This document shows positions 1-64,000 of a DNA stretch of 64,000 nt, piece by piece. Within the stretch, counting starts at the first letter, position 1, and each line of letters begins with the position of its first letter. The stretch covers positions 25,170 through 89,169 of the forward strand of contig JAGVBZ010000014.1 of assembly GCA_020059465.1 (NCBI GenBank). The letters are read 5' to 3'. The stretch comes from Brevinematales bacterium. Lineage in GTDB: Bacteria > Spirochaetota > Brevinematia > Brevinematales > GWF1-51-8. The translations under genes were made by a program, and so were the position numbers. The notes under the pieces were generated by a model. It saw nothing but the letters and a program-made list of their open reading frames with translations, made no database searches and was not told where the DNA came from.

Positions 1-334
1 TTTCCTCGTGTATAACGATATCGGCGGGAACCGAAACTACCGGGTCGATAAAAAGGGTCGACATGTTTTCCGCCGGGTCGGTGAGCATATGCGAATCTTT
101 TTCATGCACCACCAATTCCGCGCCGGTACCGTTTTTTAGAAAAGTATTGCCGCCGATATGGTCGAAATGGCCGTGGGTATTCACAATATACTTGAGACGC
201 ACCCCTTTGAGAACCGACATGATTTCTAATGAATTGACCGCGGGGTCGATCACCATGGCTTCTCTGGCGTCCTGATCGATAATAACATAACAATTCACAT
301 CGAACGGACCCATCCCGATACGGACTATTTTCAC
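1..334 (-). CDS. MBL-fold metallo-hydrolase (glyoxalase II-like), C-terminal end outside window
   Basis: Manual minus-strand translation from GTG at 334 gives VKIVRIGMGPFDVNCYVIIDQDAREAMVIDP...YIVNTHGHFDHIGGN, with the HxHxDH motif. It is absent from the ORF track because it runs off the window edge. Confidence 0.75.
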   Translation of the reverse strand, partial: MKIVRIGMGPFDVNCYVIIDQDAREAMVIDPAVNSLEIMSVLKGVRLKYIVNTHGHFDHIGGNTFLKNGTGAELVVHEKDSHMLTDPAENMSTLFIDPVVSVPADIVIHEE

Positions 335-428
335 AGTAGTCTCCGTTAAAAAATGTGTATAAATGTTATATTATACGGCTTAAAATATCAAGAAAAATGG
401 GTTGGAATGGATGGAAAACAGCATGACG

Positions 429-1019
429 TTATGCTTTCCCCACTATCAAATCGTAGACCAATTCTACCAGCCCGTCCATCTCCTGTTTTGTCAGCGATTT
501 TTCTCCGGTGACAATTGTGCGTTTCCACATCATATCCCCGATACCCCAGATCAGAAAAATCAGAGTATCGAGACGATGCTCGGGTATCTCAATCTTGCTG
601 TTTCCGATGCTTTGCCGGAGGATACCTTTGATAATTCCGCCGCTTTTCAGGTAGATGCCGCCGAGAGCGTCTCTGATATCGTCATCCTCCACTTCGGAAA
701 ACGCCTTGTAGAGGATTTTATAAAGCCCGCTGGCCTCAGCGTGCCGGATAAAGAAATTATCCCCGAGTACGTGAAGGTTGGATCGCAGGTCGGCCTCCGG
801 GGATACCCCGTCGACAAAAAATTCCGCCATCCTTTTGCTGATATACTGAAGCACCTCGATAAATAAATCCCGTTTATTCTCAAAATAACGGTATATCGTA
901 CCCTCGGCAATCCCCGCTTTACGCGCGATTTCGGCGGTAGTCATATTCTGGTAGTTTTGGTGATTGAGAATATCAATCGCCGTTTGAAGGATCAGATCGC
1001 GTTTGTTGTCGGATGCCAT
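429..1019 (-). CDS. TetR/AcrR family transcriptional regulator
   Basis: The N-terminal HTH (ILQTAIDILNHQNYQNMTTAEIARKAGIAEGTIYRYFENKRDLF) is a typical TetR signature. Confidence 0.85.
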   Translation of the reverse strand: MASDNKRDLILQTAIDILNHQNYQNMTTAEIARKAGIAEGTIYRYFENKRDLFIEVLQYISKRMAEFFVDGVSPEADLRSNLHVLGDNFFIRHAEASGLYKILYKAFSEVEDDDIRDALGGIYLKSGGIIKGILRQSIGNSKIEIPEHRLDTLIFLIWGIGDMMWKRTIVTGEKSLTKQEMDGLVELVYDLIVGKA

Positions 1020-1029
1020 TGCGGTTTCC

Positions 1030-1833
1030 TTATGATTCCGATTTATCCTTGATAAATTCGATTACCTGTACCAGTTGATTATTCGAGTCAAAAATCGGAA
1101 TACCCCTAATCTCCAACACGTGAGGATTTCCGGCCGAATCGTTTACGGAATGCTCGATAATGACTTCTTTACCTGTTTTTCGGATAGTTTCAATGGTACA
1201 TGCAAGCCCGGAACTGCCGCAGGGTATACTCAGGTCGTTGATAAGCTGATAGCAGTGGGACGGAACGGTAAAATTATCGGTCAGTTCATGCCGGTTGGTC
1301 ATATCGACCGAATAATCCTCGACATTGATAACGAAGAACGGAAATTCCAGAGCGCCTATTGCTGTATAAAGTACGGCGTTCTCCTTTAATAAGACATCGC
1401 TTTGCTTCTGAAGCTCGAAATCTTTGCGCTCGATCTCCATCTGGAAAATATACCGCCGGAACGCTTTCCCGACAAGATGAGGCAGGATTTTCAGGTAGTT
1501 ATTCCCGTTGTCTTTCAGGAACACCTCGACCTCGTCGAACTTCAGTACGCCGTAAATATCTTCGCGCGCGAGATCGCTTGTCAGGAAAATAATAGGGGGC
1601 AGAACCTCAATCCTGTCGAGGAACGCCAGAAGCAAATCGAATAACTGTAAGGATATCGGGTCGATATCCATTAAAAGCACACGGCAGTCGTTGTGAATAA
1701 AATGTGTAACCACATCTTCGCCGGTAGGGAGAAAAACAGGAACCAATTCGTCCGTTTGGAGGGAAGTCTTATACAACTCCTGTTCTTTTTCCGGAACTGC
1801 AAGTAAAACTTTATGTGCGACTTTCTTCTGCAT
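1030..1833 (-). CDS. Receiver-like domain protein with C-terminal PAS-like domain
   Basis: The N-terminus has a CheY-like layout (KVLLAV..., LLMDID, FLTSD, FLKD) but a degenerate acidic pocket. The C-terminal roughly 110 aa look like a PAS fold (FFVINVEDYSV...IPIFDSNNQLVQVIEF). Confidence 0.55.
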   Translation of the reverse strand: MQKKVAHKVLLAVPEKEQELYKTSLQTDELVPVFLPTGEDVVTHFIHNDCRVLLMDIDPISLQLFDLLLAFLDRIEVLPPIIFLTSDLAREDIYGVLKFDEVEVFLKDNGNNYLKILPHLVGKAFRRYIFQMEIERKDFELQKQSDVLLKENAVLYTAIGALEFPFFVINVEDYSVDMTNRHELTDNFTVPSHCYQLINDLSIPCGSSGLACTIETIRKTGKEVIIEHSVNDSAGNPHVLEIRGIPIFDSNNQLVQVIEFIKDKSES

Positions 1834-1971
1834 AGAAAAACCCCTTACACCCCCGTTTCCATATTATTGTAAGACTATAGGAATAAAAACGCAAAAAACT
1901 TTCGCAGAACAAACACAATACTTTTCAAATATATTGGAATACTATATAATATTAGTGCGTGGAGGGAAGAT

Positions 1972-2439
1972 ATGGGTAAACTGAAATTAGAGCTTTCCCC
2001 GGTAGGAGACCGTCTTTTTGATGAGGCGGTTAAAAAATCGCTTGCCGAGATTAAGTCTTTTAAACGGGTAAGGACGAAATTCTTCTACCCCGTTTCGGAC
2101 GGGGGGAATATCGATTGTATTGAGCTGAGGCAAATCATCGATAATCTGGTAAAGGAATTCAATCTAAGATTCTCCGAAGAACACCGCGATACCGGATATA
2201 TGAGCTTTCTGAATAATAAGGCGTTCGACGTATTTAATATGCGAATCCACCGGCTGTCATCCGATAATTATCTTGTTGTTACGCAGAAAAAAGAGGGACA
2301 GCCCGTGTTTATCATCCACGACAAGCAGATCAATCCCAAGGAAAACCTTCTGATACGCTGGAATGACGAAACATTGACCGATGGGACACAGGAAAACATT
2401 CCGTTCCATATACCCCGTGAAGTTTTAGAGATGGAATAA
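1972..2439 (+). CDS. hypothetical protein
   Basis: 155-aa ORF in a gap with no competing gene. A GGAGGGAAG Shine-Dalgarno lies just upstream. No family recognised. Confidence 0.5.
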   Translation: MGKLKLELSPVGDRLFDEAVKKSLAEIKSFKRVRTKFFYPVSDGGNIDCIELRQIIDNLVKEFNLRFSEEHRDTGYMSFLNNKAFDVFNMRIHRLSSDNYLVVTQKKEGQPVFIIHDKQINPKENLLIRWNDETLTDGTQENIPFHIPREVLEME

Positions 2440-2445
2440 TCCTTT

Positions 2446-3426
2446 CTATCTTCTATGCAGGCTCTGGAAACAGAGTTCTTCCTCTTGCAGTATAGCTTCA
2501 ATCTTCTTTAAAAACTCATCCGGTTTGAACGATTTTGCGTCGCGGATCAGTCCGCCCGCCATTTCCGCATGCCCGCCGCCGTTCCCGATTCCGTCGAGAG
2601 CCTGACGTATGATCCGGGAAGCGTTCCATTCGGGAACTTCGCTCCTGATGGATACATTGACAAAATCTCCGTTCCGCGCGCAAAGGATCATGAAATTGAT
2701 TTCGCGCAGGGCGAGGAAAAAATCGCCGAGTATTCCGAGCAAATTCTGGTTGCACCCATGGGGAAAATAACAGAACCCAATTCTATCCAAAATCCGGATA
2801 TGGTCGATGGCGTATTTATAGAAATGAAGGTCTTCGGTCTGGATATGGTTACGGAGGATGCGGTTCGCGAGTTGATGGTCGGTAAGTTCGAAAAGCTGTA
2901 CGAATGCTTCGACGTCTTCCGGCGAGACCTTGCGTGTCAGCAATGCGGTATCCACTTCCAGCCCGATATAGAGAGCGGTCGCTATATCACGGGGAATCGG
3001 TTCTCCCAGTTCCTTATAATACGAGGCGATAATGGTCGAACAGGAACCATTATGCGAACGGATATCTGTAAACTTCACTTCTTCAGGGTTCGAGACCAGA
3101 TGATGGTCGATCACCGCAATCTCATCGCCCGGCAGGTCGGTGACATTTTTATTTCCCTTGCAGCCGTCGACGATTACGATATAATCGTCCGCGCGGAATT
3201 CGATTTCATTTGCGTTGACGAGCGGAATTTGTAGACGTTCGATCATAGTAAAAAGAGTGGGGGTCTGGAGTTCTCCTGCATAGACGATTACCGGGATAAA
3301 CCCGCGCTGAAGGAAAAGGTTCCGGAGAGCGAAAGCAGATGCGACCGCGTCCGCATCGGGAAAATCGTGCGTCTGGATATAAAATTTCGGCGAACGCCGG
3401 AGAAAATCGATCAATTCGTTTATCAT
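2446..3426 (-). CDS. nrnA: DHH/DHHA1 family phosphoesterase (NrnA-like oligoribonuclease/pAp phosphatase)
   Basis: Motifs HDFPDADAV, IVDGC, VIDHH and the C-terminal DHHA1 motif GGGHAEMAGG. Confidence 0.8.
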   Translation of the reverse strand: MINELIDFLRRSPKFYIQTHDFPDADAVASAFALRNLFLQRGFIPVIVYAGELQTPTLFTMIERLQIPLVNANEIEFRADDYIVIVDGCKGNKNVTDLPGDEIAVIDHHLVSNPEEVKFTDIRSHNGSCSTIIASYYKELGEPIPRDIATALYIGLEVDTALLTRKVSPEDVEAFVQLFELTDHQLANRILRNHIQTEDLHFYKYAIDHIRILDRIGFCYFPHGCNQNLLGILGDFFLALREINFMILCARNGDFVNVSIRSEVPEWNASRIIRQALDGIGNGGGHAEMAGGLIRDAKSFKPDEFLKKIEAILQEEELCFQSLHRR

Positions 3427-3500
3427 GGATCACCCCCGCGGATTATTGTATCATTTACGGGGGATATGTCAATGATTTTTCACGTTTTTATTTGCCGGGG

Positions 3501-4157
3501 ATGAACAAAGTTTTTCCCGTTCTAAAAATTGAAAGAACGCCTATTTTCCGTTATACTAACGAAATGATGAATTATAGGGATAATCCCCTTCTCGCACGGT
3601 ATGTACGGGAATTGTGGGAATGGAATAAAAAATTCAGCCTGACAGGCGCTAAGGATACCGAAACTATCTGGAACGATCATATTCCCGATAGTCTCTATCT
3701 CGAGGAGTTTATCCGGAACGATCCCCGCGGAATGGTGGTTGATATCGGGAGCGGGCAGGGATTGCCTGTCGTGCCGCTCGCGGTCGCAGTGCCCGGGAAA
3801 AGATATATTGCTACGGAGGTGAACGAGCGCAAGATCGGGTTTCTCGACTGGATGGCGGCGAGTCTTTCCCTTCCGGTAGAGACGGTAAAAATACTGCCGA
3901 AGACCCATATCGGCGGGGCATGTATGATCACCGCGAAAGCGTTCGCGCAGATATCCGACATCGTGAATTGGCAGAAGAAGCACGCGCCGGACGCGGAGGT
4001 GTTTTACCTTCTAAAGGGGAACGAGGATAATGTAAAGGAAGAACTGTCCCGGACTGCGAAACGGTTCCCGGATATGAAGGACGCGGCTGAGAAGGCGGTT
4101 ATCGACAAATTTGAGAAAGGGTGTGTGGTAGTAATACACATAGGAGGCGCGGAATGA
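3501..4157 (+). CDS. rsmG: 16S rRNA (guanine527-N7)-methyltransferase RsmG
   Basis: KFSLTGAKDTETIWNDHIPDSLYL plus the SAM motif VVDIGSGQGLPVVPLAV. The track ORF starts at 3339 inside nrnA, so I chose the first ATG after the nrnA start (3501). ATG 3564 is an alternative. Confidence 0.8.
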   Translation: MNKVFPVLKIERTPIFRYTNEMMNYRDNPLLARYVRELWEWNKKFSLTGAKDTETIWNDHIPDSLYLEEFIRNDPRGMVVDIGSGQGLPVVPLAVAVPGKRYIATEVNERKIGFLDWMAASLSLPVETVKILPKTHIGGACMITAKAFAQISDIVNWQKKHAPDAEVFYLLKGNEDNVKEELSRTAKRFPDMKDAAEKAVIDKFEKGCVVVIHIGGAE

Positions 4158-4861
4158 GGCTTCATTACATACAGCACGTCGAATTCGAAGATCCGGCAAA
4201 CATTCTGGAATGGACTGCGATACACAGGCATACTGTCAGCGCGACGCATGTCTATAAGGGTGAAAAATTCCCTTCGGCGGCGGAGTACGACTGGCTGGTG
4301 GTGATGGGCGGGCCGATGAATATATACGAGGACGACATCTATCCATGGCTCATCGACGAGAAGGAGTTTATCCGTCATGCTATCAAAGCGGGAAAGACGG
4401 TAATCGGTATATGTCTGGGCGCACAGCTTCTCGCGGACGCGCTCGGCGGAAAAGTCATCCGCAACCGCGAAAAAGAGATCGGTTGGTTTCCTGTGAAATG
4501 GACGATGGAAGCGAAAATTTCGCCGTTCTTCAGGGGTATGCCGGAAAATCCGGAGGTATTCCATTGGCACGGCGATACGTTTGCTGTGCCGGAGTGGACA
4601 TTGCCAATCGCTTCGAGCGAAGCGACCGACCACCAGGGCTTTATGTTCGAGGATGACACTGCGCTCGTGATCGGGCTGCAGTTTCATATCGAATCGACCG
4701 CGGAGAGCGTTCAGCGCCTGATTGACCATTCGCGCTCGGAATTGTTCAACGCGAAATATATTCAGGACGAAGAGACGATGATGGAAAGGGGTGAAAATTT
4801 TAAAACTCTTCGCCGCATGATCGAGACGTTTTTAGACAACGTTTACGCGGCGAGAAAATAG
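4154..4861 (+). CDS. class I glutamine amidotransferase-like protein
   Basis: Starts MRLHYIQHVEFE. Has the nucleophile elbow GICLGAQLL and the HWHGDTF His region. Its ATG overlaps the rsmG stop (ATGA). Confidence 0.75.
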   Translation: MRLHYIQHVEFEDPANILEWTAIHRHTVSATHVYKGEKFPSAAEYDWLVVMGGPMNIYEDDIYPWLIDEKEFIRHAIKAGKTVIGICLGAQLLADALGGKVIRNREKEIGWFPVKWTMEAKISPFFRGMPENPEVFHWHGDTFAVPEWTLPIASSEATDHQGFMFEDDTALVIGLQFHIESTAESVQRLIDHSRSELFNAKYIQDEETMMERGENFKTLRRMIETFLDNVYAARK

Positions 4862-4869
4862 GAAAAAAT

Positions 4870-5940
4870 ATGCGGAATTTTAAGACGATTATTGTGACAG
4901 GCGGAGCGGGATTTATTGGGTCGAATTTTATCCGGCACATTTTTGAAAAGTCGGGATATGCCGGGAATGTGGTCAACCTCGATAAACTGACCTATGCCGG
5001 TAACCTGATGTCCGTCGGGGATATCGAGAAACAGTACGGCGGCAAACGTTACTTCTTCGAGCGCGCCGATATCTGCGACTTTGACAGCGTGACCGCGGTA
5101 CTGAAGAAATACGACGCGGACTGCGTGGTGCATTTCGCGGCGGAATCGCATGTCGACCGTTCCATACTCGGCCCCGCGGAGTTCGTACGGACGAACCTGA
5201 ACGGTACGTTCACGATGCTCGAAGCGGTGCGCAGTATGTGGAAAGACCGGAAAGACGTACTGTTTCATCATATTTCCACAGACGAAGTGTTCGGTTCGCT
5301 CGGCGATCAGGGATATTTTTTCGAGGATACGCCGTACGATCCGCGCAGTCCGTATTCCGCGTCGAAAGCGGGGAGCGACCATCTCGTGATGGCGTACTAT
5401 CACACCTACGGCCTGCCCGTGACCCTCTCAAACTGCTCGAATAACTACGGGCCGTACCATTTCCCGGAGAAACTCATCCCGCTGATGATACTCAACCTTT
5501 TCGAGGAGAAGCCGCTGCCGGTATACGGCGACGGTATGAACGTGCGGGATTGGCTTTTTGTCGCCGATCATGCCTCCGCGATCTATAGAATTATCACTGA
5601 CGGGAATATCGGCGATAAATATAATGTCGGCGGGGAGAACGAACGCCCGAATATCGAAGTGGTCAACCTGTTGTGCGAGGTTGCCGCGGACAAGATGGGG
5701 AGACCGAAAGATTACTATAAGAAACTGATTACTTATGTCAAGGATCGTCCCGGCCACGACCGTCGTTACGCGATCAACTGCGACAAGCTGAAGAAAGAGC
5801 TCGGATGGAAGCAGAGTGTGACGTTCGACCAGGGTCTCGCGCTCACGGTAGAATGGTACATGAACAATAAGGAGTGGGTCGAATCGGTGCGGAGCGGCGA
5901 ATACCGCAAATGGATCGATACGAACTATGACGCGCGGTGA
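4870..5940 (+). CDS. rfbB: dTDP-glucose 4,6-dehydratase
   Basis: GGAGFIGSNF Rossmann motif, YSASKAGSDHL catalytic YxxxK, and full-length RmlB-like sequence. Confidence 0.9.
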   Translation: MRNFKTIIVTGGAGFIGSNFIRHIFEKSGYAGNVVNLDKLTYAGNLMSVGDIEKQYGGKRYFFERADICDFDSVTAVLKKYDADCVVHFAAESHVDRSILGPAEFVRTNLNGTFTMLEAVRSMWKDRKDVLFHHISTDEVFGSLGDQGYFFEDTPYDPRSPYSASKAGSDHLVMAYYHTYGLPVTLSNCSNNYGPYHFPEKLIPLMILNLFEEKPLPVYGDGMNVRDWLFVADHASAIYRIITDGNIGDKYNVGGENERPNIEVVNLLCEVAADKMGRPKDYYKKLITYVKDRPGHDRRYAINCDKLKKELGWKQSVTFDQGLALTVEWYMNNKEWVESVRSGEYRKWIDTNYDAR

Positions 5941-5965
5941 TATAAGTTTCATTTAACTCCCGCGA

Positions 5966-7312
5966 ATGAGCGGTACGGAAAAACGGAGCGAAGATATGCA
6001 TGAATTAGCCGGAAAACTTCTGGATAAATTTAAGAAACGCGACGCGGTGATCGGGATACTCGGCCTCGGTTATGTGGGTTTACCCCTCGCGGTCGTATTC
6101 GCGAAGAAGAACGTGCGGGTGATAGGGTTCGAGAAGAGCGAAAAGAAAGCCTCCGCTGTGAATGACGGACGGAATTATATCGGCGATATCGTACCCGACG
6201 AGCTGACTGCTGTCGTAAAGAACAGAGCATTGACCGCGACCACCGATTTCTCGCGGATTCGGGAATGCGACGCGCTGATTATCTGTGTGCCTACCCCTCT
6301 CGATAAATTCAAGAAGCCCGATATGGCTTATATAGAAAGCGCGTGCACCGATATCGGACGTTATATGAAAAAAGGGACGTTTATCTCGCTGGAAAGTACG
6401 ACATACCCGACGACGACCGAGAACTTCATGCGCCCGTTGATCGAACGCGAGTCGAAGATGAAGCTCGACGAGGATTTCTGGCTCTGCTTCTCCGCGGAAC
6501 GTGTCGATCCGGGGAATAAGAACTATCATACGGAGAATACCCCGAAGGTCGTCGGGGGATTGGGCGAGACCGCGCAGACGCTCGGGATGGCTATGTACGG
6601 TATCGCTATCCGGACTCTGCATTCCGTAAGTTCCCCGCGTGTCTCCGAGATGGTGAAAATACTTGAAAATACCTACCGGTTGATCAATATTTCACTCGTG
6701 AACGAGCTTGCGCTCCTTTGCGGAAAGATGGATATCAATATTTGGGAAGTGATCGACGCCGCGAAAACCAAGCCGTACGGATTTCAGGCGTTCTATCCCG
6801 GTCCCGGGATCGGCGGGCACTGTATCCCTCTCGATCCGTTCTATCTCGAGCATATCGCAAAAAATTATAATTTCGATCTGACGATGATCCATACCGCGGG
6901 ACTGGTGAATAATGTTATGCCGCACAGGATGGCGGTAAAGATCAGCTTCGCCCTCAACCGGCACAAGAAGCCCCTCAACGGGTCGAAAATCCTGTTCCTC
7001 GGCGCGGCGTATAAGCCGGATATCGACGACGAACGCGAATCCCCCGCGCTGATGGTGATCGACGAGGTAGCGAAAAAGCTTGCCGATATATCCTATTACG
7101 ATCCCTTTATTGCGGAGGTGACGACCGAGCACGGCAGAAATTATAAAAGTATCCCCGCGCTGACGAAGGAAGCTCTCGCGGACGCGGACTGTGTGGTGAT
7201 TACCACCAATCACAGCGTGTTCGACCCGGATTTCATAGTCGAGCATGCCCAGCTTATCGTGGATTTACGTAACGCGATCACGAAGCCCAGCCCGAAGGTG
7301 TTTAAGTTATAG
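5966..7312 (+). CDS. nucleotide-sugar dehydrogenase (UDP-GlcNAc/ManNAc 6-dehydrogenase-like)
   Basis: IGILGLGYVGLPLA NAD-binding motif, a GGHCIPLDP catalytic Cys region, and length typical of the UDP-glucose/GDP-mannose dehydrogenase family. Confidence 0.85.
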   Translation: MSGTEKRSEDMHELAGKLLDKFKKRDAVIGILGLGYVGLPLAVVFAKKNVRVIGFEKSEKKASAVNDGRNYIGDIVPDELTAVVKNRALTATTDFSRIRECDALIICVPTPLDKFKKPDMAYIESACTDIGRYMKKGTFISLESTTYPTTTENFMRPLIERESKMKLDEDFWLCFSAERVDPGNKNYHTENTPKVVGGLGETAQTLGMAMYGIAIRTLHSVSSPRVSEMVKILENTYRLINISLVNELALLCGKMDINIWEVIDAAKTKPYGFQAFYPGPGIGGHCIPLDPFYLEHIAKNYNFDLTMIHTAGLVNNVMPHRMAVKISFALNRHKKPLNGSKILFLGAAYKPDIDDERESPALMVIDEVAKKLADISYYDPFIAEVTTEHGRNYKSIPALTKEALADADCVVITTNHSVFDPDFIVEHAQLIVDLRNAITKPSPKVFKL

Positions 7313-7433
7313 GTAATGAATAACTACTGTGCCTGAGAGGGCAAAAATAACGAAGTGTTTACGAATCTTTTCTAACCTACGATACCGTCATTGTGAGCAG
7401 GCGCATCGCGTCGAACTAAGGCCGGAGCAATCG

Positions 7434-7613
7434 TTATTTCTCTATCTTAGACTGGATTTTCCGCGCGGGACAATCGTTCTGGGTGCAGTACGGGCATGTC
7501 GCGCATTGCGATCCCTTGTTTTTCATCCGTTTCAGGAACGGCCTGACCAATATATACACCGCCAGTAGAAATACGGCGACCATCAGTATAATATCGATGA
7601 CGGTAAGCGTCAT
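7434..7613 (-). CDS. FeoB-associated Cys-rich membrane protein (59 aa)
   Basis: Manual translation gives MTLTVIDIILMVAVFLLAVYILVRPFLKRMKNKGSQCATCPYCTQNDCPARKIQSKIEK: one TM helix followed by CxxCxxCxxxxC. The ATG lies 2 nt after the feoB stop. It is below the size cut-off of the ORF track. Confidence 0.6.
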   Translation of the reverse strand: MTLTVIDIILMVAVFLLAVYILVRPFLKRMKNKGSQCATCPYCTQNDCPARKIQSKIEK

Positions 7614-7614
7614 A

Positions 7615-9891
7615 TCACCCTCCCAGCCCTAAAATCCGTCCGCCCTGGTACACAATGAACGACGTCAGCCATGCCAGAAGGATTTGGTACAGCACGGTAA
7701 TCCCCGCCCATTTCCATTTCCCCAGTTCGTGAACCATCGAAGCGATAAAGGTAATACACGGCACATACAGCAGGACAAACACAAGGAATGCGTACGCCGA
7801 TAGCGGAGTGAACGCTTTCAAAAGTTCGGCTGTCAGTTCGGTCGGGGGGACATCCTGTTCGGCGGTGACAGTTACTATGCCGAAGACGGAAAGGAGATTC
7901 GCACCGGCGTCCCGCAGGGCTGTCAGGAATCCAAGCCCTATTTCGCCTAAGTCCTGTACGAATGTCGGCGCAGGCTCGGTATTGGTCGCAGTGATTATCG
8001 ACATGAGATTGGACGACGGGGTGATCCCGGTCACTATCGGCAATTCCGATATCGCGGCGTTCGACTGGGTGACGGATGTTTCCATATAGATCGCGGTCAT
8101 ACTGCTGACGACGATCTCTTTCGCGCCTATTCCGGCGATCAGCGACGCGGAGGCCTGCCATGTCCCGAATCCGAGCGGTTCGAATACCGGGGCGATAAAC
8201 TGCCCGGCTTTCCCGAGGAACGAGTCTTTCGCGCCGGTGACTCCCCACGGCAGCCGTGTCAGGAACCAGATGATAACGGTCAACGCGAGTATGACGGTAC
8301 CCGCCTTAATAATAAAATGCTTCACTTTATCCCATGTATGTACGAAAAGGTTGGAGATAGACGGCATCCGGTAAGGGGGAAGCTCCATGATAAATTCCTG
8401 CGTATCTCCCTTAAAAAGAATTTTCCGCAATAACCAGCCCATTCCGAACGCGGCGAGGATTCCAAGCAGATACAGCGACCATATGACGGTTCCCGACATG
8501 TTTTTCGGGAAAAACACAGCCGCAAAGAGGATATATACCGGAAGCCGAGCCGAGCAGGACATCAGCGGGGAAACCATGGCGGTCAGTATCTTGTCTTTCG
8601 GGTCTTCGAGAATGCGTGTGGCGTATACCGAAGGTACGTTGCATCCAAATCCGAGTATAAGCGGGATAAACGATTTCCCGTGCAGGCCCATCTTATGCAT
8701 AATACCGTCCATCAGGAACGCCGCGCGCGCCATATACCCGCTACCCTCGAGGAAAGTGATGAAAAACATCATGAAGAAGATCAGCGGGACGAAAACCAGT
8801 ATTCCGCCGACCCCCGCGACAATTCCGTCGAGAATGAGCGAACGGAACCAGTCCGGCGCGGCGAAGATACTCAGAAGCGCATCCATCCAACGGGTAAACG
8901 GCCCGGTGACGATACCGTCGAGCCAATCGACGAACGGATTTCCGAGGTCGAAAGTGAGTTTGAACATGACCCACATTGAAAATAAAAAAATGGGGATGCC
9001 GAAAAAACGGTTCAGCGCAACTTTATCAATCTTATCGGTGAGTTCGGTACGCTCCCCAGCAGGACGTTTCAGCGCAAGATGGGTCAGTCCGTTAGCCTGC
9101 GCAAAACGTTCGTCGTCCATGACGGCGATCAGGTTTTTCCCATGAGCGGAATGGAGATGATCGAGGGTTCCGTCTGTAAAGGAATCGACGGATAAAATAC
9201 CGGCTTTATCGATGAAATACTTATCGTTTTCAAGGATTCGGATCGAACTCCATCGTAAGGGGTATTTCGATAAACCGGCAGTATCATGTGAATTTGCGAT
9301 ATTACATTCTATTGCGCAAATTGCGGTTTCAAGTTCGGTGTTATAGGAAAACTGCGACGTATTGACGGATACTGTACGATCTCCGACGCCGATCAATGTT
9401 TTTAACAGCGTATCAACGCCGGACTTTTTGACAGCGGATGTACGTACGATCCTGACGCCGAGGTTTTTTTCGATCAGCTTCGTATCGATAGAAAATCCCT
9501 TCTGCTCGGCCTCGTCGGTCATATTGAGCGCGAGGACTGTCGGTATGCCGAGTTCGAGGAGATGCAGTGTTAGTATGAGGTTGCGTTCGAGATTGGTAGT
9601 GTCTATGACGTTGAGGATGATATCGGGGGGAGATTCAGTCAGGAAATCGACCGCCACCTTCTCGTCGTCGGTGTAGGGGTGAAGGCTGTAGGCGCCGGGA
9701 AGATCGATAAATACAAGCTCAGTTCCTTGATACTCGATACGCGCCTCTTTTTTCTCGACTGTCACGCCCGGCCAGTTCCCGACATAGAGCCGCGAGCCGG
9801 CGATAGCGTTGATAAGAGTGGATTTCCCGCAGTTGGGATTACCCGCGACCGCTATGGTCAAGGTTTTTCTATCATGAGATTGATGTTTCAT
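7615..9891 (-). CDS. feoB: ferrous iron transporter FeoB
   Basis: N-terminal G-domain (AGNPNCGKSTLINAIAG, DLPG) followed by a polytopic membrane domain of 758 aa. Confidence 0.95.
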   Translation of the reverse strand: MKHQSHDRKTLTIAVAGNPNCGKSTLINAIAGSRLYVGNWPGVTVEKKEARIEYQGTELVFIDLPGAYSLHPYTDDEKVAVDFLTESPPDIILNVIDTTNLERNLILTLHLLELGIPTVLALNMTDEAEQKGFSIDTKLIEKNLGVRIVRTSAVKKSGVDTLLKTLIGVGDRTVSVNTSQFSYNTELETAICAIECNIANSHDTAGLSKYPLRWSSIRILENDKYFIDKAGILSVDSFTDGTLDHLHSAHGKNLIAVMDDERFAQANGLTHLALKRPAGERTELTDKIDKVALNRFFGIPIFLFSMWVMFKLTFDLGNPFVDWLDGIVTGPFTRWMDALLSIFAAPDWFRSLILDGIVAGVGGILVFVPLIFFMMFFITFLEGSGYMARAAFLMDGIMHKMGLHGKSFIPLILGFGCNVPSVYATRILEDPKDKILTAMVSPLMSCSARLPVYILFAAVFFPKNMSGTVIWSLYLLGILAAFGMGWLLRKILFKGDTQEFIMELPPYRMPSISNLFVHTWDKVKHFIIKAGTVILALTVIIWFLTRLPWGVTGAKDSFLGKAGQFIAPVFEPLGFGTWQASASLIAGIGAKEIVVSSMTAIYMETSVTQSNAAISELPIVTGITPSSNLMSIITATNTEPAPTFVQDLGEIGLGFLTALRDAGANLLSVFGIVTVTAEQDVPPTELTAELLKAFTPLSAYAFLVFVLLYVPCITFIASMVHELGKWKWAGITVLYQILLAWLTSFIVYQGGRILGLGG

Positions 9892-10195
9892 TCTCGGCTC
9901 CTCTTTCTCTCACGAGAATCTTTCTCGCGATACCTCTGCCGATTGCGAGACGGCTCTCGTCCACCATGACGAGAATCGGGCCGAACCCCTGATTGGACAG
10001 CATTTCCAGTTCCTTGCCGATGCGAAGCCCCATTGTTTCGAGACGATGTACCCCGCCCTCCCATCCAATACCTCCATGCCAGTGTCCGTGCCCCTCGTGC
10101 GGTGTGTCGTTGTGATGGAGGGAAGAATGATGCTTATGGTCTATCGATGAAACAATTACTTTTTCACCGTTTTTAACGCTTTCCAGGCTGCGCAT
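9872..10195 (-). CDS. feoA: FeoA family protein with His-rich insertion
   Basis: FeoA/SH3-like core (LESVKNGEKVIVSSI...RLETMGLRIGKELEML...ILVMVDESRLAIGRGIARKILV). It overlaps the feoB start. Start chosen at ATG 10195 with GAGGT 5 nt upstream; the track ORF starts at 10261. Confidence 0.75.
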   Translation of the reverse strand: MRSLESVKNGEKVIVSSIDHKHHSSLHHNDTPHEGHGHWHGGIGWEGGVHRLETMGLRIGKELEMLSNQGFGPILVMVDESRLAIGRGIARKILVRERGAENETSIS

Positions 10196-10232
10196 TTTTA
10201 CCTCGATATTAGTCTCTTCTAACATTATTAGT

Positions 10233-10261
10233 AATATATAATATTTTTCGGTGTTTGTCAA
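10233..10261 (-). promoter_or_regulatory. sigma70-type promoter for feoAB (TTGACA-17-TATATT)
   Basis: The minus strand reads cTTGACAaacaccgaaaaatattaTATATTac about 35 nt upstream of the feoA start. Confidence 0.4.
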
Positions 10262-10304
10262 GAGGTTTTATAAATATTTATAAGTTTTCAGCGAATGGAG
10301 AAAA

Positions 10305-11609
10305 CTAATTGACCGATAACGGCGCGGTCAATTTTTTATCGCCGTAACCGAGTTTCTGGAAGCTGATTTTCGTTTCTTTTTCAATTCGTTTCATCAATTC
10401 GATCTGTTTCGCCTTCCATACCTGATTGGCGGGAGCGCCGCCCATGATTTCAACAAGTCCCATATATGCCGGTTCCCATGTCCACGACATTTCGGGATTA
10501 TTCGGCATCGAGATTGCTTTTCCCGCGGCGGTCTTGAATATCTGCGCGATAGGGTCGCCCGATACTTCGGAATAAGCGTACGCGCCCTTATTGGCGGGGG
10601 TTTGTTTGCCGATCTTCGCAAAGTATCTCCCCATTGCGGCGCTCGTGAAATATTTGATAACCTCGGCGGACGCGGCCTGATCCTTAGTGCATGACGCCAT
10701 ATAAAATCCTTCGACGGTCAGGAAGGGTATCGCCTGAGTGTCGATCTCGTCGATGATCGGAAGTTCCGCGACACCGTAGTCGATATTTTCCGCAATCGCG
10801 CCCCGGAACCATTGCCCGGATATCGCGAAAAGGGTCTTGTTCATATTGAACGAGTAAAGAATCTCCTGCTCGTCGGCGCTATGAATTTTCCCGGACTGCA
10901 CGAGTTTTCGGACAAACTCCGCGGCTGTGATCATCGGGTGGGAGTAGAGCAGGGGTAAAAATATCGGGAATCCCTTCTTATTCATTCCGATTTGACGGAA
11001 AAAAGTACCGCCCCACGCCTGAACCCACATTGTGTGATAATAGATATTCCCGGCGACATAGGACAATCCCCATACGGCGGCGTCGGGTTTCTGGAACTTC
11101 TGCGCGGCCGCGATCAGCTCGCTCAATTTTTTAGGGGGGTTGGTGATAAACCTTTTATTATAAAACAGCGCGATATTCTTGAACGATCCCGGCAGCGCCC
11201 ATAACGCGCCGTCGTACATATAATTAAACGCCTTCAGGGTATTTCCGAAATATTGTTCGGTGACCGAACTGTCGACAAAACTTTCGATCGGCAGGATAAG
11301 CTGGCGTTCAGCCCAGTCCCCGACCGCGTCATGCGGAAAAACGAACACGTCCGGGCCGTCCTCTCCGCTCTGTCCCATATTAACTGCGGATATGACCGTC
11401 CGGAGCTTGTCGTTGATCGCGTCGAACGGCACCGGAAGGAGCTTGACCTGTATTTCACTGTGGGAGAGGTTGAACATCTCGGTAACTTTATTAATAGCGT
11501 CGGCCTCCCCCGCGCGGTAAGCGTGCCAGAGATTGATCACTACGAGTTTCGGGAACAGGTTTCCGGCGGATAATAGTACGAATGCGGTAATGAGAAATAT
11601 TTTTTTCAT
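10305..11609 (-). CDS. ABC transporter extracellular solute-binding protein (family 1, sugar-type), orphan
   Basis: Signal peptide, then MalE-like features (VINLWHAY...DAINDKL...GPDVFVFPHD..., 434 aa). No permease or ATPase genes are adjacent. Confidence 0.8.
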   Translation of the reverse strand: MKKIFLITAFVLLSAGNLFPKLVVINLWHAYRAGEADAINKVTEMFNLSHSEIQVKLLPVPFDAINDKLRTVISAVNMGQSGEDGPDVFVFPHDAVGDWAERQLILPIESFVDSSVTEQYFGNTLKAFNYMYDGALWALPGSFKNIALFYNKRFITNPPKKLSELIAAAQKFQKPDAAVWGLSYVAGNIYYHTMWVQAWGGTFFRQIGMNKKGFPIFLPLLYSHPMITAAEFVRKLVQSGKIHSADEQEILYSFNMNKTLFAISGQWFRGAIAENIDYGVAELPIIDEIDTQAIPFLTVEGFYMASCTKDQAASAEVIKYFTSAAMGRYFAKIGKQTPANKGAYAYSEVSGDPIAQIFKTAAGKAISMPNNPEMSWTWEPAYMGLVEIMGGAPANQVWKAKQIELMKRIEKETKISFQKLGYGDKKLTAPLSVN

Positions 11610-12142
11610 GATTCATCCTTTATTGAGTATTTTTTCAGTATACCGCCGATAAACCCGAAAAGTTCTTCCATTGTCGCGGGCGGTACAGGGTAGTCCGCGA
11701 ATACGCGGTCGGGCGCGTCGATATATTTCCGGTCGGGATGGGCGTAATGGCGGTCGCGGATAGCCTTCAGGTTCTCCCGCACGGGAAGATAGGTATCGAA
11801 AGATCTCCGGTCGGCGGGTAAATCTTCCACCGTAAAAAGATTCGGGTGATTTTCGGCAAATTTCAGCAGTTTATCGAACGATACCGAGTCCTTATGGGAA
11901 TCGGTCAGCCGGATGAGCGAGAGCATCGCGGAGTCGAAGTGCGCGCGGGTGTTCAGACTGTCGTACGGGGGCGGTACCGGGTCGCCGGACAGGTAACAGT
12001 TTTTCCATATCATGAAATGGGCGTATCCGGCGGTGAGATCCCGCAGGAGAAAGTCACGCAGGATACGGAATTCCCCGCGAAGTCCGGCGCGTTTCGCTTT
12101 ACTGTCGGGCATTTTTGTCTCCCATTCGTAAAAATCCGGCAT
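11606..12142 (-). CDS. hypothetical protein, possible HEPN (AbiU2/AbiV-like) domain
   Basis: 178-aa ORF overlapping the downstream SBP gene by 4 nt. It contains LKAIRDRHYAHPDRKY, which fits the HEPN Rx4-6H motif in an Abi-like context. The family call is tentative. Confidence 0.5.
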   Translation of the reverse strand: MPDFYEWETKMPDSKAKRAGLRGEFRILRDFLLRDLTAGYAHFMIWKNCYLSGDPVPPPYDSLNTRAHFDSAMLSLIRLTDSHKDSVSFDKLLKFAENHPNLFTVEDLPADRRSFDTYLPVRENLKAIRDRHYAHPDRKYIDAPDRVFADYPVPPATMEELFGFIGGILKKYSIKDES

Positions 12143-12269
12143 AAAGGAAAATATCTATAATAGTGAATATACCTTGTCATTGGGGGTTCAAACGCGCAAT
12201 CTGATTCAGAGATTTATATTATCAACCCGGCTGTCTCGTCCCTCAAGGCCTCGAAGCGGCATACTTATA

Positions 12270-12584
12270 CTATATATCCTCCGACAGAAACACGGCCGCG
12301 GCCGGCGAAAGGATTTTCGCTTTATGACCGTTTTCCCGGCCGGGCGGGATCAGGATAGCGTCCCCGGTCGAGTAACCGACGGGCGTCCCGCAGAAATCGA
12401 TCTCGATCTCGCCGTCGATCACATACCCGGTATGCCCCTTCAGGCACTAGTTCGGTTCGACGAAGTCACGGGAGTATTCGACAAGGCGAAGCTGTTTCCC
12501 GCCCGATACGTACCGCTTGAAACGCACGCCCTTCATCGGGAATTCCCATTCGAGCGCGGAAAAGTCGGCCTTATTCGGATGCAT
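12270..12584 (-). pseudogene. cupin-domain protein interrupted by an in-frame TAG
   Basis: Minus-strand translation reads MHPNKADFSALEWEFPMKGVRFKRYVSGGKQLRLVEYSRDFVEPN*CLKGHTGYVIDGEIEIDFCGTPVGYSTGDAILIPPGRENGHKAKILSPAAAVFLSEDI*. The TAG at 12447-12449 sits where related cupins carry Trp (xxWCxKGH). Confidence 0.65.
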
Positions 12585-12586
12585 CG

Positions 12587-14122
12587 TCACTCCCATTCGA
12601 TGGTAGCGGGGGGCTTGGACGTAATATCGTACACCACCCTGTTGACCTCGCGGATCTGGCGGACAATCGTGTTCGCGGCCTCGTCGAGAAGCTCGTACGG
12701 GAGATGCCCCCAGTTCGCGGTCATCGCGTCCACACTGGTCACCGCCCGGAGCGCGATTACGTTCCCGTAGGCGCGTTCGTCGCCCATTACCCCGACGCTC
12801 TTTACCGGGAGGAATACCGCGAACGCCTGCCAGACCTTGTCGTACCAATCGTATTTATGCAGCATATCGATGAATATTTTATCGGCCTTGCGGAGGATGT
12901 CGAGTTTATCGCGCGTGATATCGTCGAGGACCCGTACGGCGAGGCCGGGGCCGGGGAACGGGTGACGGTTCAGGATATTTTCAGGGATACCGAGAAGGCG
13001 CGCGACTTCGCGGACTTCGTCCTTGAACAGGAACCGGAACGGCTCGAGGATTCGCCCCTCTTTTTCGAGTTTTTCCACTTCCGCTACGCGGTTATGATGG
13101 GTCTTGATCGTGCGCGACGGCCCCTTCACAGGATTGCTCTCGATCACATCCGGGTAAAGCGTGCCCTGAACGAGGTAGTCGAAGTTTTTCAGCGCGCCCC
13201 AGAATACGTCGATAAATACCTTTCCGATAATCTTCCGCTTCTTCTCAGGGTCTTTCTCGCCCTTGAGTGCGTTGAGGAATTTATCGGAAGCGTCGATATA
13301 ATTGATATTCAGACCGAGACGTTCTCGGAGGCTATTAAGCACCTCGGTCTCCTCGTCCATCCGGAGCAGCCCGTTATTGACGAATACAGACTCGGCATGG
13401 TCGCCGAGTGCGCGGTTGATCAGTACCGCGAGGGTAGTGGAATCCACACCGCCCGATACTCCGAGCACTACTTTTTTATCCCTGCATACCTCGCGGATAT
13501 CGGAAATCTGTTTCTCGATAAAGTCCTGCATATCCCAGTTTTTCTTCATCCCGCAGATTCCGAACACGAAATTCGACAGGATAACCGAGCCTTGAAACGT
13601 GTGGGCGACTTCCGGATGGAACTGCACCGCGAAAATTTTACGCGGAAGGTTCTGGATTGCGGCGAGGTCGTTATCCGATGTGCCCGCGATACGCTCGAAG
13701 CCCGGCGCAAGGCGTATTACCGAATCCCCGTGGCTCATCCATACCACACCGTCGTCCTTCACATTCTTCAGGAGCGGCGATTCGGGACGTTCGATCTTCA
13801 TGACCGAGCGTCCGTATTCCCTGTTCAGGGACTGTTCGACCTGTCCGCCCAAGAGGAACGACATGAGCTGCATACCGTAGCAGATACCGAGTATCGGGAC
13901 GCCGATATCGAAAAAGTCCGCCGGAAGGAGAGGTGCGTCGGAGTCGCGTACGGAGGAAGGCCCTCCCGATAGAATAATGCCCGCGGGGGATAGTTCGCGG
14001 ATACCCTCTTTACCGATGGAATAAGGATAGATTTCGGAATAAACCCCCAGTTCGCGGATTCGCCGCGCGATCAACTGGGTATATTGCGATCCGAAGTCCA
14101 GGATTACGATGGAATGCTTCAT
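12587..14122 (-). CDS. guaA: GMP synthase (glutamine-hydrolysing)
   Basis: GATase domain (GICYGMQL), ATP-PPase SGGVDS motif, and a C-terminal ...KPPATIEWE typical of GuaA. Confidence 0.95.
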   Translation of the reverse strand: MKHSIVILDFGSQYTQLIARRIRELGVYSEIYPYSIGKEGIRELSPAGIILSGGPSSVRDSDAPLLPADFFDIGVPILGICYGMQLMSFLLGGQVEQSLNREYGRSVMKIERPESPLLKNVKDDGVVWMSHGDSVIRLAPGFERIAGTSDNDLAAIQNLPRKIFAVQFHPEVAHTFQGSVILSNFVFGICGMKKNWDMQDFIEKQISDIREVCRDKKVVLGVSGGVDSTTLAVLINRALGDHAESVFVNNGLLRMDEETEVLNSLRERLGLNINYIDASDKFLNALKGEKDPEKKRKIIGKVFIDVFWGALKNFDYLVQGTLYPDVIESNPVKGPSRTIKTHHNRVAEVEKLEKEGRILEPFRFLFKDEVREVARLLGIPENILNRHPFPGPGLAVRVLDDITRDKLDILRKADKIFIDMLHKYDWYDKVWQAFAVFLPVKSVGVMGDERAYGNVIALRAVTSVDAMTANWGHLPYELLDEAANTIVRQIREVNRVVYDITSKPPATIEWE

Positions 14123-14140
14123 TTTTACCTCAATTTTGGG

Positions 14141-14836
14141 TCAGAATAACCGGACACCCTCGTCATCCTCCTCCTCATCGGTATGACTGATATCGATGAT
14201 TTTTTTATTGGAGAAACGTTCGGTGACACGGTATAATTTCAGTTTCCCGAATTTTTTTATCATAACGCTCAATTCGTCGGAGCCGTCGATAATAATATCG
14301 ATCATTTCGTGAAGCTGGTCGTTCGACGGGGTAATTCCGCGTTCGCGCAGGCTCCGCAGGGTTTTTACCGCGCCGAGTACGGCGGTCAGGGGCTGGCCCA
14401 CATAATGCTCGACTGAAAATCCCACATGCGACGCGACCAAATTGCTTTTCATATGACAGCGCTCTTTAAATAGAAAAATATTTGCCGTCTTTATCAGCAG
14501 TTCGTACGGCTGAATAGGTTTTATCAGCAGGTCCATCGCGCCGGCTTTCTTCGCGCGCCGTATCGTTTCGATATCGGCTTCTTTACATACCGGAACGACA
14601 GCGACTTCAAATGTATGCTCGTTGTCATATATTTCGCGGCAAAGTGTTTCCCAATCGAGACCCGGAAAACCGGTATCTATGAAAACCAAGTCGGGCAATT
14701 CCCGTTCGATAATCTCTTTGATTCCGTCGGGGTTATCGTATAGAGCGACATTATAGCCCTCGGAGATAAACGCCTGAAGAAAGGCTTCCCGCTCCGCCGG
14801 GTCGCCCTCGAAAACCATAATTCGCGAACCTGTCAT
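14141..14836 (-). CDS. response-regulator receiver domain fused to a HisKA-like helical domain (no ATPase domain)
   Basis: REC features (IMVFEGD, LVFIDTGFPGLD, LLIKP). These are followed by an H-box-like segment, SHVGFSVEHYVGQPLTAVLGAVKTL, and a short helical tail. Confidence 0.7.
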   Translation of the reverse strand: MTGSRIMVFEGDPAEREAFLQAFISEGYNVALYDNPDGIKEIIERELPDLVFIDTGFPGLDWETLCREIYDNEHTFEVAVVPVCKEADIETIRRAKKAGAMDLLIKPIQPYELLIKTANIFLFKERCHMKSNLVASHVGFSVEHYVGQPLTAVLGAVKTLRSLRERGITPSNDQLHEMIDIIIDGSDELSVMIKKFGKLKLYRVTERFSNKKIIDISHTDEEEDDEGVRLF

Positions 14837-14849
14837 CGAAAAACTCCTA

Positions 14850-17114
14850 TCAGAGTATTTTCATGATGAGCAGGGTAATATCGTCGCTTTGGGGCGCTTT
14901 CGCTGTAAACTCTTTGAGATCGGCGATAATTCCCCTGCTCATCGAGTCCAAATCGTCCGACGCGTATTTCATGATGGCGCGGTAGAAACGGTCGCTGCCG
15001 TACTCCTCGCCAGTTGCCGATTTCGCCTCGATGATACCGTCGGTATACTGCAGGAAATAATCCCCCTTTCTCAGAGAAGCCTTGAATAACTCTATCTGCG
15101 GATCGAATATCGCGCTGTCCATAATACCCACCGGAAGACCACCTGTCTTCAGCAGGCGCATTTTCTTATCGTCGGAATTGAACAGGATACCCTGCTCGTG
15201 TCCCGCGATCGAGTAGATCATCTCGCATTTTTTTATATCCAGTACTCCGTAAAATACGGTGGCGAACATATTGGGCGGCGAGTCGCGGAGAAGGATGGGA
15301 TTGATATGCTTGAGTACCTTCGACGGATCCATTTTCTGCCCGGCGGCGTTACGCAGGGCGGAACGGAGCACAGCCATCACGATGGCGGCGCCTACGCCGT
15401 GATTGGTCACATCGGCCACCACGATGCCGAGATGGTCGGGATCGCTGTCGAGGAAGTCGTAGTAATCCCCGCCCGATTCGGTCTGGGGCTCGTAGTAATG
15501 TGCGAACTTATAGCCCGGCAGTTCCGGGAGCGAGGACGGCAGGATCGCGGTCTGTATTTCCATCGCGACGCGAAGTTCCTCTTCCATACGCGCTTTATCG
15601 GTGATCTCGAGGAACGCCTTCTTCAGGTTTCGGGTCATGATGTTGAATTTGTCGGCAAGCTGTCCGAGCTCGTCATGATTCTTTATCAGTACTTCGTTAT
15701 CGAGCTTACCGATATCCCCCTTGGCGACACCGTCCGCGATCTCGTCGGTACCCTGCGCGAGGGTGTTCAGCGGGCGTATGATGAAGCTGACGACGAAGAA
15801 GGTGACCACGAGCATACGGAGGATAAACAAAATCGCGATATCGACGGTCTGGTTCGCGATTTTTTCGCGTTCGGCCTGAATCTTGTCCATTTTCAGCAGG
15901 ATTCGTACGCTGCCGAGGCGGAATATATTGTATACGCTCCGGAACGTGTTTTCCGCGAGGAATTGGCTGACAGTCCCGTCGACCGACATCGATTTCTCGA
16001 ACGCCTTCAGGTTGTCGACCAACTGCGAGAACAGGGAAGTGTAGTAGGTGCGCTTCACAGGATACCAGATCATCTGGCTCTGTTTGATCTTTTTTACTTT
16101 ATCTAAAATTTCCTTATCGAACGCCTCGGTGGTCTTTTTATCGGAGGTCATATAACGGTTCAGGAATTGCCGGAGATACGCGACGAACTTCAATTCATTC
16201 TTGATGGTGTCGGTTATCAGGTTCTTGTTTTCGAAAAGCCGTTTCTTATCCTTCATATCCTTGAATTTTGCAACTGTTTCGTTCGGCAGTCCGTACAGCG
16301 GGAGAATTTTCAACAGCCGGTCGATAGTATCTTTCTTGAGATCGAATTCGTATCCGCCGAGATAATCCTGAAAGTTCTTATTCATATCCCGCAGAAACTG
16401 GATATCCGATGCGCTCAGGCTTTCGTCTTTCATCAGGGTCTGGGAAAGCGCGGAGAGTTCCTTTTTATCGCTGTAGACCAATTCGTAGAGCTTATTGAAT
16501 AAAAAGACCATCGAAAGGTTGTTTTTCAGCTCCTCGGGATACTGATCGAGGGCGAATAACTTACGGTTTTTATACTGTTCGAAGAAATTTTTAAAATTAT
16601 GCAATTCGGACACCCCGAATTCGTCCGAAAGATAGACGGGCAGGAATCCGTCGATATAGTAGTTCACCCCCTCGGCGTTGGAGTTGTTCAGGAGATGGGG
16701 AAGCTCCTCGAAGCCGCTTTCCAGGAATAGCTGGTTCTTCGTCGCGATTTGTTTACCGATATTCTCCGGCTGGGAATGCACGATAATCGTGCCCTCGTTG
16801 TCGACAAACATGGCCATCCAGAAACTTGGGATAGTCTCATAAGAGTTGAGGAACTGCTGGACAGTAAACCGGTCGTTCCGTTCGAAGATGGAGCTTGAGA
16901 CGGTCTGCTTAAACGTGTTCAGGTAGACGGACATGGTTTCAGCCATCTGATCGTCGAGGATTTTATTCTGGTATTGGATGATAAAATTCGCCGTGATTGC
17001 GACCGTGAAGATCAGAAGGAAAAACACCAGAATGGAGATTTTTATTTTCAGCGTAAAACGCATCTTACGAATGTCGGTTTTCTGCGGCGCTTTCTTTTTC
17101 GTTGACGGGCTCAT
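14850..17114 (-). CDS. membrane sensor with HAMP domain and PP2C/SpoIIE-type phosphatase domain
   Basis: N-terminal TM segment, a roughly 400-aa extracytoplasmic region, a second TM segment, then HAMP (IIRPLNTLAQGTDEIADG). This is followed by a SpoIIE signature (AMEIQTAILPS...SGGDYYDF...VADVTNHGVGAA...DDITLL). Confidence 0.85.
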   Translation of the reverse strand: MSPSTKKKAPQKTDIRKMRFTLKIKISILVFFLLIFTVAITANFIIQYQNKILDDQMAETMSVYLNTFKQTVSSSIFERNDRFTVQQFLNSYETIPSFWMAMFVDNEGTIIVHSQPENIGKQIATKNQLFLESGFEELPHLLNNSNAEGVNYYIDGFLPVYLSDEFGVSELHNFKNFFEQYKNRKLFALDQYPEELKNNLSMVFLFNKLYELVYSDKKELSALSQTLMKDESLSASDIQFLRDMNKNFQDYLGGYEFDLKKDTIDRLLKILPLYGLPNETVAKFKDMKDKKRLFENKNLITDTIKNELKFVAYLRQFLNRYMTSDKKTTEAFDKEILDKVKKIKQSQMIWYPVKRTYYTSLFSQLVDNLKAFEKSMSVDGTVSQFLAENTFRSVYNIFRLGSVRILLKMDKIQAEREKIANQTVDIAILFILRMLVVTFFVVSFIIRPLNTLAQGTDEIADGVAKGDIGKLDNEVLIKNHDELGQLADKFNIMTRNLKKAFLEITDKARMEEELRVAMEIQTAILPSSLPELPGYKFAHYYEPQTESGGDYYDFLDSDPDHLGIVVADVTNHGVGAAIVMAVLRSALRNAAGQKMDPSKVLKHINPILLRDSPPNMFATVFYGVLDIKKCEMIYSIAGHEQGILFNSDDKKMRLLKTGGLPVGIMDSAIFDPQIELFKASLRKGDYFLQYTDGIIEAKSATGEEYGSDRFYRAIMKYASDDLDSMSRGIIADLKEFTAKAPQSDDITLLIMKIL

Positions 17115-17144
17115 AATATCTCCTTCAGGGTGTATATCCCGCGA

Positions 17145-19631
17145 TTAGGACGGGTTAATTATATCGTCGATGATTTTTCTAAAATGGTTCAGAGTAAACG
17201 GCTTATCGATAAAACCCTTCACAAAGTCATATTTACTGAAATCGCTGCGGGCGAATTCCTCGAAATGCCCTGTGGAAATAACCACAGGTGTGCGGTTGTT
17301 TTTCTGCTGAAGTTTCTCGAGAAGATACCGCCCGTCGAAATCCGGCATAATCATATCTAAAATTATAATGTCAAATTGATTTTCCTTCAAAACAAATTCG
17401 GCTTTTTTTCCATTTATCGCGATTTTTGATTCGTGACCCATCAGATTAAGGAATTTTTGACCCAGTTTACGGATATTCGGGTCGTCATCTACGATCAGCA
17501 CACTCTTTTTTGACACTGATTTTTCAATCCCATCGACCGTCATATCCTTCTGCATATCCTGCTCGTACAGGGGAAGGTAGATAAAAAACACTGTGCCCTG
17601 ATTAGGGAAGCTCTCGAAATCGACCGCTCCGTGAAACCGCTGAACAGTGCTGTAAACTATTGCCAGCCCCAAACCGATTCCTTTTGTACTGCCGCGCTCC
17701 TTGGTACTGAAAAACGGGTCGAAAATAGTGTCCCGCTGGTCGGCGGAAATACCCTTCCCGTTATCTGTGAACGATATTCGGATATAGGAAAGCTCTGATT
17801 TGAGCTTCAGACGGGCGCTGAGAGAATCGGACGGTTTGATTATTTCGGTAGACACCTCGATTTTTCCGATTTTTTCCTGAGATATTGCGTCGCGCGCGTT
17901 CAGCAGAATATTGAGGCATGCCTGAATCAATTGACCGTTATCCCCCAGAATAAAGTTGGATTGAGTCAGGATGTTATTCAGGATACGGATATGCTTCGGG
18001 AAGGTGTTTTTCGCTATTTTTATCACATTGGAGAGCGTATCCTCGACCAGAACCGGTTCGAGTTGAGCGTCCTCCTTCCGTGAAAAATTCAGGATTTGTT
18101 TGATCAGTTCAGACGCCCGCAGCGCGGCGTTATAGATCGAGTCGATCTGTTCTTTACGTTTTTCCTCGTTCTTGGTAAAACGGAATATATCGAGGTTACC
18201 GATGATGATCGTCAGAAGGTTATTGAAATCATGCGCGAAACCACCCGCAAGTATGCCGATCGTTTCCTGCTTCTGGGTCTGGAGCAGTTGTTCCTCCATC
18301 AGAGACTGCTGGGTGACATCTATCAGTATGAAAGCAAAACCGACGAGCTCCTCTTCGGACATCAGACGATAGATATATATATTAAAAATGTAAACCGACT
18401 TTTCCTTCATGATTCGCTTTCCGATGATTGTCGCGGAATTTGCGGAAGATGTGCGGTATCTTTCATAGACACTCTGTTCCTCGGGCGAAAAGGTAATAAT
18501 TTCCGAAAGATTCATCTTTTTTTCCAGATCGTTGGTTTTTCCGAAAAAATCAACCGCCGTATCATTGATCATGACGACGCCTTCTTCCAGATCGGTAGTA
18601 ATAATCAGATTGGGAAAGGAATTAATAATGTTGTCATAATAGTCTTTTATCTTCTTTTCGATCTGAATTTCCATTTGTATCCGTTTCAGCAGTTCGGAGA
18701 TGCTTTTACGGATTTGAGAGAACTCTTCGTAATACGGATCGGGATGTCTCAAAAAGTTTTTCAGGTCCATCTGCAGGACGTCATTCCTCAGTAAGTTGAC
18801 AGGACGGACCTCGAGAAAGTATCCGAGGATGGTTCTGAGAGTAATCAGAATAATGATCACGATAAAAAACACCATAAAAATAAGCGGAAATTTATCGCCC
18901 GGAGACTGATACGAGTCGGTTCTCATAATCAGATGGGCATAAAGATTTAATACGGGAATGTAGTTAAGTATATGATAATAGGATTTTGAATCGATAGTGA
19001 GATTTCCTTCTTCCATTGTAATATTTTTATACGGGAACGAGTGGGTCGGGTCAAGAAGAATCATTCCATCCTTCGATGTTAAAATCAGGGAACCCTGATA
19101 GCCCTCAAGAAAGTACTCTCTAAACTCAGGAATCGTCGAAAGATTAAGATGAGCGATGTATGTCCGGGATGAGTTTTTATACACAAGCGCGATCGTTCGT
19201 TCTTTAGTCAGAATCGAGTAAAACGGGCCGTAGTAATAGACCATATTGTCCTTAAAACGGATTAAGTCACGGTATAATTCGCCTAAACTGATATCGAAAT
19301 CGTTGTAATAGACGAATTGACTGCTGCGTTTATAGACCTCCAACACTTTTCCGTCGGGTGAGACCGAGTAGAAATCCTTAAAATGCGTCAGGGGGGATTG
19401 GGAGATGGTGAGGGGGGAGGAGACTATCAGTTCGAATTTATCTTTCTCGGAATGGAACAGATAATTGATGTGGGTCAGAATACGGTCGAAGTCGTCCCGA
19501 AAGTCTTTTTGGACGCTCTGATTTTTCATCGATATGAAAACAAAATAAAACACGGCGATAGTGATAAAGATCAATATTATAGAGAAAACATTCAGAAGCA
19601 GGAAGTTCCTGCCGAAATTTTTATTCTTCAT
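17145..19631 (-). CDS. hybrid sensor histidine kinase/response regulator
   Basis: Periplasmic sensor region between two TM segments, a PAS-like region, H-box [12 protein letters not shown], HATPase ([16 protein letters not shown]), and a C-terminal REC (VLIVDDD...[11 protein letters not shown]). Start set at [10 protein letters not shown] (19631) to avoid overlapping the upstream gene; the track start is 19682. Confidence 0.85.
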
Positions 19632-20724
19632 AGTCAGGATGCCCGTTTTTAATTGTATAGAAATAATACTTTCTGGATACATCCCCGTATTTATCGAAAC
19701 TTAACGGGCCGATCAGGGTTGAAAAAGAATGGGTTTGAAGGATATAATCCTTTATTTGAGCAGGCGTATGTTTTCCGTTTTGTACGCAATTCTTCAGTAT
19801 TTCCATGGATTCGTAGGCGAGGTAGGAATAAACAACCTTCGGGGAGGAATGATAATACTGGCTGAATGCCTCGTTATGCGCAGTGACAAGGGAATCTTTT
19901 CCCTGAGGAGGAATGAGGGTCGGAACGATTACGCCTTCCGAGGATTGCGCGCTGTTTTCTATATACGCGGAGGTATTCAGCCATGGCGATATAATGAGAC
20001 AGCATTCCGGGTATTCCTCCATCGTATGACGGGTGATAATTCCCGCGATATTATTATGATTTCCCCCGATGAGAAGATAAACGATATTCGGCCGGTATTT
20101 TTTTAATTCCGTCCGGTATAATTTTTCATTGAAACTCCCTGCGTCCATTCCCAGAATGGAACACTTGTTATTAATCTGATTGGTGAGTGTTTTTAGGGCG
20201 GAAAGCGTATATGCCGAATTCCCCGTATCGTACACGATAAGAGTTTTATTGAGGGGAAAGTGAGAATTAATATATTCGCTGACAGCGAGAGATTCCTGAT
20301 AGGTATCGGGCGCCATTCGAATAAAACTATCGTCGATACCGGAATACTTATCGCTGGTGCTGAAAAGATTGAATATGATACAATCGCGCGTGTCTTTTTC
20401 GGCAATAATTTTTTTCATCGCCGTAGAGGTCATTCCAATAATAAAAATTCGAATCCCTTGATCGTACATTTCCTCAAAGTTTATCAGAACTTCGTCGGAA
20501 GTAGCTGCGCTGAGCGCGACGACTTTAAACTGAGAATGATTGGTCTTTTTAAGAAAGAGCTGAATGTTCTGATATATCTCAAAACCGACCTGAGAAGCGG
20601 ATTTATCCAAATCGGTGATTAATCCTATGGAAATCCCGGGTGAACGGGAGCATGATGTAATTAAGGAAAACATCAGGCAGGAAAAAACAAGAATTATAAA
20701 ATATATTGTCCGTTTTGTTTGCAT
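19621..20724 (-). CDS. periplasmic binding protein (type 1 PBP fold) lipoprotein, probable sensor partner
   Basis: Lipobox LITSC. Alternating beta-alpha pattern and length resemble Leu/Ile/Val-type or ligand-binding PBPs. It lies directly upstream of the hybrid kinase. Confidence 0.6.
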   Translation of the reverse strand: MQTKRTIYFIILVFSCLMFSLITSCSRSPGISIGLITDLDKSASQVGFEIYQNIQLFLKKTNHSQFKVVALSAATSDEVLINFEEMYDQGIRIFIIGMTSTAMKKIIAEKDTRDCIIFNLFSTSDKYSGIDDSFIRMAPDTYQESLAVSEYINSHFPLNKTLIVYDTGNSAYTLSALKTLTNQINNKCSILGMDAGSFNEKLYRTELKKYRPNIVYLLIGGNHNNIAGIITRHTMEEYPECCLIISPWLNTSAYIENSAQSSEGVIVPTLIPPQGKDSLVTAHNEAFSQYYHSSPKVVYSYLAYESMEILKNCVQNGKHTPAQIKDYILQTHSFSTLIGPLSFDKYGDVSRKYYFYTIKNGHPDYEE

Positions 20725-20739
20725 CTTTTACCCTACAAG

Positions 20740-20769
20740 ATTATAAAACCATGAGGTTTTATTTGTCAA
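20740..20769 (-). promoter_or_regulatory. sigma70-type promoter (TTGACA-18-TATAAT) for the PBP/kinase operon
   Basis: The minus strand reads gaTTGACAaataaaacctcatggtttTATAATcttg about 15 nt upstream of ATG 20724. Confidence 0.45.
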
Positions 20770-20803
20770 TCAAAACATTTAAGAAATGAAAATGATTTTA
20801 TGA

Positions 20804-20832
20804 TTGCAAACTCGTTAAAGGTGTGATAAAAT
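20804..20832 (+). promoter_or_regulatory. sigma70-type promoter (TTGCAA-17-TAAAAT with TGn extended -10)
   Basis: Reads gaTTGCAAactcgttaaaggtgTGaTAAAATttg, upstream of the GAGGAGG Shine-Dalgarno at 20845-20851. Confidence 0.45.
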
Positions 20833-20857
20833 TTGATGGCTATAGAGGAGGAAGGCA

Positions 20858-22027
20858 ATCAACCCGAATAAACCGATTATCCTGATCGCGATGATAGAAG
20901 CCGGCGGCGCGCATAAGACTACCGCAGTAGCTGTCGCTGAAAGCCTGTATAGATTGTATGCGGATAAGATTCATGTGGAATTATACGATTTTTGCTACCA
21001 TGTCGGCGCCGTGGATTTCGATAATAAACATAAGGCGCAATGGGACAGTTATCTCGCCCAAAAAAGCATTGTAAAAATCGGGTTTCATATTCAGAATTCC
21101 CTCGGTTCCATTACCCGTCAGTACCTGAAATCATGGGGAAAGGAGTTCTTCGAGAAAGGTGTTACCTGGCTGAGGGACAATCCCCCGGAGGTATTTTTTA
21201 CCACCCACTTCCTCGCTGCGGGAGTAGCGCTCGAGGCGCGTAAACTTTATCCCGAGCTTCATTTCCCGATCATCCTGTTCAACTGCGAGCCGCATGATTC
21301 CAGTTCGTTGTGGGTATGGAAAGAAGTCGATTTCTTTATCGTTTCCTCGATCACCGCGGCGAATCTTGCGATACTCAAGGGTATGAAAAAGGAAAAGATT
21401 CGCATCTCGCAGTTTCCGGTACGCGACAGTTTCTTCCATATACAAAAAACGCGGACTGAAATATGCGGCGAACTGGGTATCGATCCACGGAAAAGGACAC
21501 TTCTGATGGCTGCCGGCGGGCAGGGGCGGGGCGCTATCGAGAAACTTTCAAAGGAAATGGCGCTTTCCGGTATTGAGATGAATCTTGTCGTGGTATGCGG
21601 TAAGAACGAGAAACTCAGGGAAGATCTTGAAGCGATCAGGAAGAAAGGAACCGGGAAGACGACGTTCTCGCCCCTGGGATTCGTTAATAATATGAACGAA
21701 TTAATGGCCGCGAGCGACGTGGTTGCCACAAAAGCGGGGCCTGCGACCTCATACGAGGCCGCCTATCTTGGAAAGCCCCTCGCTTTTATCGATTATGTCG
21801 AGAACGAGCGCGCAACTATGCGGTATTTTATCGATAACGGCATGGGGTGGGTTGCCGATTCGCGGAAAAAATTAGTTCATATGATGGAAAAGATTATTCA
21901 GTCTCCCGATTATTATAATAAAATCCACAGGCGGATACTTAGAATGAGTCTTGTTAACGGCTCCGAAGATATCGCGCGTTTTCTGAATACCGTGATGGAA
22001 ACTTGGTCCGACAGGTACAATGAATAA
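20858..22027 (+). CDS. GT-B glycosyltransferase, MGDG synthase/UgtP (GT28)-like
   Basis: EAGGAHKTTAVAVAESL, matching the GGGH-type motif of monogalactosyldiacylglycerol synthase-like enzymes, plus a C-terminal GT-B half (MAAGGQGRG...TKAGPATSYEA). The 5' end is set at in-frame ATC 20858 (see findings); the first ATG is 20891. Confidence 0.7.
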   Translation: MNPNKPIILIAMIEAGGAHKTTAVAVAESLYRLYADKIHVELYDFCYHVGAVDFDNKHKAQWDSYLAQKSIVKIGFHIQNSLGSITRQYLKSWGKEFFEKGVTWLRDNPPEVFFTTHFLAAGVALEARKLYPELHFPIILFNCEPHDSSSLWVWKEVDFFIVSSITAANLAILKGMKKEKIRISQFPVRDSFFHIQKTRTEICGELGIDPRKRTLLMAAGGQGRGAIEKLSKEMALSGIEMNLVVVCGKNEKLREDLEAIRKKGTGKTTFSPLGFVNNMNELMAASDVVATKAGPATSYEAAYLGKPLAFIDYVENERATMRYFIDNGMGWVADSRKKLVHMMEKIIQSPDYYNKIHRRILRMSLVNGSEDIARFLNTVMETWSDRYNE

Positions 22028-22739
22028 GCTCCCTGATATAACGTTCTCTCTCTACATCTCCGCACTGATAACATTATTCTATATGTTATCATGCGCTCCC
22101 TTTTCTGCAGAGGTATCCGTATCGGAGGAAATTCCAAACCGCGCGAATTATTCCGATTTTTCGGTATATTTTAAGGCGTTGAAAACGCTGGAACGTCCCG
22201 GCCTGATTATCGGCGCATTATCTCTGGAATTTCCCGGCGGCCCCCCGCTTGTCTATCTCGACGATCTCGCGCGCGCGCAGTGGGAGATCGGAAGGTATTA
22301 TTCGTCATTATCGAATTATTTTCTATGGCTGAAGACTGGCGGAGGAAAACATGTCAGGGCGCTTGTCGGAATCGCCAAGTGTTACCGTGAGTTGGGCGAA
22401 TATGCGCATGCGGCGGTATATTTCAGCCTCGCGCTCAAGGCAAGCCCGACGTTCTGGAATTATTACGAATATGGGAAGCTTTACGAGCGGATGGGGCTTT
22501 ATGAAAAAGCGGCGGAAATGTATAACGCCGCCTACGGGCTTTCATCAAAGGTACAGTATGTTTACCGTTCTCTGGTACAGGGTAAACTTGCAAACGCAAT
22601 CTTTAAAGCCGCGCAGGAAAGCATGGAAATGGGAGATATTGACGATGCAAGGAAAAAATTGTCCCTGATATTGAACGACCCCCTGCTTCGTCAGACTCCT
22701 GCCGGGGAGAAGGCGGATTTCTGGATGAACCGTTGGTAA
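22020..22739 (+). CDS. TPR-repeat protein with N-terminal hydrophobic segment
   Basis: TPR-like helical repeats (AKCYRELGEYAHAAVYFSLALKASP, YEYGKLYERMGLYEKAAEMYNAAY). It overlaps the glycosyltransferase stop by 8 nt. Confidence 0.6.
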   Translation: MNKLPDITFSLYISALITLFYMLSCAPFSAEVSVSEEIPNRANYSDFSVYFKALKTLERPGLIIGALSLEFPGGPPLVYLDDLARAQWEIGRYYSSLSNYFLWLKTGGGKHVRALVGIAKCYRELGEYAHAAVYFSLALKASPTFWNYYEYGKLYERMGLYEKAAEMYNAAYGLSSKVQYVYRSLVQGKLANAIFKAAQESMEMGDIDDARKKLSLILNDPLLRQTPAGEKADFWMNRW

Positions 22740-22757
22740 GTATTTATCGGAGGCTTG

Positions 22758-23369
22758 ATGAAAATATTCTTTTTCTGTCTCATCGCGGCTGTTTCACTTT
22801 CAGGACACCTGCAGGCCGGGTCATGGACCGATTGGATCGCATATAAAAAAACGGCTTCGCAGGAAGTACTGATAATAACCTATGTTTATTGCGATTATCA
22901 GGAAGACGACGGCGACCTGGCACAGTACGCGGGCAAATTTACCGTACTGATGGAGAATCACGGGAAATACCGGATTTACTTCAAGTCGCCGGACGAAATG
23001 AAGGGAGTGTGTGTTCTTTTTACCGGCGGTAAGATATGGGAATACGTTCCGGGTAATACGTCGCCCGTGCAGATTCCTGAAAACCGTTGGGGTGAAAAGA
23101 TCGCAGGATTTCATTTCGCGCCCCCCTATTCGTTTTTTCATTATCCGGGGATGGAATCGTTAAACGGAAAATGGGGAAACCTTTGTGATACGGGTTTTTG
23201 GACGCAGGTACGCATAATATGCGGCTCACTGGTAAGTCTTAAAACGGAAATCTATACATGGAATCTGCCTGAGACGGAAGAATCGTATACATTCGAGGTG
23301 ATCAGCCGCCTGATCAATGTCACCTTCGATAACGACCCGTTCGACCCAGCGGAACTGGGACAGGACTAG
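22758..23369 (+). CDS. hypothetical secreted protein
   Basis: Signal peptide MKIFFFCLIAAVSLSGHLQA followed by a beta-rich sequence. No family recognised with certainty. Confidence 0.55.
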   Translation: MKIFFFCLIAAVSLSGHLQAGSWTDWIAYKKTASQEVLIITYVYCDYQEDDGDLAQYAGKFTVLMENHGKYRIYFKSPDEMKGVCVLFTGGKIWEYVPGNTSPVQIPENRWGEKIAGFHFAPPYSFFHYPGMESLNGKWGNLCDTGFWTQVRIICGSLVSLKTEIYTWNLPETEESYTFEVISRLINVTFDNDPFDPAELGQD

Positions 23370-23426
23370 GATTATTAGGAATATTTCCCTCCTCCGGCTG
23401 AAATCCATAAAAACAGCGTTTATTTG

Positions 23427-23455
23427 TTGAATAAATAGGGTTTACCCGTTATAAT
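23427..23455 (+). promoter_or_regulatory. sigma70-type promoter for rpsO (TTGAAT-17-TATAAT)
   Basis: Reads tgTTGAATaaatagggtttacccgtTATAATatt, about 75 nt upstream of the rpsO ATG. Confidence 0.45.
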
Positions 23456-23531
23456 ATTAGTTCTAAAACGAGAGCCTGTCTTTAGGGTATCCGCCCTATG
23501 GACGGGTAATAATACCGGCACGGAGGAAAAA

Positions 23532-23807
23532 ATGCCGATTACAAGTTCGGACAAGAAAACTGTTATTGACAAGTACGCGAAGCATGACGGGGATACCGGA
23601 TCGCCCGAGGTACAGATCGCGCTTATTACGACGCGGATCAATAATCTGACCCGCCACTTCAAGGACTTCAAGAACGACAATAACTCAAAGCGCGGCCTCA
23701 TGAAGCTCGTCGGACAGCGGAAACGCCTGCTCCGTTACCTGCACAGCGTCGATGTCGAACGTTATAAGACATTAATCGAGAGTTTGGAAATCCGCGGTTC
23801 ATTCTAA
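23532..23807 (+). CDS. rpsO: 30S ribosomal protein S15
   Basis: The sequence ...HDGDTGSPEVQIALITTRINNLTRHFKDFKNDNNSKRGLMKLVGQRKRLLRYL... is canonical S15. Confidence 0.95.
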   Translation: MPITSSDKKTVIDKYAKHDGDTGSPEVQIALITTRINNLTRHFKDFKNDNNSKRGLMKLVGQRKRLLRYLHSVDVERYKTLIESLEIRGSF

Positions 23808-23848
23808 ACGTCTCCGGTGGTTGTGTATAAACCAAACGGAAGGGCGGA

Positions 23849-24727
23849 ATGATACTGGATTGGAAGCCTCTGGAATGGAGCGATAAACGCTTCTTCGATA
23901 AACTGGTCATGGACAATCCTACCGGGGTCTCCGAATTACTGTTCGGCAACCTTTATATTTGGGCTAAGTTTCGCCCCGTAATGTTTTCCGAATGGGACGG
24001 CGGGGTATTGTTAAAAACGGAGTATTCGGCCGAAAAGCGCTTCTTTCCGCCGCTGGGCGTGAAAGATATCCCGTCCGCATATGAAGCTTGTTTTTCATAC
24101 GCGGGAGAGACGGGATGGCCGATGCTGGTGAAACGCGCCCCGAAGGAGCATGCGGATATTCTCGACGGGTATGGGTATAAAGCGGAACCCGACAGGGATA
24201 ATTTCGATTACATCTACCGGGTCGAAGACCTCGCCTACCTAAAAGGGCGTCATTATGACGGGAAACGGGGGTTTATCAGGAAGTTCATGTCGAAATACGA
24301 CTTCAGCTTCCGTCCGTACGAGGCGTCCGATTTCGAGGATTGCCTCAATCTCTGCCGCAAATGGATAGAACGTAAAGGGACAGCCGATCCCGCATTTGAG
24401 CAGGAATATCATGCGGTACGGGAACTCCTCCGGAAATTCGGGGAGATGGAATTTGACAGCGGCGTCCTATTTGTTGAAGGTAAAATGGTCGCGTTTTCGG
24501 TCGGAGAACGGATAACTCCGGATACATGCGTTATCCACTTCGAGAAGGCGGATACATCGTACGACGGGAGTTATCAGGCGATCAACTTCCTGTTTGCGCG
24601 GGATGTTATGCTGGGTAAGTACGAGTATGTCAACCGTGAACAGGACATGGGGATTGCCGGACTGAGGAAGGCGAAAATGAGCTACCTTCCGGTTAAATTG
24701 ATAGAAAAATATAAAATAACAAGATAA
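23849..24727 (+). CDS. DUF2156 domain protein (lysyl-phosphatidylglycerol synthase C-terminal domain-like, GNAT fold)
   Basis: LFGNLYIWAKFRPVMFSEW...KGRHYDGKRGFIRKF...IHFEKADTSYDGSYQAINF...GIAGLRKAKMSYLP matches my memory of the DUF2156 family pattern. Confidence 0.65.
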   Translation: MILDWKPLEWSDKRFFDKLVMDNPTGVSELLFGNLYIWAKFRPVMFSEWDGGVLLKTEYSAEKRFFPPLGVKDIPSAYEACFSYAGETGWPMLVKRAPKEHADILDGYGYKAEPDRDNFDYIYRVEDLAYLKGRHYDGKRGFIRKFMSKYDFSFRPYEASDFEDCLNLCRKWIERKGTADPAFEQEYHAVRELLRKFGEMEFDSGVLFVEGKMVAFSVGERITPDTCVIHFEKADTSYDGSYQAINFLFARDVMLGKYEYVNREQDMGIAGLRKAKMSYLPVKLIEKYKITR

Positions 24728-24774
24728 AGAGACCGCAAGTATCTCATTACGGTTTCGATTTCTAAGGAGAAATT

Positions 24775-26859
24775 ATGGCTATCGTTAAGGTCAGTAAGAA
24801 AATCGGGGAAATGGACCTGATTCTCGAAACCGGGTTAATGGCTAAGCAGGCCGATGGTTCTATTATAATAAAGAGCGGGGGAAACGTATTACTGGTGACC
24901 GCTTGTATGAGTCCCGACCCGATGGAAGGAGCGGATTTCTTCCCGCTTACCGTGATGTATCAGGAAAAGTACTACGCGGCGGGAAAAATACCCGGCGGAT
25001 ATATCAAACGCGAGGGAAAACCGTCGGATAACAGCGTATTGATCTCACGTCTGACCGACCGTCCGATACGCCCGTTATTCCCGAAAGGATTTTTTCATGA
25101 GCTGCAGGTTGTCGCTAATACGCTCTGCAGCGATATGGTTACTCCCCCGGATACTTTGAGTATCAACGGCGCGTCCGCCGCGCTCGCAATTTCGAAGATT
25201 CCGTTCCTGGGGCCTGTCGGCGGAAGCCGTGTCGTCTATAAGGACGGAAACTACATTGTCAATCCCAAGTTCGATGAAATAAAAGATTCACAGCTCGATA
25301 TTGTGGCAGCCAGTACCCGTGAGGGCGTTTGTATGGTGGAGGGCGGTGCGAAGATGGTATCCGAGGAAGTTCTGCTCGGCGCCCTCGAACTTGCTCATAA
25401 TACCAACCTGGAGATTATCGGTTTAATCGAGGAACTGGTGGATAAAATCAAGCCGGTGAAGTTCGATTATAAGCCGGCAGAGGATTTACTAACCGAAGAG
25501 AAAAAGAAGCAGATATTCGATATCGCGTACCCCGCGATGAAAAAGGTCAACTCCGACGCCGATAAACTCCGCCGTGCGGCTAATGTTAAAGCGGCGGGTA
25601 AGGAATCGCTGGAGAAGCTTGAAATCACAAAGGAAAGCCCAGAGTATAAAGAGGCGAAGGCTTATCTCGAGGAACTCGAGGAAAAGATCGTACGCGAGCA
25701 GATACTCGGCGAAGGAGTGCGCGCGGACGGACGTAAGTCCACCGATATCCGGAATATCACGATCGATCTGGATATTCTCCCCGGCGTACACGGTTCGGCG
25801 TTATTTACACGCGGACAGACGCAGGCTTTGGGTATTATCACCCTCGGAGCGGTCGATAATGTGCAATATATCGATACTATCGAAGCCGAAGAAACAGTCA
25901 CCAAGAATTTTATGCTTCATTATAACTTCCCCTCGTTCAGTGTGGGCGAAGTCAAGCGGATGGGCCCTCCCGGACGCCGCGAGATCGGTCACGGCCGTCT
26001 CGCAGAACGCGCGATCGAGAGCCTTCTCCCGACGCTCACTGAATTCCCTTATACCATCCGGATGGTATCCGAAGTGCTCGAATCCAACGGGTCGTCGTCG
26101 ATGGCTACCGTGTGCAGCACCAGCCTTGCGATGATGTCCGCGGGTATCCCGATTAAGGCGGCTGTCGCGGGTATTGCGATGGGTCTGGTATGGGATAAGT
26201 CGACCGGTAAATATGTCATCCTGTCCGATATTCAGGGACTGGAAGACCATCACGGCGATATCGATTTTAAGGTCGCCGGTACCAAAGACGGTATCACCGC
26301 GTTCCAGATGGATGTAAAAACGATAGGCATCACCCGCGATATCATGAGCGAAGCGCTTCAGCAGGCGAAAGACGGACGTATGCATATACTGGGGATAATG
26401 GATAAGGCGATCGATCATTCCCGTGAGACCGTAAGCGAAAGCGCGCCTAAGGTGAAAGTACTGACGATACCGCAGAGCGAGATCGGCGCGGTAATCGGGC
26501 CAGGCGGAAAGTATATCAAGAAGATTACCGAGCTTTCCGAGACCGATATTTCGATAGAAGAAGACGGGCAGGTCATGATCTACAGCAAAGACGCTTCGAA
26601 ACTTGAATTTGCCGCCGATATGGTAAAGAAACTTGCGTTCGGGCTTTCGGTCGGCGATGAAATGGAAGGAACCGTCGTACGTATTGAAGATTACGGTATA
26701 TTCGTAGAATTAGCTCCCGGACAATCGGCGCTTCTCCATAAGAGCCGGATGACCCAGAGGGGAAATCCCAGAGATATATTCAAGATGGGCGATGTCCTGA
26801 AAGTAAAAGTGGACAGCATCGATGAAAAGAAACGGTTATCGCTCACACAGATGCAATAG
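24775..26859 (+). CDS. pnp: polyribonucleotide nucleotidyltransferase (PNPase)
   Basis: Two RNase PH domains, then KH (GAVIGPGGKYIKKI) and S1 (GTVVRIEDYGIFVEL) domains; 694 aa. Confidence 0.95.
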   Translation: MAIVKVSKKIGEMDLILETGLMAKQADGSIIIKSGGNVLLVTACMSPDPMEGADFFPLTVMYQEKYYAAGKIPGGYIKREGKPSDNSVLISRLTDRPIRPLFPKGFFHELQVVANTLCSDMVTPPDTLSINGASAALAISKIPFLGPVGGSRVVYKDGNYIVNPKFDEIKDSQLDIVAASTREGVCMVEGGAKMVSEEVLLGALELAHNTNLEIIGLIEELVDKIKPVKFDYKPAEDLLTEEKKKQIFDIAYPAMKKVNSDADKLRRAANVKAAGKESLEKLEITKESPEYKEAKAYLEELEEKIVREQILGEGVRADGRKSTDIRNITIDLDILPGVHGSALFTRGQTQALGIITLGAVDNVQYIDTIEAEETVTKNFMLHYNFPSFSVGEVKRMGPPGRREIGHGRLAERAIESLLPTLTEFPYTIRMVSEVLESNGSSSMATVCSTSLAMMSAGIPIKAAVAGIAMGLVWDKSTGKYVILSDIQGLEDHHGDIDFKVAGTKDGITAFQMDVKTIGITRDIMSEALQQAKDGRMHILGIMDKAIDHSRETVSESAPKVKVLTIPQSEIGAVIGPGGKYIKKITELSETDISIEEDGQVMIYSKDASKLEFAADMVKKLAFGLSVGDEMEGTVVRIEDYGIFVELAPGQSALLHKSRMTQRGNPRDIFKMGDVLKVKVDSIDEKKRLSLTQMQ

Positions 26860-26868
26860 GCCGGTACT

Positions 26869-27360
26869 ATGAAAAGGTTTGCCGCGTTCTGTATCATACT
26901 ATTGCTTGCGTCATGCGGCGTCGAGGCGATTAATTCAGTGATCGACCTGAACACCCCTTTGGGGCTGACGGCGAGGGTCACAAATATTGCCTATCAGGTA
27001 AGCGGTACGACTAACTGGGTTACCAACAAGACCATCCGTATCGTCTTCTGGGCGTTTAACGATGAAACTTATTTCGAGGGTTTTCAGCTTTATTTTGCCG
27101 ATAACCTTTCCGATTTGGCGGCGCGGGCAGGCTCCTACCGGGCGCTTCCCAGTTTTAACGGCTTGACGAACTTCCCGACATATGGCGGGCAGGTCGCTAT
27201 GACCGAATCGAAAAAGTTCACTTTTTTTCTGACAAACGATACAAATTACAGGCCGCTTATCGGCGCGAAGTCCTATTATATTCATGTAAGGGCATACGGC
27301 TACAACCTGAATACTTCTGTGTATAGTATGCCCAGTAACCCGACGAACGTGACGTTTTAG
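26869..27360 (+). CDS. lipoprotein with FN3-like domain (paralogue 1)
   Basis: Lipobox LLASCG. Has an FN3-like pattern (PLGLTARV...IRIVFWAFNDETYFEGFQLYF...YYIHVRAYGYN...PSNPTNVTF). Confidence 0.6.
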   Translation: MKRFAAFCIILLLASCGVEAINSVIDLNTPLGLTARVTNIAYQVSGTTNWVTNKTIRIVFWAFNDETYFEGFQLYFADNLSDLAARAGSYRALPSFNGLTNFPTYGGQVAMTESKKFTFFLTNDTNYRPLIGAKSYYIHVRAYGYNLNTSVYSMPSNPTNVTF

Positions 27361-27372
27361 CGGGACGGAAAT

Positions 27373-27930
27373 ATGAGAGAAGAAAAAATGTTTTCCCGGA
27401 TACGTACAGCGCAAACGCGGGATTTCTGCCGAGGAAACAATGATGAAAAAGGTATAAAAGTGAAAAAACGGAACATATTCACTCTGTTTACTGTGGGACT
27501 GTTTGTTCTTTCCGGGCTTACCGCCTGCGGGATTGAAGCCCCGGAGCCGATTCGCGACCTAAAACCCCCGCTCGCGTTAACCGCTACGGTAGTGTCGAAT
27601 AAGATCAGGCTGCAATTCTGGGCTATGAACGATGAGGCTTATATCACAGGGTATTGGGTTTATGTTTCCGACACGCGCGATAATCTGCTTGCCGATAAGG
27701 GAGTGAAATATCCCAACAGCGACGGTTTGCAGAATAAACCGACAATCTGGAACGGGATTATAACGATGACACAGCCTACAAAAATCGTGTATACTATCCT
27801 GCGCGAGGTGGACGATACTCCCCTCGAAGTCGGTTACGATTACTTTTTCATGATAAAAGCTTATTCTTACGAATATAATTTACTGAGTAAACCCAGCAAT
27901 ATTACTAATGTGAAATTTACGAATATTTAA
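27373..27930 (+). CDS. lipoprotein with FN3-like domain (paralogue 2)
   Basis: Lipobox LTACG. Shows the same pattern as the upstream gene (PLALTATV...IRLQFWAMNDEAYITGYWVYV...YFFMIKAYSYE...PSNITNVKF). The true start may be GTG 27460 (VKKRNIFTLF). Confidence 0.6.
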   Translation: MREEKMFSRIRTAQTRDFCRGNNDEKGIKVKKRNIFTLFTVGLFVLSGLTACGIEAPEPIRDLKPPLALTATVVSNKIRLQFWAMNDEAYITGYWVYVSDTRDNLLADKGVKYPNSDGLQNKPTIWNGIITMTQPTKIVYTILREVDDTPLEVGYDYFFMIKAYSYEYNLLSKPSNITNVKFTNI

Positions 27931-27942
27931 ACCGGATTTTTC

Positions 27943-30900
27943 ATGAAAAGCCCCCTTTTTGAAACCATCCGCGATCATATCGAATGGGAATCCCTGCTTG
28001 GGAATCTTGGTTCGAACCGCGTCACGAATCTCCGCGCACCGCTCGGGGTCATCCCGTTCCTGCTGTCCGTGCTGTCGAATACGCATACCGCTATTTATGC
28101 CGCTGTCGATGAAATTCAGGCGGAAGGGGTATTCGAGACCGCGAAAACGCTCGAAAAAGACCGGGTGCTGTTTTTTCCCGATATCGACGTTATCCCGTTC
28201 ACAAATATTTTCCCCTCGGCGGATAAACTTGCCGACCGGATGAGCGCGCTTTTCCGGATGGCGAATACCGATAAACCCCTAATTATTGTCACGACATTGG
28301 AATCCCTCCTGCGAAAACTTCCCCCGAAGGCCGCGCTCGATAAAAGTATCCTCAACCTGAAAACGGGGATGACCAAAGATCCGGCGGAACTTGCCCGGAC
28401 GCTCGCGGGGCTTTCCTATATCCGCGAATATAAGGTTACCGAACCGGGGTGTTTTTCCATCCGCGGGGATATCATCGACATCTTCCCGCCGCATTTCAAG
28501 GACGCGGTGCGGATCAGCCTGTTCGGCGACGAGATCGAGTCGATCCGCGTATTCAATCCGGTCACACAGAAGTCAATCGATGAAATTCCCGAATTATCCA
28601 TCATCCCCGCGTCGGAGTTTTCCTTATGGAAGGAGAAAGACATACCCGACGGGGAGTATGACGATACAGTCATGCATTCCCGCTTTCCGGAGTTTTATTC
28701 CCGTACGGACGGGATGACCGCATACTCGGCATACCCGTCTGCGGTAGTGCTCCCGGACAATTGGATACGGACGGGCGAGGATATATATAATAAATATTCC
28801 CGATATATGCCGGAGGATATCCCGCCTGAGTATATTCTGAACCGTTTCGAGGACATGAACCCCGATAAAATCATCGAACTGACTGATAATCCCGCCGCTG
28901 AGGCGATTACTCTGAACGTCCGTCACCCGTCGGTACTTGAGGGAGGGTTTTCCAGCTTCGTACGCTTCCTGGAGGAGAGTTCCCGCGACGGAAACCGTAA
29001 AAAAACATTTATCTTCGCGGAATATGAAGACCTTGCGCTCCGGCTGGAAAAAATCATGCGGAAGTCCGACCCGAAGGTCATTTATCCCGGCGACACCCTC
29101 CCCGGGGATAAAGATACTCTGATCGTCGTCGCTAATATCGAGACGGGGTTCGAGTTGACGACCGGTGACGGTGAAATATGGCGGGTGTACAGCGAAAGCG
29201 ACGTCAGCGGGAAGAAGCGCCTGTTCCGCAAACGTATCCGCCAGATCGATTCGTTCTTCGAGGGTGTCGAGGATATCGCTGAGGGCGAATATGTGGTGCA
29301 TCTCAATCACGGCATCGGGGTATTCCGGGGTATCCGGCGTATCAACGTGCTCGGCAAGGAGAAGGACTATATCCTGATCGAGTACGCCGATAACGAGAAG
29401 CTGTTCGCGCCGCTCGAACAGGCGGGAATGATCGGGAAATATATCGGCGCGGGCGTCGCGAAACCGCACCTCGACTCAATCGGGAGTAAAAGCTGGGCGA
29501 AGAAGCGCGACGCTGTACAGAGAAGCGTCGAGGAGTTCGCGCGGAAGCTCATCGCGATCTATGCGAAACGCGCGGAACTGCAGGGTCACCGTTTCGGCGA
29601 CGATACCGGGTGGCAGAAGGAATTCGAGGACCAGTTCGAATATATCGAGACCCCCGATCAGGTTCGGGTGCTCGAGGAGATCAAGAAGGATATGGAAAGC
29701 CAGAAACCGATGGAACGCCTGTTATGCGGCGACGTCGGGTTCGGGAAGACGGAAGTAGCGATGCGCGCGGCGTTTAAGGCCGTGATGGACGGTATGCAGG
29801 TCGCGCTGATTGCGCCGACTACCGTGCTGGTCGAACAGCATTACTACACGTTCACCGAACGTTTTCAGGGCTTTCCCGTAAAGATAGCTTCGGTATCGCG
29901 TTTTACCCCGCGCCGCGACGTGACCCGTTATAAGCAAGAACTGAAGGAGCATAAACTCGACGTCATTATCGGGACACATATCCTGTTCTCCGATAGTTTC
30001 GCGTTCCATTCGCTGGGACTGGTGATTATCGACGAGGAGCACAAGTTCGGGGTGGAGCATAAGGAGAACCTGAAGGAACGTCACCCGAATGTGGACTTCC
30101 TATCATTGTCGGCGACGCCGATACCGCGTACCCTGAACCTTGCGTTGTCGTCCATCCGGGATATATCGCTTCTCCAGACCCCGCCCGATATGCGTATCCC
30201 GATAGAGACACAGGTTGCGGATTATTCAGGCGAAGTGGTGAAGTTTGCTATCGAACGGGAGCTCGACCGGGGCGGGCAGGTCTATTTCGTGCATAATTCC
30301 ATCAAGCGTCTCCCTGAGTACGCTTATTCCATAGAGAAGATGGTGCCGAAAGCGAAAGTCGCGATAGGGCACGGCCAGATGGAGGAGGAACAGCTCGACG
30401 AGGCTTTCCTCGGGTTCGTGAAGGGGCATTACAACGTATTCGTGTGCACGACCATCATCGAATCAGGGCTGGATATCCCCAACTCCAACACGATCATCAT
30501 CAGCGACGCCCAGCGTTACGGCCTATCCCAGCTCTATCAGCTCAAGGGGCGAGTCGGCCGCGCGAAACGTCAGGGATACGCATACTTCCTATTCCCGAAG
30601 GACAGGGTGCTGACCGAGGAGGCGCAGAAACGCCTCTATGTTATCAACGAATACACCGACCTCGGGGCGGGATTCCAGATTGCGAAGAAAGACCTCGAAA
30701 TACGCGGCGCGGGGAATATCCTCGGGCGCGAACAGCACGGGAATATCGCGGCGGTCGGGTACGATTCGTATATCCGGATGCTCCGCGAGGAAATCCAGCG
30801 CCTCAAGGGCGAGTTCAAGGCTGTGACCGATACCCTGATCGACCTGAACTATCACGCGTTTATCCCCGACGAGTATATCGCCGAACCGTCGCTGAAAATG

Positions 30901-31284
30901 GAAGTCTATAAAAAGGTGCTCTCCGTGCGCGACGAGAGCGATATCCGTGAATTATCCGCCGAGTTCGCCGACCGTTTCGGGCGCGTCCCGGACGAAGTGG
31001 CGACCCTTTTCGAGATATCGCGGATGAAGATTAAAGCGTGCGAGATGGGGATCGAGTCGCTGATCGAGATCGGGCAATGGATCGAGATCTCGTTCTCGAA
31101 GTACTCGAAGGTCGATCCCGGAAAGGTGCTGACCCTGATCGGAACGGGAAAGCACCCGATAAAAATCAACCCGGTGCAGAAAAATAAGATATTTTACGAA
31201 CGTTTCGAGTCGGATATTTCGATCAAGGTCAGGCGGCTGTCCTCATTTTTGGACGACATACGCGAGCCATTGCATGGCGGCTAG
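27943..31284 (+). CDS. mfd: transcription-repair coupling factor Mfd
   Basis: 1113 aa with a UvrB-homology N-terminus, a CarD-like RNAP-interaction domain (EGEYVVHLNHGIGVF), and superfamily-2 helicase motifs (GDVGFGKTEVA, DEEH, SATPIPRT, QLYQLKGRVGR). Confidence 0.95.
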   Translation: MKSPLFETIRDHIEWESLLGNLGSNRVTNLRAPLGVIPFLLSVLSNTHTAIYAAVDEIQAEGVFETAKTLEKDRVLFFPDIDVIPFTNIFPSADKLADRMSALFRMANTDKPLIIVTTLESLLRKLPPKAALDKSILNLKTGMTKDPAELARTLAGLSYIREYKVTEPGCFSIRGDIIDIFPPHFKDAVRISLFGDEIESIRVFNPVTQKSIDEIPELSIIPASEFSLWKEKDIPDGEYDDTVMHSRFPEFYSRTDGMTAYSAYPSAVVLPDNWIRTGEDIYNKYSRYMPEDIPPEYILNRFEDMNPDKIIELTDNPAAEAITLNVRHPSVLEGGFSSFVRFLEESSRDGNRKKTFIFAEYEDLALRLEKIMRKSDPKVIYPGDTLPGDKDTLIVVANIETGFELTTGDGEIWRVYSESDVSGKKRLFRKRIRQIDSFFEGVEDIAEGEYVVHLNHGIGVFRGIRRINVLGKEKDYILIEYADNEKLFAPLEQAGMIGKYIGAGVAKPHLDSIGSKSWAKKRDAVQRSVEEFARKLIAIYAKRAELQGHRFGDDTGWQKEFEDQFEYIETPDQVRVLEEIKKDMESQKPMERLLCGDVGFGKTEVAMRAAFKAVMDGMQVALIAPTTVLVEQHYYTFTERFQGFPVKIASVSRFTPRRDVTRYKQELKEHKLDVIIGTHILFSDSFAFHSLGLVIIDEEHKFGVEHKENLKERHPNVDFLSLSATPIPRTLNLALSSIRDISLLQTPPDMRIPIETQVADYSGEVVKFAIERELDRGGQVYFVHNSIKRLPEYAYSIEKMVPKAKVAIGHGQMEEEQLDEAFLGFVKGHYNVFVCTTIIESGLDIPNSNTIIISDAQRYGLSQLYQLKGRVGRAKRQGYAYFLFPKDRVLTEEAQKRLYVINEYTDLGAGFQIAKKDLEIRGAGNILGREQHGNIAAVGYDSYIRMLREEIQRLKGEFKAVTDTLIDLNYHAFIPDEYIAEPSLKMEVYKKVLSVRDESDIRELSAEFADRFGRVPDEVATLFEISRMKIKACEMGIESLIEIGQWIEISFSKYSKVDPGKVLTLIGTGKHPIKINPVQKNKIFYERFESDISIKVRRLSSFLDDIREPLHGG

Positions 31285-31475
31285 ACCCGATTTCCGGCTG
31301 AATAGTAAAATTGAAATATTGCCCGTGTTGAGGATGTGAGCAAAAAGTTCCCCGTTCGGGAGAGCCATTGCATGGCGGCTAGACCCGATCTCCGGCTGAA
31401 TGGTAAAATTGAAATATTGCCCGTGTTGAGGATATGAACAAAAAGTTACCGTTTCGGGAGAGCCATTGCATGGGT
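31264..31475. repeat. 98-bp tandem repeat (2 full copies plus the start of a third) that includes the last 21 nt of mfd
   Basis: gagccattgcatggcggctagacccgat... starts at 31264 and again at 31362. gagccattgcatgggtgctg starts at 31460. Copies 1 and 2 differ at only a few positions. Confidence 0.85.
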
Positions 31476-31871
31476 GCTGCGCACGCTAGCCCCGACCGTT
31501 GCGCGGGCTAACCCCATTACGTAAAAGCGCGAACGGATGAATGCTTAGCCTGCGACGTTTATAAAGTCTGCCGTTAGTGTGTACAGCACCTTTGCATGAC
31601 GGTATGCCCTCGCAATAAGTACCGTAGTTACCCGTTGACAACCCGTGATGCGAGTGATATGTCATAGTGAGCTTGCCGAACTATGACTGATACAATATCT
31701 GCGGTAATGGGTTTAGCCATGTGCGGTGGCTAACGCTGATATTGGAGTAAAATATCCGAACATGGGCTATGTCCTTATCCTATGCATCCGCTTGATATCG
31801 GGATTAGTATGCGCAGCACGTTGACAGGAAACGGGACGCCCGATATAATATTCGCTTCTGCGAGGCTTAAT

Positions 31872-33548
31872 ATGAAATATGCATTACTATTTTTATTCTT
31901 TCTGGCTATCGGCGTACAGGCGTATCCGGGTATCAATCAGGAACTGATTCAGGCGTGCGACAAGGGCGATACTGAATGGGTGACGGCGCTCGCGGCGAAG
32001 GGAGCGGACCTGAATTATCAGATAGTCGCGTATTACGAGACCCGCGAGGTGACAGTGATCACGCCGCTTTTCTACGCCGCAGAAAAGAACTATCTCCCGC
32101 TCATGGAATTTCTTTTATCTAAAGGTGTGGGAGTGAACACGCTCTGCGGACGGCGCGGTTCCGAAACCGCCCTGCATATCGCGGCGTCGCACGGTTTCGC
32201 CGGGATAGCGAATCTGCTGATAAAAAAGGGCGCGGATGTCAAGGCGAAGGATATTTTTCTGAAAACTCCCCTGCATGACGCGGTCGAGGCGGGAAATCTG
32301 CTGATAGTGAAGGGACTTTGCGAGAAGGGCGCGGGTGTAAACGACGCCGACCACAAGGGTTGGACGCCCCTGCATTATGCGGCGTTCTACGGCTACCCCG
32401 AGATCGCGGAATACCTGATCGTGAAGGGCGCGAAAACGGGGGCGAAGGCGGAGTACGGCGATACCCCTCTGCATCTCGCGGCATGGAGGGGGAATTTTAC
32501 CACCGGCAAACTCCTGATCGAAAACGGCGCAGACCCCTCCGCGACTAACGTTATGGGGCAAACCCCGATTGACTTATATGTCAGTGAAAATAAATCGTCG
32601 GAAATGCATTGGTATGCCGCGATAGGGGACACGAACGGGCTTGAGAAAGCGCTTGCGACGGGAGTTCCTGTGAATACGGCGGATATGTACGGCCAGCAGG
32701 CGGCGCATCTGGCGTGCCATTTCGGTAATCTGGACGCCGCGTTACTCCTGAACTCGAAAGGCGCATCCTTTACCTCGCCGGATAACGCTGGACGGCTTTG
32801 TATCCATCACGCGATCATCGGAGGGTATACGAATACGTTCTTCATGCTCGCGGAGAAAAACGCCGGACTGTATGCGGCAGACAGCGCCGGGAAGAACACC
32901 ATTCATTATGCCGCCGAGTATAAAATGCATCCTGCTGTGATACTGCTTTGCAGCAATAAAGGTGCGCTCGAGGCGAAGGATAAGAAGGAATGGACGCCGC
33001 TTAGTTATGCGGTAAAAGCGGGGTTTTCCGACGCTGTGACGCTTATTCTATCGATGGGAATCAGACAGGACACGGCGGATCATGATAAACTCACTCCGCT
33101 TCATATCGCGGTCAAGTACCGTTTTACCGGTATCGCGGATATTCTTCTGCAAAACGGGGCGAGTATCAATACGCCGGATGCGTACGGCTGGACTCCTTTG
33201 TTTTACGCCGCATATAACGGCGATGTTTTCACGATCGATATGCTGATCTCGAAGGGCGCAAATCCGTCGGTGAAGGATAAAACAGGATGGACTCCTATAT
33301 TCTATACCGTGCTCCGTGCGAAGAACGACGCGGTGAAGTACCTTGCGAATCATGGCGGGGTTGTAAACGGCATCGATGCATTGAATGAAAACCTCCTGCA
33401 TGTCGCGGCGGGGTGCGGGAACTACGGCACTGTGGGATTTCTTCTCTCTAAGGGGCTTGATAAGTCACAAAAAAACTTTCACGATAAAACGCCTTACGAT
33501 ATAGCGGTAACTGCCGGATTTTCGGCTATCGCGGAGCTTCTAAAATAG
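31872..33548 (+). CDS. secreted ankyrin-repeat protein (about 16 ANK repeats)
   Basis: Signal peptide MKYALLFLFFLAIGVQA. It is followed by recurring 33-aa units with the G-x-TPLH-x-A...G...v..LL..GA motif. The track ORF starts at 31782; ATG 31872 precedes the signal peptide. Confidence 0.85.
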   Translation: MKYALLFLFFLAIGVQAYPGINQELIQACDKGDTEWVTALAAKGADLNYQIVAYYETREVTVITPLFYAAEKNYLPLMEFLLSKGVGVNTLCGRRGSETALHIAASHGFAGIANLLIKKGADVKAKDIFLKTPLHDAVEAGNLLIVKGLCEKGAGVNDADHKGWTPLHYAAFYGYPEIAEYLIVKGAKTGAKAEYGDTPLHLAAWRGNFTTGKLLIENGADPSATNVMGQTPIDLYVSENKSSEMHWYAAIGDTNGLEKALATGVPVNTADMYGQQAAHLACHFGNLDAALLLNSKGASFTSPDNAGRLCIHHAIIGGYTNTFFMLAEKNAGLYAADSAGKNTIHYAAEYKMHPAVILLCSNKGALEAKDKKEWTPLSYAVKAGFSDAVTLILSMGIRQDTADHDKLTPLHIAVKYRFTGIADILLQNGASINTPDAYGWTPLFYAAYNGDVFTIDMLISKGANPSVKDKTGWTPIFYTVLRAKNDAVKYLANHGGVVNGIDALNENLLHVAAGCGNYGTVGFLLSKGLDKSQKNFHDKTPYDIAVTAGFSAIAELLK

Positions 33549-33563
33549 CGTTCGGAGGGTGAT

Positions 33564-34328
33564 ATGGATTGGAAACTTTTATTCAGTACGTTTGCGCTGG
33601 TATTTTTAGCGGAATTGGGCGATAAGACGCAGTTGACCGCGCTCGCCGCGTCCGCAGGGTCGAAATCCCCGTGGTCGGTGTTTATCGGCGCGTCGCTCGC
33701 GCTGGTGGTATCGACACTGATCGCGACATTGGTCGGTTCAGCTCTCAAATCGGTGCTTCCGGAGAAAGTGATAAAAATCGCAGCCGCCGTTCTTTTCCTC
33801 GTTTTCGGCGGAATCCTGCTCTATACGACACTTGCCGGAAAAGAAGGGATTATCAAGGCTGCGCCCGCGGATACCGAATGGAAACCCGGTACGGTTGAAC
33901 GCTTCGCGCTCCGGCTGGCGCTCGAGTTCGAGAAGAGCAGTGTCAGCGATTATGAGAATTTCGCATGCACATTCGAGAATGAATCCGTATGCGCCGTGTT
34001 CCGCGAGTTGGCGGACGACGAACTCAGGCATCACCGGGAACTGGAAGAATTGGCAGGCGCGGAGAAGCAGGAGCTTCCCGAGAAGGCCGAGGGATTACCG
34101 GAGGGATATCCCAACGCTCATCCCGGCAGTGTGGGAATAGACTCCGTATCAGACCTGACTGAGGTAATCGAACGGGCTATCGCGCACGAGAACGACGCGG
34201 TGGAATTTTACCGGTCGCTCGCGAAACATACCCCGTTACCGAAACTTGCATCGGCGTTCGGCAGTCTCGCCGACAGAGAATTTGCCCATATGGAAAAACT
34301 AAAAAAACTGCGGGAACAAATAGTATAA
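33564..34328 (+). CDS. UPF0016 (GDT1/TMEM165) single-repeat membrane domain fused to a rubrerythrin/ferritin-like domain
   Basis: N-terminal three TM helices carry the family motif AELGDKTQL. The C-terminal half has two E...ExxH pairs (LEFEKS...DDELRHH; AHENDAVEFY...DREFAHMEKL). Confidence 0.75.
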   Translation: MDWKLLFSTFALVFLAELGDKTQLTALAASAGSKSPWSVFIGASLALVVSTLIATLVGSALKSVLPEKVIKIAAAVLFLVFGGILLYTTLAGKEGIIKAAPADTEWKPGTVERFALRLALEFEKSSVSDYENFACTFENESVCAVFRELADDELRHHRELEELAGAEKQELPEKAEGLPEGYPNAHPGSVGIDSVSDLTEVIERAIAHENDAVEFYRSLAKHTPLPKLASAFGSLADREFAHMEKLKKLREQIV

Positions 34329-34337
34329 GGAGACGAG

Positions 34338-35150
34338 ATGCGTTATTTCATATTATTACTTTTTATGCCGTTTTTAATCCTTTCGGGGGAAACGCCCGCA
34401 GAAAAAGCGGATTATCAGATGCTGAAAAAATCCATTGTCGAGAAATATAAGGATAAGAAACCGAAGGTGAGCGGCGCGTATATCACGGGCGTGAAATTAA
34501 AAATAGACACTAAAGAAAAAATAATGGCGCTTACCCTCGACGCGTGCGGCGGCCCGAAAGGATCGAAGTACGATAAGGAACTTATCGATTACCTGATCGA
34601 GAAAAAAATCCCGGCGACCTTATTTATCAACGCGCGGTGGATCGACGCGAACCCCGCGATATTCGCGGAACTGGCCGCGAATCCGTTATTCGAGATAGAA
34701 AGCCACGGACTATACCACAAGCCTTGCGTGGTGACTGGAAATGAGCACTACGGGGTGAAGGGGACGAAGGATGCCGGCGAGGTGGTGGACGAGGTGAAGC
34801 TTTCCGCGATGAAAATCGAGGCGGTCACCGGGAAAAAAGTACTGTTCTACCGTCCCGGCACCGCTGTGTGCGATAACGTCGCGTTGGCGATAGTCAAGGA
34901 ACTGGGTTACGAAGCGGTATCGTTCAACCTGTTTACCTACGATTTCGATCAGTCGTCGACCGCGAAAAAGATCGCCGATTGCCTGATAAAAGGGACGAAG
35001 CCCGGCGCGATCATTCTCATGCATATGAACTTTCCCGAACGGAACACGCTGGAGGGGCTGAAGATCGCCATGCCAGTGATCATGTCCAAGGGGTATAAAT
35101 TTATCCTGCTGAGGGATTATAAAGACCAGCTTGTCGGCGCGGGGGAATAG
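34338..35150 (+). CDS. polysaccharide deacetylase (NodB homology domain) family protein
   Basis: Signal peptide, then LTLDACGG, IESHGLYH and ILMHMN motifs typical of CE4 deacetylases. Confidence 0.8.
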   Translation: MRYFILLLFMPFLILSGETPAEKADYQMLKKSIVEKYKDKKPKVSGAYITGVKLKIDTKEKIMALTLDACGGPKGSKYDKELIDYLIEKKIPATLFINARWIDANPAIFAELAANPLFEIESHGLYHKPCVVTGNEHYGVKGTKDAGEVVDEVKLSAMKIEAVTGKKVLFYRPGTAVCDNVALAIVKELGYEAVSFNLFTYDFDQSSTAKKIADCLIKGTKPGAIILMHMNFPERNTLEGLKIAMPVIMSKGYKFILLRDYKDQLVGAGE

Positions 35151-35164
35151 TCATTCATTCGGCA

Positions 35165-35752
35165 TTACAGCTTGAATCCCAGCATCAATCCCGTCTGGAA
35201 ATACACGGGGTTTCCGAGAGTCAGATGCGCTCCCGCGAACGGCTCGATGAAAAGAAAATAAGCCGGGCAGATTCTCACGGAGGCCCGTGCGTTCAGTCCG
35301 AAGTTTAACGATCCCACTATGTCGGGGGAAATCCCGACACTCACGCTGGGCGCGAAAACCCCTGTGATAAAGAAATACCTCGCCTCCACACCGAACGAAA
35401 CCCCGGTTATATAATAGGCATAAGTCTCATATCCATGAGTGTAGTAGTTATATGACGTGGATAAATAGGAATACCGGTGCCCGTAGATCCAGATATCCAC
35501 CGCGAAATTCCGGCTCCAGAATTCAAAGAACACATTCGGCGCTGTATTGATGAAATCGAACCCCAGCGCGGCGAAAATCCCCTCGTGTGCGCTGCCGGGC
35601 ATGTTTTGCGCTTTCGATTTTTTCGCCGCCTCGGCCGCGGTATAATCCGGATTCAGGAAATCGTTCCCGCCGGGCACGGGATTCATGAAGTCCCCGCAAA
35701 ACAGGGGGGATGCCGGAACGATGAAAAGAAGAATGATAATAATATATTTCAC
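35165..35752 (-). CDS. hypothetical secreted protein, possibly a small beta-barrel outer-membrane protein
   Basis: Signal peptide MKYIIIILLFIVPASPLFC. The sequence is rich in Gly and aromatic residues with an alternating beta-strand pattern. Confidence 0.45.
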   Translation of the reverse strand: MKYIIIILLFIVPASPLFCGDFMNPVPGGNDFLNPDYTAAEAAKKSKAQNMPGSAHEGIFAALGFDFINTAPNVFFEFWSRNFAVDIWIYGHRYSYLSTSYNYYTHGYETYAYYITGVSFGVEARYFFITGVFAPSVSVGISPDIVGSLNFGLNARASVRICPAYFLFIEPFAGAHLTLGNPVYFQTGLMLGFKL

Positions 35753-35763
35753 CCCGCGCTCCT

Positions 35764-36303
35764 TTAATTTCCCCCGGACGGCGCTTTCAGCTGGATCGCC
35801 TTCCCGTACACGGTCGCGGTGATCTTATTCGTATAACAGATGATCGCCGAACCCTGACTGTTGTACTCCGCCGCGCGGTCGTACTCGAAACTGAAATGCG
35901 GGAATATGATGAAATCGGCGGTGGGGTATACCAGCATGGCGTTATAAAGCGCCGAGCGCGCCGCCAACTCTTCCGCTTTTCCGAACGACGGCGATGAGGC
36001 ATTCCCGGCCTTCATAGTGAACCCGAACATGACGCTTTCATCCCCGAAGTACGCCAATTTTTTATCCGCGATAAAGACAAACTCCTTGCCGTTATAAACC
36101 TCCAGCGCAGATCCCTTACCGCTGACAGACCCGAGGACAGTGAAATCCTCCATTTTCAGATTCAGATCGAGGTTTGCCTTATAGGTGCCCGGCACCAGAC
36201 GGTTCACTACCATGTCAGTACCGCTTGCTTTCAGCGGAGGCTTCGCACAGCCCGATAGGACGGTGAGCAGAATAAAAACAGATAATAATATCTTTCGCAT
36301 CAT
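35764..36303 (-). CDS. hypothetical lipoprotein
   Basis: MMRKILLSVFILLTVLSGC lipobox. Start moved from the track's 36378 to ATG 36303. Confidence 0.55.
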   Translation of the reverse strand: MMRKILLSVFILLTVLSGCAKPPLKASGTDMVVNRLVPGTYKANLDLNLKMEDFTVLGSVSGKGSALEVYNGKEFVFIADKKLAYFGDESVMFGFTMKAGNASSPSFGKAEELAARSALYNAMLVYPTADFIIFPHFSFEYDRAAEYNSQGSAIICYTNKITATVYGKAIQLKAPSGGN

Positions 36304-36415
36304 GATCCTCCTGCGTGGTTTCAATACCTGATGCAAATATTTTACCGAAAGGATGCGCCGGGAAACGGAGTGCTTCAATACTTATCGCGCAGATGTAAAT
36401 AAGCCTCCATAGCGG

Positions 36416-37236
36416 TTACGGGATCACACTGACATCGAATGTGATAATATTCGGATCGGTTAGCGATATCGTACGGGTAATAGGGATCGATAAAATGTTA
36501 TCGTAATGCCCTTCCCAATCATACCCCGAATTTCTGGCGAGAGTGTTGGTTATATCGACATGACATGCAATATAGTAAGTAACAGGCGCATCATAAGTTT
36601 GGACATTGGTAACCGCCAGCGAGTTGCTGGAAGGAATAGTGCCGCCATATACTTTTTCAGTGAACAGTATTGGGTATGAGGAAAGTAGAATTGGGCTGGG
36701 GTCGAGATAGAGCGCATACGGTTTCCCCGAGTTGGTGCCGGGAAGCGTGACAATGAATGTCGCGCGTATCTTCTGGAACGTTACACTATAGGCGGATGCC
36801 CCGTCGATAACGAAATTTGTGGAACTTACAGGCTGGGAGTCGCCTGAAAGGATACTGGGGTCAAAATCCCCGTTCATATTCGTATCCTTGAAAATAAACA
36901 ATCCGTATTTTCCGCCCCCGCCGGCGCGAGATTCTTTATAATATTCGTAAAGCTGTAGGAAAAAGACGCTATTGCTGAAAGATGCATTACTTTATTCGAC
37001 CAATCGAACCGGTCGTTGAGGAGCGATATGTTTGTGTTTGTCATCGGGACAAGCACCAGCCCGACGTTTGTCAGCGCGCTCACATTCCATCCCGCGCCCC
37101 CGAGCTTAACCGTGACATTGAGGGTAGATTTGGTTATTGCGGGCGGAACTGTGCTGTTTCCGGACGGCTGTTGAGTGGTACAGCTTCCAATGGAAATGGC
37201 GAGAAAGAAAATTCCGGTATATTTTATGATTTTCAT
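36416..37236 (-). pseudogene. lipoprotein gene apparently split by a frameshift
   Basis: ORF 36874-37236 begins with lipobox LAISIGSC. ORF 36416-36901 begins at a TTG, but its frame stays open upstream to about 36990, reading ...SNSVFFLQLYEYYKESRAGGGGKYGLFIFKDTNMNGDFD. The two frames overlap by about 115 nt. Confidence 0.45.
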
Positions 37237-37539
37237 AGTAATCCTCCTGAGTAATCCCCAATTATTATAACATAAATGTTTTCCGTATGGAAGTCCTATC
37301 TATTCACATTTTAAACTATTTCGTTATACCGGCGGTCTTGCCGAAGCTGTCAATATTCAAAAAACATATTCCAATTTCTGAAAATTCTGATTTTGGTTCC
37401 GAACACCTTATACCGATACTTGAGAAGAAAAATAATTCCGCCCCTGCGGTACCGGTAAAGGATCGAATTCGTTTCCGCGGCGGGAACACGTTCGAGGACG
37501 ATGTCTGCGTAATCTGCATGGATATCCAATGGAGGCATA

Positions 37540-38301
37540 ATGGACGAGATACTGATCTATCACGGGATCGCCTACGGGTTTATCGGACTTGGGGCTGTGG
37601 TGTTTATTATGTTGTTCTTTTTCTCAGCGCCCTACGGACGTTATATCCGTCCGGGATGGGGCCCTGCGCTCGGGAACCGGCTTGGGTGGATCCTGATGGA
37701 ATCGCCCGCGCCGCTGATGATGCTGTTCTATTTCTTCACCGGAACCCGTCACGATCTCGTACCGGTAGTCCTGCTTATCCTTTGGCAGACCCATTACGCC
37801 GAGCGCGCTTTTATCTACCCGTTCCTCCTCAGCAGGAGTAAAAAGATGCCGCTGGTAGTCGTCCTGTTCGGGATGATATTCAATATGCTGAATACATACC
37901 TGCAGGGGCGGTGGCTTTTTTCCGCGGCGCCTGTGGAAAGCTACTCCGCCGGATGGTTCGTCGACCCGCGTTTCATCATCGGGGCGGCGCTTTTTATCGC
38001 CGGGTATATCATCAACCGTTGGGCCGACTCGGTTATCCTGCGGCTGAAACGCGAGAATCCCGAAGGTTATACAATTCCGCGCGGGGGATTATACGAAGTG
38101 ATTACGTGCCCGAACTACTTCGGTGAAATGATTATCTGGCTGGGATGGGCTGTGATGACATGGTCGATCGCGGGATGGACATTCCTGTTCTGGACTGCGG
38201 CGAACCTCGCTCCGCGCGCGTTCTCGCACCATAAGTGGTATAAGGCGAATTTCCCGGATTATCCCGCGAAACGGAAAGCGCTAATACCGTTCCTATTCTG
38301 A
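37540..38301 (+). CDS. 3-oxo-5-alpha-steroid 4-dehydrogenase (SRD5A/polyprenol reductase-like) family membrane protein
   Basis: C-terminal signature GGLYEVITCPNYFGEMIIWLGWA...HHKWYKANFPDYPAKRKALIPFLF. GGAGG Shine-Dalgarno 4 nt upstream. Confidence 0.8.
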   Translation: MDEILIYHGIAYGFIGLGAVVFIMLFFFSAPYGRYIRPGWGPALGNRLGWILMESPAPLMMLFYFFTGTRHDLVPVVLLILWQTHYAERAFIYPFLLSRSKKMPLVVVLFGMIFNMLNTYLQGRWLFSAAPVESYSAGWFVDPRFIIGAALFIAGYIINRWADSVILRLKRENPEGYTIPRGGLYEVITCPNYFGEMIIWLGWAVMTWSIAGWTFLFWTAANLAPRAFSHHKWYKANFPDYPAKRKALIPFLF

Positions 38302-38865
38302 TTTTTTATTCCGCGTCACCCATTCGCCGAATGTCAGGGTCTCGTAGCATTCCTTTCCGCCGACCGCGATATTCCCGTCGACAGTCGGCCCGGAGTACGA
38401 GTTGTAATATGCGTCCGCACCGCTCAGGGGCGATACCGCCGGGAGAAGCACGATCTCTGTGGCGAGCGGGAGCAGGGTATGTGTCTCCCCGATCAGCCCG
38501 AGCCGGAAATCCCCGCTCAGCGCGGATACGGCGATATTCACCGATTTCCGCATCAGTTGAAAACAGAACGGGTATAGCCCGCTGAAAAAATTCGCCTCGT
38601 CGATAAATATATCCGAAATACCCGCAAGTCCGTTATGCAATCGGGCGAAACTCTCGAAATCGAGCGTGTTCGGGAGAACCTCGCATGCGGCCTTGATACC
38701 GGAGTGCGTGACCACCTCGTTCGACGAGTACCTATTGTCGAGCTTCGGCTTAATGACGACGATATTCCGTTTGGCAAGCTTCGCGCGTTCGATCCGCCGC
38801 ATAAGCTCGGTACTTTTCCCGCCGAACATAGGGCCGAGGATAAGGGCGAGGGTAGGTTCGGGCAT
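38293..38865 (-). CDS. tdk: thymidine kinase (TK1-like) with degenerate zinc ribbon
   Basis: P-loop GPMFGGKSTEL, KPKLDNRYS, and DEANFF motifs. Confidence 0.85.
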   Translation of the reverse strand: MPEPTLALILGPMFGGKSTELMRRIERAKLAKRNIVVIKPKLDNRYSSNEVVTHSGIKAACEVLPNTLDFESFARLHNGLAGISDIFIDEANFFSGLYPFCFQLMRKSVNIAVSALSGDFRLGLIGETHTLLPLATEIVLLPAVSPLSGADAYYNSYSGPTVDGNIAVGGKECYETLTFGEWVTRNKKSE

Positions 38866-38938
38866 ACGTTCCTCCTTGACGGATTACTATATAACCAAAA
38901 ACGAATCCCGTCAAGTGAAAAATATATCCTTCGCCAGC

Positions 38939-38967
38939 TTGATTCCGATAATCAATAATGTTACAAT
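38939..38967 (+). promoter_or_regulatory. sigma70-type promoter for argD (TTGATT-17-TACAAT, TGn) overlapping a 6-5-6 inverted repeat
   Basis: Reads cTTGATTccgataatcaataaTGtTACAATatcc. The inverted repeat TTGATTccgatAATCAA spans 38939-38955. Confidence 0.45.
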
Positions 38968-38994
38968 ATCCGGCACAATATTGAGGAGACCCCT

Positions 38995-40173
38995 ATGAGC
39001 GATTTTATGAAGGACTCCGACGACACCCTGATCCCGTTTATCAAACGGCAGCCCGTCGCGTTCGTGAAGGCGAAGGACCATTACCTGTGGGACGAGTCCG
39101 GGAACCGTTACACCGACTTCACCGCGGGTATCGCGGTCGTCAATCTCGGCCACTGTAACGAACGTGTCAACGAGGCGGTCAAGCGCCAGATCGACACGAT
39201 CCAGCATATATCGAATGTCTATGTCATACCCCAGCAGGCGGAGCTCGCGAAGCTGATATCTGCGAAATCGTTCCCCGGTAAGACGTTTTTCCTGAACAGC
39301 GGGGCTGAGGCGAACGAGACCGCGCTCAAGGTGGCGAGATACGCCGCGCTCAAGAAGTCGCCCGGTAAAACGAAGCTCCTCGCGCTGGAGGGGTCGTTCC
39401 ACGGCCGGACGATCGCGACAATCACATTGACAGGACAGCCGAAGTACCGGAAGGGTTTCGAGCCGCTTCTCGCGGATATCGAACATATCGAATTCAATAA
39501 TATCGAATCCCTGCGGTCGAAGTTCGACGATAAGGTCGCCGCGGTATTTATCGAAACCGTGCAGGTCGAGGGCGGAGTGCGGATCATGACGCCGGAGTTT
39601 GTCGACGAACTGAAACTGCTCGCGAAGAAGCACGACGCTTATATAATAGTCGACGAGGTACAGACGGGAATCGGGCGGACGGGGAAGATGTTCGGCTACC
39701 AGTGGTACAAACTCGAACCGGATATGATCACGTTGGCGAAGGCGCTCGGTAACGGTATCCCCATCGGCGCGGCGCATATCCGCGACGAGATATCCGCGAT
39801 GATATCGCCCGGTCTGCATATGTCCACGTTCGGCGGGAACTACACCGCATGCGCCGCCGGTATCGCTGTGATGAACGCGATGGACGATAAGATGCTCGAC
39901 CGGGTGGCGGAGATGTCGGAATATATCAACTCGAAGGCGTACGAACTGAAGACGAATTTTCCCGATGTGATAGGCGAAGTCCGGATTCGGGGCCTGGTCG
40001 CAGGGATTGACCTGAACGGGATAGATGTGGGCGATTTGATGACGAAGCTGCTGGAACGGAGGATTTGCGTCCTGCGGTGCGGGGAGAATACGCTCCGGCT
40101 CGTGCCGCCGTTCACGATCGGCGAGGCCGATGTTGATGAACTATTCGCCGCACTTGGGGAGATATTAGAATAA
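38995..40173 (+). CDS. argD: acetylornithine aminotransferase (class III PLP aminotransferase)
   Basis: GIAVVNLGHCNERV, NSGAEANE, DEVQTGIGRTGKMF, and the PLP lysine context ITLAKALGNG. Confidence 0.85.
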   Translation: MSDFMKDSDDTLIPFIKRQPVAFVKAKDHYLWDESGNRYTDFTAGIAVVNLGHCNERVNEAVKRQIDTIQHISNVYVIPQQAELAKLISAKSFPGKTFFLNSGAEANETALKVARYAALKKSPGKTKLLALEGSFHGRTIATITLTGQPKYRKGFEPLLADIEHIEFNNIESLRSKFDDKVAAVFIETVQVEGGVRIMTPEFVDELKLLAKKHDAYIIVDEVQTGIGRTGKMFGYQWYKLEPDMITLAKALGNGIPIGAAHIRDEISAMISPGLHMSTFGGNYTACAAGIAVMNAMDDKMLDRVAEMSEYINSKAYELKTNFPDVIGEVRIRGLVAGIDLNGIDVGDLMTKLLERRICVLRCGENTLRLVPPFTIGEADVDELFAALGEILE

Positions 40174-40218
40174 AAGTTTGCCACAAAGGCACAGAGTTTA
40201 CAGAGAGTAAAAAGTGAA

Positions 40219-40647
40219 CTAGAGAATTATTCGGCTAATACCGTCTTTCAGTAAACGTGAATTAAAATTGATGAGAAGACCTAGTTTTTTATTGGCAATC
40301 TTTAGATATGATAACAGTTGTGCTTCGAAGATCGGATCGAATCATTCAACAGATTTTAATTCCACGATAATAGTATCTTCGATTAATAGATCTAATCGAT
40401 GTTCGCCTATCTTTTGATTTTTATAAAATACAGGGATAATTGCCTGAGAAACAAACCTAACATTATTTGATTTTAGTTCAAAAATCATCGCTTTTTCGTA
40501 TATTGATTCTAATAAACCGGGACCTAAATTTTTATGTACTTCTATTGCATACCCGATGATTTCATGACTTAATTCGTTTATTTCCTTCATATACTTCCAA
40601 TTCCGGTTTTCTCTGCGGTCTTTGTGTCTCTGTGGCATATCGGACAA
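40219..40647 (-). pseudogene. GxxExxY protein (PD-(D/E)xK-like) interrupted by an in-frame TGA
   Basis: The ORF reads ...GPGLLESIYEKAMIFELK...HRLDLLIEDTIIVELKSVE then TGA (40342-40344). The same frame then continues FDPIFEAQLLSYLKIANKKLGLLINFNSRLLKDGISRIIL*, which is the expected C-terminus of this family. Confidence 0.7.
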
Positions 40648-40696
40648 AACGATCCTGAGCTCAATATCAATTTTATGAGAGCCGGTAAGTAAATCT

Positions 40697-42397
40697 CTAT
40701 CGCTTTCTTTTTATCGGATTTCCCGTAATCCTACCCTTCCGCTCGTCGAGACGCTTTATATCCCGCTCGACATGGATTTTTCCGCCTGTGAACGGGTCGA
40801 TTCCGGTATAGTACATCACGCTCGACCATGTCGACGGAGTAGGGGTGAAAATCTGCGCCTGTTCCGGATTGAGCTTCAGCTCGTTCGACACATACCGCGC
40901 GAGTTCGGTCTCCTCCTCCATACCGCTCCCAGGATGCCCCACGATGAAGTAATAAGTCAGGAATTGTTCCTTTCCGCATTCGCGGGTCGTCTGCTCGAAC
41001 GATTTCCTGAAATCGGCGAGACTCTTTTTCACTTCGGGCTTCCGCATGAGCGTCAGTACCTTATTGCTGACATGCTCCGGCGCGATCTTCATCTGCCCGG
41101 AGATATGGTGCGCGACGATTTCACGGAGGTACTCCCCGCCGTGCACGGTATCGCCCTGTATCATATCGTAACGGATTCCCGACGCGATAAAGATATGTTT
41201 GATACCCGGAATTTTGCGGAGTTTCCGGAGAAGCGCGGCCTGACCGCCCTGCCCTGTCTCGAGCTGGGGGCATTTCGACGGGTACAGGCAGAGACGCTTG
41301 CCGCACTGCACGCCGGGATGGTTCCGGCAATAGGACGCGTACATATTGGCGGTCGGCCCGCCGATATCGGTGATTACCCCCCGGAATCCCGGCAGTCGGC
41401 TGAGGCGTGTGACCTCCCGGACGATCGAGTCAGCGCTCCGTGACGATACCGCCGCGCCCTGGTGCATCGATATCGCGCAGAACGAGCATTCGCCGTAGCA
41501 TCCCCTATGTGCGGTGACTGAGAAACGTATTGTATCGAGCGCGCGAACCTCGCCCATCTTCCGGTATTTCGGATGCACGTCATACTCGTACCCGGATTCA
41601 TAGACTTTATCGAGTGCGTCGCCGGACAGGGGCGGGGACGGGGGATTCTGTACGAGATAACGGTCGTTATGGCGCTGTACGAGGGTTTTTCCGCCGGGGG
41701 TGTTATTTGAATAAAAATCGCGGAACATCCGAAGGAACTTCTCATTATCGGCCTTGGCTTCCTCGTAGGACGGCAGTTCGAGCGCAGTGGGAGGGATATC
41801 CTTTGATATATAACACAAACCCGGAATCCCGCGCCATTCTGCGTGATCGCGCAGAGCCGCCGCAAGTGCGAGAACCGATGTCTCGGCCATCCCGTAGAGA
41901 AGGATATCCGCCTTGGAGTCGAACAGGATTGAACGGCGGACGGAGTTGTCCCAGAAATCGTAATGCGCGATACGCCGGAGGCTGGCCTCGATACCGCCGA
42001 GGACTATCGGGACGGTCGATTTGAAATTACGGCGGATCAGATTGGTATAGGCGAGCGACGCGCGGTCGGGACGGCGGTTATTCTGCCCGCCGGGAGTGTA
42101 ATCGTCGGACTTGCGGAACTTTTTCAGCGCGGTATAGTTCGCGACCATCGAGTCGACGCTTCCCGCTGTCACGCCCCAGAATAGCTTGGGTTCGCCGAGA
42201 CGAACGATATCAGCGGGGTCGTCCAACGACGGCTGGGCGATGATCCCGACACGGTATCCGGCGTCGACAAGCAGATGCCCGATGAGCGCCGCGCCGAATG
42301 TGGGGCTGTCGATATAGGTATCCCCGGTGACAATGATGATATCGAGGGCGTCCCATCCGAGTTTTTTTACCTCGTCGGGAGTGACGGGAAGAAACAT
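40697..42397 (-). CDS. ygiQ: YgiQ family radical SAM protein (UPF0313)
   Basis: N-terminus MFLPVTPDEVKKLGWDALDIIIVTGDTYIDSP... plus the radical SAM cluster motif GCYGECSFC; 566 aa. Confidence 0.9.
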   Translation of the reverse strand: MFLPVTPDEVKKLGWDALDIIIVTGDTYIDSPTFGAALIGHLLVDAGYRVGIIAQPSLDDPADIVRLGEPKLFWGVTAGSVDSMVANYTALKKFRKSDDYTPGGQNNRRPDRASLAYTNLIRRNFKSTVPIVLGGIEASLRRIAHYDFWDNSVRRSILFDSKADILLYGMAETSVLALAAALRDHAEWRGIPGLCYISKDIPPTALELPSYEEAKADNEKFLRMFRDFYSNNTPGGKTLVQRHNDRYLVQNPPSPPLSGDALDKVYESGYEYDVHPKYRKMGEVRALDTIRFSVTAHRGCYGECSFCAISMHQGAAVSSRSADSIVREVTRLSRLPGFRGVITDIGGPTANMYASYCRNHPGVQCGKRLCLYPSKCPQLETGQGGQAALLRKLRKIPGIKHIFIASGIRYDMIQGDTVHGGEYLREIVAHHISGQMKIAPEHVSNKVLTLMRKPEVKKSLADFRKSFEQTTRECGKEQFLTYYFIVGHPGSGMEEETELARYVSNELKLNPEQAQIFTPTPSTWSSVMYYTGIDPFTGGKIHVERDIKRLDERKGRITGNPIKRKR

Positions 42398-42479
42398 ATT
42401 ATACTCCGGGGATATTTTAACATGAAACTGCTACGCAGTCTAATTCCGATATCTAACTGATAATCAGTATCAGAATAAT

Positions 42480-42499
42480 ATCCGTGTTCGGACACGGAT
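42480..42499 (-). terminator. perfect 8-bp hairpin downstream of the MDDF operon
   Basis: atccgtgt-tcgg-acacggat. On the minus strand it is followed by attattctgat, a U-rich but imperfect tract. Confidence 0.35.
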
Positions 42500-42530
42500 G
42501 AACCCTGATTTATAGGAAGTGGGGAATAAA

Positions 42531-42800
42531 TTATTTCCCGCTGGGGGGCTTGCCCGGCTTTACCATATTATCGCGGAATTCCGGCCTGACGGAGGGTATC
42601 CCTGGGAGCGGGATGAATCGGCTTGTTCCATGCTCGTCTGTCACAGTGACACCGGGGATCGTTCCGGACTGGGAATCATTACTTCGCGGGGTTGCGGGGA
42701 CTCCCGCAAGGGGAATACCGGGAGCAACATGATTACTCCCGGTATCGGCGGATTGTTTTCCGGGATTATTGTCCACGGGCTTGATTTTAAAATCATCCAT
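42531..42800 (-). CDS. hypothetical Pro/Gly-rich protein with MDDFKIK N-terminus
   Basis: Start set at ATG 42800, preceded by AGGAGGGTTGT. The sequence is MDDFKIKPVDNNPGKQSADTG...GIPLAGVPATP...PLPGIPSVRPEF..., with no TM segment. Confidence 0.5.
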   Translation of the reverse strand: MDDFKIKPVDNNPGKQSADTGSNHVAPGIPLAGVPATPRSNDSQSGTIPGVTVTDEHGTSRFIPLPGIPSVRPEFRDNMVKPGKPPSGK

Positions 42801-42829
42801 ACAACCCTCCTGTAAAGGATAAATACCTG

Positions 42830-43798
42830 TTACCAACTTCTCCATGCGCCGCTGTTTGTTACAACAACCGTGCCGGATACAGACTGTGCGAACGGAACAG
42901 CATATATAAACTCAGAACCATAATTATCATATACGCGTTGGGCGGCTATACCTTGTGAAGGGCAAACAAAATAGGAAACTACGGATGATACACCATTGTA
43001 TAGAAATGTCATTGTAACAGAGTCATCCGCCTGTACTTGGTTGGAGGTGACTGCAAATGAGCTATAATAAAACGATCCATGCAGTAAAACATAATCGCCG
43101 GGAGAAATATTCGTACCCACGACATTTGTTATCAAGTTATTTATAAATGTAATATTAAAGGTAACATTAGTAGATTTATAGGTCGGGCCAACACCTTTCC
43201 AATGAGTGATACATCCCATTGCGGTACCACCGACGTTAGAAAGGATATCATTGGTCATGTAGATATTGGTAGCCAGACCCTTAAGTATATCCAATGTGCG
43301 GTTGGCAATACCTTCGAATGCAAGTCCACTATCAGTGAATTCCTGCTCTTCGTTCGCCCAAGTACCGCCGAAACCCGGAGTACCATTGACGAATTTGAAA
43401 GTCAGAAATGCATCATTTGTCAGATTATTTGGCAGTTGGAGCTTATATATATCCAAAGTGACTTTAGTCAAATGAGCGACCGTAGAGGCGGGATCCCATG
43501 TTGGAATCTGTACTCCATTGACTGTAAGCCCTCCGAAATCACCAACGGCATAGATTGCATTGGTAACTCCTCCCGCAGGCTCCCACAGGTTAGTCGCATT
43601 ATCAAATGAGGAGAGCTTAACGTAGATATTGACTATAGGTGGTGGTGGCGGTGGTGGAGTTCCTGCCATAAAAAATCTTTCACAACCGGTACATAATGAA
43701 ATAATAATTGCCAAAGTGAGTGCACCCTTTTTTATGTGTACTTTTTCAAATGAATAAGAAGGTTTCTTTGCTACCTTCTCGATCCTGAAATCATCCAT
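42830..43798 (-). CDS. hypothetical lipoprotein-like protein with MDDFRIEK N-terminal extension and poly-Pro linker
   Basis: MDDFRIEKVAKKPSYSFEKVHIKKGALTLAIIISLCTGC, then PPPPPPP, then a beta-rich domain (IYAVGDFGG...TFKFVNG), possibly carbohydrate-binding-like. Confidence 0.6.
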   Translation of the reverse strand: MDDFRIEKVAKKPSYSFEKVHIKKGALTLAIIISLCTGCERFFMAGTPPPPPPPIVNIYVKLSSFDNATNLWEPAGGVTNAIYAVGDFGGLTVNGVQIPTWDPASTVAHLTKVTLDIYKLQLPNNLTNDAFLTFKFVNGTPGFGGTWANEEQEFTDSGLAFEGIANRTLDILKGLATNIYMTNDILSNVGGTAMGCITHWKGVGPTYKSTNVTFNITFINNLITNVVGTNISPGDYVLLHGSFYYSSFAVTSNQVQADDSVTMTFLYNGVSSVVSYFVCPSQGIAAQRVYDNYGSEFIYAVPFAQSVSGTVVVTNSGAWRSW

Positions 43799-43853
43799 TC
43801 AACCCTCCTATGATAAGGTGTAAATATATTACCTTAGAACTTTGGTTTCATGG

Positions 43854-44135
43854 CTACCGCATACCGACAGTGAATTCCCCATTCCAGAAAGGAACATCTT
43901 TTGTTTCTGTGCGCACCCTGTTTGTCCCGATTAGGGGAATCTGTATATTGCTATTGGTACGATCGTTTTCATATAATTGGGATGAAGGAGTGACCATCAC
44001 ACATCCCTGCGCGCTTCCGGCGATAATCGACGAAAGGATGATGAAACCCGTCAATAGCGGCGGTTTAGTATTACCCGCCGGTTTCGCGGCATACCCCGCA
44101 GCCCTTGTCTCTTTCGCAATCCCGAAGTCCCCCAT
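43854..44135 (-). CDS. hypothetical small lipoprotein-like protein with MGDFGIAK N-terminal extension
   Basis: Start set at ATG 44135, preceded by CAGGAGAG. The sequence begins MGDFGIAKETRAAGYAAKPAGNTKPPLLTGFIILSSIIAGSAQGC... Confidence 0.5.
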   Translation of the reverse strand: MGDFGIAKETRAAGYAAKPAGNTKPPLLTGFIILSSIIAGSAQGCVMVTPSSQLYENDRTNSNIQIPLIGTNRVRTETKDVPFWNGEFTVGMR

Positions 44136-44298
44136 ACGACTCTCCTGAAAACCGCGCACTCCCCACAATATCACCATATACGTAAGTATAGCACAAATAC
44201 CGGTATTTTTAAAGCGATAGATTGAATTTATTTTTCGGGCGCGGGGGTTGATATTTTTCAAAAATTAACGCAGAATATAGCATGATTACGGAGGCGTT

Positions 44299-45000
44299 AT
44301 GCGTGTAGGTATCCTCGGGGGCGCGTTCGATCCCCCTCATAACGGGCATATCTTGCTGGGGCGGTTCGCGCTCGAACAGCTTTCGCTGGAACGGATGATC
44401 TATATCCCGACCCGCGTTCCCCCGCATAAGAATGTCGAATCCCGCGCCGAACCGGAGTTGAGGGCGTTCCTCGCGCGTGTCGCGCTGTGCGCGGTTTCCC
44501 CGGTGGACGCGAAAGATTTCCTGATAGAACATGGTTACCTCAAACAGAACTCGCCCGAACTTCGGCACTTCTCCGCGTTATACAGCGGGGTGTACCTCTC
44601 GCGGCACGATGACCGGATGGATGTTTCGGATATAGAAATCTCCTGTGCCGGGGACAAGCCTTCCTATACGTTTGATACGGCCGGGGTGCTGCGTACGGCA
44701 TACCCGGAATGGGAGGTCGTGATCGTGATCGGGGCGGATCAGGCCGCGACACTGGATACGTGGCACCGGATCGGCGAACTGTCCCGGATCGCGGAGTTCG
44801 CGGTCGCATGCAGGGGGGACGAAGATATGCGCGGGATACGGGAAAAGTACCCGTATATCAGGGAGTTCGTGTTCCCGAAAAGCGATATCTCGTCAACAAT
44901 CGTACGGGAGCGCATACGCGCGGGTTTGGCCCTTGCGGGAATAGTACCCGTTTGTGTGGAAATTCTCCTCGGATGCGAAAAAATTAGAAAAAAGTTCTAA
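44299..45000 (+). CDS. nadD: nicotinate-nucleotide adenylyltransferase
   Basis: MRVGILGGAFDPPHNGHILL (H/TxGH motif), the C-terminal ISSTIVRERI motif, and GGAGG upstream. Confidence 0.85.
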   Translation: MRVGILGGAFDPPHNGHILLGRFALEQLSLERMIYIPTRVPPHKNVESRAEPELRAFLARVALCAVSPVDAKDFLIEHGYLKQNSPELRHFSALYSGVYLSRHDDRMDVSDIEISCAGDKPSYTFDTAGVLRTAYPEWEVVIVIGADQAATLDTWHRIGELSRIAEFAVACRGDEDMRGIREKYPYIREFVFPKSDISSTIVRERIRAGLALAGIVPVCVEILLGCEKIRKKF

Positions 45001-45005
45001 ACCTT

Positions 45006-47294
45006 TCATTTGACCGGTTTCAGGTAAAGTTTAATTCCATCGCCGGCGATTTTTATTACCCCGTTTTCCGTGAAATCAAAATCCAATACGGTCTCCATAT
45101 TATTGATCGTCCATGAAAGCGTTTTGTTGTCGATTATTTTCCATTTTCCGGAAGTCTTCTTTTTAAACTTCCCCTTCTCGAACAATCCCGCTTCGAATAG
45201 ACCGTTTGCCGAGAAACGGTAATAATTCTGGAACTTGTCCGATTTTACCGAAGATCCCGCGCCCCAGACTCCCGCGAATTTCTTCATCAACGCCTTGACT
45301 GCTTCGGGGTTGACCACCATTTTTATATCCGCAATCAGCCCGAGCTCAGCGATCTCCTTTTCGTTCTTGTCGCTTAACGATAGATAGTAGGAATTTTTCA
45401 GCGAAACGAATTGATAATTCCATGATTTATCGAACGCGGCACCTTTGGTTTTCTTCGGATCGATTCCTGTGATAATCATACGGGTTTCGTCGATCATTTC
45501 CCATTTCCCGGTATCGTACGATTTAAATTCGCCCGAACTGATCTTCCCGGCGTCCACTACCCCGCCCTCACTGAATTTAAGGAAGACCTCGCTTGTATAA
45601 GGATTTCCCCCTTTAGAGCAGATTCCCCAGATATTCTGAAGGGCTTTTTCGTAGATTTTCAGGTCTGGTTTAGGCGCGGCAGCGGAGATATGATAGGTTT
45701 TACCGTTTGTCAGGGAAATATTATTCTTATAGAATTGTAGAAGCGACTTGTTCCGAGCGATGATCTTATAAACCGCACCCGCGGGCAGAGCGAGTTTGAT
45801 CTGCAGCGGTTCATAATCGGCGGTGTAGATCAGTTTATCGGAGATTTTTATCTTATAGATACCTTTCGGTATCTGGAACGACAGCGTACCGAGGGCGGGC
45901 TTTATCCCGAATCCCTTTTCGCTGATATTTCCGCAGAGTTTATTTATTTTTATCAATAGGTCGGCGCCGTTCTTGACCGTAAATTTCTCCGAGTAAACAT
46001 CCTTTTTTTTCTGTGTTGACCATACGCGGATGGTTCCGCTGAGAACATCTTTTTTTGTCGCAAGATCACCGTAAACCAGATACTGAACGCTTTTACTTTC
46101 GGCGTATTCCTGGAGCTTGTTTTTATCGCTGATGGGACTCTGCCCTTTTAGAGCGGATTCATAGAGAATCCCGTTCAGATTTCCGAGATAAAGATCGATA
46201 AAATCACGGATGATCCCCGCTTCCTGCGGTGAGGATTTGAACATTTTTTCATCCGTGGTATATCCGAACTGTACGGCAAGCACTGTTTTCATCGCCTGTA
46301 TTGACGACGCCTGCTTAACCAGATAGAGTTTTAAGCCGGATGCGTTTGTCAGCATAAGTGTCGTTTCACTCCTGAAATCGAATCCCCATACGCCGCCGTC
46401 GAAGGACAGGGTCTTTTTTTCCGAGTCAATTGTCCAGCCCCCCTTGGGTTTTCCCTTGAACTTTTCTTTGGTTACTGTGCCGGATTCCAACACATAATCC
46501 GGGTTGAAACGGTATGCGGCGGGCGGGACAGCCTTGTCGAACGAGGCCTCGGAATAATACCAGACCCCTTCGATCATTTTCAACGGGTCGGGGAGCGCGT
46601 AGTAACTGATATTGACGGTTTCACCCGGCTTCGGGATTACGTCCAATGTGTATAAGGATTTTCCGTCCGATAGGACAAATTCGAGATGGTAGGAATGTCC
46701 CGCAAGCACCTTCATTTTTTCGCTGAACCCGCTTTGCCCTACCTTTGTGAGTAGTTTCCCGTTGAGAAGAATCTCCATAGTTTTATCGCTGATTCTTATA
46801 TCGGTGAAATTTAATGTAGCGATCTGGACAGGCGTATTGAGTATCGCTCCGACCGTATCGTCGATAATAAGGTCGAGAGTATCGAGAAGTTCGTAATCTG
46901 TACCTGTGACGTATAACTTCTTCAATACAGCCGTACTTTTTAGATTGTCCCATAGGGAGATCTGTATGACAAGGAAATTGTTGGAGAGGAATGTCTCGCC
47001 GGATATTACGAACGCGGCCTGATAGCTCGACGCGATTTCGGGTATATTTTCCGTCTGCCATTCCATTGACCCGATTTCGTCGGCGGGCGGGATGTCCAGT
47101 TTCGGTACGATGTTCAGGAAGTTATAGAGAGACTTCCATATCATCAGCGAATACTTTTCGGTCTTTTCGGACAGCTTCGCCTCGGAAAGATTGTGCATCG
47201 GCAAGAACAGCACAAGCCTGTTCTGGTTCTGCGGGTAGAGCGGCGCGAGGAAAAGTACGATGAATGCGAATAGAATGATCGACCGTTTTTTCAT
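45006..47294 (-). CDS. large secreted hypothetical protein with three lipocalin-like repeats
   Basis: Signal peptide. Contains three related segments of the form G-x-W...Y-x-F...G-x-W-x-I-D...L (GGWTIDSEKKTLSF, GKWEMIDETRMII, GKWKIIDNKTLSW). Confidence 0.65.
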   Translation of the reverse strand: MKKRSIILFAFIVLFLAPLYPQNQNRLVLFLPMHNLSEAKLSEKTEKYSLMIWKSLYNFLNIVPKLDIPPADEIGSMEWQTENIPEIASSYQAAFVISGETFLSNNFLVIQISLWDNLKSTAVLKKLYVTGTDYELLDTLDLIIDDTVGAILNTPVQIATLNFTDIRISDKTMEILLNGKLLTKVGQSGFSEKMKVLAGHSYHLEFVLSDGKSLYTLDVIPKPGETVNISYYALPDPLKMIEGVWYYSEASFDKAVPPAAYRFNPDYVLESGTVTKEKFKGKPKGGWTIDSEKKTLSFDGGVWGFDFRSETTLMLTNASGLKLYLVKQASSIQAMKTVLAVQFGYTTDEKMFKSSPQEAGIIRDFIDLYLGNLNGILYESALKGQSPISDKNKLQEYAESKSVQYLVYGDLATKKDVLSGTIRVWSTQKKKDVYSEKFTVKNGADLLIKINKLCGNISEKGFGIKPALGTLSFQIPKGIYKIKISDKLIYTADYEPLQIKLALPAGAVYKIIARNKSLLQFYKNNISLTNGKTYHISAAAPKPDLKIYEKALQNIWGICSKGGNPYTSEVFLKFSEGGVVDAGKISSGEFKSYDTGKWEMIDETRMIITGIDPKKTKGAAFDKSWNYQFVSLKNSYYLSLSDKNEKEIAELGLIADIKMVVNPEAVKALMKKFAGVWGAGSSVKSDKFQNYYRFSANGLFEAGLFEKGKFKKKTSGKWKIIDNKTLSWTINNMETVLDFDFTENGVIKIAGDGIKLYLKPVK

Positions 47295-47410
47295 TATTTA
47301 CCCCTTATCCTGCGTAATGATTATCTTTTCTTATTATAAAACCGCATAATTAAAATAGAAAGTTCCCGGCGGTGTTTTTTGAAAAATATTTTTGTAACTC
47401 GTTCTATTTC

Positions 47411-47439
47411 TTGACGAAAAGGTGAATACAATATATTAT
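47411..47439 (+). promoter_or_regulatory. sigma70-type promoter for dapA (TTGACG-17-TATTAT)
   Basis: Reads cTTGACGaaaaggtgaatacaataTATTATagc. It is followed by the hairpin attcccgcgcagcggggaat next to the Shine-Dalgarno. Confidence 0.5.
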
Positions 47440-47490
47440 AGCTTATAGAAATATCGACTGATTCCCGCGCAGCGGGGAATGGAGAGAGCC

Positions 47491-48369
47491 ATGTTTAAAG
47501 GATCGTTTGTCGCGCTGATAACGCCGTTCAAAAACGGTAAAGTGAATTACGAAAGTCTGGAGAAGCTCGTTGAGTTTCATATCGCCAACGGTACCCAGGG
47601 AATTGTGCCGATGGGCACGACCGGGGAATCGGCGACTGTTTCTCATGAGGAACACAAGGAAATCGTGAGATTCGTAACATCGAAGGTCAATAAACGGGTG
47701 AAGGTGATCGCGGGGAGCGGGTCGAACTCCACTTCGGAAGCGATCGAGCTTGCCGCAGAAGCTAAAAAAGCGGGCGCGGACGCCCACCTTTCGATTACCC
47801 CATACTATAACAAACCGACGCAGGATGGGCTGATCCTCCATTTTACGGAGATCGCGAAGGCCGTCGATCTGCCGATGGTGGTCTATAATGTTCCCGGCCG
47901 TACGGGCGTGAATATGCTTCCCGCAACTGTAGCGAAACTCGCTAAAATCAGGAATATTGTCGCGTTAAAAGAAGCCGCCGGCAGTGTGAAACAGGTCATG
48001 GAAGTACTCGAACTGACCGGCCCCGATTTTACCGTCCTTTCCGGCGAGGATTTTATCAATTATCCGATACTTGCTGTCGGCGGAAAAGGTTTTATTTCGG
48101 TCACCGCGAATATCGTACCGAAAAGGCTTGCCGATTGCTGGAATCTCTGGGAGAAAGGAGATGTCGAGGGCGCGAAAAAAATGCATTACTCCCTGCTTCC
48201 GCTCCACCGCAACCTGTTCATCGAGACAAATCCCATTCCAGTAAAAACTGCGGCATTTCTGATGGGACTGATCGATTCGTTGGAATTCCGTTTACCGCTT
48301 TGCGAAATGTCCCCCGATAATCTTGCAAAACTGAAGGATACGTTGAAAGCCCAGGAACTTATCAAGTAG
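47491..48369 (+). CDS. dapA: 4-hydroxy-tetrahydrodipicolinate synthase
   Basis: MFKGSFVALITPF...GIVPMGTTGESATVS...YNKP... and the active-site Lys context (VALKEA). Start set at ATG 47491 after GGAGAG; the track start is 47479. Confidence 0.9.
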   Translation: MFKGSFVALITPFKNGKVNYESLEKLVEFHIANGTQGIVPMGTTGESATVSHEEHKEIVRFVTSKVNKRVKVIAGSGSNSTSEAIELAAEAKKAGADAHLSITPYYNKPTQDGLILHFTEIAKAVDLPMVVYNVPGRTGVNMLPATVAKLAKIRNIVALKEAAGSVKQVMEVLELTGPDFTVLSGEDFINYPILAVGGKGFISVTANIVPKRLADCWNLWEKGDVEGAKKMHYSLLPLHRNLFIETNPIPVKTAAFLMGLIDSLEFRLPLCEMSPDNLAKLKDTLKAQELIK

Positions 48370-48378
48370 GAGGCCAAG

Positions 48379-48972
48379 ATGCAGACGATCTTCGATAAAA
48401 AGAAGACACCTGCCGGAATGTGGCTGATTGCTGTGGTAACTGTATTGATCGGCGGATTCATCGCTTTTTTTACTATGGAGAATGAAACGAACGCGGACGA
48501 TTCTCCTTTCGGAGAAACTGCCGAACCTCAAGCGCATGCTGAAACGGTAGTGCAGCAGATCGGGCAGACCGCGCCCGAGTTTTCTGCAAAGGACGTGAAA
48601 CTCGATAAGGAAATCTCTCTCGCCCGTTTTGCAAAAATGGACGTGCTTCTCTATTTCTGGGATCCGTACGATGACAAGCAATCGGCGCGCATCGAGCGTC
48701 TCATAGAATTGCAAAAGACTTACAAGGGAAAGATCGCCGTCATAGGGATAGCGAGAAATACCGGAAAACTGAAAATGGAATCCTTAATAAAGGAAAATAA
48801 AATCAACTTTCCTGTCATACTCTCGACCGATGAGATTGAAAAAGCCTATTCCGCGAGTCCCGGCAATTCATACTGCGTACTGATCGGGTTAGACCGGACA
48901 ATTTTAGACTCCTATACCGGAGTACTCAATATCAATAAACTCTCATCCAAAATAGAGGGCGATGTAAAATAA
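48379..48972 (+). CDS. membrane-anchored TlpA/redoxin-like thioredoxin-fold protein lacking the CxxC motif
   Basis: N-terminal TM helix. Fold markers are APEFSAKDV...LLYFWDPYDDKQ...GIARN...NFPVILSTD. The WCxxC position reads WDPYD. Confidence 0.7.
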   Translation: MQTIFDKKKTPAGMWLIAVVTVLIGGFIAFFTMENETNADDSPFGETAEPQAHAETVVQQIGQTAPEFSAKDVKLDKEISLARFAKMDVLLYFWDPYDDKQSARIERLIELQKTYKGKIAVIGIARNTGKLKMESLIKENKINFPVILSTDEIEKAYSASPGNSYCVLIGLDRTILDSYTGVLNINKLSSKIEGDVK

Positions 48973-49049
48973 CCCCGGCATATGCATAGGCTTCAGCCCC
49001 CGCCTGTCCGAAAAAATTTATTCTTTCCGTATAAAATACATCCTTCCGC

Positions 49050-49078
49050 TTGACGAAAACGGTATTATATATTATAAT
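49050..49078 (+). promoter_or_regulatory. sigma70-type promoter (TTGACG-17-TATAAT)
   Basis: Reads cTTGACGaaaacggtattatatatTATAATac, about 25 nt upstream of the AGGAGG Shine-Dalgarno and ATG 49105. Confidence 0.55.
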
Positions 49079-49104
49079 ACTCTAATATGATACAGGAGGC
49101 TTTC

Positions 49105-50685
49105 ATGGAATTTAGTATCGTTAATCTTTTGATCGCGTTCGGAGGGGGAATACTTTCATTTGTATCCCCATGCGTTCTGCCGCTTATTCCGATGTATCTC
49201 GCGTACATGACCGGAGTTTCGGTAAAAGACCTGGATACCGATAAAAAACCCATAAAAAAAGCGCTCCTGAACTCCATTTTCTTCGTTATCGGGTTTACGG
49301 TGATTTTTACGATATTCGCGTCAGTCTTCTATATTATCTTCGATAATCTCGGGGGCGTACGGATATGGGTGGACAGAGCTGTCGCGCTGATCCTGATCGT
49401 CTTTGCTCTCCATGTAATGGGGGTCATTACGATTCCGTTCCTGAACTACGAGGCGAGAATGAAAGCCGACGCGAAGAAAGACCCGTCGATCATCTCGTCT
49501 TTTATCATGGGTATCGTGTTCGGCGCGGGATGGACCCCGTGTATCGGGCCTATCCTGAGCGGGATTTTGATGACAGCGACCGATTCTGGAAACATGTTAG
49601 GCGCGGTTATCATGCTGATAGTCTATTCCCTCGGCCTCGGTGTTCCTTTTATCCTGACCGGAGTAGCGACAAAGACTCTCCTTTCGCTCTTTAAATCGAT
49701 CAAGAAACATATGAAGGCTGTGGAGATTATCAGCGGTATATTCCTGATAGGGATAGCCTTGTTTATCGCGATACCGACGTTCCTCCCGAAGGCTGAAACC
49801 GCTGTCGAGAACGGGAAACCCGCCGACGCGAAAAGCGCGATCGATTTCACGGGTGTCGACCTGATGACGGGAAAAACCGTGAAACTATCCGATTACAGCG
49901 GAAAAGTGGTGCTGGTCAATTTTTGGGCGACATGGTGCGACCCGTGCCGCGCCGAAATACCCGACCTGATTGCGCTCCAGAACAGGTATTCCAACGATCT
50001 TGTCATTATCGGCATATCGATAGATAATACCGTAGACCCCGTAGTCGGATATGTAAAGGAAGCGGGCATCCAGTATCCTGTCATCATGCAGGTTCCGGGT
50101 ATGGAAAAAGGATACGGAGATATTACCGGAGTACCGACCAGTTTTATCATCGACCGTGACGGTAATCCCGCGAAGAAGTTCGTAGGCGCGCGTTCGATGG
50201 AACAGTTCGAGGAACTGCTGATGCCGTATATCAAGTCCGTCACTTCAAATATTGCGCCGCAGGCCCAGGCCGCAAACCTCGCGCCGGATTTTACGATCAA
50301 TAATCTGCTGAACGGGCAGAATATCTCTCTGTCGCAGTATAAAGGAAAGGTCGTATTTGTGAACTTCTGGGCGACATGGTGTCCGCCCTGCCGTGCGGAA
50401 ATCCCGGCGTTCATCAGGCTTCAGTCCGAGATGAAAGACAAGTTTCAGATTATCGGCGTATCGGTGGATACCATCGGAGCGGCGGCCGTAAAAGATTTCG
50501 CGCTGTCGATGAATATCAATTATCCGGTCGGGATAGGCGATTATAACCTGACCCAGCAATACGGCGGGGTCGCCGCAATTCCCACCACCGTGATTGTAGG
50601 AACGGACGGTACGATAGTAGGAAAAGTAGTTGGATCGAAGAGCTATGAAGAATTCAAGTCGATAGTATTGAAATACGCGAAATAG
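49105..50685 (+). CDS. CcdA/DsbD-beta-type membrane electron transporter fused to two TlpA-like thioredoxin domains
   Basis: CcdA motifs FVSPCVLPLIP and GWTPCIGPIL in a polytopic N-terminal half. Two redoxin domains follow, with VNFWATWCDPCRAEIP and VNFWATWCPPCRAEIP. Confidence 0.85.
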   Translation: MEFSIVNLLIAFGGGILSFVSPCVLPLIPMYLAYMTGVSVKDLDTDKKPIKKALLNSIFFVIGFTVIFTIFASVFYIIFDNLGGVRIWVDRAVALILIVFALHVMGVITIPFLNYEARMKADAKKDPSIISSFIMGIVFGAGWTPCIGPILSGILMTATDSGNMLGAVIMLIVYSLGLGVPFILTGVATKTLLSLFKSIKKHMKAVEIISGIFLIGIALFIAIPTFLPKAETAVENGKPADAKSAIDFTGVDLMTGKTVKLSDYSGKVVLVNFWATWCDPCRAEIPDLIALQNRYSNDLVIIGISIDNTVDPVVGYVKEAGIQYPVIMQVPGMEKGYGDITGVPTSFIIDRDGNPAKKFVGARSMEQFEELLMPYIKSVTSNIAPQAQAANLAPDFTINNLLNGQNISLSQYKGKVVFVNFWATWCPPCRAEIPAFIRLQSEMKDKFQIIGVSVDTIGAAAVKDFALSMNINYPVGIGDYNLTQQYGGVAAIPTTVIVGTDGTIVGKVVGSKSYEEFKSIVLKYAK

Positions 50686-50739
50686 AGACTGCCGTATGCC
50701 CGGCAGGTACGGAAGAACCGGACAAAAGTAAGTTTTTAG

Positions 50740-50767
50740 TTGAAATATTTTCGTGTTATGATATACT
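50740..50767 (+). promoter_or_regulatory. possible sigma70-type promoter (TTGAAA-16-TATACT)
   Basis: Reads agTTGAAAtattttcgtgttatgaTATACTtatc, upstream of AGGAGG and ATG 50800. Confidence 0.4.
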
Positions 50768-50799
50768 TATCATAGATTCAAATACTTCAGGAGGATTCT

Positions 50800-51801
50800 A
50801 TGAAAATCGACCGCAGATGGATGAAGGGAGTGTTATTAGCTACAGCGGGAATATTTTTTATCACCGGATTGGTTACGGCAAAATTCTGGAATAAGCCAAA
50901 AAAGGATAAGCCGAAAGATGACAAAGTGGATACGTCGAAATTAGCTGCCGATTTTAAGGCGACTGATGTGACTTCCGGTAAAAAAATAACTTTATCCGCA
51001 TATAAAGGTAAAGTGGTAGTACTCAATTTCTGGGCGACATGGTGTCCTCCCTGTGTAGGCGAGATTCCCGATCTGATCAAGCTGAACAAGACATACGGAG
51101 ATAAACTTGTCGTACTTGGCGCATCGGTTGATAACGGTCCTGATGTGGCGAAGGATTTTGTTAAGAAGAACAAAGTCGATTTCCCTGTGTTTATGGCCGA
51201 TAGTGCGATGCAAAAAGCTTACGGAGGAATACCCAGCATACCCACTACATTTATTATCAACGCGAATGGCGAGATAGTTGAAAAAATCGTCGGCGGAAAT
51301 AAGTACGATGTGTTCGTAAAAAAGGTAAAACCTTATCTGACAGAAAATATCGTCCCTACTCCTCCTACCCCCGATAAACCCGATACCGATGCTAAAAGCA
51401 AGTATGACTTCAAGGGACAGGACGTAATCAACGGGAAAAATGTTTCCCTGTCCGATTATAAGGGAAAGCCGGTAATAGTCAATTTCTTTGCAACCTGGTG
51501 CGGCCCCTGCGTGAGCGAAATTCCGGGATTTGTCAATCTTCAGAAGAAATATGACGGAAAGATTCAATTTATCGGTCTTTCGGTTGACGATGAATCGGGC
51601 GTAGTAAAGAAATTCATCAAGAATAAGGGTATCAATTTCCCGGTCATCATGAGTAAATCTGAGATCGAATCGGCGTACGGCGGTGTTTCCTCTATCCCGG
51701 TTACGGTTATACTGGACGGTAAGGGAAATCTGATCGAAAAGATCGTCGGCGGTATATCCGAAAGTGTAATGGAAAGTAAAATAAAGAAAGCGATCAAGTA
51801 A
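50800..51801 (+). CDS. membrane-anchored protein with two TlpA-like thioredoxin domains
   Basis: N-terminal TM helix, then LNFWATWCPPCVGEIP and VNFFATWCGPCVSEIP domains. Confidence 0.85.
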   Translation: MKIDRRWMKGVLLATAGIFFITGLVTAKFWNKPKKDKPKDDKVDTSKLAADFKATDVTSGKKITLSAYKGKVVVLNFWATWCPPCVGEIPDLIKLNKTYGDKLVVLGASVDNGPDVAKDFVKKNKVDFPVFMADSAMQKAYGGIPSIPTTFIINANGEIVEKIVGGNKYDVFVKKVKPYLTENIVPTPPTPDKPDTDAKSKYDFKGQDVINGKNVSLSDYKGKPVIVNFFATWCGPCVSEIPGFVNLQKKYDGKIQFIGLSVDDESGVVKKFIKNKGINFPVIMSKSEIESAYGGVSSIPVTVILDGKGNLIEKIVGGISESVMESKIKKAIK

Positions 51802-51821
51802 AATATTCAGGTATTATAATC

Positions 51822-51850
51822 GGGCCGTCCTTCGATAGGGCGGCCTTTTT
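51822..51850 (+). terminator. rho-independent terminator
   Basis: gggccgtcc-ttcgata-gggcggcc followed by ttttt, immediately after the stop at 51801. Confidence 0.6.
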
Positions 51851-52005
51851 CATCGTATGAATGGGAGGAGGAGACCGCACGCGGCATTTTTCCTATATTT
51901 TACATAAGTTAATTCCGTATACGTCATTCTTTTTAAATTCTACCCGTTTTATTGCATTATTCTACCCGTGCATTAAAATATTTATGGAATTTATATCGTA
52001 AAGTA

Positions 52006-52034
52006 TTGACAGACGTATTATTATTTGATAATAT
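52006..52034 (+). promoter_or_regulatory. sigma70-type promoter for the Mrp/Mbx-like operon (TTGACA-17-TAATAT with TGn)
   Basis: Reads aTTGACAgacgtattattattTGaTAATATatat. A GAGGAG Shine-Dalgarno precedes GTG 52064. Confidence 0.5.
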
Positions 52035-52063
52035 ATATATCTAACAATATTTGAGGAGCCGTT

Positions 52064-52543
52064 GTGAAGTATATTGTGAAATTTTTCACAGCTTTCATCC
52101 TTTGCTTGGCGGTTTACTTTGTTTTCGCGGGAAATTTTGAGCTGGAAGAACTGATCGCCGGGGGTGTGGTGTCCCTTATCGGAGCTATCGCAATCATGAA
52201 CTTTTTCGATATCAGCGTGAAGGTGCTCAACCCGGTACGCTGGTTCTGGATGATCGTGTACATCCCGTTCTTCCTGAAAGAAATGATCAAGGCGAATTTT
52301 CATATCGCGGGGATCGTACTGAATCCCAAACTTCCTATTCATCCTACGGTAAAACGCGGCAGGATGAAGGTTGTTAACGCGGGCGCGAGAATGCTTCTCG
52401 CGAACTCGATCACGCTGACTCCCGGCACTCTTTCGGTCGATATGAAGAATGACGAGCTCGAGATTCATTGTGTCGATACCGCCGAATCGGCGGAGCAGAT
52501 CATGGCGCCGTTCGAGAAACATATCCGCCGTATCGCGGACTAA
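52064..52543 (+). CDS. Mrp/Mnh antiporter subunit E-like (MbxA position)
   Basis: LLANSITLTPGTLSVD signature of MnhE. GTG start. Confidence 0.8.
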   Translation: MKYIVKFFTAFILCLAVYFVFAGNFELEELIAGGVVSLIGAIAIMNFFDISVKVLNPVRWFWMIVYIPFFLKEMIKANFHIAGIVLNPKLPIHPTVKRGRMKVVNAGARMLLANSITLTPGTLSVDMKNDELEIHCVDTAESAEQIMAPFEKHIRRIAD

Positions 52544-52582
52544 AGATTTTTATGTTCGATAATAGTTCGATTTGAGGTTATA

Positions 52583-52840
52583 ATGGAAATAGTATTCGCG
52601 ATTCTTTTCGCGTTTTTCGCGGTTTCCCTTTCGCTCGGTATTTTCGCGCTGATCCGTCTCAAGCATCCGGTCGAGAAAATGGTTTCTCTCGACGTACTGA
52701 CTACCCTGATTACCGCAGTGCTTCTGATTACCGCGGCGCTCACTGGCAATTCGTTCATTCTTGATATTGCCATGATCTACGCGGTGCTGTCGTTCGGGGC
52801 GGTTCTTGTCGTTGCGCGTTACCGTGAGGGAGGTTTCTGA
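52583..52840 (+). CDS. Mrp/Mnh antiporter subunit F-like (MbxB position)
   Basis: 85 aa with three TM helices. SLDVLTTLITAVLL...LDIAMIYAVLSFGAVLVVARY resembles MrpF. Confidence 0.75.
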   Translation: MEIVFAILFAFFAVSLSLGIFALIRLKHPVEKMVSLDVLTTLITAVLLITAALTGNSFILDIAMIYAVLSFGAVLVVARYREGGF

Positions 52841-53175
52841 TGATCGTCATGAAAATTATCGCGTTCGTATTTTTCTTTATCGGCGCGTTTTTTATCTTCG
52901 TCGGTACACTCGGTATCGTGCGTATGCCCGACGTGTATAACAAACTGCAGGCCGGAACCAAGGCAACCACTATGGGGTTTCTTTCCGTATGCGTAGGACT
53001 GATCTTTTTCGAGCCCGCGTGGATAATCAAAGCCCTTGTGATCGCGGGGTTTGTCGTACTGACCAACCCGATCGGCAGTCACGCCCTTGCGCGCGCCGCC
53101 AAAAACTCCGGGTTGCCGTTCGCGGACGATCGGGATAAACCCTCATTGAAGAAAGATGGGGAGGCGAAGAAATGA
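52840..53175 (+). CDS. Mrp/Mnh antiporter subunit G-like (MbxC position)
   Basis: GTLGIVRMPDVYNKLQAGTKATTMG and NPIGSHALARAA are MnhG signatures. Confidence 0.8.
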   Translation: MIVMKIIAFVFFFIGAFFIFVGTLGIVRMPDVYNKLQAGTKATTMGFLSVCVGLIFFEPAWIIKALVIAGFVVLTNPIGSHALARAAKNSGLPFADDRDKPSLKKDGEAKK

Positions 53176-53441
53176 CCGCGTTTATTATCATAATCGGAGC
53201 TGTGATCTGCGCGGGCGGAATCGCGGTATTATTCGTCCGTTCGCTCAAATCCGCGGCGCTTATCACCGGAATAATCAGCCTCATCGCCGCGCTCCTTTTC
53301 GTGCTGATGAAAGCGTATGACGTCGCTATCACGGAAGCGGCGATCGGAGCGGTGCTTTCCACCGCCCTGTACTTTTTCGCGTTCCACCGCCTCGAGGAGG
53401 ACGGTCTGAAGTCCGGGAAGGGGGAAAGCGATGAAAACTAG
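53172..53441 (+). CDS. DUF4040/MbhD-like small membrane subunit
   Basis: 89 aa with three TM helices. DVAITEAAIGAVLSTALYF resembles the MnhB N-terminal/MbhD module. Confidence 0.6.
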   Translation: MTAFIIIIGAVICAGGIAVLFVRSLKSAALITGIISLIAALLFVLMKAYDVAITEAAIGAVLSTALYFFAFHRLEEDGLKSGKGESDEN

Positions 53442-54201
53442 GCACCAGTCGCTGATCGACATCGCCGCATTGGTATTCCTCGGTATCGCGGTTTACCTGA
53501 TCGCGTCCGCACTGACAGAAACATCCGGCGGCGGTAAAGGAATTAATTCCTCAGAACTGAATAAGCGAGTATCGTACCGTTATATCATAAAATCGGTGAA
53601 CCCGTCGGCAAAACCCGAAGTCAAATGGGGCGCAACGGGATATGAGGAGAGCAGCGCGAATATTGTGACCTCGATAGTCGTGAATTATCGCGGGTTCGAT
53701 ACGCTGGGCGAGGTGCTCGTACTGTTCGCGTCATCCGCGGCGGTCAGTCTCCTGATCCGAAAGCGTTCTCCGAAGAAGGTGATGCCGCCGACCGAGATTA
53801 TGACATCGGCAGTACCGGTCGTCAATCTGCTTGTCTTTATCCTCGGCGCGTTCATTATCCTGCACGGTCATCTGACGCCGGGTGGGGGTTTCCCCGGAGG
53901 CGCGGTGATCGCGACTGGGGTGATCCTTGTATCGCTCGTGTTCCGTAAGGCGTTCCGTCCGTCGATGTACCTGATGCTCGAAAGCATCGCGGGGATGGGC
54001 ATCCTGATCGTCGGGCTTCTCGGCATGGTCAATTCGGATTACTTCCTGCAGGATTTCCTTCCCGCCGGAACTATCGGTAATCTATTCTCAAGCTATTTTG
54101 CTACCATACTTTACGTACTGATCGGCGTCAAGGTCGCGGTAGAGATTTCGAATATCGGCTTTCATTTTATCAGCGAAAGTATCGGGGAGGAGGCCGTATG
54201 A
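53431..54201 (+). CDS. MnhB/MbhE-like membrane subunit
   Basis: ANIVTSIVVNYRGFDTLGEVLVLF is the MnhB-domain signature. Confidence 0.75.
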   Translation: MKTRHQSLIDIAALVFLGIAVYLIASALTETSGGGKGINSSELNKRVSYRYIIKSVNPSAKPEVKWGATGYEESSANIVTSIVVNYRGFDTLGEVLVLFASSAAVSLLIRKRSPKKVMPPTEIMTSAVPVVNLLVFILGAFIILHGHLTPGGGFPGGAVIATGVILVSLVFRKAFRPSMYLMLESIAGMGILIVGLLGMVNSDYFLQDFLPAGTIGNLFSSYFATILYVLIGVKVAVEISNIGFHFISESIGEEAV

Positions 54202-54578
54202 ATCCGGGTAACGTTTTCCTGATTACCGCAGGCGCGGTAATGACTATCGGGGTGTTCGGCATCCTGACCCGCAGTAATATTATCAAGATACTGCTTTCGA
54301 TAAATATCCTCCAGACCGGCGTGAACCTTCTGATGATCGCGTTGGGATACAAGGAGGGCGCGGCCGCGCCGATTATCACCCAGCAGGTGACGAGCGCGGC
54401 GGCGATGGTCGATCCGCTCCCGCAGGCTCTCGTGCTGACTTCCATAGTCATCGCGTTCGGGACTACCGCGGTAGGCCTGGTGATCTGCCTGAATTATTTT
54501 CATACCCATAAATCGCTCGAGGTTCATTCGCTCGGTAACGAGGAACGGGAACATCAGCAGAAAGAGGTGGTCGAGTGA
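54198..54578 (+). CDS. MnhC/NuoK-like membrane subunit (MbxG position)
   Basis: GVFGILTRSNIIKILLSINILQTGVNLLMIALGY resembles MrpC/NuoK. Confidence 0.8.
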   Translation: MNPGNVFLITAGAVMTIGVFGILTRSNIIKILLSINILQTGVNLLMIALGYKEGAAAPIITQQVTSAAAMVDPLPQALVLTSIVIAFGTTAVGLVICLNYFHTHKSLEVHSLGNEEREHQQKEVVE

Positions 54579-56107
54579 AAGGTTTAAACCCCACACTGTT
54601 CCTTATACTGCCGCTGATAGCGGCGTTTCTCCTCCCGCTCGGAACAATTATTCATAAACGTTTCGGGAAACTCCTGAATGTGGTCACGTACGGAATCGGT
54701 ATCGCTATCGGGATCACCCTGCTCATGCCGACCCTGCTGACCGGAGGGACTGTCATCCAGATGGGCGGATGGCCCGCGCCGTACGGGATCGTACTCTACC
54801 TCGGCCCGTTGGCGCTCTGCGCAGGTATAATGATCTACCTGATCGCGCTCCTGATCGAGATCAATGATATAAATAAGTCACGGACGACGTACTTCCACCT
54901 GCTGTTCAATCTGTTCATCTTTGCGTCAATAGCGATGCTGATGACGTCCGACCTGTTCAATATGTTCGTAATGATGGAAATAGGAAGTATCGCAGTTGCG
55001 GGTATGGCATCGTCCGCGAGTATGCGGATGGGTTCGCGCGGCGGTTTCAAATATATCGTCATGAGCGGGCTGGTGTCGATGCTGATGCTGGCCGCAATCG
55101 GCCTCCTGTACTCCGCGACCGGAACACTGAATATCGCGCATCTCGCGTCCCGTACGTCCGACGTGCTCAACCCGTCGTTCGGGTTCATCGTGGGGCTGGG
55201 TCTGATGTTCGCGATGTTTTTCGAGACCGAGCAGTTCCCGTTCAATTCATGGGTGCCTGAAATCTACGAGGGCGCTCCGTCCTCGCTGACCGCCGCGATA
55301 TCGGGTATCGGCGGAATTGCCGCTGTGGGGGTATTCGGGAGGATTATCTTCACCCTGATACAGGGAGGCAGTATTTTCTACGGTATCTTCCCGAAACTCA
55401 GTCTGATTATATTCATAGTAGCGATAGCGAGCGTCCTGATAGGCGAGATCGCCGCGTTCAACGAGCAGAACCTCAAGAAGATGCTCGGCTTCTCGACAGT
55501 CGCGCAGTTCGGGCTGATCCTGATGGCGTTCGCGGCAGGCGGGCAGAACGGCGCGCTCGCCGGAATCTACCTTGTCCTGTCGCATACGGTCGCGAAACCC
55601 GCGCTTCTTTTTATCGCGGGATTCTTTTCGAAGGCGTCGGATAAGGGTAACTGGAAGGATATGAAGGGTATCGGGCGGAGGTTTCCGTTCCTCGGCGGTG
55701 CGTTCATCGCGCTGTCGCTGTCGATCATGGGGGTACCGATGTTCTTCGGGTTCTGGGGTAAGCTCGAGCTTCTTCAGACTCTGATATCCGGCAATATTTT
55801 AAGCAAGATCGCGTTCGGCGCGGTATTGCTGGGCGCTGTCTTCGAGGGGATTTACCTTCTCAGGGTGGGGCATTCGTTCTTCGAGAAGCCCGACGGCGCC
55901 GATGTGAAGAAATTCGACCCGAAGGGCGCGTTTATGACCGCGATTCCCGTACTGATCCTCGCGTTGATCGTTGTGGTGCTCGGGGTCTATCCCCAGAGCA
56001 TCGTCTGGTCGTTACAGAAAATCGCCGCCGATCTGGTGGATCGGACGCAATATATAGCTCATATCCTGCCGAACCTGATACCGGCAGTCCCGGGAGGCGG
56101 TCTATGA
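54575..56107 (+). CDS. MrpD/NuoN/NuoM-type proton-conducting antiporter-like subunit (MbxH position)
   Basis: 510-aa polytopic protein with the FNSWVPEIYEGAPS and MLGFSTVAQFG motifs typical of this family. Confidence 0.85.
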   Translation: MKGLNPTLFLILPLIAAFLLPLGTIIHKRFGKLLNVVTYGIGIAIGITLLMPTLLTGGTVIQMGGWPAPYGIVLYLGPLALCAGIMIYLIALLIEINDINKSRTTYFHLLFNLFIFASIAMLMTSDLFNMFVMMEIGSIAVAGMASSASMRMGSRGGFKYIVMSGLVSMLMLAAIGLLYSATGTLNIAHLASRTSDVLNPSFGFIVGLGLMFAMFFETEQFPFNSWVPEIYEGAPSSLTAAISGIGGIAAVGVFGRIIFTLIQGGSIFYGIFPKLSLIIFIVAIASVLIGEIAAFNEQNLKKMLGFSTVAQFGLILMAFAAGGQNGALAGIYLVLSHTVAKPALLFIAGFFSKASDKGNWKDMKGIGRRFPFLGGAFIALSLSIMGVPMFFGFWGKLELLQTLISGNILSKIAFGAVLLGAVFEGIYLLRVGHSFFEKPDGADVKKFDPKGAFMTAIPVLILALIVVVLGVYPQSIVWSLQKIAADLVDRTQYIAHILPNLIPAVPGGGL

Positions 56108-57999
56108 TCTGGACGGATTATATCCTCTTTTTAAATATCGCCGTACCCGTTGCGGTCGGCATAATCTCGCTCTTATTCTTCGGATGGGCGAAAAAAATCC
56201 AATGGATACTTTTTGCCCTGACAGTCGCGGTGCAGGCGTTCTTCGCGGTCTCTATGTTCGGCATGCCCGCGCATACGGAGACGATCTCCCTGCCGATTAC
56301 CGTGATGAACCTGAACCAGCTCGAACTGACGGTGCGGAACGGCGGGCTTGGTATGCTTTTCTTCCTGATTACCGTTGTCGTGACCGTAGTCATTTCAATG
56401 TTCTCACTCTCATATAACGATAAAGACCATGCGACGGCTATCGCGCCTTTATGGACGATGCTGATGGGCGCGAACGCGGGGATATTCTTCTCCGGGGACT
56501 GGGTGACATTCCTGCTCGCGTGGGAGCTGATGGGATGGACGTCGTTCTTCATCATCTCGCACGGGCGCGAGCGTTCCGGGAAGGCGGGGATGTACTACTT
56601 CGCGCAGTCGATGGTCGGGACTGCCGCTCTGCTGGCATTCGTGTTCATCGGGGTCGCGAACACCGGGTCGTTCGCCGTAAAAAATACGATCGCGTTCTAT
56701 ACCGGGCAATGGGCCTCCAATCCCGCGCTCGTGACAACCGCCGCGATTCTGCTCGTGCTGACATTCTTTACGAAATCGGCGGTATTTCCGTTCTTCATGT
56801 GGCCGTCGAAAGCCCACGCGGAGGCGCCGGACGATTTCTCGGCGTTCCTCTCGGGTATTATGATAAAATACGGCGTATTCGGTATGATCGTATTCCTCCT
56901 TCCGCTGTTTAGCGGGTATAACGGGCCGATGGTGTTCGACTCGCCCGTGTTCCTGTTCGTCGTCGGTGTTATCGGGATGTTTACCGCGCTATGGGGGACT
57001 CTCCACGCGATACGCGAGAACGATATGAAGCGGCTGATGGCGCATTCCACGGTATCGAATATCGGGTTTATACTGACCGCGTTATCGATAAATACAGCGC
57101 TCGGAATCGCCGCCGCCGTGTTCCACACGTTCAATCATATGATATTCAAGAGCAGTATCTTCCTCTCGATGGGGTCGGTCAAGTACCGCACCGGGGAGCG
57201 GGATATGCATAAACTCGGCGGGATGGCGTACAGGATGCCGCTGACGTTCTTTGTGTTCCTGCTGGGCATCATCGCTGCCGCGGGTATTCCCCCGATGAGC
57301 GGGTTCGCGTCGAAATGGATGGTGTTCCAGGCGATGTTCGAGAAACAATGGCTCCTTCCCGCGATAGTAGGGTTCTTCGCGTCCACCGCGGCGTTCCTCT
57401 ATCTTTACCGCGGACTGCACGCAATCTATCTCGGACAGCTTTCGCCGCGCTTCGAAAAGGTCAAGGAAGCCCCGTTCCTGCAGGCGGCGGCGCAGGCTAT
57501 CCTGATGCTCGCGGTGTTCGCCGTGGGGCTATTCCCCGGACTGGTACTGATACCGGTAAACAACACCCTCGCGGAACTCGGGATGAAGCCGCTAGAACTG
57601 GATTTATACAATATCAAGGGAGTGACCAGTTCGCTGAATATCACTTCGATAGGGCTGGCGTTCATGGGGGCGTTCGCGATAGTGTTCGTGCTCTTCCTGA
57701 TCGGGAAGAAGCGTCGCTATGTCAAGCAGATGGACACCTATACGTCCGGCGAAACCCCGTCCGACTGGGGTGTGAACGAGGATAAACTGCATTACGCATA
57801 TAACTTTTACGAACCGATAGAGAAGTTTTTCGAGCCGTTCCTGAACGGGTTCTCGATGGATAAGCTGTTCACCCGTATCGCGTACGAGGCGAAACGCGTC
57901 AGCAACGCGGTGCAGAAATGGTTTAACAGCCCTCAGACGGGTATTATCCTTCTCGGATTTCTCGCGGTGCTCGCATTGGCGCTCGGGAGGCTGTTATGA
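56104..57999 (+). CDS. MrpD/NuoL-type antiporter-like subunit with C-terminal extension (MbxH' position)
   Basis: 631 aa with WELMGWTSFF, FFMWPSKAHAEAPDDFSAFLSG and LMAHSTVSNIG motifs, plus an extra C-terminal helical segment. Confidence 0.85.
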   Translation: MIWTDYILFLNIAVPVAVGIISLLFFGWAKKIQWILFALTVAVQAFFAVSMFGMPAHTETISLPITVMNLNQLELTVRNGGLGMLFFLITVVVTVVISMFSLSYNDKDHATAIAPLWTMLMGANAGIFFSGDWVTFLLAWELMGWTSFFIISHGRERSGKAGMYYFAQSMVGTAALLAFVFIGVANTGSFAVKNTIAFYTGQWASNPALVTTAAILLVLTFFTKSAVFPFFMWPSKAHAEAPDDFSAFLSGIMIKYGVFGMIVFLLPLFSGYNGPMVFDSPVFLFVVGVIGMFTALWGTLHAIRENDMKRLMAHSTVSNIGFILTALSINTALGIAAAVFHTFNHMIFKSSIFLSMGSVKYRTGERDMHKLGGMAYRMPLTFFVFLLGIIAAAGIPPMSGFASKWMVFQAMFEKQWLLPAIVGFFASTAAFLYLYRGLHAIYLGQLSPRFEKVKEAPFLQAAAQAILMLAVFAVGLFPGLVLIPVNNTLAELGMKPLELDLYNIKGVTSSLNITSIGLAFMGAFAIVFVLFLIGKKRRYVKQMDTYTSGETPSDWGVNEDKLHYAYNFYEPIEKFFEPFLNGFSMDKLFTRIAYEAKRVSNAVQKWFNSPQTGIILLGFLAVLALALGRLL

Positions 58000-58892
58000 T
58001 GGAGGTATTGAACGTAATCGGCTACTCGTTCTTTGTGATGGCGGCCGGATTATTATATATGGGTATCGGGCGAAAGGTCGCGGCGCGTCTGCACAGGCGT
58101 TACGGGCCTCCGGTATGGCAGTGTTATGTCGACGTTGTCAAGTGCTTCTCGCGGAAGAGCATCTCGCATAACTTCATCATGGACCTCGGTTCGATGATGG
58201 GGCTTTCGGGGCTATTAGGAGCGGCGATGTTCATCCCGATCGCGGGATTCCTGCCATTCCCGTCACAGGGCCCGATCATCGTCATCCTATATCTCATGCC
58301 GATCGGCTACCTCGGTATGGCGATGGGCGTATCGGCGTCGGGCAATCCCCTTGCTGCGATCGGTATCGGAAGGGCGCTGACCCTGATGATCGGATACGAG
58401 GTACCGTTTGCGACCATCGTACTATCGTTTATCGCGACCTATTCCAGCACCGGGCTGGTGCCGCTTCAGGCGGTTCAGGCGGGCGGGATCGCGAACTGGC
58501 ACATGATGACCATGCCGTTCGGGTTTGCGGCGGCTTTGATCGCGCTGATGGGTATGCTCGGTAAGAAGCCGTTCGATACGATGATCGCGCCGTCGGAGAT
58601 CGCGTCCGGGCCGATGGTCGAGCTTTCGGGGAAATTCCTCGGGCTTGCGTTCCTCCAGCACGCCGCCGCGATATTTGTCGAGACCGGCTTGATCGTGTTG
58701 TTGTTTCTTGGCGGGGCGTCGAATGTCTTTGAGTTTATCGGGAAACAGGCCGCCGTATATATCGTGATGGCATCGCTCAGCGAGTTGTGGGCGCGTTACA
58801 GGGTAGAGCAGGCGACCAAGTTCCTGTGGATTTCCGCCGGATCGCTTGCGCTTGTCCAACTCGTTATCAACATGATAATCGGGAGGAAATAA
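57996..58892 (+). CDS. NuoH/HycD-like membrane subunit (MbxM position)
   Basis: GRKVAARLHRRYGPP and SGPMVELSG resemble complex I subunit 1 and formate hydrogenlyase subunit 4. Confidence 0.8.
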   Translation: MMEVLNVIGYSFFVMAAGLLYMGIGRKVAARLHRRYGPPVWQCYVDVVKCFSRKSISHNFIMDLGSMMGLSGLLGAAMFIPIAGFLPFPSQGPIIVILYLMPIGYLGMAMGVSASGNPLAAIGIGRALTLMIGYEVPFATIVLSFIATYSSTGLVPLQAVQAGGIANWHMMTMPFGFAAALIALMGMLGKKPFDTMIAPSEIASGPMVELSGKFLGLAFLQHAAAIFVETGLIVLLFLGGASNVFEFIGKQAAVYIVMASLSELWARYRVEQATKFLWISAGSLALVQLVINMIIGRK

Positions 58893-59449
58893 TGCTGAAA
58901 ATCAGCAGGGAAGAAATTATAGACGGGAAGTTCGAGCGGGTGCTGAACTTTTTCCGAAGCCGAAGCCTCTGGATGCTGTACTACTGTACCGGATGCGGCG
59001 CGGTGGAACTTCCGCCGACGATGACCAGCCGTTTCGATATGGAGCGTTTCGGGATCAGCCCGATGGCCACTCCGCGTCAGGCGGACATTTTATTGGTTAC
59101 GGGTTATGTGTCGGTAAAAACGTTAAAAAGAATCGTTTATTCGTACGAGCAGATGCCGGAGCCGAAGTGGGTCGTAGGGTTCGGGTCGTGCCCTGTCAAC
59201 GGCGGTATTTACTGGAACAGCTACGCGACCATCAACCAGCTTGATAAGTATATCCCGGTGGATATCAGTATCCCCGGATGCATGCCGCGCCCGCAGGCTG
59301 TGATCGACGGGCTTCTTTCGCTGATGGATTCGATCAAGAAGGGCGAGGCGGTGGGCTACAAGAAGTACAGGATGAATAACGATTGGTATAAAAAGAACCA
59401 GCGCGAGATACTTGAACGGACGAAACCGGTGCTGGGAGGAAAGAAATGA
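58892..59449 (+). CDS. NuoB/[NiFe]-hydrogenase small-subunit-like Fe-S subunit (MbxJ position)
   Basis: The ATG overlaps the previous stop (TAATG). Cluster ligands are YYCTGCGAVE, GSCPVNGG and PGCMPRP. Confidence 0.85.
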   Translation: MLKISREEIIDGKFERVLNFFRSRSLWMLYYCTGCGAVELPPTMTSRFDMERFGISPMATPRQADILLVTGYVSVKTLKRIVYSYEQMPEPKWVVGFGSCPVNGGIYWNSYATINQLDKYIPVDISIPGCMPRPQAVIDGLLSLMDSIKKGEAVGYKKYRMNNDWYKKNQREILERTKPVLGGKK

Positions 59450-59931
59450 CGAACAGGGATATGGCGGCCAAGATCGCAGGGGGATGGTCGGACGCGGAAG
59501 CGGTGCCCCGTTTCCATAACCAGATAGAGGTCACATGCGGCAATCCCGACACGATAGCGGGAATGCTCCATTATATTCAGTCCCTCGGATTCGAGCACAT
59601 GTCGAACCTGACCTGTGTGGATTGGCTTGAGGAGAACCGTTTCGACGTCACCTATAACCTCTGGTCGTACAAGTATAAGATTCAAGCGACAGTGAAAGCG
59701 GGAATCGACCGCGGCGAACCGAAAATCCCGACGGTCATGGATGTATGGCCGCAGGCGCAGGCGTACGAGCAGGAAATTCACGAAATGTTTGGGGTGGATT
59801 TTATCGGCAATCCCGACCTTTCGTCCCTATTCCTGCATAATTGGAAGGATATCCCGCCTCTGCGGAAGGATTTCGATACCGAGGCGTATTCTAAAGAGGC
59901 CTACGGCGCGCAACGTAATAAAGAGGTATAG
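59446..59931 (+). CDS. NuoC-like subunit (MbxK position)
   Basis: LTCVDWLEENRFDVTYNLWS...QAYEQEIHEMFGVDFIGNPD is the 30-kDa subunit signature. Confidence 0.8.
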   Translation: MTNRDMAAKIAGGWSDAEAVPRFHNQIEVTCGNPDTIAGMLHYIQSLGFEHMSNLTCVDWLEENRFDVTYNLWSYKYKIQATVKAGIDRGEPKIPTVMDVWPQAQAYEQEIHEMFGVDFIGNPDLSSLFLHNWKDIPPLRKDFDTEAYSKEAYGAQRNKEV

Positions 59932-59933
59932 CT

Positions 59934-61082
59934 ATGGAACCCGTATTTTACGAACTGACTAAACTCGCGCAGAACGACCAGTATACCACCTACGAGATGT
60001 TCTTCGGCCCGAACCACCCCGGCATGCACGGGAACTTCGGGTATGTTGTCGAGGCGGTAGGCGCGACCGTAGTGAAAGTCAGGGTGAACGCCGGACTCCT
60101 GCACCGCGGGTTCGAGAAGCTGATGGAGACCAAGGGATGGTTCCAGAACCTGAGCCTGATACCGCGTATCTGTGTGGTCGATCCCGACCCGAACGAGGTC
60201 GCGTACTGTATGGCGGCGGAACGGCTCTGCGGGATGGAAATCCCCGAGAAGGCGAAATACCTCCGCAGCCTGACGCTCGAAATGAGCCGGCTCACGTCGC
60301 TCCTGATGGGGATGGGCGCGCTCGGCGCGATGATGGGGCTTTACAGCTCGATGTACCGGATGATGACCGACCGCGATTATGTCCTCGACCTGTTCGAATG
60401 GCTCACCGGAGCGCGTATTTATCATATCTATAATGTTCCCGGCGGTGTCCGCAGGGATATCCCCGACGGATTCCTCGCGAAGCTGACGGAAGTCCTCGAT
60501 ACGTTGGAGTATAACCTGAAGGAATGGGACAACCTCGTATTCGAGAACCCTGTAGTGCATAAGCGTCTCACAGGGATAGGATATATCACCGCCGAAGAAG
60601 CGGTGCATTACGGCCTAGTCGGGCCGAATCTCCGCGCGACCGGGTTTCTCGCCGATGTGCGGAAGGACGACCCGTATGCCGCGTATCCGTACCTCGATTT
60701 CGAGACCCCTGTCACTCATGGAGGGGACGCGCTCGCGAGAGCGGTTCAGGTACGGAAAGAGTATGAGATGTCTATTAAACTGGTACGCCAGATTATAAAA
60801 AAGATGCCGAAATCGAAGGAAATCCGCCTGAAGGCTGGGAATACCCTGAAGTTTGTCGTACCTCCCGGCGATACATACGCGCGTGTGGAGTCGTCGAAGG
60901 GCGAGTACGGGTATTATGTCGTATCGGACGGCGGACTGAAACCGTACCGGGTATCGGTACGCGGGCCGTCGCTTCCGGCGGGGCTGACGCTCTGCCATAA
61001 GCACCTGCCGGGCATGGATATTTCGGATGTGGCGATATGGATGGCGAGTTACGCCGTATGTCCGCCGGATATAGACCGCTAA
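59934..61082 (+). CDS. NuoD/[NiFe]-hydrogenase large-subunit homologue lacking a complete NiFe site (MbxL position)
   Basis: FGPNHPGMHG, HRGFEKL and ESSKGEYGYYVVSDG motifs. The N-terminal site reads RICVVD and the C-terminus reads VCPPDIDR. Confidence 0.85.
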   Translation: MEPVFYELTKLAQNDQYTTYEMFFGPNHPGMHGNFGYVVEAVGATVVKVRVNAGLLHRGFEKLMETKGWFQNLSLIPRICVVDPDPNEVAYCMAAERLCGMEIPEKAKYLRSLTLEMSRLTSLLMGMGALGAMMGLYSSMYRMMTDRDYVLDLFEWLTGARIYHIYNVPGGVRRDIPDGFLAKLTEVLDTLEYNLKEWDNLVFENPVVHKRLTGIGYITAEEAVHYGLVGPNLRATGFLADVRKDDPYAAYPYLDFETPVTHGGDALARAVQVRKEYEMSIKLVRQIIKKMPKSKEIRLKAGNTLKFVVPPGDTYARVESSKGEYGYYVVSDGGLKPYRVSVRGPSLPAGLTLCHKHLPGMDISDVAIWMASYAVCPPDIDR

Positions 61083-61166
61083 GTCCTGCGGACGGCTAAT
61101 CCCGATATCGCGCGTGTGTTTAAGGATATATTAATAGCCCGTGATGAGGGGCACGATATAAGCATG

Positions 61167-61714
61167 GTCATCCTGAGCCGGTCGAAGGATGCCACTGCGA
61201 GCGAAAGCGAAGCAGCCGGTAGATTGCTTCGTCACACTGTTCCTCGCAATGACAGGGGATTTCCCTGAGTGTACCTCGGCAATGCTCGGCGTGACGGACG
61301 GGATGACTGGTGGGATGAATGAGAATTGTCATCCTGAGCCGGTCGAAGGATGTCACTGCGGGACGCGCAGAGGTGATGCAGTCGGTGATGACAGATTGCT
61401 TCGTCACTCTGTTCCTCGCAATGACAGGGGATTTCCCTGAGTGTAACTCGACAGGCTCGGCGGGACGGATGGGATGACTAGCGGGATGAATGAGAATTGT
61501 CATCCTGAGCCGGTCGAAGGATGTTACTGCGAGCGAAAGCGAAGCAGCCGGTAGATTGCTTCGTCACTTTGTTCCTCGCAATGACAGGGGATTTCCCAGA
61601 GTGTATCTCGGCAATGCTCGGCGTGACGAATGGGATGACTGGCGGGATGAATGAAAATTGTCATCCTGAGCCGGTCGAAGGATGTCACTGCGAGCGAAAG
61701 CGAAGCAGTCTGAG
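61167..61714. repeat. tandem array (3.3 copies) of a 161-171-bp hairpin-forming REP/MITE-like repeat
   Basis: Units start at 61167, 61328, 61499 and 61660 with gtcatcctgagccggtcgaaggatg. Each holds the imperfect palindrome gtcactgcgagcgaaagcgaagca...tgcttcgtcac..ttcctcgcaatgac. Confidence 0.9.
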
Positions 61715-61758
61715 AAATATGTATGATTTTTCACGTGTTACCGATATAGGAGGAACGC

Positions 61759-63606
61759 ATGAGCGGTCCGGGTAAAAAAAGTTTCTTCTCACCGTTTAAA
61801 CTGCTGAAAAATTTTCTAAAAAAGCCCCTCACCGTGCGGGTCCCGTTCGAGGATATCGATACGCTCGGACGCATAGGCGCATCGCCGGAATACCGGGGGT
61901 TTCATTATAACGACCACGAACTCTGTATCGGGTGCGGGACATGCCAGGAAATCTGTACGACCGACGCTATCCGGATGGTCGAGGGCGCGAATATCGGTGA
62001 GGGTAAGCTCGGTAAGGTGCCGGAGATCGATTACGGGCGGTGCTGTTACTGCGGGTTCTGTGTGGATATGTGCACCACGGGGTCATTGTCGATGAGCCGT
62101 CATTATCTCGGTAATTACCCGACTCCGGTCGATAAGATCGGGAACGCCGAAGTGGACGATCTGAAGGAACATTTTATATGGACGCCGGAGATGCAGTATT
62201 CCGACGATCCGGGGCATATGGCGTCCGACGATCAGGTGTGGCTCGACCTCGAACGTATCCCGATGACGGAACTGTCCCCGGAAGAGCGTTGGGACAGCTT
62301 TATCGAAATAGTGCGGGGCTTCACGAAGGACGAGGCGCTGAGAGAGGCGTCGAGATGCGTCGAATGCGGTGTGTGTGTCGAGACCTGCCCGGCGAATATG
62401 CGTGTTCCGCAGTATATTCACGCGATATGGGACGGCGACCTCGAACAGTCGGTACGCGAGATGTACAGTGAAAACTCCCTGCCCGGTATCTGCGGGAGGG
62501 TATGTACGCATAAATGCGAGACAGTGTGTTCCATAGGGCACCGCGGCGAGCCGGTCGCGATACGATGGCTGAAGCGCTACGCGGTAGAGAGTCTACCGGT
62601 CGATAAGGTCGCGGAGATCGCGGGTGAGATGACGGCGAAGACCGCCGGGAAGAAGAACCGGGTCTCAATCATCGGGTCCGGCCCTGCGGGTTTGTCCGCC
62701 GCGTATTATCTCGCGGGGATGGGATATCAAATTACGGTGTACGATTCGAATAAAAAGACCGGCGGCGTGATGCGTTACGGTATACCGAAGTACCGCCTGC
62801 CGGACGAGCACCTTGACCGCGATGTCGAGGTTATCAAGCGCATGGGCGTCGAGTTCAAGATGGGCGTACGTGTCGGGAAGAAAATAAAATTCGCCGATAT
62901 CAAGGCGCAAAGCGACGCGGTTATGATCGCGACAGGGTATGATTTGCCCCGTTCGACCGGGATAACGGGTATCGACGGGAAAAACTGCTATCAGGCATTT
63001 GATCTCCTCAAGGCGATATCCGCCGGAGAGGATGTCCCTCTCGGTAAAAAGATACTCGTAATCGGCGGCGGAAACGTCGCGTTCGATATCGCCCGTTCGC
63101 TCGCGCGTATCCAGCGGAGTAAAACGAAAAAAGTCGGCCTGACGATGGTATGCCTCGAAAGCGGAAGGGAGATTCCCGCGGATGTCGAGGAGATCAGGGA
63201 AGCGATCGATGAAGGGGTTGTCCTGTATGACGGACGGATGCCGAAGGAAGTGGTGTTCGAACGCGGCAGCCTGAAAGGACTGCGTCATATCAAATGCGTC
63301 AGCGTATTTGACGAGCAGGGTCATTTCAACCCGGTCGGCGACGAGAGCGATTCGGAGGTGTTCAACACGGATATGATAGTCGAAGCGGTGGGGCAGAAGC
63401 CCGATTTCAGTTATCTGCCCGACGATGCGATAAAGAAGATAGAGATTATCAGAGGAAAGATACTGACCGACGAACAGGGAGGCACGGCGCTGCCATGGCT
63501 TTTCGCGGCGGGTGATATCGTGCACGGGCCGGATATTATCCATGCCGTCCGTGACGGGCATAACTCGGCGAAAGCGATAGACGCTTATCTTTCCAAGGGG
63601 AAGTAA
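61759..63606 (+). CDS. fusion of a NuoI/MbxN-like 2x[4Fe-4S] ferredoxin domain with a GltD/SudA-like NAD(P)H-dependent flavoprotein
   Basis: CIGCGTCQEIC and CCYCGFCVDMC. The GltD N-terminal cluster region follows (RCVECGVCVETCP...ICGRVCTHKCETVC). Then FAD (IIGSGPAGLSAAYYL) and NAD(P)H (VIGGGNVAFDIA) Rossmann motifs and AAGDIV. Confidence 0.85.
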   Translation: MSGPGKKSFFSPFKLLKNFLKKPLTVRVPFEDIDTLGRIGASPEYRGFHYNDHELCIGCGTCQEICTTDAIRMVEGANIGEGKLGKVPEIDYGRCCYCGFCVDMCTTGSLSMSRHYLGNYPTPVDKIGNAEVDDLKEHFIWTPEMQYSDDPGHMASDDQVWLDLERIPMTELSPEERWDSFIEIVRGFTKDEALREASRCVECGVCVETCPANMRVPQYIHAIWDGDLEQSVREMYSENSLPGICGRVCTHKCETVCSIGHRGEPVAIRWLKRYAVESLPVDKVAEIAGEMTAKTAGKKNRVSIIGSGPAGLSAAYYLAGMGYQITVYDSNKKTGGVMRYGIPKYRLPDEHLDRDVEVIKRMGVEFKMGVRVGKKIKFADIKAQSDAVMIATGYDLPRSTGITGIDGKNCYQAFDLLKAISAGEDVPLGKKILVIGGGNVAFDIARSLARIQRSKTKKVGLTMVCLESGREIPADVEEIREAIDEGVVLYDGRMPKEVVFERGSLKGLRHIKCVSVFDEQGHFNPVGDESDSEVFNTDMIVEAVGQKPDFSYLPDDAIKKIEIIRGKILTDEQGGTALPWLFAAGDIVHGPDIIHAVRDGHNSAKAIDAYLSKGK

Positions 63607-64000
63607 ATGGAAGGTTTGGACGCTCTGGTACTCGCGTTCCAGATGGAAGTGAACGGCGCGGATTTCTACCATCAGTTTGCGGAAAAGGTATCCGATCCGG
63701 AGATGAGCGCGATTCTCGATGAACTGGCGAAGATGGAGGAAGAACATATCACCTATATTTCCGGGAAAATCGCGGAGATCAGGGCGAAGTATAAGCAATT
63801 ACCGGGAATACCCGAACTGGGGATAGATTTATATCAGCGGCGATTGGATACGATGAAAATCGAGAAGCACCTGATCGAAGAGAATCTTGGGAAATACTTC
63901 ATACTCCGTATGGCATATTATCTGGAAAAAGATTTTTTTGATTTTTATACCAGAGCGGCCGATAAGCACGGCGGGGAAACGAAAGCTGTCTTCGAGCACC
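63607..64000 (+). CDS. rubrerythrin/ferritin-like domain protein (3' end outside window)
   Basis: ATG directly follows the TAA of the upstream gene. Manual translation gives MEGLDALVLAFQMEVNGADFYHQFAEKV...LAKMEEEHITYI...AYYLEKDFFDFYTRAA. It is absent from the track because it has no stop in the window. Confidence 0.7.
   Translation, partial: MEGLDALVLAFQMEVNGADFYHQFAEKVSDPEMSAILDELAKMEEEHITYISGKIAEIRAKYKQLPGIPELGIDLYQRRLDTMKIEKHLIEENLGKYFILRMAYYLEKDFFDFYTRAADKHGGETKAVFEH

Follow-up and report, generated by a model that had tools for sequence, protein, structure and literature searches.

The 64-kb window (the whole 64,000-nt stretch of DNA that was analysed) carries, at positions 52064-63606 of the plus strand, an MBS-type (Mrp-Mbx) mbx operon, the host being an uncultured, Brevinematales-like spirochaete. 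Thirteen packed plus-strand genes had been predicted here, and we found all 13 ORFs at the coordinates listed below, each matching its expected Pfam family above the curated cut-off (13/13). Their order is mbxA-B-C-D-E-G-H-H'-M-J-K-L-N, and the complex that they encode is predicted to be a 13-subunit, complex-I-like membrane oxidoreductase that would translocate ions. The locus and its flanks comprise:

51822..51846, plus strand: terminator-like hairpin and T-run (10-bp stem with 7 GC pairs, TTTTCATCGT tail)
52006..52034, plus strand: sigma-70-like promoter match, TTGACA-17-TAATAT with extended TG (consensus match only)
52064-52543, plus strand: mbxA, MrpE-like, 159 aa (Pfam MNHE, 6e-32)
52583-52840, plus strand: mbxB, MrpF-like, 85 aa (Pfam MrpF_PhaF, 3.9e-11)
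52840-53175, plus strand: mbxC, MrpG-like, 111 aa (Pfam PhaG_MnhG_YufB, 7.5e-26)
53172-53441, plus strand: mbxD, MbhD/DUF4040-type, 89 aa (Pfam MbhD, 6.7e-17)
53431-54201, plus strand: mbxE, MbsE-type, 256 aa (Pfam MnhB and MbhE)
54198-54578, plus strand: mbxG, MrpC/NuoK-like, 126 aa (Pfam Oxidored_q2)
54575-56107, plus strand: mbxH, first antiporter-like subunit, 510 aa (Pfam Proton_antipo_M)
56104-57999, plus strand: mbxH', second antiporter-like subunit, 631 aa (Pfam Proton_antipo_M)
57996-58892, plus strand: mbxM, NuoH-like subunit that anchors the peripheral arm in the membrane, 298 aa (Pfam NADHdh, 2.9e-50)
58892-59449, plus strand: mbxJ, NuoB-like, 185 aa (Pfam Oxidored_q6)
59446-59931, plus strand: mbxK, NuoC-like, 161 aa (Pfam Complex1_30kDa, 2.7e-31)
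59934-61082, plus strand: mbxL, NuoD/NiFe-large-subunit-like, 382 aa (Pfam Complex1_49kDa)
61167..61708, plus strand: tandem array within the L-N gap, 3.3 copies of a 161-nt unit with 86% matches
61759-63606, plus strand: mbxN fusion, 615 aa (Pfam Fer4_20, Pyr_redox_2 and Fer4)
63607..64000, plus strand: rubrerythrin-like (ferritin-like di-iron) gene, from its translation, truncated here by the end of the window (full length 166 aa)

The hairpin ends an upstream thioredoxin-like gene and is the upstream boundary of the operon. The promoter match, 30 nt before mbxA, is the best sigma-70-like match in the region and is a candidate by its sequence; mbxA itself begins with GTG and has a GAGGAG ribosome-binding site in front of it. 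Successive genes overlap by 1-11 nt or are separated by 0-39 nt, the exception being a 676-nt gap (61083-61758) between mbxL and mbxN, which is the single repeat-filled gap noted previously and has the tandem array inside it. Two boundaries had been drawn differently. The NuoB-like gene had been started at GTG 58787, but the start of mbxJ is most likely ATG 58892, in agreement with the public gene call. The operon had also been taken to end at 63606, but a fourteenth co-directional gene, rubrerythrin-like, starts at 63607, its ATG following immediately upon the mbxN stop codon. The absence of NuoE/F/G, NuoA/J and hyp genes was borne out: these families had no match among 56 window ORFs scanned with Pfam (a few long ORFs at ~37.3-38.9 kb lay outside the scan), nor were they found within 10 kb beyond its downstream end, where the remainder of a complex I might have lain.

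The 161-nt unit of the L-N repeat is assembled from short hairpin modules, for example GTCATCCTGAGC-N4-CGAAGGATG. At the same site, relatives carry another mosaic (678-nt gap) or one module (173-nt gap), and the module occurs in >120 unrelated metagenome contigs, the flanks of which are not conserved. An Rfam search with the repeat gave no match, and its folding z-score is -0.97. The GGAGG ribosome-binding site of mbxN and the last ~30 nt upstream are conserved in close relatives.

Beyond the window, the rubrerythrin-like gene is complete on the source contig, which has two paralogues of it as well (166 and 164 aa); the three are 28-50% identical, and two of them match Pfam Rubrerythrin. A homologue directly follows N at another Brevinematales locus. 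In other lineages the rubrerythrin domain is fused to N in proteins of ~748 aa (PF02915 in three among the matches listed), and two of the aligned N homologues have this extension. The trailing proteins probably serve in peroxide/oxygen protection or as an alternative electron outlet.

When ten subunits (A, E, G, H, H', M, J, K, L and the N-terminal domain of N) were compared with the PDB, the top match of each was the cognate chain of the P. furiosus MBS structure (6U8Y), with MBH (6CFW) and complex I scoring clearly lower. The assignment to an Mbx/MBS-type module, neither mbh nor nuo, thus stands. In the membrane arm, mbxA matched 6u8y_A at 8.7e-26 (vs. 1.4e-17 for 6cfw_A), mbxG matched 6u8y_G at 3.3e-23, and mbxM matched 6u8y_M at 1.7e-44 (vs. 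1.9e-19 for 6cfw_M and 9e-11 for E. coli NuoH). As in MBS, mbxE (6u8y_E, 1e-37) has its MbhE-like and MnhB-like parts in one protein, whereas in MBH these are two chains (6cfw_F and 6cfw_E). The mbxH product aligned over its full length with 6u8y_H (5.7e-62) and, as read from the alignment columns of 31 homologues, keeps the equivalents of MbsH E138, E219 and K393, but the positions of K250 and H330 are occupied by Ile248 and Leu333. Lacking these two central charged-axis residues, H may or may not pump. In contrast, mbxH' (6u8y_X, MbsH' of 618 aa, 7.2e-64 over residues 30-605) retains all five charged-axis residues (equivalents of E128, K217, K248, H336 and K399), the roles of which in the MBS antiporter-like subunit H' have been described (PMC7684303). 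It also has the C-terminal extension from which TMH15-16, Loop 1 and the lateral helix of MBS are formed.

The peripheral-arm subunits gave the same picture. The mbxJ product matched 6u8y_J at 2.6e-70 over 161 residues without gaps (vs. ~1e-34 for NuoB/PSST and 2.9e-33 for 6cfw_J), and its proximal [4Fe-4S] cysteines 32, 35, 100 and 130 correspond to MbsJ C25, C28, C93 and C123. Its CTGC motif equals that of MbsJ in length; owing to this short loop, the proximal cluster of MBS has three Cys ligands (PMC7684303). For mbxK the top match was 6u8y_K (9.8e-18), and for mbxL 6u8y_L at 5.1e-105 (vs. 6.8e-66 for 2fug_4 and 1.5e-35 for 6cfw_L), with bit scores of 355 for MbsL, 226 for Thermus Nqo4 and 126 for MbhL. 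A neighbor-joining tree placed mbxL beside PfMbsL and far from Nqo4, as expected of this module. Motif columns read in 45 homologues showed that mbxL keeps two of the four NiFe cysteines (Cys80 and Cys376, equivalent to MbsL C85 and C385), the other two being Asp, and its C-terminus, CPPDIDR, is identical to that of MbsL.

The last gene had been described as NuoI-like, which is correct for residues 6-117 of mbxN, an MbsN/NuoI-type 2x[4Fe-4S] domain (6u8y_N, 7.6e-23), but missed the larger part of the protein. After a linker (residues 118-164), residues 165-615 form an NfnB/GltD-type flavoprotein (Fer4_20 and Pyr_redox_2) with two Cys4 motifs and Rossmann folds for FAD and NAD(P)H, which matched T. 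maritima NfnB (4YLF_B, 1.5e-79), 5JCA_L (4.7e-71) and GltD (6S6S_G, 6e-46). Across 21 homologues, all 16 cysteine positions of the clusters vary little or not at all, and both GxGxxG motifs are kept. Although NuoEFG are absent, the complex therefore does have an input/output module of the NAD(P)H-reactive kind. The NfnB motif YRRT, which recognizes the 2'-phosphate, aligns with CLES in mbxN, and E467 is invariant across the family; on these grounds NADH is predicted to be preferred over NADPH.

For the complex as a whole, we lean slightly towards an ion-translocating polysulfide (sulfane sulfur) reductase with NAD(P)H (probably NADH) and/or ferredoxin as electron donors; its electron path, its substrate, the coupling to ions and the choice of nucleotide are inferred. 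The membrane arm would consist of an Mrp-type Na+/H+ module (A, B, C, D, E and G) with H, H' and the NuoH-like anchor M, the lateral-helix extension of H' taking the place of NuoA/J or MbhI, while J, K, L and N would make up the peripheral arm. Electrons would follow a linear wire from NAD(P)H to FAD, the two flavoprotein clusters, the two MbsN-type clusters and the proximal cluster of J, so that through the mbxN fusion the flavoprotein would do the job of NuoEFG; ferredoxin might dock as an additional donor. NfnB-type clusters have a very low potential in the Nfn enzyme, which makes the simple linear wire an assumption. The electrons would end up in the L/J/M chamber, where homology with MBS makes sulfane sulfur (polysulfide) the most likely substrate to be reduced, and the redox energy would be spent on H+/Na+ export. 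From textbook potentials, the span from NADH to polysulfide is estimated at ~50-60 mV under standard conditions, barely one ion per two electrons, and with NADH as donor so small a span would imply a low stoichiometry and a reversible reaction. The family also occurs in sulfur-oxidising autotrophs, which have no obvious need for sulfur reduction, so that reverse operation or another substrate is possible. In P. furiosus MBS, polysulfide is reduced at the three-Cys proximal cluster (PMC7684303), and S0 raises the expression of T. maritima mbxA 4.4-fold (PMC9431562); the Riftia symbiont study lists MBX among complexes with in vivo function or direction not established (PMC11636981).

An ion-translocating ferredoxin:NAD(P)+ oxidoreductase, Rnf-like in function, was the original "Mbx" hypothesis, and we regard it as rather unlikely. 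Electrons would run from ferredoxin through the N-domain clusters and the fused flavoprotein to NAD(P)+, and in autotrophs the direction would be reversed, the ion gradient driving ferredoxin reduction. This function was proposed in PMC4758237 and, for Mesotoga, in bioRxiv 10.1101/322537; it is consistent with the fused domain being homologous to the subunit of Nfn and GltD that reacts with NAD(P), and with the co-expression of the Riftia symbiont genes with the ferredoxin-dependent rTCA cycle (PMC11636981). However, such a path leaves out the proximal cluster of J as well as the L/J/M chamber, which are strictly conserved here and are the energy-coupling site in all complex I relatives, and the archaeal enzyme first given this role later proved to be a polysulfide reductase (PMC7684303).

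It is improbable that the complex is an alternative complex I, acting as an NADH:menaquinone oxidoreductase with the NfnB-like domain standing in for the N-module NuoEFG. Pfam does place L, J, K and M in complex I families, the hydrophobic chambers of MBS and complex I are similarly wide (PMC7684303), and His32 of mbxL aligns with His38 of Thermus Nqo4, which binds quinone. P. furiosus MbsL lacks this His, so the chamber chemistry may differ from that of MBS, but the position is not conserved among mbxL homologues (H, E, T, V or S). Moreover, the equivalent of Nqo4 Tyr87 is Val81, mbxJ has the CxxC of MbsJ and not the tandem CC of quinone-reducing NuoB (PMC7684303), and every subunit is nearer to MBS than to Nuo.

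There is likewise a slim chance of a flavin-based bifurcating or confurcating respiratory complex that uses NAD(P)H and ferredoxin together, the NfnB-type FAD splitting or merging electron pairs between ferredoxin (low potential) and the J-cluster/sulfur site (high potential). The fused domain is indeed nearer to NfnB/NfnL than to the non-bifurcating GltD, but the fold that these share serves as a plain electron wire in GltD and DPD, the NADPH-binding motif of NfnB is not conserved, and no NfnA-like partner (FNR-type, [2Fe-2S]) was found among the Pfam-scanned ORFs or in the 10 kb downstream. Finally, although the module as a whole resembles group 4 hydrogenases and the mbxL N-terminus gives a weak Pfam NiFeSe_Hases match (E 0.0017, below cut-off), there is next to no likelihood of a fragment of canonical Nuo or of an energy-converting [NiFe] hydrogenase like Mbh or Ech. 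Both are refuted at the sequence level: two of the four NiFe ligands are lost, hyp and NuoA/J/E/F/G genes were found neither in the window nor in the next 10 kb, and MbhL ranks 53rd among the PDB matches of mbxL.

The present locus is another member of an operon type that has already been described. The arrangement had been thought unusual, but it is widespread, and its architecture was published earlier for Thermotoga and proteobacteria (PMC4758237, PMC9431562, PMC11636981). More than 100 full-length homologues of the mbxN fusion exist, including one in T. maritima MSB8 at 48% identity. The order A-B-C-D-E-G-H-H'-M-J-K-L-N is unchanged in all ~30 related loci that reach far enough upstream, although tblastn found MrpF (B) itself in only three of them, presumably owing to its shortness and divergence. 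These loci span some ten phyla, with Spirochaetota, Thermotogae, Bacteroidota, Cloacimonadota, Planctomycetota, Tenericutes, Alpha-, Beta- and Gammaproteobacteria and others represented. The key difference from the archaeal system lies in N, which in archaeal MBS carries no fusion, whereas in the bacterial form it is covalently joined to an NfnB/GltD-type flavoprotein.

The stretch from 52064 to 63606 contains 13 co-directional open reading frames (ORFs), whose products match Pfam families above the curated threshold in the order MNHE, MrpF, MnhG, MbhD (DUF4040), MbhE plus MnhB, Oxidored_q2, two Proton_antipo_M, NADHdh, Oxidored_q6, Complex1_30kDa, and Complex1_49kDa, followed by a 615-aa iron–sulfur protein. 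The ORFs and Pfam families thus confirm the original prediction of a 13-gene Mrp/Nuo-like operon, and we refer to the mbx gene products, in operon order, as A, B, C, D, E, G, H, H', M, J, K, L, and N. Adjacent mbx genes overlap by 1–11 nt or are 0–39 nt apart, with the L–N junction as the sole exception. The operon had been taken to end at 63606, but it extends beyond this position into a rubrerythrin-like gene. To follow it, the next 10 kb downstream were read from the JGI metagenome contig Ga0104751_1001095 (sample 3300007351). The main features are as follows.

51822–51846: terminator-like hairpin, which ends the gene upstream of the operon
52006–52034: promoter-like match TTGACA-17-TAATAT, the best in the region, just before the first mbx gene
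52064–63606, plus strand: the 13 mbx genes
54575–56107, plus strand: gene for H
58892, plus strand: most likely start (ATG) of the NuoB-like J gene (185 aa), in agreement with the public gene call
61082: end of the L gene
61083–61758: 676-nt L–N gap, filled with repeats
61759–63606, plus strand: gene for N (615 aa)
63607 onward: rubrerythrin-like gene, truncated by the window end

Ten of the window proteins were compared with all solved structures. Each matched its cognate chain of the Pyrococcus furiosus MBS structure (PDB ID code 6U8Y) best, so that the assignment of the operon to the Mbx/MBS type was right. At the level of sequence, we regard these matches as decisive for the predicted folds of the subunits.

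Best matches of ten window proteins to chains of the P. furiosus MBS structure (6U8Y), with other matches where relevant
A: 8.7e-26
E: 1e-37; the MBH equivalents are two separate chains
G: 3.3e-23
H: 5.7e-62, full length
H': 7.2e-64; alignment over residues 30–605 of 631, covering the C-terminal extension (MbsH' has 618 aa)
M: 1.7e-44; MbhM, 1.9e-19
J: 2.6e-70; NuoB, about 1e-34
K: 9.8e-18
L: 5.1e-105; Nqo4 (the Thermus NuoD equivalent), 6.8e-66; MbhL, 1.5e-35
N, residues 6–117: 7.6e-23

The arrangement of the operon is also that of the complex-I-like, non-hydrogenase, non-quinone Mrp-Mbx/MBS family, with 13 subunit types in one operon, M before J-K-L, and two antiporter-like subunits. The hallmarks of MBS that were singled out in the structure paper are the loop of J, the cysteines of L, and the extension of H' (PMC7684303). 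In MbsJ, a shortened, CxxC-containing loop leads to a proximal [4Fe-4S] cluster that has three Cys ligands and is site-differentiated (PMC7684303). J of the window aligns with MbsJ over 161 residues without a gap and has an identical CTGCG motif, and as far as the alignment can tell it carries the MBS-type three-Cys proximal-cluster motif. In L, Cys80 (RICVVD) and Cys376 (VCPPDIDR) are the equivalents of MbsL C85 and C385; the second Cys of each NiFe pair is replaced by Asp, and the C-terminus reads CPPDIDR as in MbsL. The C-terminal extension of H' (TMH15–16, Loop 1, and the lateral helix) is present and stands in for NuoA/J or MbhI; no member of the NuoA/J family was found among the Pfam-scanned ORFs of the window.

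The two antiporter-like subunits are not conserved to the same extent. All five charged-axis residues are present in H' (the MbsH' axis comprises E128/K248/H336). The central axis of MbsH comprises E138/K250/H330, and H of the window keeps the equivalents of MbsH E138, E219, and K393, but has Ile248 at the position of K250 (the TM8 Lys) and Leu333 at that of H330. Among 31 bacterial homologues, only about a third, mostly from Gammaproteobacteria, have Lys at the K250 position. With this altered axis, one pump may be inactive or may work in another way. The H-containing frame runs for ~1040 aa in about half of the related loci that were fetched (L003, L005, L007, L010–L012, and others), and H and H' appear to be fused into a single polypeptide in Bacteroidota, Cloacimonadota, and related lineages.

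The most distinctive part of the complex is its last subunit. N had been called NuoI-like, which is correct for residues 6–117, which match MbsN, but overlooked that the rest of the protein is an NfnB/GltD-like fusion. Residues 165–615 match T. maritima NfnB (4YLF_B) at 1.5e-79, the large subunit of P. furiosus NfnI (5JCA_L) at 4.7e-71, and GltD (6S6S_G) at 6e-46, as well as Stn/FDH-fused homologues, and the Pfam domains are Fer4_20 and Pyr_redox_2. As archaeal MbsN is only 208 aa in length, the flavoprotein part of the 615-aa N is an addition; instead of the small, free-standing 2x[4Fe-4S] subunit of the archaeal MBS sensu stricto, we find a gltD/NfnB-type flavoprotein at the NuoI/MbxN position, as in the Thermotoga/proteobacterial type. 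In an alignment of 21 full-length N homologues, little or no variation is seen at any of the 16 cluster Cys positions or in the two dinucleotide-binding Gly motifs. The alignment with NfnB places "CLES" of N (residues 465–468) opposite "YRRT", a stretch that in this fold family lies at the binding site for the 2'-phosphate of NADPH; the Glu of "CLES" (E467) does not vary among members of the fusion family. Under the general Rossmann-fold rule, this predicts that N prefers NADH over NADPH.

Fusions of this kind are common. There are more than 100 full-length homologues of the fusion protein with 47–91% identity, including one from T. maritima MSB8. With one genome per species, we obtained 598 related stretches, and ~50 of the best 80 encode a full-length fusion. 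Among these best 80 of 598, the fusion occurs in Spirochaetota, Bacteroidota, Fermentibacterota, Cloacimonadota, Tenericutes/Izemoplasmatales, Thermotogae, Planctomycetota, Sumerlaeota, and Verrucomicrobiota, and also in many sulfur-oxidising Gamma- and Betaproteobacteria (Thiodiazotropha, Sedimenticola, Thiomargarita, Thioalkalivibrio, Gallionellaceae, and Thiobacillaceae). When the 13 window proteins were compared by tblastn with 80 genome loci (in which MrpF was detected in only three), the order A-B-C-D-E-G-H-H'-M-J-K-L-N was kept in ~30 out of ~30 loci with sufficient upstream sequence, so the comparison of neighbourhoods upholds the assignment. A neighbour-joining distance tree of L, which has no support values, a fragment of Nqo4 as its only outgroup, and no resolution of the relationships within Mbx, places the homologues and P. 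furiosus MbsL across a long branch from Nqo4, with the window sequence grouping with Brevinematales and Thermotogae. On this tree, L is not Nuo-like. Mrp-Mbx/MBS complexes are regarded as intermediate forms that connect Mrp antiporters, membrane-bound hydrogenases, and complex I.

GuaA encoded in the window shares 81% identity with its counterpart in "Spirochaetes bacterium GWF1_51_8" and 58–68% with those of several Brevinematales/Brevinematia MAGs. The closest mbx locus in species-representative genomes (best 80 of 598) is that of an uncultured Brevinematales bacterium, with 75% identity in L and 57% in N. Both observations point to a Brevinematales-like spirochaete as the host, which is probably a mesophile, and the mbx operon looks as if it has been inherited vertically in this lineage.

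The arrangement had been thought unusual, and this was an overestimate. A 13-subunit MBX of T. maritima was described by Liang et al., and its mbxA is induced 4.4-fold by S0 (PMC9431562). The Mbx architecture is also reported for Mesotoga (bioRxiv 10.1101/322537) and for the Riftia symbiont, in a paper that lists its function and its direction in vivo as unknown (PMC11636981). As the architecture is already in the literature and found across phyla, the window operon is a further example, and not a new kind of system.

The 676-nt L–N gap contains 3.3 tandem copies of a 161-nt unit, which is itself built of short modules, such as the hairpin GTCATCCTGAGC-N4-CGAAGGATG and a further module, TTGCTTCGTCAC..TGTTCCTCGCAATGAC. 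A relative whose N is 91% identical has a 678-nt gap with a different mosaic of similar modules, and in one whose N is 77% identical the gap is 173 nt long with one hairpin; the last ~30 nt upstream of the N start codon, including a GGAGG ribosome-binding site, are conserved in all three. Among the mbx-related loci fetched before the metagenome scan, the hairpin motif is confined to the L–N gap. In metagenomes, the hairpin module TGTCATCCTGAGC-N4-CGAAGGATGACA occurs in at least 120 unrelated contigs (a lower bound, including loci L086–L165), with recurring companion modules beside it, such as ...CTCAGTGTGAC, and no conserved flanks in the contigs listed. It appears to be a very widespread family of short palindromic repeats. 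We considered a structured or known RNA and rejected it, since the repeats have no Rfam match even at E<=1, the folding energy of one repeat unit is ordinary (z -0.97 relative to shuffled sequence), and the mosaics differ between relatives. Together with the scattered metagenome hits and the failure to find a promoter-like site in the gap, this leads us to read the array as promiscuous intergenic repeat DNA, expanded at a place within the operon where this is tolerated. As with REP elements, an influence of the repeats on the relative stability of the A–L and N–rbr segments of the mRNA is conceivable. Two ORFs of 83–84 aa in the array were dismissed as genes; they are without a Pfam family and are translations of the repeat. 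Another tandem repeat in the window (31264–31473; 2.1 copies of a 98-nt unit with 93% identity) begins in the last ~20 nt of mfd (TRCF) and continues downstream.

N is followed by three paralogous rubrerythrin-like genes (166, 166, and 164 aa; mutual identity 28–50%). On reading the sequences, paralogues 1 and 3 keep both E...ExxH di-iron motifs, which are partly lost in the middle one. A rubrerythrin-like gene or domain after N is frequent, though not universal, in the bacterial Mbx-like type. In other lineages N is ~748 aa long; three of these proteins among the matches listed carry PF02915, and the C-terminal extension is seen in two aligned members. Next come a minus-strand gene for an Fe-hydrogenase-like/chemoreceptor fusion and then fliL, fliM, and fliN. 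The fusion gene (13472–15577 of L081, the source contig locus that reaches 10 kb past the window; minus strand, ~1.6 kb past the window end) encodes 701 aa with ferredoxin-type clusters, an Fe-hydrogenase large-subunit C-terminal domain, and a methyl-accepting chemotaxis signalling domain. It lies beside the fli genes and is conserved in two close relatives (L083 and L085); judged by its domains, it appears to be a hydrogenase-like sensor for redox state or H2 that would feed chemotaxis.

Directly upstream of the operon, at 48379–51801, lie genes for an AhpC/TSA-like protein, a 532-aa protein with a DsbD/CcdA transmembrane domain and two TlpA-like thioredoxin domains, and a 333-aa double TlpA-like protein. 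The last is also found upstream in L085 (the 77% relative) and is absent at distant loci. We did not retain a functional link between these three thiol-disulfide oxidoreductase genes and mbx, given that upstream conservation is seen only in L085, with one weak match in L020; they are probably neighbourhood only. Elsewhere, the scanned ORFs include gidB, guaA, pnp, mfd, feoB, dapA, two-component proteins, and thiol-disulfide oxidoreductases. The window also encodes a further rubrerythrin-family protein, a 254-aa fusion of a GDT1-type cation/proton antiporter with a rubrerythrin (ferritin-like) domain (33564–34328). A 588-aa protein made up almost wholly of ankyrin repeats, an unusual composition for a free-living bacterium, is encoded at 31782–33548, and a 178-aa ORF of the HEPN_AbiU2 abortive-infection family (1.7e-13) lies on the minus strand at 11606–12142, between a solute-binding protein gene and guaA.

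Both arms of an MBS-type complex, membrane and peripheral, are thus encoded in full by the operon, and a flavoprotein for NAD(P)H that brings two additional clusters is covalently joined to them; the cofactor ligands are all conserved, and synteny is strict across phyla. In the mechanism that we propose, NAD(P)H, probably NADH, would reduce the FAD of N, and electrons would pass through the two NfnB-type clusters and the ferredoxin-like domain of N to the proximal cluster of J. The final acceptor would be bound in the L/J/M chamber and, by homology, would most likely be sulfane sulfur. Through conformational coupling in the three-loop system, H' and the Mrp module would export H+/Na+, and H perhaps also. 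The fused flavoprotein domain would then be a functional analogue of NuoEFG, and ferredoxin may serve as a donor as well. This mechanism has two weak points: the energy span from NADH to polysulfide is small, and the family also occurs in sulfur oxidisers, which suggests that the reaction is reversible or that the substrate is a different one.

One rival to this mechanism is an enzyme that bifurcates or confurcates electrons. The NfnB-like domain of the NfnAB-type bifurcating transhydrogenases is present, but no NfnA-like FNR/[2Fe-2S] partner was seen among the scanned window ORFs or in the 10 kb downstream. An Rnf-like role, as a ferredoxin:NAD(P)+ oxidoreductase, is weakened, as its electron path would bypass the conserved coupling site. 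Likewise weakened is a NADH:menaquinone oxidoreductase: L does have a His (His32) at the position of Nqo4 His38, which varies among L homologues (H/E/T/V/S), but the Tyr is missing, with Val81 at the position of Nqo4 Tyr87, and J has the CxxC motif (CTGC) and not the tandem CC of NuoB. Finally, a group 4 [NiFe] hydrogenase (Mbh/Ech) is excluded at the sequence level, and both it and a Nuo assignment were ruled out by the cysteine ligands (only the first Cys of each pair remains of the four), the ranking of the PDB matches, and missing accessory genes. The latter had been reported as absent; indeed, neither NuoE/F/G, NuoA/J, nor Hyp maturation genes are encoded among the 56 Pfam-scanned window ORFs, and none lies just outside the window, in the 10 kb downstream.

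A broader proposal, which we consider rather unlikely as a whole, would go beyond the NADH-driven mechanism: the complex I superfamily may have evolved an "N-module" twice independently, the second time as the NfnB-type flavoprotein joined to MbxN. The enzyme would then be an ion pump linked to NADH, possibly confurcating with ferredoxin, which reduces sulfur or runs reversibly and is widespread among anaerobic bacteria and sulfur-oxidising symbionts. The loss of central-axis residues from H, one of its two antiporter-like subunits, in this lineage would fit a donor of lower energy. Flavoprotein-fused Mbx is common in the genomes of spirochaetes, Thermotogae, Bacteroidota, Cloacimonadota, Planctomycetota, and many sulfur-oxidising symbionts, and the remaining interest is in the biochemistry of the whole bacterial family and in nothing particular to this locus. 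What the window adds is one more data point, a complete example from a Brevinematales-like spirochaete that is a possible candidate for expression, together with three pointers from its sequence, namely a putative three-Cys proximal-cluster motif, an apparent NADH-type Rossmann signature, and an apparently degenerate central axis in H.

Among known systems, the NADH-dependent ferredoxin:NADP+ oxidoreductase NfnAB/NfnSL resembles the window through its large subunit (4YLF_B, 5JCA_L), with which the C-terminal 450 residues of N share two Cys-rich [4Fe-4S] motifs followed by FAD and NAD(P)H Rossmann domains. However, the window domain is tethered to an MbsN domain, is without an NfnA/NfnS partner found, and has "CLES" in place of "YRRT". 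Complex I (NuoA-N) has in common with the window the Q-module (B, C, D, and I), the H anchor, the antiporter-like and NuoK-like subunits and, if the proposed electron path is right, a flavoprotein that oxidises NAD(P)H at the end of an Fe-S wire. It differs in possessing NuoE/F/G and NuoA/J, in that its flavoprotein is of the FMN/NuoF type and not the FAD/NfnB type, in the CC of NuoB and the Tyr87 that L does not have, and in lacking the extra Mrp E/F/G/B module. P. furiosus MBH (6CFW) shares the Mrp module and the NuoH/B/C/D/I-like peripheral module, but only one of its subunits is antiporter-like, all four Cys of its NiFe site are intact, E and F are separate, and its M gene lies after L; the window subunits score much lower against 6CFW chains than against those of 6U8Y.

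The P. furiosus MBS (formerly Mbx; a membrane-bound sulfane sulfur reductase; 6U8Y) is far closer to the window. Its genes stand in the same order, with M before J-K-L and two antiporter-like subunits. The two complexes have the same 13 subunit types, a single MbhE+MbhF-like E, the H' extension, a CTGC motif of the same length in J, and the two residual cysteines and CPPDIDR C-terminus of L. They differ in that archaeal MbsN is a di-cluster protein fed by free ferredoxin, whereas N is the NfnB/GltD-type fusion; in addition, the H of the window is without the K250 and H330 equivalents, its L has a His where Nqo4 has H38, the operon is followed by rubrerythrin-like genes, and its host is bacterial. 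Ferredoxin-dependent reduction of polysulfide (sulfane sulfur) with ion translocation has been shown for the P. furiosus enzyme only (PMC7684303). The other close counterpart is the T. maritima MBX, with the mbx-like operons of Thermotogae and proteobacteria (PMC4758237; PMC9431562; bioRxiv 10.1101/322537; PMC11636981). The window comes from another phylum, has three rubrerythrin paralogues and not one or a fusion, and has a repeat-filled L–N gap. Nevertheless, these operons likewise encode 13 subunits, with a gltD-related flavoprotein at the NuoI position and often a rubrerythrin thereafter; the T. maritima N homologue is also 615 aa long, with 48% identity over 99% of the window N, and the mbx gene order of a Thermotogae locus (L043) is identical to that of the window.

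What the first reader, a model, noticed from the sequence alone, without database searches (positions are those of the whole stretch)
61759..63606. NuoI/MbxN-like ferredoxin subunit fused to a GltD/SudA-type NAD(P)H flavoprotein
The last subunit of the operon begins with two CxxCxxCxxxC motifs in the NuoI arrangement. It then continues, without a stop, into a complete glutamate-synthase-small-chain-like module. That module has two more Cys clusters, an FAD GxGxxG motif and an NAD(P)H GxGxxA motif.

In archaeal Mbh/Mbs, the N subunit receives electrons from free ferredoxin. A covalent NAD(P)H dehydrogenase module would instead wire pyridine nucleotides directly into the Mrp-type ion pump. Functionally this resembles the NuoEFG N-module but has an unrelated origin.
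Basis: partly seen in the sequence, partly recalled or inferred. Interest (0 to 1): 0.7.

Follow-up and report, generated by a model that had tools for sequence, protein, structure and literature searches.

The report
NADH-input subunit of bacterial Mbx complex
The gene is real: it fuses the iron-sulfur "N" subunit of a sulfur-reducing, ion-pumping membrane complex to an NAD(P)H-oxidising flavoprotein, but the same fusion is already known from Thermotoga maritima and many other bacteria, so this is a new member of a known, biochemically untested kind.

Summary
Observation confirmed. ORF 61759-63606 (+) encodes one uninterrupted 615-aa protein: an MbsN/NuoI-type 2x[4Fe-4S] domain (aa 1-117), a linker (118-165), then an NfnB/SudA/GltD-type module with 2x[4Fe-4S], FAD and NAD(P)H sites. 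The junction is genuine. The identical ORF occurs in independent assemblies, the linker is under purifying selection, and all 120 listed homologs share the fusion.

It is the last gene of a 13-gene operon whose catalytic subunits are closest to the Pyrococcus furiosus MBS (Mbx) sulfane-sulfur reductase, not to complex I or MBH.

The architecture is not new. It matches NCBIfam PRK13984 end to end, the identical operon exists in Thermotoga maritima, and Degli Esposti (2015) described a gltD-type flavoprotein in the NuoI position. No biochemical or structural study was found.

Added here:
- Leu-Glu replaces the NADPH-binding Arg-Arg pair, suggesting NADH preference.
- Rex-type operators sit at the operon head in two lineages.
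- A rubrerythrin-like module is adjacent or fused in 4 of 8 lineages.

Most likely mechanism (inferred): NADH -> FAD -> four [4Fe-4S] -> MbsJ-type cluster -> sulfane sulfur, coupled to ion pumping. Host: a Brevinematales-like spirochete. Interest is modest.

The parts
52006..52034 (+). Promoter-like element, TTGACA - 17 nt - TAATAT, upstream of the operon
   Evidence: Read from the sequence. It is a consensus match only and is conserved in L003.
52074..52091 (+). Rex-type operator palindrome TTGTGAAATTTTTCACAG (1 mismatch to TTGTGAANNNNTTCACAA), at +10 of the first gene
   Evidence: It is the only site with 2 or fewer mismatches in the 64-kb window. I estimate about 0.02 sites of this quality by chance. 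It is identical in L003 although neighbouring codons differ. An equivalent 1-mismatch site lies at -60 in L020, and a Rex gene is adjacent to the operon in L019.
52064..52543 (+). MbxA/MnhE-like subunit
   Evidence: Pfam MNHE, 6.4e-32
52583..52840 (+). MbxB/MrpF-like subunit
   Evidence: Pfam MrpF_PhaF, 3.9e-11
52840..53175 (+). MbxC/MnhG-like subunit
   Evidence: Pfam PhaG_MnhG_YufB, 7.5e-26
53172..53441 (+). MbhD/MbsD-like subunit
   Evidence: Pfam MbhD, 6.7e-17
53431..54201 (+). MbhE/MnhB-like subunit
   Evidence: Pfam MnhB 9.7e-16 and MbhE 7.7e-08
54198..54578 (+). NuoK/MnhC-like subunit (MbsG position)
   Evidence: Pfam Oxidored_q2, 4.7e-26
54575..56107 (+). First antiporter-like subunit (MrpD/NuoN type; MbsH position)
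   Evidence: Pfam Proton_antipo_M, 3.5e-39
56104..57999 (+). Second, longer antiporter-like subunit (MrpA/NuoL type; MbsH' position)
   Evidence: Pfam Proton_antipo_M, 8.1e-55; 631 aa
57996..58892 (+). NuoH/MbsM-like membrane anchor
   Evidence: Pfam NADHdh, 2.9e-50
58892..59449 (+). MbsJ-type (NuoB-like) subunit carrying the proximal [4Fe-4S] cluster
   Evidence: 6u8y_J scores 239 bits against 118 bits for MbhJ. The alignment is ungapped through the YCTGCG loop, and the Cys equivalents of MbsJ C25, C28, C93 and C123 are conserved in 6 of 6 operons.
59446..59931 (+). NuoC/MbsK-like subunit
   Evidence: Pfam Complex1_30kDa, 2.7e-31
59934..61082 (+). MbsL-type (NuoD-like) subunit
   Evidence: 6u8y_L scores 355 bits end to end, against 226 for Nqo4 and 126 for MbhL. 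Only the two vestigial NiFe cysteines are kept (RICV......CPPDIDR).
61083..61758 (+). Unusually long intergenic gap filled with a direct-repeat array. The RBS AGGAGG lies at 61748-61753.
   Evidence: No promoter-like site and only one weak terminator-like hairpin were found, so co-transcription is likely but not shown.
61759..62109 (+). Fusion protein aa 1-117: MbsN/NuoI-type domain with two [4Fe-4S] sites (C56, C59, C62, C66 and C95, C98, C101, C105)
62110..62253 (+). Fusion protein aa 118-165: linker. It varies in length between lineages. Residues up to about 156 are also present in a stand-alone N subunit (P0122).
62254..62628 (+). Fusion protein aa 166-290: NfnB/GltD N-terminal domain (Fer4_20) with two more [4Fe-4S] sites (C200, C203, C206, C210 and C245, C249, C253, C257)
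62629..63606 (+). Fusion protein aa 291-615 plus stop: FAD domain (GSGPAG 306-311; invariant R346, which aligns with the flavin-N5 Arg187 of T. maritima NfnB) and NAD(P)H domain (GGGNVA 436-441; L466-E467 in place of the NfnB Arg-Arg pair)
63607..64000 (+). Rubrerythrin-like diiron protein. It starts directly after the fusion's stop codon (TAAATG) and is cut by the window end.
   Evidence: Pfam Rubrerythrin, 1.6e-08. The full 166-aa gene, followed by two more paralogs, is seen in L024/L025 (the same sequence) and in L003.

Best explanation
The 615-aa protein is the electron-input subunit of a 13-subunit bacterial MBS/Mbx-type membrane oxidoreductase. This is a complex-I-like enzyme built on an Mrp antiporter.

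Its first ~117 residues are the MbsN/NuoI subunit (two [4Fe-4S] clusters), which sits on the MbsJ/K/L arm. Residues ~166-615 are an NfnB/SudA/GltD-type dehydrogenase with FAD and two further [4Fe-4S] clusters.

Proposed mechanism:
1. NADH, probably preferred over NADPH, reduces the FAD.
2. Electrons pass one at a time along the four clusters of this polypeptide to the proximal cluster of the MbsJ-type subunit.
3. There a sulfane-sulfur (polysulfide-type) acceptor is reduced.
4. The reaction drives H+/Na+ translocation through the two antiporter-like subunits and the Mrp module.
5. Expression is probably derepressed by Rex when NADH/NAD+ is high.

Shown: the architecture, the cofactor motifs, the MBS-type core, the conserved synteny and the operator-like sites. 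Inferred: the donor, the direction of flow, the acceptor and the coupling to ion pumping.
For: 1. Real, conserved fusion. The frame is uninterrupted. The identical ORF occurs in independent assemblies. The linker has 13 synonymous against 2 non-synonymous codon changes. All 16 cluster cysteines, both dinucleotide motifs and R346 are at least 90% conserved in 25 sequences. The AF2 model has pTM 0.78.

2. Fixed partnership. All 8 sampled lineages have the same 13-gene operon with the fusion last: T. maritima, the window/L003 clade, L019, L020, L021, L026, L027 and L028.

3. The core is MBS-type.
- The L subunit scores 355 bits to 6u8y_L against 126 to MbhL, and keeps only the two vestigial cysteines.
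- The J subunit scores 239 bits to 6u8y_J, ungapped through the short loop that leaves the proximal cluster three-coordinate in MBS.
- There are two antiporter-like subunits.
(defining features taken from PMC7684303 and PMC8165549.)

4. Donor.
- The GltD/NfnB fold with FAD and NAD(P)H sites is intact.
- The two arginines that bind the NADP 2'-phosphate in NfnB (PMC6405883) align with L466-E467. E467 is invariant in the family. An acidic residue at the end of strand beta-2 is the textbook NAD(H) determinant.

5. Regulation fits an NADH-consuming enzyme.
- A 1-mismatch Rex-type palindrome lies at the operon head in the window/L003 clade and in the distant L020.
- A Rex gene is adjacent in L019.
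- 3-mismatch sites lie at -41 in T. maritima and at -124 in L026.

6. T. maritima mbxA is induced 4.4-fold by elemental sulfur (PMC9431562).

7. Energetics, my own arithmetic. NADH (-320 mV) to polysulfide (about -260 mV) gives roughly 10-12 kJ per 2 e-. That is similar to the 12 kJ per 2 e- quoted for the ion-pumping MBH reaction (PMC8165549).
Against: - No biochemical datum exists for any member. Published models of T. maritima and Mesotoga still draw ferredoxin as the donor or NAD(P)+ as the acceptor.
- The driving force from NADH to polysulfide is small.
- The NADH preference rests on one sequence position.
- Rex-type sites are absent or weak in 4 of 8 lineages. No Rex gene lies in the 64 kb available, so whether this organism has Rex is unknown.
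- A 676-bp repeat-filled gap separates the gene from the rest of the operon in this organism. Co-transcription is therefore assumed, not shown.
- The recurrent rubrerythrin-like partner is not explained by this model.
Confidence: 0.55

Rival explanations
1. Output module. The complex is a ferredoxin:NAD(P)+ oxidoreductase analogous to Rnf. Reduced ferredoxin delivers electrons to the N-domain clusters, the GltD-type flavin reduces NAD(P)+, and the energy difference pumps ions.
For: This is the function assumed for bacterial mbx-like operons in PMC4758237 and for Mesotoga Mbx in bioRxiv 322537. The flavoprotein chemistry is reversible. The energy gap from ferredoxin to NAD+ is larger than that from NADH to polysulfide.
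Against: - Electrons would bypass the J/L/M pocket, which is where coupling takes place in all solved relatives. Yet that pocket is conserved at about 50% identity with P. furiosus MBS, including its special cluster loop.
- T. maritima already has a Na+-coupled Rnf for this reaction (as cited in PMC9431562).
- Rex-type control means induction at high NADH, which suits an NADH consumer and not an NADH producer.
- No separate ferredoxin-docking feature was identified.
Confidence: 0.2
2. Bifurcating or confurcating input. The NfnB-like FAD splits the NAD(P)H electron pair. One electron goes into the low-potential [4Fe-4S] chain, giving the membrane core ferredoxin-like driving force. The other goes to a high-potential partner, such as the rubrerythrin-like diiron protein that is adjacent or fused.
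For: - The flavoprotein part is closer to bifurcating NfnB/NfnI-L (271 and 243 bits) than to GltD (160 bits).
- The flavin-N5 arginine, conserved in all Nfn homologs (PMC6405883), is invariant here as R346.
- A diiron protein is adjacent or fused in 4 of 8 lineages.
- NCBIfam also lists an NfnA-NfnB-ferritin-domain fusion, PRK12775.
Against: - No NfnA-type [2Fe-2S]/FAD partner is present in any operon.
- T. maritima and three other lineages lack the rubrerythrin-like module.
- From memory, not tested here: the Arg-containing motif also occurs in non-bifurcating dihydropyrimidine dehydrogenase.
- There is no experimental hint of bifurcation.
Confidence: 0.08
3. Peroxide and oxygen defence. The flavoprotein mainly supplies NAD(P)H electrons to the rubrerythrin-like protein, which acts as an H2O2 reductase. 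This protects the oxygen-sensitive complex or the cell, and sulfur reduction is secondary.
For: - The rubrerythrin-like gene abuts the fusion's stop codon in the window.
- It is fused to the C-terminus in the 748-764-aa variants.
- PMC4758237 notes that mbx-like operons often end with rubrerythrin.
- Thiol-redox genes lie immediately upstream in the window.
Against: - This role would not need a 12-subunit ion-pumping membrane partner, which is invariably present.
- Half of the sampled lineages have no rubrerythrin-like module.
- Some fused copies have lost the ExxH ligands (read from the alignment).
Confidence: 0.1
4. Artefact: two adjacent genes joined by a sequencing or assembly error.
For: None was found. 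Raw reads were not available to check.
Against: The identical ORF occurs in independent assemblies. The fusion is conserved in all 120 listed homologs, including complete T. maritima genomes. The linker is under purifying selection in this frame.
Confidence: 0.01

Closest known systems
Thermotoga maritima mbx-like operon and its last gene (615-aa 'oxidoreductase', P0110); NCBIfam NF010590 / PRK13984 'putative oxidoreductase'
   Same: Identical 13-gene order with the fusion last. The protein has the same length and domain order, is 48% identical, and shares all cofactor motifs. The HMM match runs end to end, 6-614 against 8-609 of 611.
   Different: - The score of 788 bits is below the model's curated equivalog cut-off of 946.
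- The host is a mesophile-like Brevinematales spirochete, not a Thermotogae member.
- The window has a 676-bp repeat-filled gap in front of the gene and rubrerythrin-like genes after it. T. maritima has neither.
Pyrococcus furiosus MBS (formerly Mbx), membrane-bound sulfane sulfur reductase, PDB 6U8Y
   Same: Same 13-subunit layout with two antiporter-like subunits. The L, J and N subunits are the best solved relatives (355, 239 and 84 bits). The two vestigial NiFe cysteines and the short MbsJ loop are present.
   Different: MbsN is a 208-aa stand-alone protein that takes electrons from free ferredoxin. Here the N subunit carries a covalently attached 450-aa FAD/NAD(P)H/2x[4Fe-4S] module.
NfnB / NfnI-L (SudA) / GltD family flavoproteins
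   Same: Same fold (TM 0.88 normalised to the target, rmsd 2.3 A to 5jfc_L), two [4Fe-4S] sites, FAD and NAD(P)H motifs, and the flavin-N5 arginine.
   Different: - No NfnA, SudB or GltB partner gene is present.
- Leu-Glu replaces the NADPH-binding Arg-Arg pair.
- The first cluster motif is the canonical CxxCxxCxxxCP.
- The module is fused to a NuoI-type domain and tied to a membrane complex.
Complex I N-module (NuoE/F/G)
   Same: Functional analogy only: a nucleotide-oxidising flavoprotein plus an iron-sulfur relay sitting on top of NuoI.
   Different: The fold and cofactor are unrelated (FAD in a two-dinucleotide-binding-domain flavoprotein, against FMN in NuoF). It is one fused polypeptide instead of three subunits, and the acceptor site is not a quinone site.
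E. coli AegA / YgfT (ferredoxin-domain plus GltD-like fusions; NF009408, NF009451)
   Same: Also an N-terminal 4Fe-4S domain fused to a GltD-like module. The match covers aa 54-612.
   Different: Much weaker match: 202 bits against 788 for PRK13984. From memory, not tested here, the AegA/YgfT N-terminal domain is not NuoI-type and the proteins are not part of Mrp-type membrane operons.

Membership tests
MbxN-GltD fusion subunit (NCBIfam NF010590 / PRK13984; T. maritima type) | Collinear full-length match to the family model | tested here: met
   aa 6-614 match profile positions 8-609 of 611, E = 5e-237.
MbxN-GltD fusion subunit (NCBIfam NF010590 / PRK13984; T. maritima type) | Score at or above the curated equivalog cut-off (946 bits) | tested here: not met
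   787.9 bits. The window protein is a divergent relative, 48% identical to the T. maritima protein, and NCBI's pipeline would not name it with this model. I therefore file it under the architecture, not under the equivalog.
MbxN-GltD fusion subunit (NCBIfam NF010590 / PRK13984; T. maritima type) | Last gene of a 13-gene Mrp plus NuoH/B/C/D-like operon | tested here: met
   Same order in the window and in 7 other lineages.
MBS/Mbx-type complex (P. furiosus MBS, 6U8Y) | Two antiporter-like subunits (H and H') plus an Mrp-type module; 13 subunits | tested here: met
   Genes at 54575-56107 and 56104-57999 both hit Proton_antipo_M. MnhE, F, G, MbhD, MnhB and NuoK homologs lie upstream.
MBS/Mbx-type complex (P. 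furiosus MBS, 6U8Y) | L subunit keeps only two of the four NiFe cysteines (MbsL C85 and C385) | tested here: met
   RICVVDP and AVCPPDIDR align with MbsL. The two Cys columns are conserved in 6 of 6 operons. The feature is taken from PMC7684303.
MBS/Mbx-type complex (P. furiosus MBS, 6U8Y) | Shortened MbsJ loop that leaves the proximal [4Fe-4S] cluster with three Cys ligands | tested here: inconclusive
   The sequence aligns without a gap to MbsJ through YCTGCG, and all four Cys columns are conserved. The actual coordination needs a structure.
MBS/Mbx-type complex (P. furiosus MBS, 6U8Y) | Ferredoxin as electron donor; polysulfide/DMTS reductase activity; Na+ gradient formation | not testable with these tools
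   Biochemical properties. The fused flavoprotein argues for a different or additional donor.
NfnB / SudA / GltD flavoproteins | Fer4_20 domain with 2x[4Fe-4S], FAD GxGxxG and NAD(P)H GxGxxA motifs, and the family fold | tested here: met
NfnB / SudA / GltD flavoproteins | Arg-Arg pair that binds the 2'-phosphate of NADP(H) | tested here: not met
   The aligned positions are L466-E467. E467 is invariant in 25 family members. The feature is taken from PMC6405883. I mapped the pair by alignment; the paper gives no residue numbers.
NfnB / SudA / GltD flavoproteins | Partner subunit (NfnA, SudB or GltB) encoded alongside | tested here: not met
   None is present in any of the 8 operon contexts.
NuoI (complex I subunit) | Two CxxCxxCxxxC(P) motifs and a match to NuoI models above their cut-offs | tested here: not met
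   The motifs are present. Scores are below the cut-offs: NF004543 gives 100 bits against 243, and TIGR01971 gives 68 against 113. The best solved relative is MbsN, not a complex I subunit.

The most novel reading that the evidence does not exclude
The NfnB-like flavin of this subunit is an electron-bifurcating site attached directly to a complex-I-like ion pump. NADH electrons are split. One is raised to ferredoxin-like potential and sent down the four-cluster wire to power sulfur reduction and pumping. The other goes to the recurrently associated rubrerythrin-like diiron protein. This would be the first membrane respiratory complex with a built-in bifurcating input.
Probability: 0.06. Interest if true: 0.85.

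Novelty: new member of a known kind. Interest (0 to 1): 0.3.

Why it matters
If the NADH-input reading is correct, this widespread family is a second, independent way of plugging pyridine nucleotides into a complex-I-type ion pump. It uses a one-piece FAD flavoprotein instead of NuoEFG. That bears on how complex I acquired its N-module.

It would also change metabolic models of Thermotogae, spirochetes and many uncultured anaerobes. Those models currently draw this complex as ferredoxin-dependent.

The family is well suited to experiment, because T. maritima is cultivable and induces the operon on sulfur. This particular window adds a mesophile-type spirochete member, not a new principle.

Tried and rejected
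- The genome-contig scan with the single protein found only distant GltD-like paralogs at 28-36% identity, because the peptide patterns were too specific.
- The literature search for 'TM1217' returned unrelated papers.
- The Schut et al. 2013 FEMS review, which I recall as the likely first description of bacterial Mbx homologs, is not held in the library.
- A search for recent biochemistry or structure of a bacterial NADH-linked MBS-type complex found nothing relevant. The PDB copy holds no chain with the fused arrangement.
- Rfam gave no hit in the repeat-filled gap. One repeat unit folds no better than shuffled sequence, z = -0.66.
- Model coordinates are not exposed, so inter-cluster distances could not be measured.
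- Single or multiple origin of the fusion: a neighbour-joining tree of the ~110-aa N-domain interleaves fusions and stand-alone proteins, but it is too weakly resolved to decide.
I found no example of separate adjacent halves, but only these two short contigs were examined.
- No Rex gene lies in the window or in loci other than L019.
- Frameshift or misassembly at the junction was considered and rejected.
Full report
**1. What is in the sequence**

ORF 61759-63606 on the + strand is a single open frame of 615 codons ending in TAA. An AGGAGG ribosome-binding site lies 5 nt upstream of the ATG.
- CxxCxxCxxxC at C56-C66 and at C95-C105.
- A third such motif at C200-C210, plus C245, C249, C253 and C257.
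- GSGPAG at 306-311.
- GGGNVA at 436-441.

Pfam finds a 4Fe-4S dicluster domain (aa 50-108), the Fer4_20 domain of dihydropyrimidine dehydrogenase/GltD (180-278, 1.8e-28) and Pyr_redox_2 (301-596, 2.7e-26).

Against solved structures:
- Residues 6-117 match subunit N of the Pyrococcus furiosus MBS complex best (6u8y_N, 7.6e-23). Complex I NuoI/TYKY subunits come next.
- Residues 165-615 match T. maritima NfnB (4ylf_B, 1.5e-79) and P. furiosus NfnI-L (5jca_L, 4.7e-71). Both score well above glutamate synthase small chains (about 1e-46).

An AlphaFold2 model built on 25 homologs has mean pLDDT 81 and pTM 0.78. Only residues 1-39 are poorly predicted. Its C-terminal 470 residues superpose on NfnI-L with TM 0.88 normalised to the target and rmsd 2.3 A.

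**2. Is the junction real?**

Yes.
- The other two forward frames are full of stops, including across codons 110-180.
- The identical protein is called on contigs from separate JGI metagenomes.
- A 91%-identical fusion is found in two further JGI metagenomes and a Logan SRA-run assembly.
- Between the window and that relative, the linker (aa 118-165) has 13 synonymous and 2 non-synonymous codon changes. That is the signature of a translated, constrained segment.
- All 120 best database hits are full-length fusions of about 570-765 aa. In an alignment of 25 of them, at 49-91% identity, every sequence runs through the junction.

I could not look at raw reads.

**3. The surroundings**

The gene is the last of thirteen co-oriented, mostly overlapping genes at 52064-63606. 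In order they are:
- MnhE, MrpF, MnhG, MbhD, MbhE/MnhB and NuoK homologs.
- Two antiporter-like (Proton_antipo_M) subunits.
- NuoH, NuoB, NuoC and NuoD homologs.
- The fusion.

The two catalytic-arm subunits are clearly of the MBS (Mbx) kind:
- The NuoD-like protein scores 355 bits end to end against MbsL (6u8y_L). It scores 226 against T. thermophilus Nqo4 and 126 against MbhL.
- The NuoB-like protein scores 239 bits against MbsJ and 118 against MbhJ.

Yu et al. single out several features for MBS (PMC7684303, PMC8165549). Those features can be read in the window and in five homologous operons:
- Two antiporter-like subunits.
- Only two surviving NiFe cysteines in L.
- A shortened Cys loop in J that leaves the proximal [4Fe-4S] cluster three-coordinate and catalytic.

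The operon is therefore an MBS/Mbx-type complex, not an MBH-type hydrogenase and not complex I.

**4. How general is the arrangement?**

I fetched the genomic context of the fusion gene in eight lineages: T. maritima MSB8/RQ2, the window clade (L003, L024), L019, L020, L021, L026, L027 and L028. All eight have the same thirteen-gene operon with the fusion last.

I then searched the N-terminal 165 residues alone against 1.8 billion representative proteins. The nearest relatives were a mixture of about 16-18 fusion clusters (550-770 aa) and stand-alone proteins of about 110-230 aa. Two stand-alone genes that could be placed have no GltD-like neighbour. One of them, P0122, covers query residues 5-156. 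So most of the 'linker' belongs to the N subunit proper, and the true fusion point is near residue 160.

A quick tree of the N-domain could not resolve whether the fusion arose once.

**5. Is it already known?**

Yes, at the level of architecture.
- NCBIfam holds a model, NF010590/PRK13984 'putative oxidoreductase'. It matches the window protein from residue 6 to 614, at 788 bits, below its equivalog cut-off of 946.
- The T. maritima protein is annotated simply 'oxidoreductase'.
[quoted passage not shown] He adds that the operon 'often terminates with rubrerythrin', and he reads the flavoprotein as the NAD(P)+-reducing site.
- Later work on T. maritima showed 4.4-fold induction of mbxA by elemental sulfur, but still drew ferredoxin as the donor (PMC9431562).
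- A Mesotoga study treats Mbx as a ferredoxin:NADP oxidoreductase.
- The MBS structure papers do not discuss the bacterial fusion.

I found no biochemical or structural study of any member.

(a) Cofactor preference. In NfnB two conserved arginines bind the 2'-phosphate of NADP+ (PMC6405883). In the HMMER alignments these are the 'YRR' residues that follow the GxGxxA strand. The window protein has L466-E467 there, and E467 is invariant in all 25 family members. An acidic residue at this position is the classical determinant of NAD(H) over NADP(H). This is an inference, because the review gives no residue numbers.

(b) Regulation.
- The window holds only one site within 2 mismatches of the Rex operator consensus TTGTGAANNNNTTCACAA. 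It is TTGTGAAATTTTTCACAG at 52074-52091, 10 nt into the first gene and about 40 nt downstream of a TTGACA-17-TAATAT promoter-like element. I estimate about 0.02 such sites by chance in the window.
- The site is identical in L003 although adjacent codons differ.
- In the distantly related L020, ATGTGAAATTATTCACAA lies at -60.
- L019 has a Rex gene next to the operon.
- T. maritima and L026 have only 3-mismatch sites, a level reached by about 4% of random windows. L027 and L028 have none.
- Rex releases DNA when NADH rises (PMC8836258). That fits an enzyme that consumes NADH.

(c) Rubrerythrin link. A rubrerythrin-like diiron protein follows the fusion gene with no spacer in the window (TAAATG). 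In the same strain three such genes sit in tandem. L026 has one adjacent. In L020 and L027 the domain is fused to the C-terminus, giving 748-753-aa proteins. That makes 4 of 8 lineages.

**7. Most likely mechanism**

NADH reduces the FAD. Single electrons pass through the two GltD-type clusters and the two N-domain clusters to the MbsJ-type proximal cluster, where sulfane sulfur or a similar acceptor is reduced. Conformational coupling through the conserved J/L/M pocket drives the two antiporter-like pumps and the Mrp module.

The free energy is small. My arithmetic gives about 10-12 kJ per 2 e- for -320 to about -260 mV. That is comparable to the 12 kJ per 2 e- quoted for MBH, which does pump.

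I put this model at about 0.55.

Rivals:
- Reverse, Rnf-like ferredoxin:NAD(P)+ reading, 0.2. It is weakened because electrons would bypass the conserved coupling pocket, and because Rex-type control would be counter-productive.
- Peroxide-defence role through rubrerythrin, 0.1.
- Bifurcating flavin, 0.08. It is not excluded: the module is closer to NfnB than to GltD, and the flavin-N5 arginine is invariant as R346.
- Artefact, 0.01.

**8. Host and verdict**

The window's PNPase is 80% identical to that of 'Spirochaetes bacterium GWF1_51_8' and about 60% identical to Brevinematia/Brevinematales MAGs. The host is therefore an uncultured Brevinematales-like spirochete.

The finding is a correct observation of a real and rather elegant fusion. 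It is a new member of a known, widely distributed and already noted architecture. Its value lies in the unanswered biochemical question, not in novelty.

Noticed in passing
window 61083-61758: The gap between the L-subunit gene and the fusion gene is 676 bp, against 10-20 bp in other lineages. It is filled with a direct-repeat array: the 25-mer GTCATCCTGAGCCGGTCGAAGGATG four times, a 61-nt unit three times and a 203-nt unit twice. The 25-mer occurs nowhere else in the 64 kb. The 91%-identical relative L003 has the same unit types in a different arrangement, while the last ~35 nt including the RBS are identical. There is no Rfam hit, and one unit folds no better than shuffles. From memory, the units resemble the widespread small repeats that give spurious ORFs such as '...LLRxxxPRNDR'. 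That resemblance was not tested.
   Followed up: partly
window 63607-64000 (cut by the window end); L024 4849-6459; L026 11848-12339; L020 and L027 C-termini: Rubrerythrin-like diiron four-helix-bundle proteins without a rubredoxin domain are adjacent to the fusion gene (three in tandem in this strain) or fused to its C-terminus. This holds in 4 of 8 lineages. Some fused copies appear to have lost ExxH ligands.
   Followed up: partly
window 48379-51801: Three thiol:disulfide oxidoreductase genes (TlpA/AhpC-TSA/redoxin type) lie immediately upstream of the operon. One has a DsbD/CcdA membrane domain followed by two redoxin domains, and another has two redoxin domains in tandem. With the rubrerythrin-like genes downstream, the operon sits in a redox-stress neighbourhood.
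   Followed up: no
L003 14132-16189 (-); L024 6472-7848 (-): Just beyond the window end, on the opposite strand, is a ~700-aa protein that combines an Fe-hydrogenase large-subunit C-terminal domain and 4Fe-4S motifs with a methyl-accepting chemotaxis signalling domain. It may be a hydrogen- or redox-sensing chemoreceptor.
   Followed up: no
L020 3839-5010: In this MAG the first antiporter-like subunit gene appears broken: a 180-aa call, where about 490 aa is expected, plus a 34-aa antisense call. It is either a pseudogene or an assembly error.
   Followed up: no
L028 10001-12001 (P0024); alignment A1 columns 529-586: The 'Spirochaetes bacterium GWB1_36_13' homolog carries an insertion of about 58 aa inside the NAD(P)H domain that is absent from all the others.
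   Followed up: no
window 45006-47294 (-) and 31782-33548 (+): A 762-aa ORF has no Pfam match at E <= 1e-5, and a 588-aa protein is made almost entirely of ankyrin repeats. An ankyrin-repeat gene also lies upstream of the operon in L021.
   Followed up: no
L021 339-356: A 1-mismatch Rex-type palindrome (TTGTAAAAAATTTCACAA) lies 551 nt upstream of the operon, ahead of a small MarR-like gene that precedes it. This may be the control point of a longer transcription unit.
   Followed up: no
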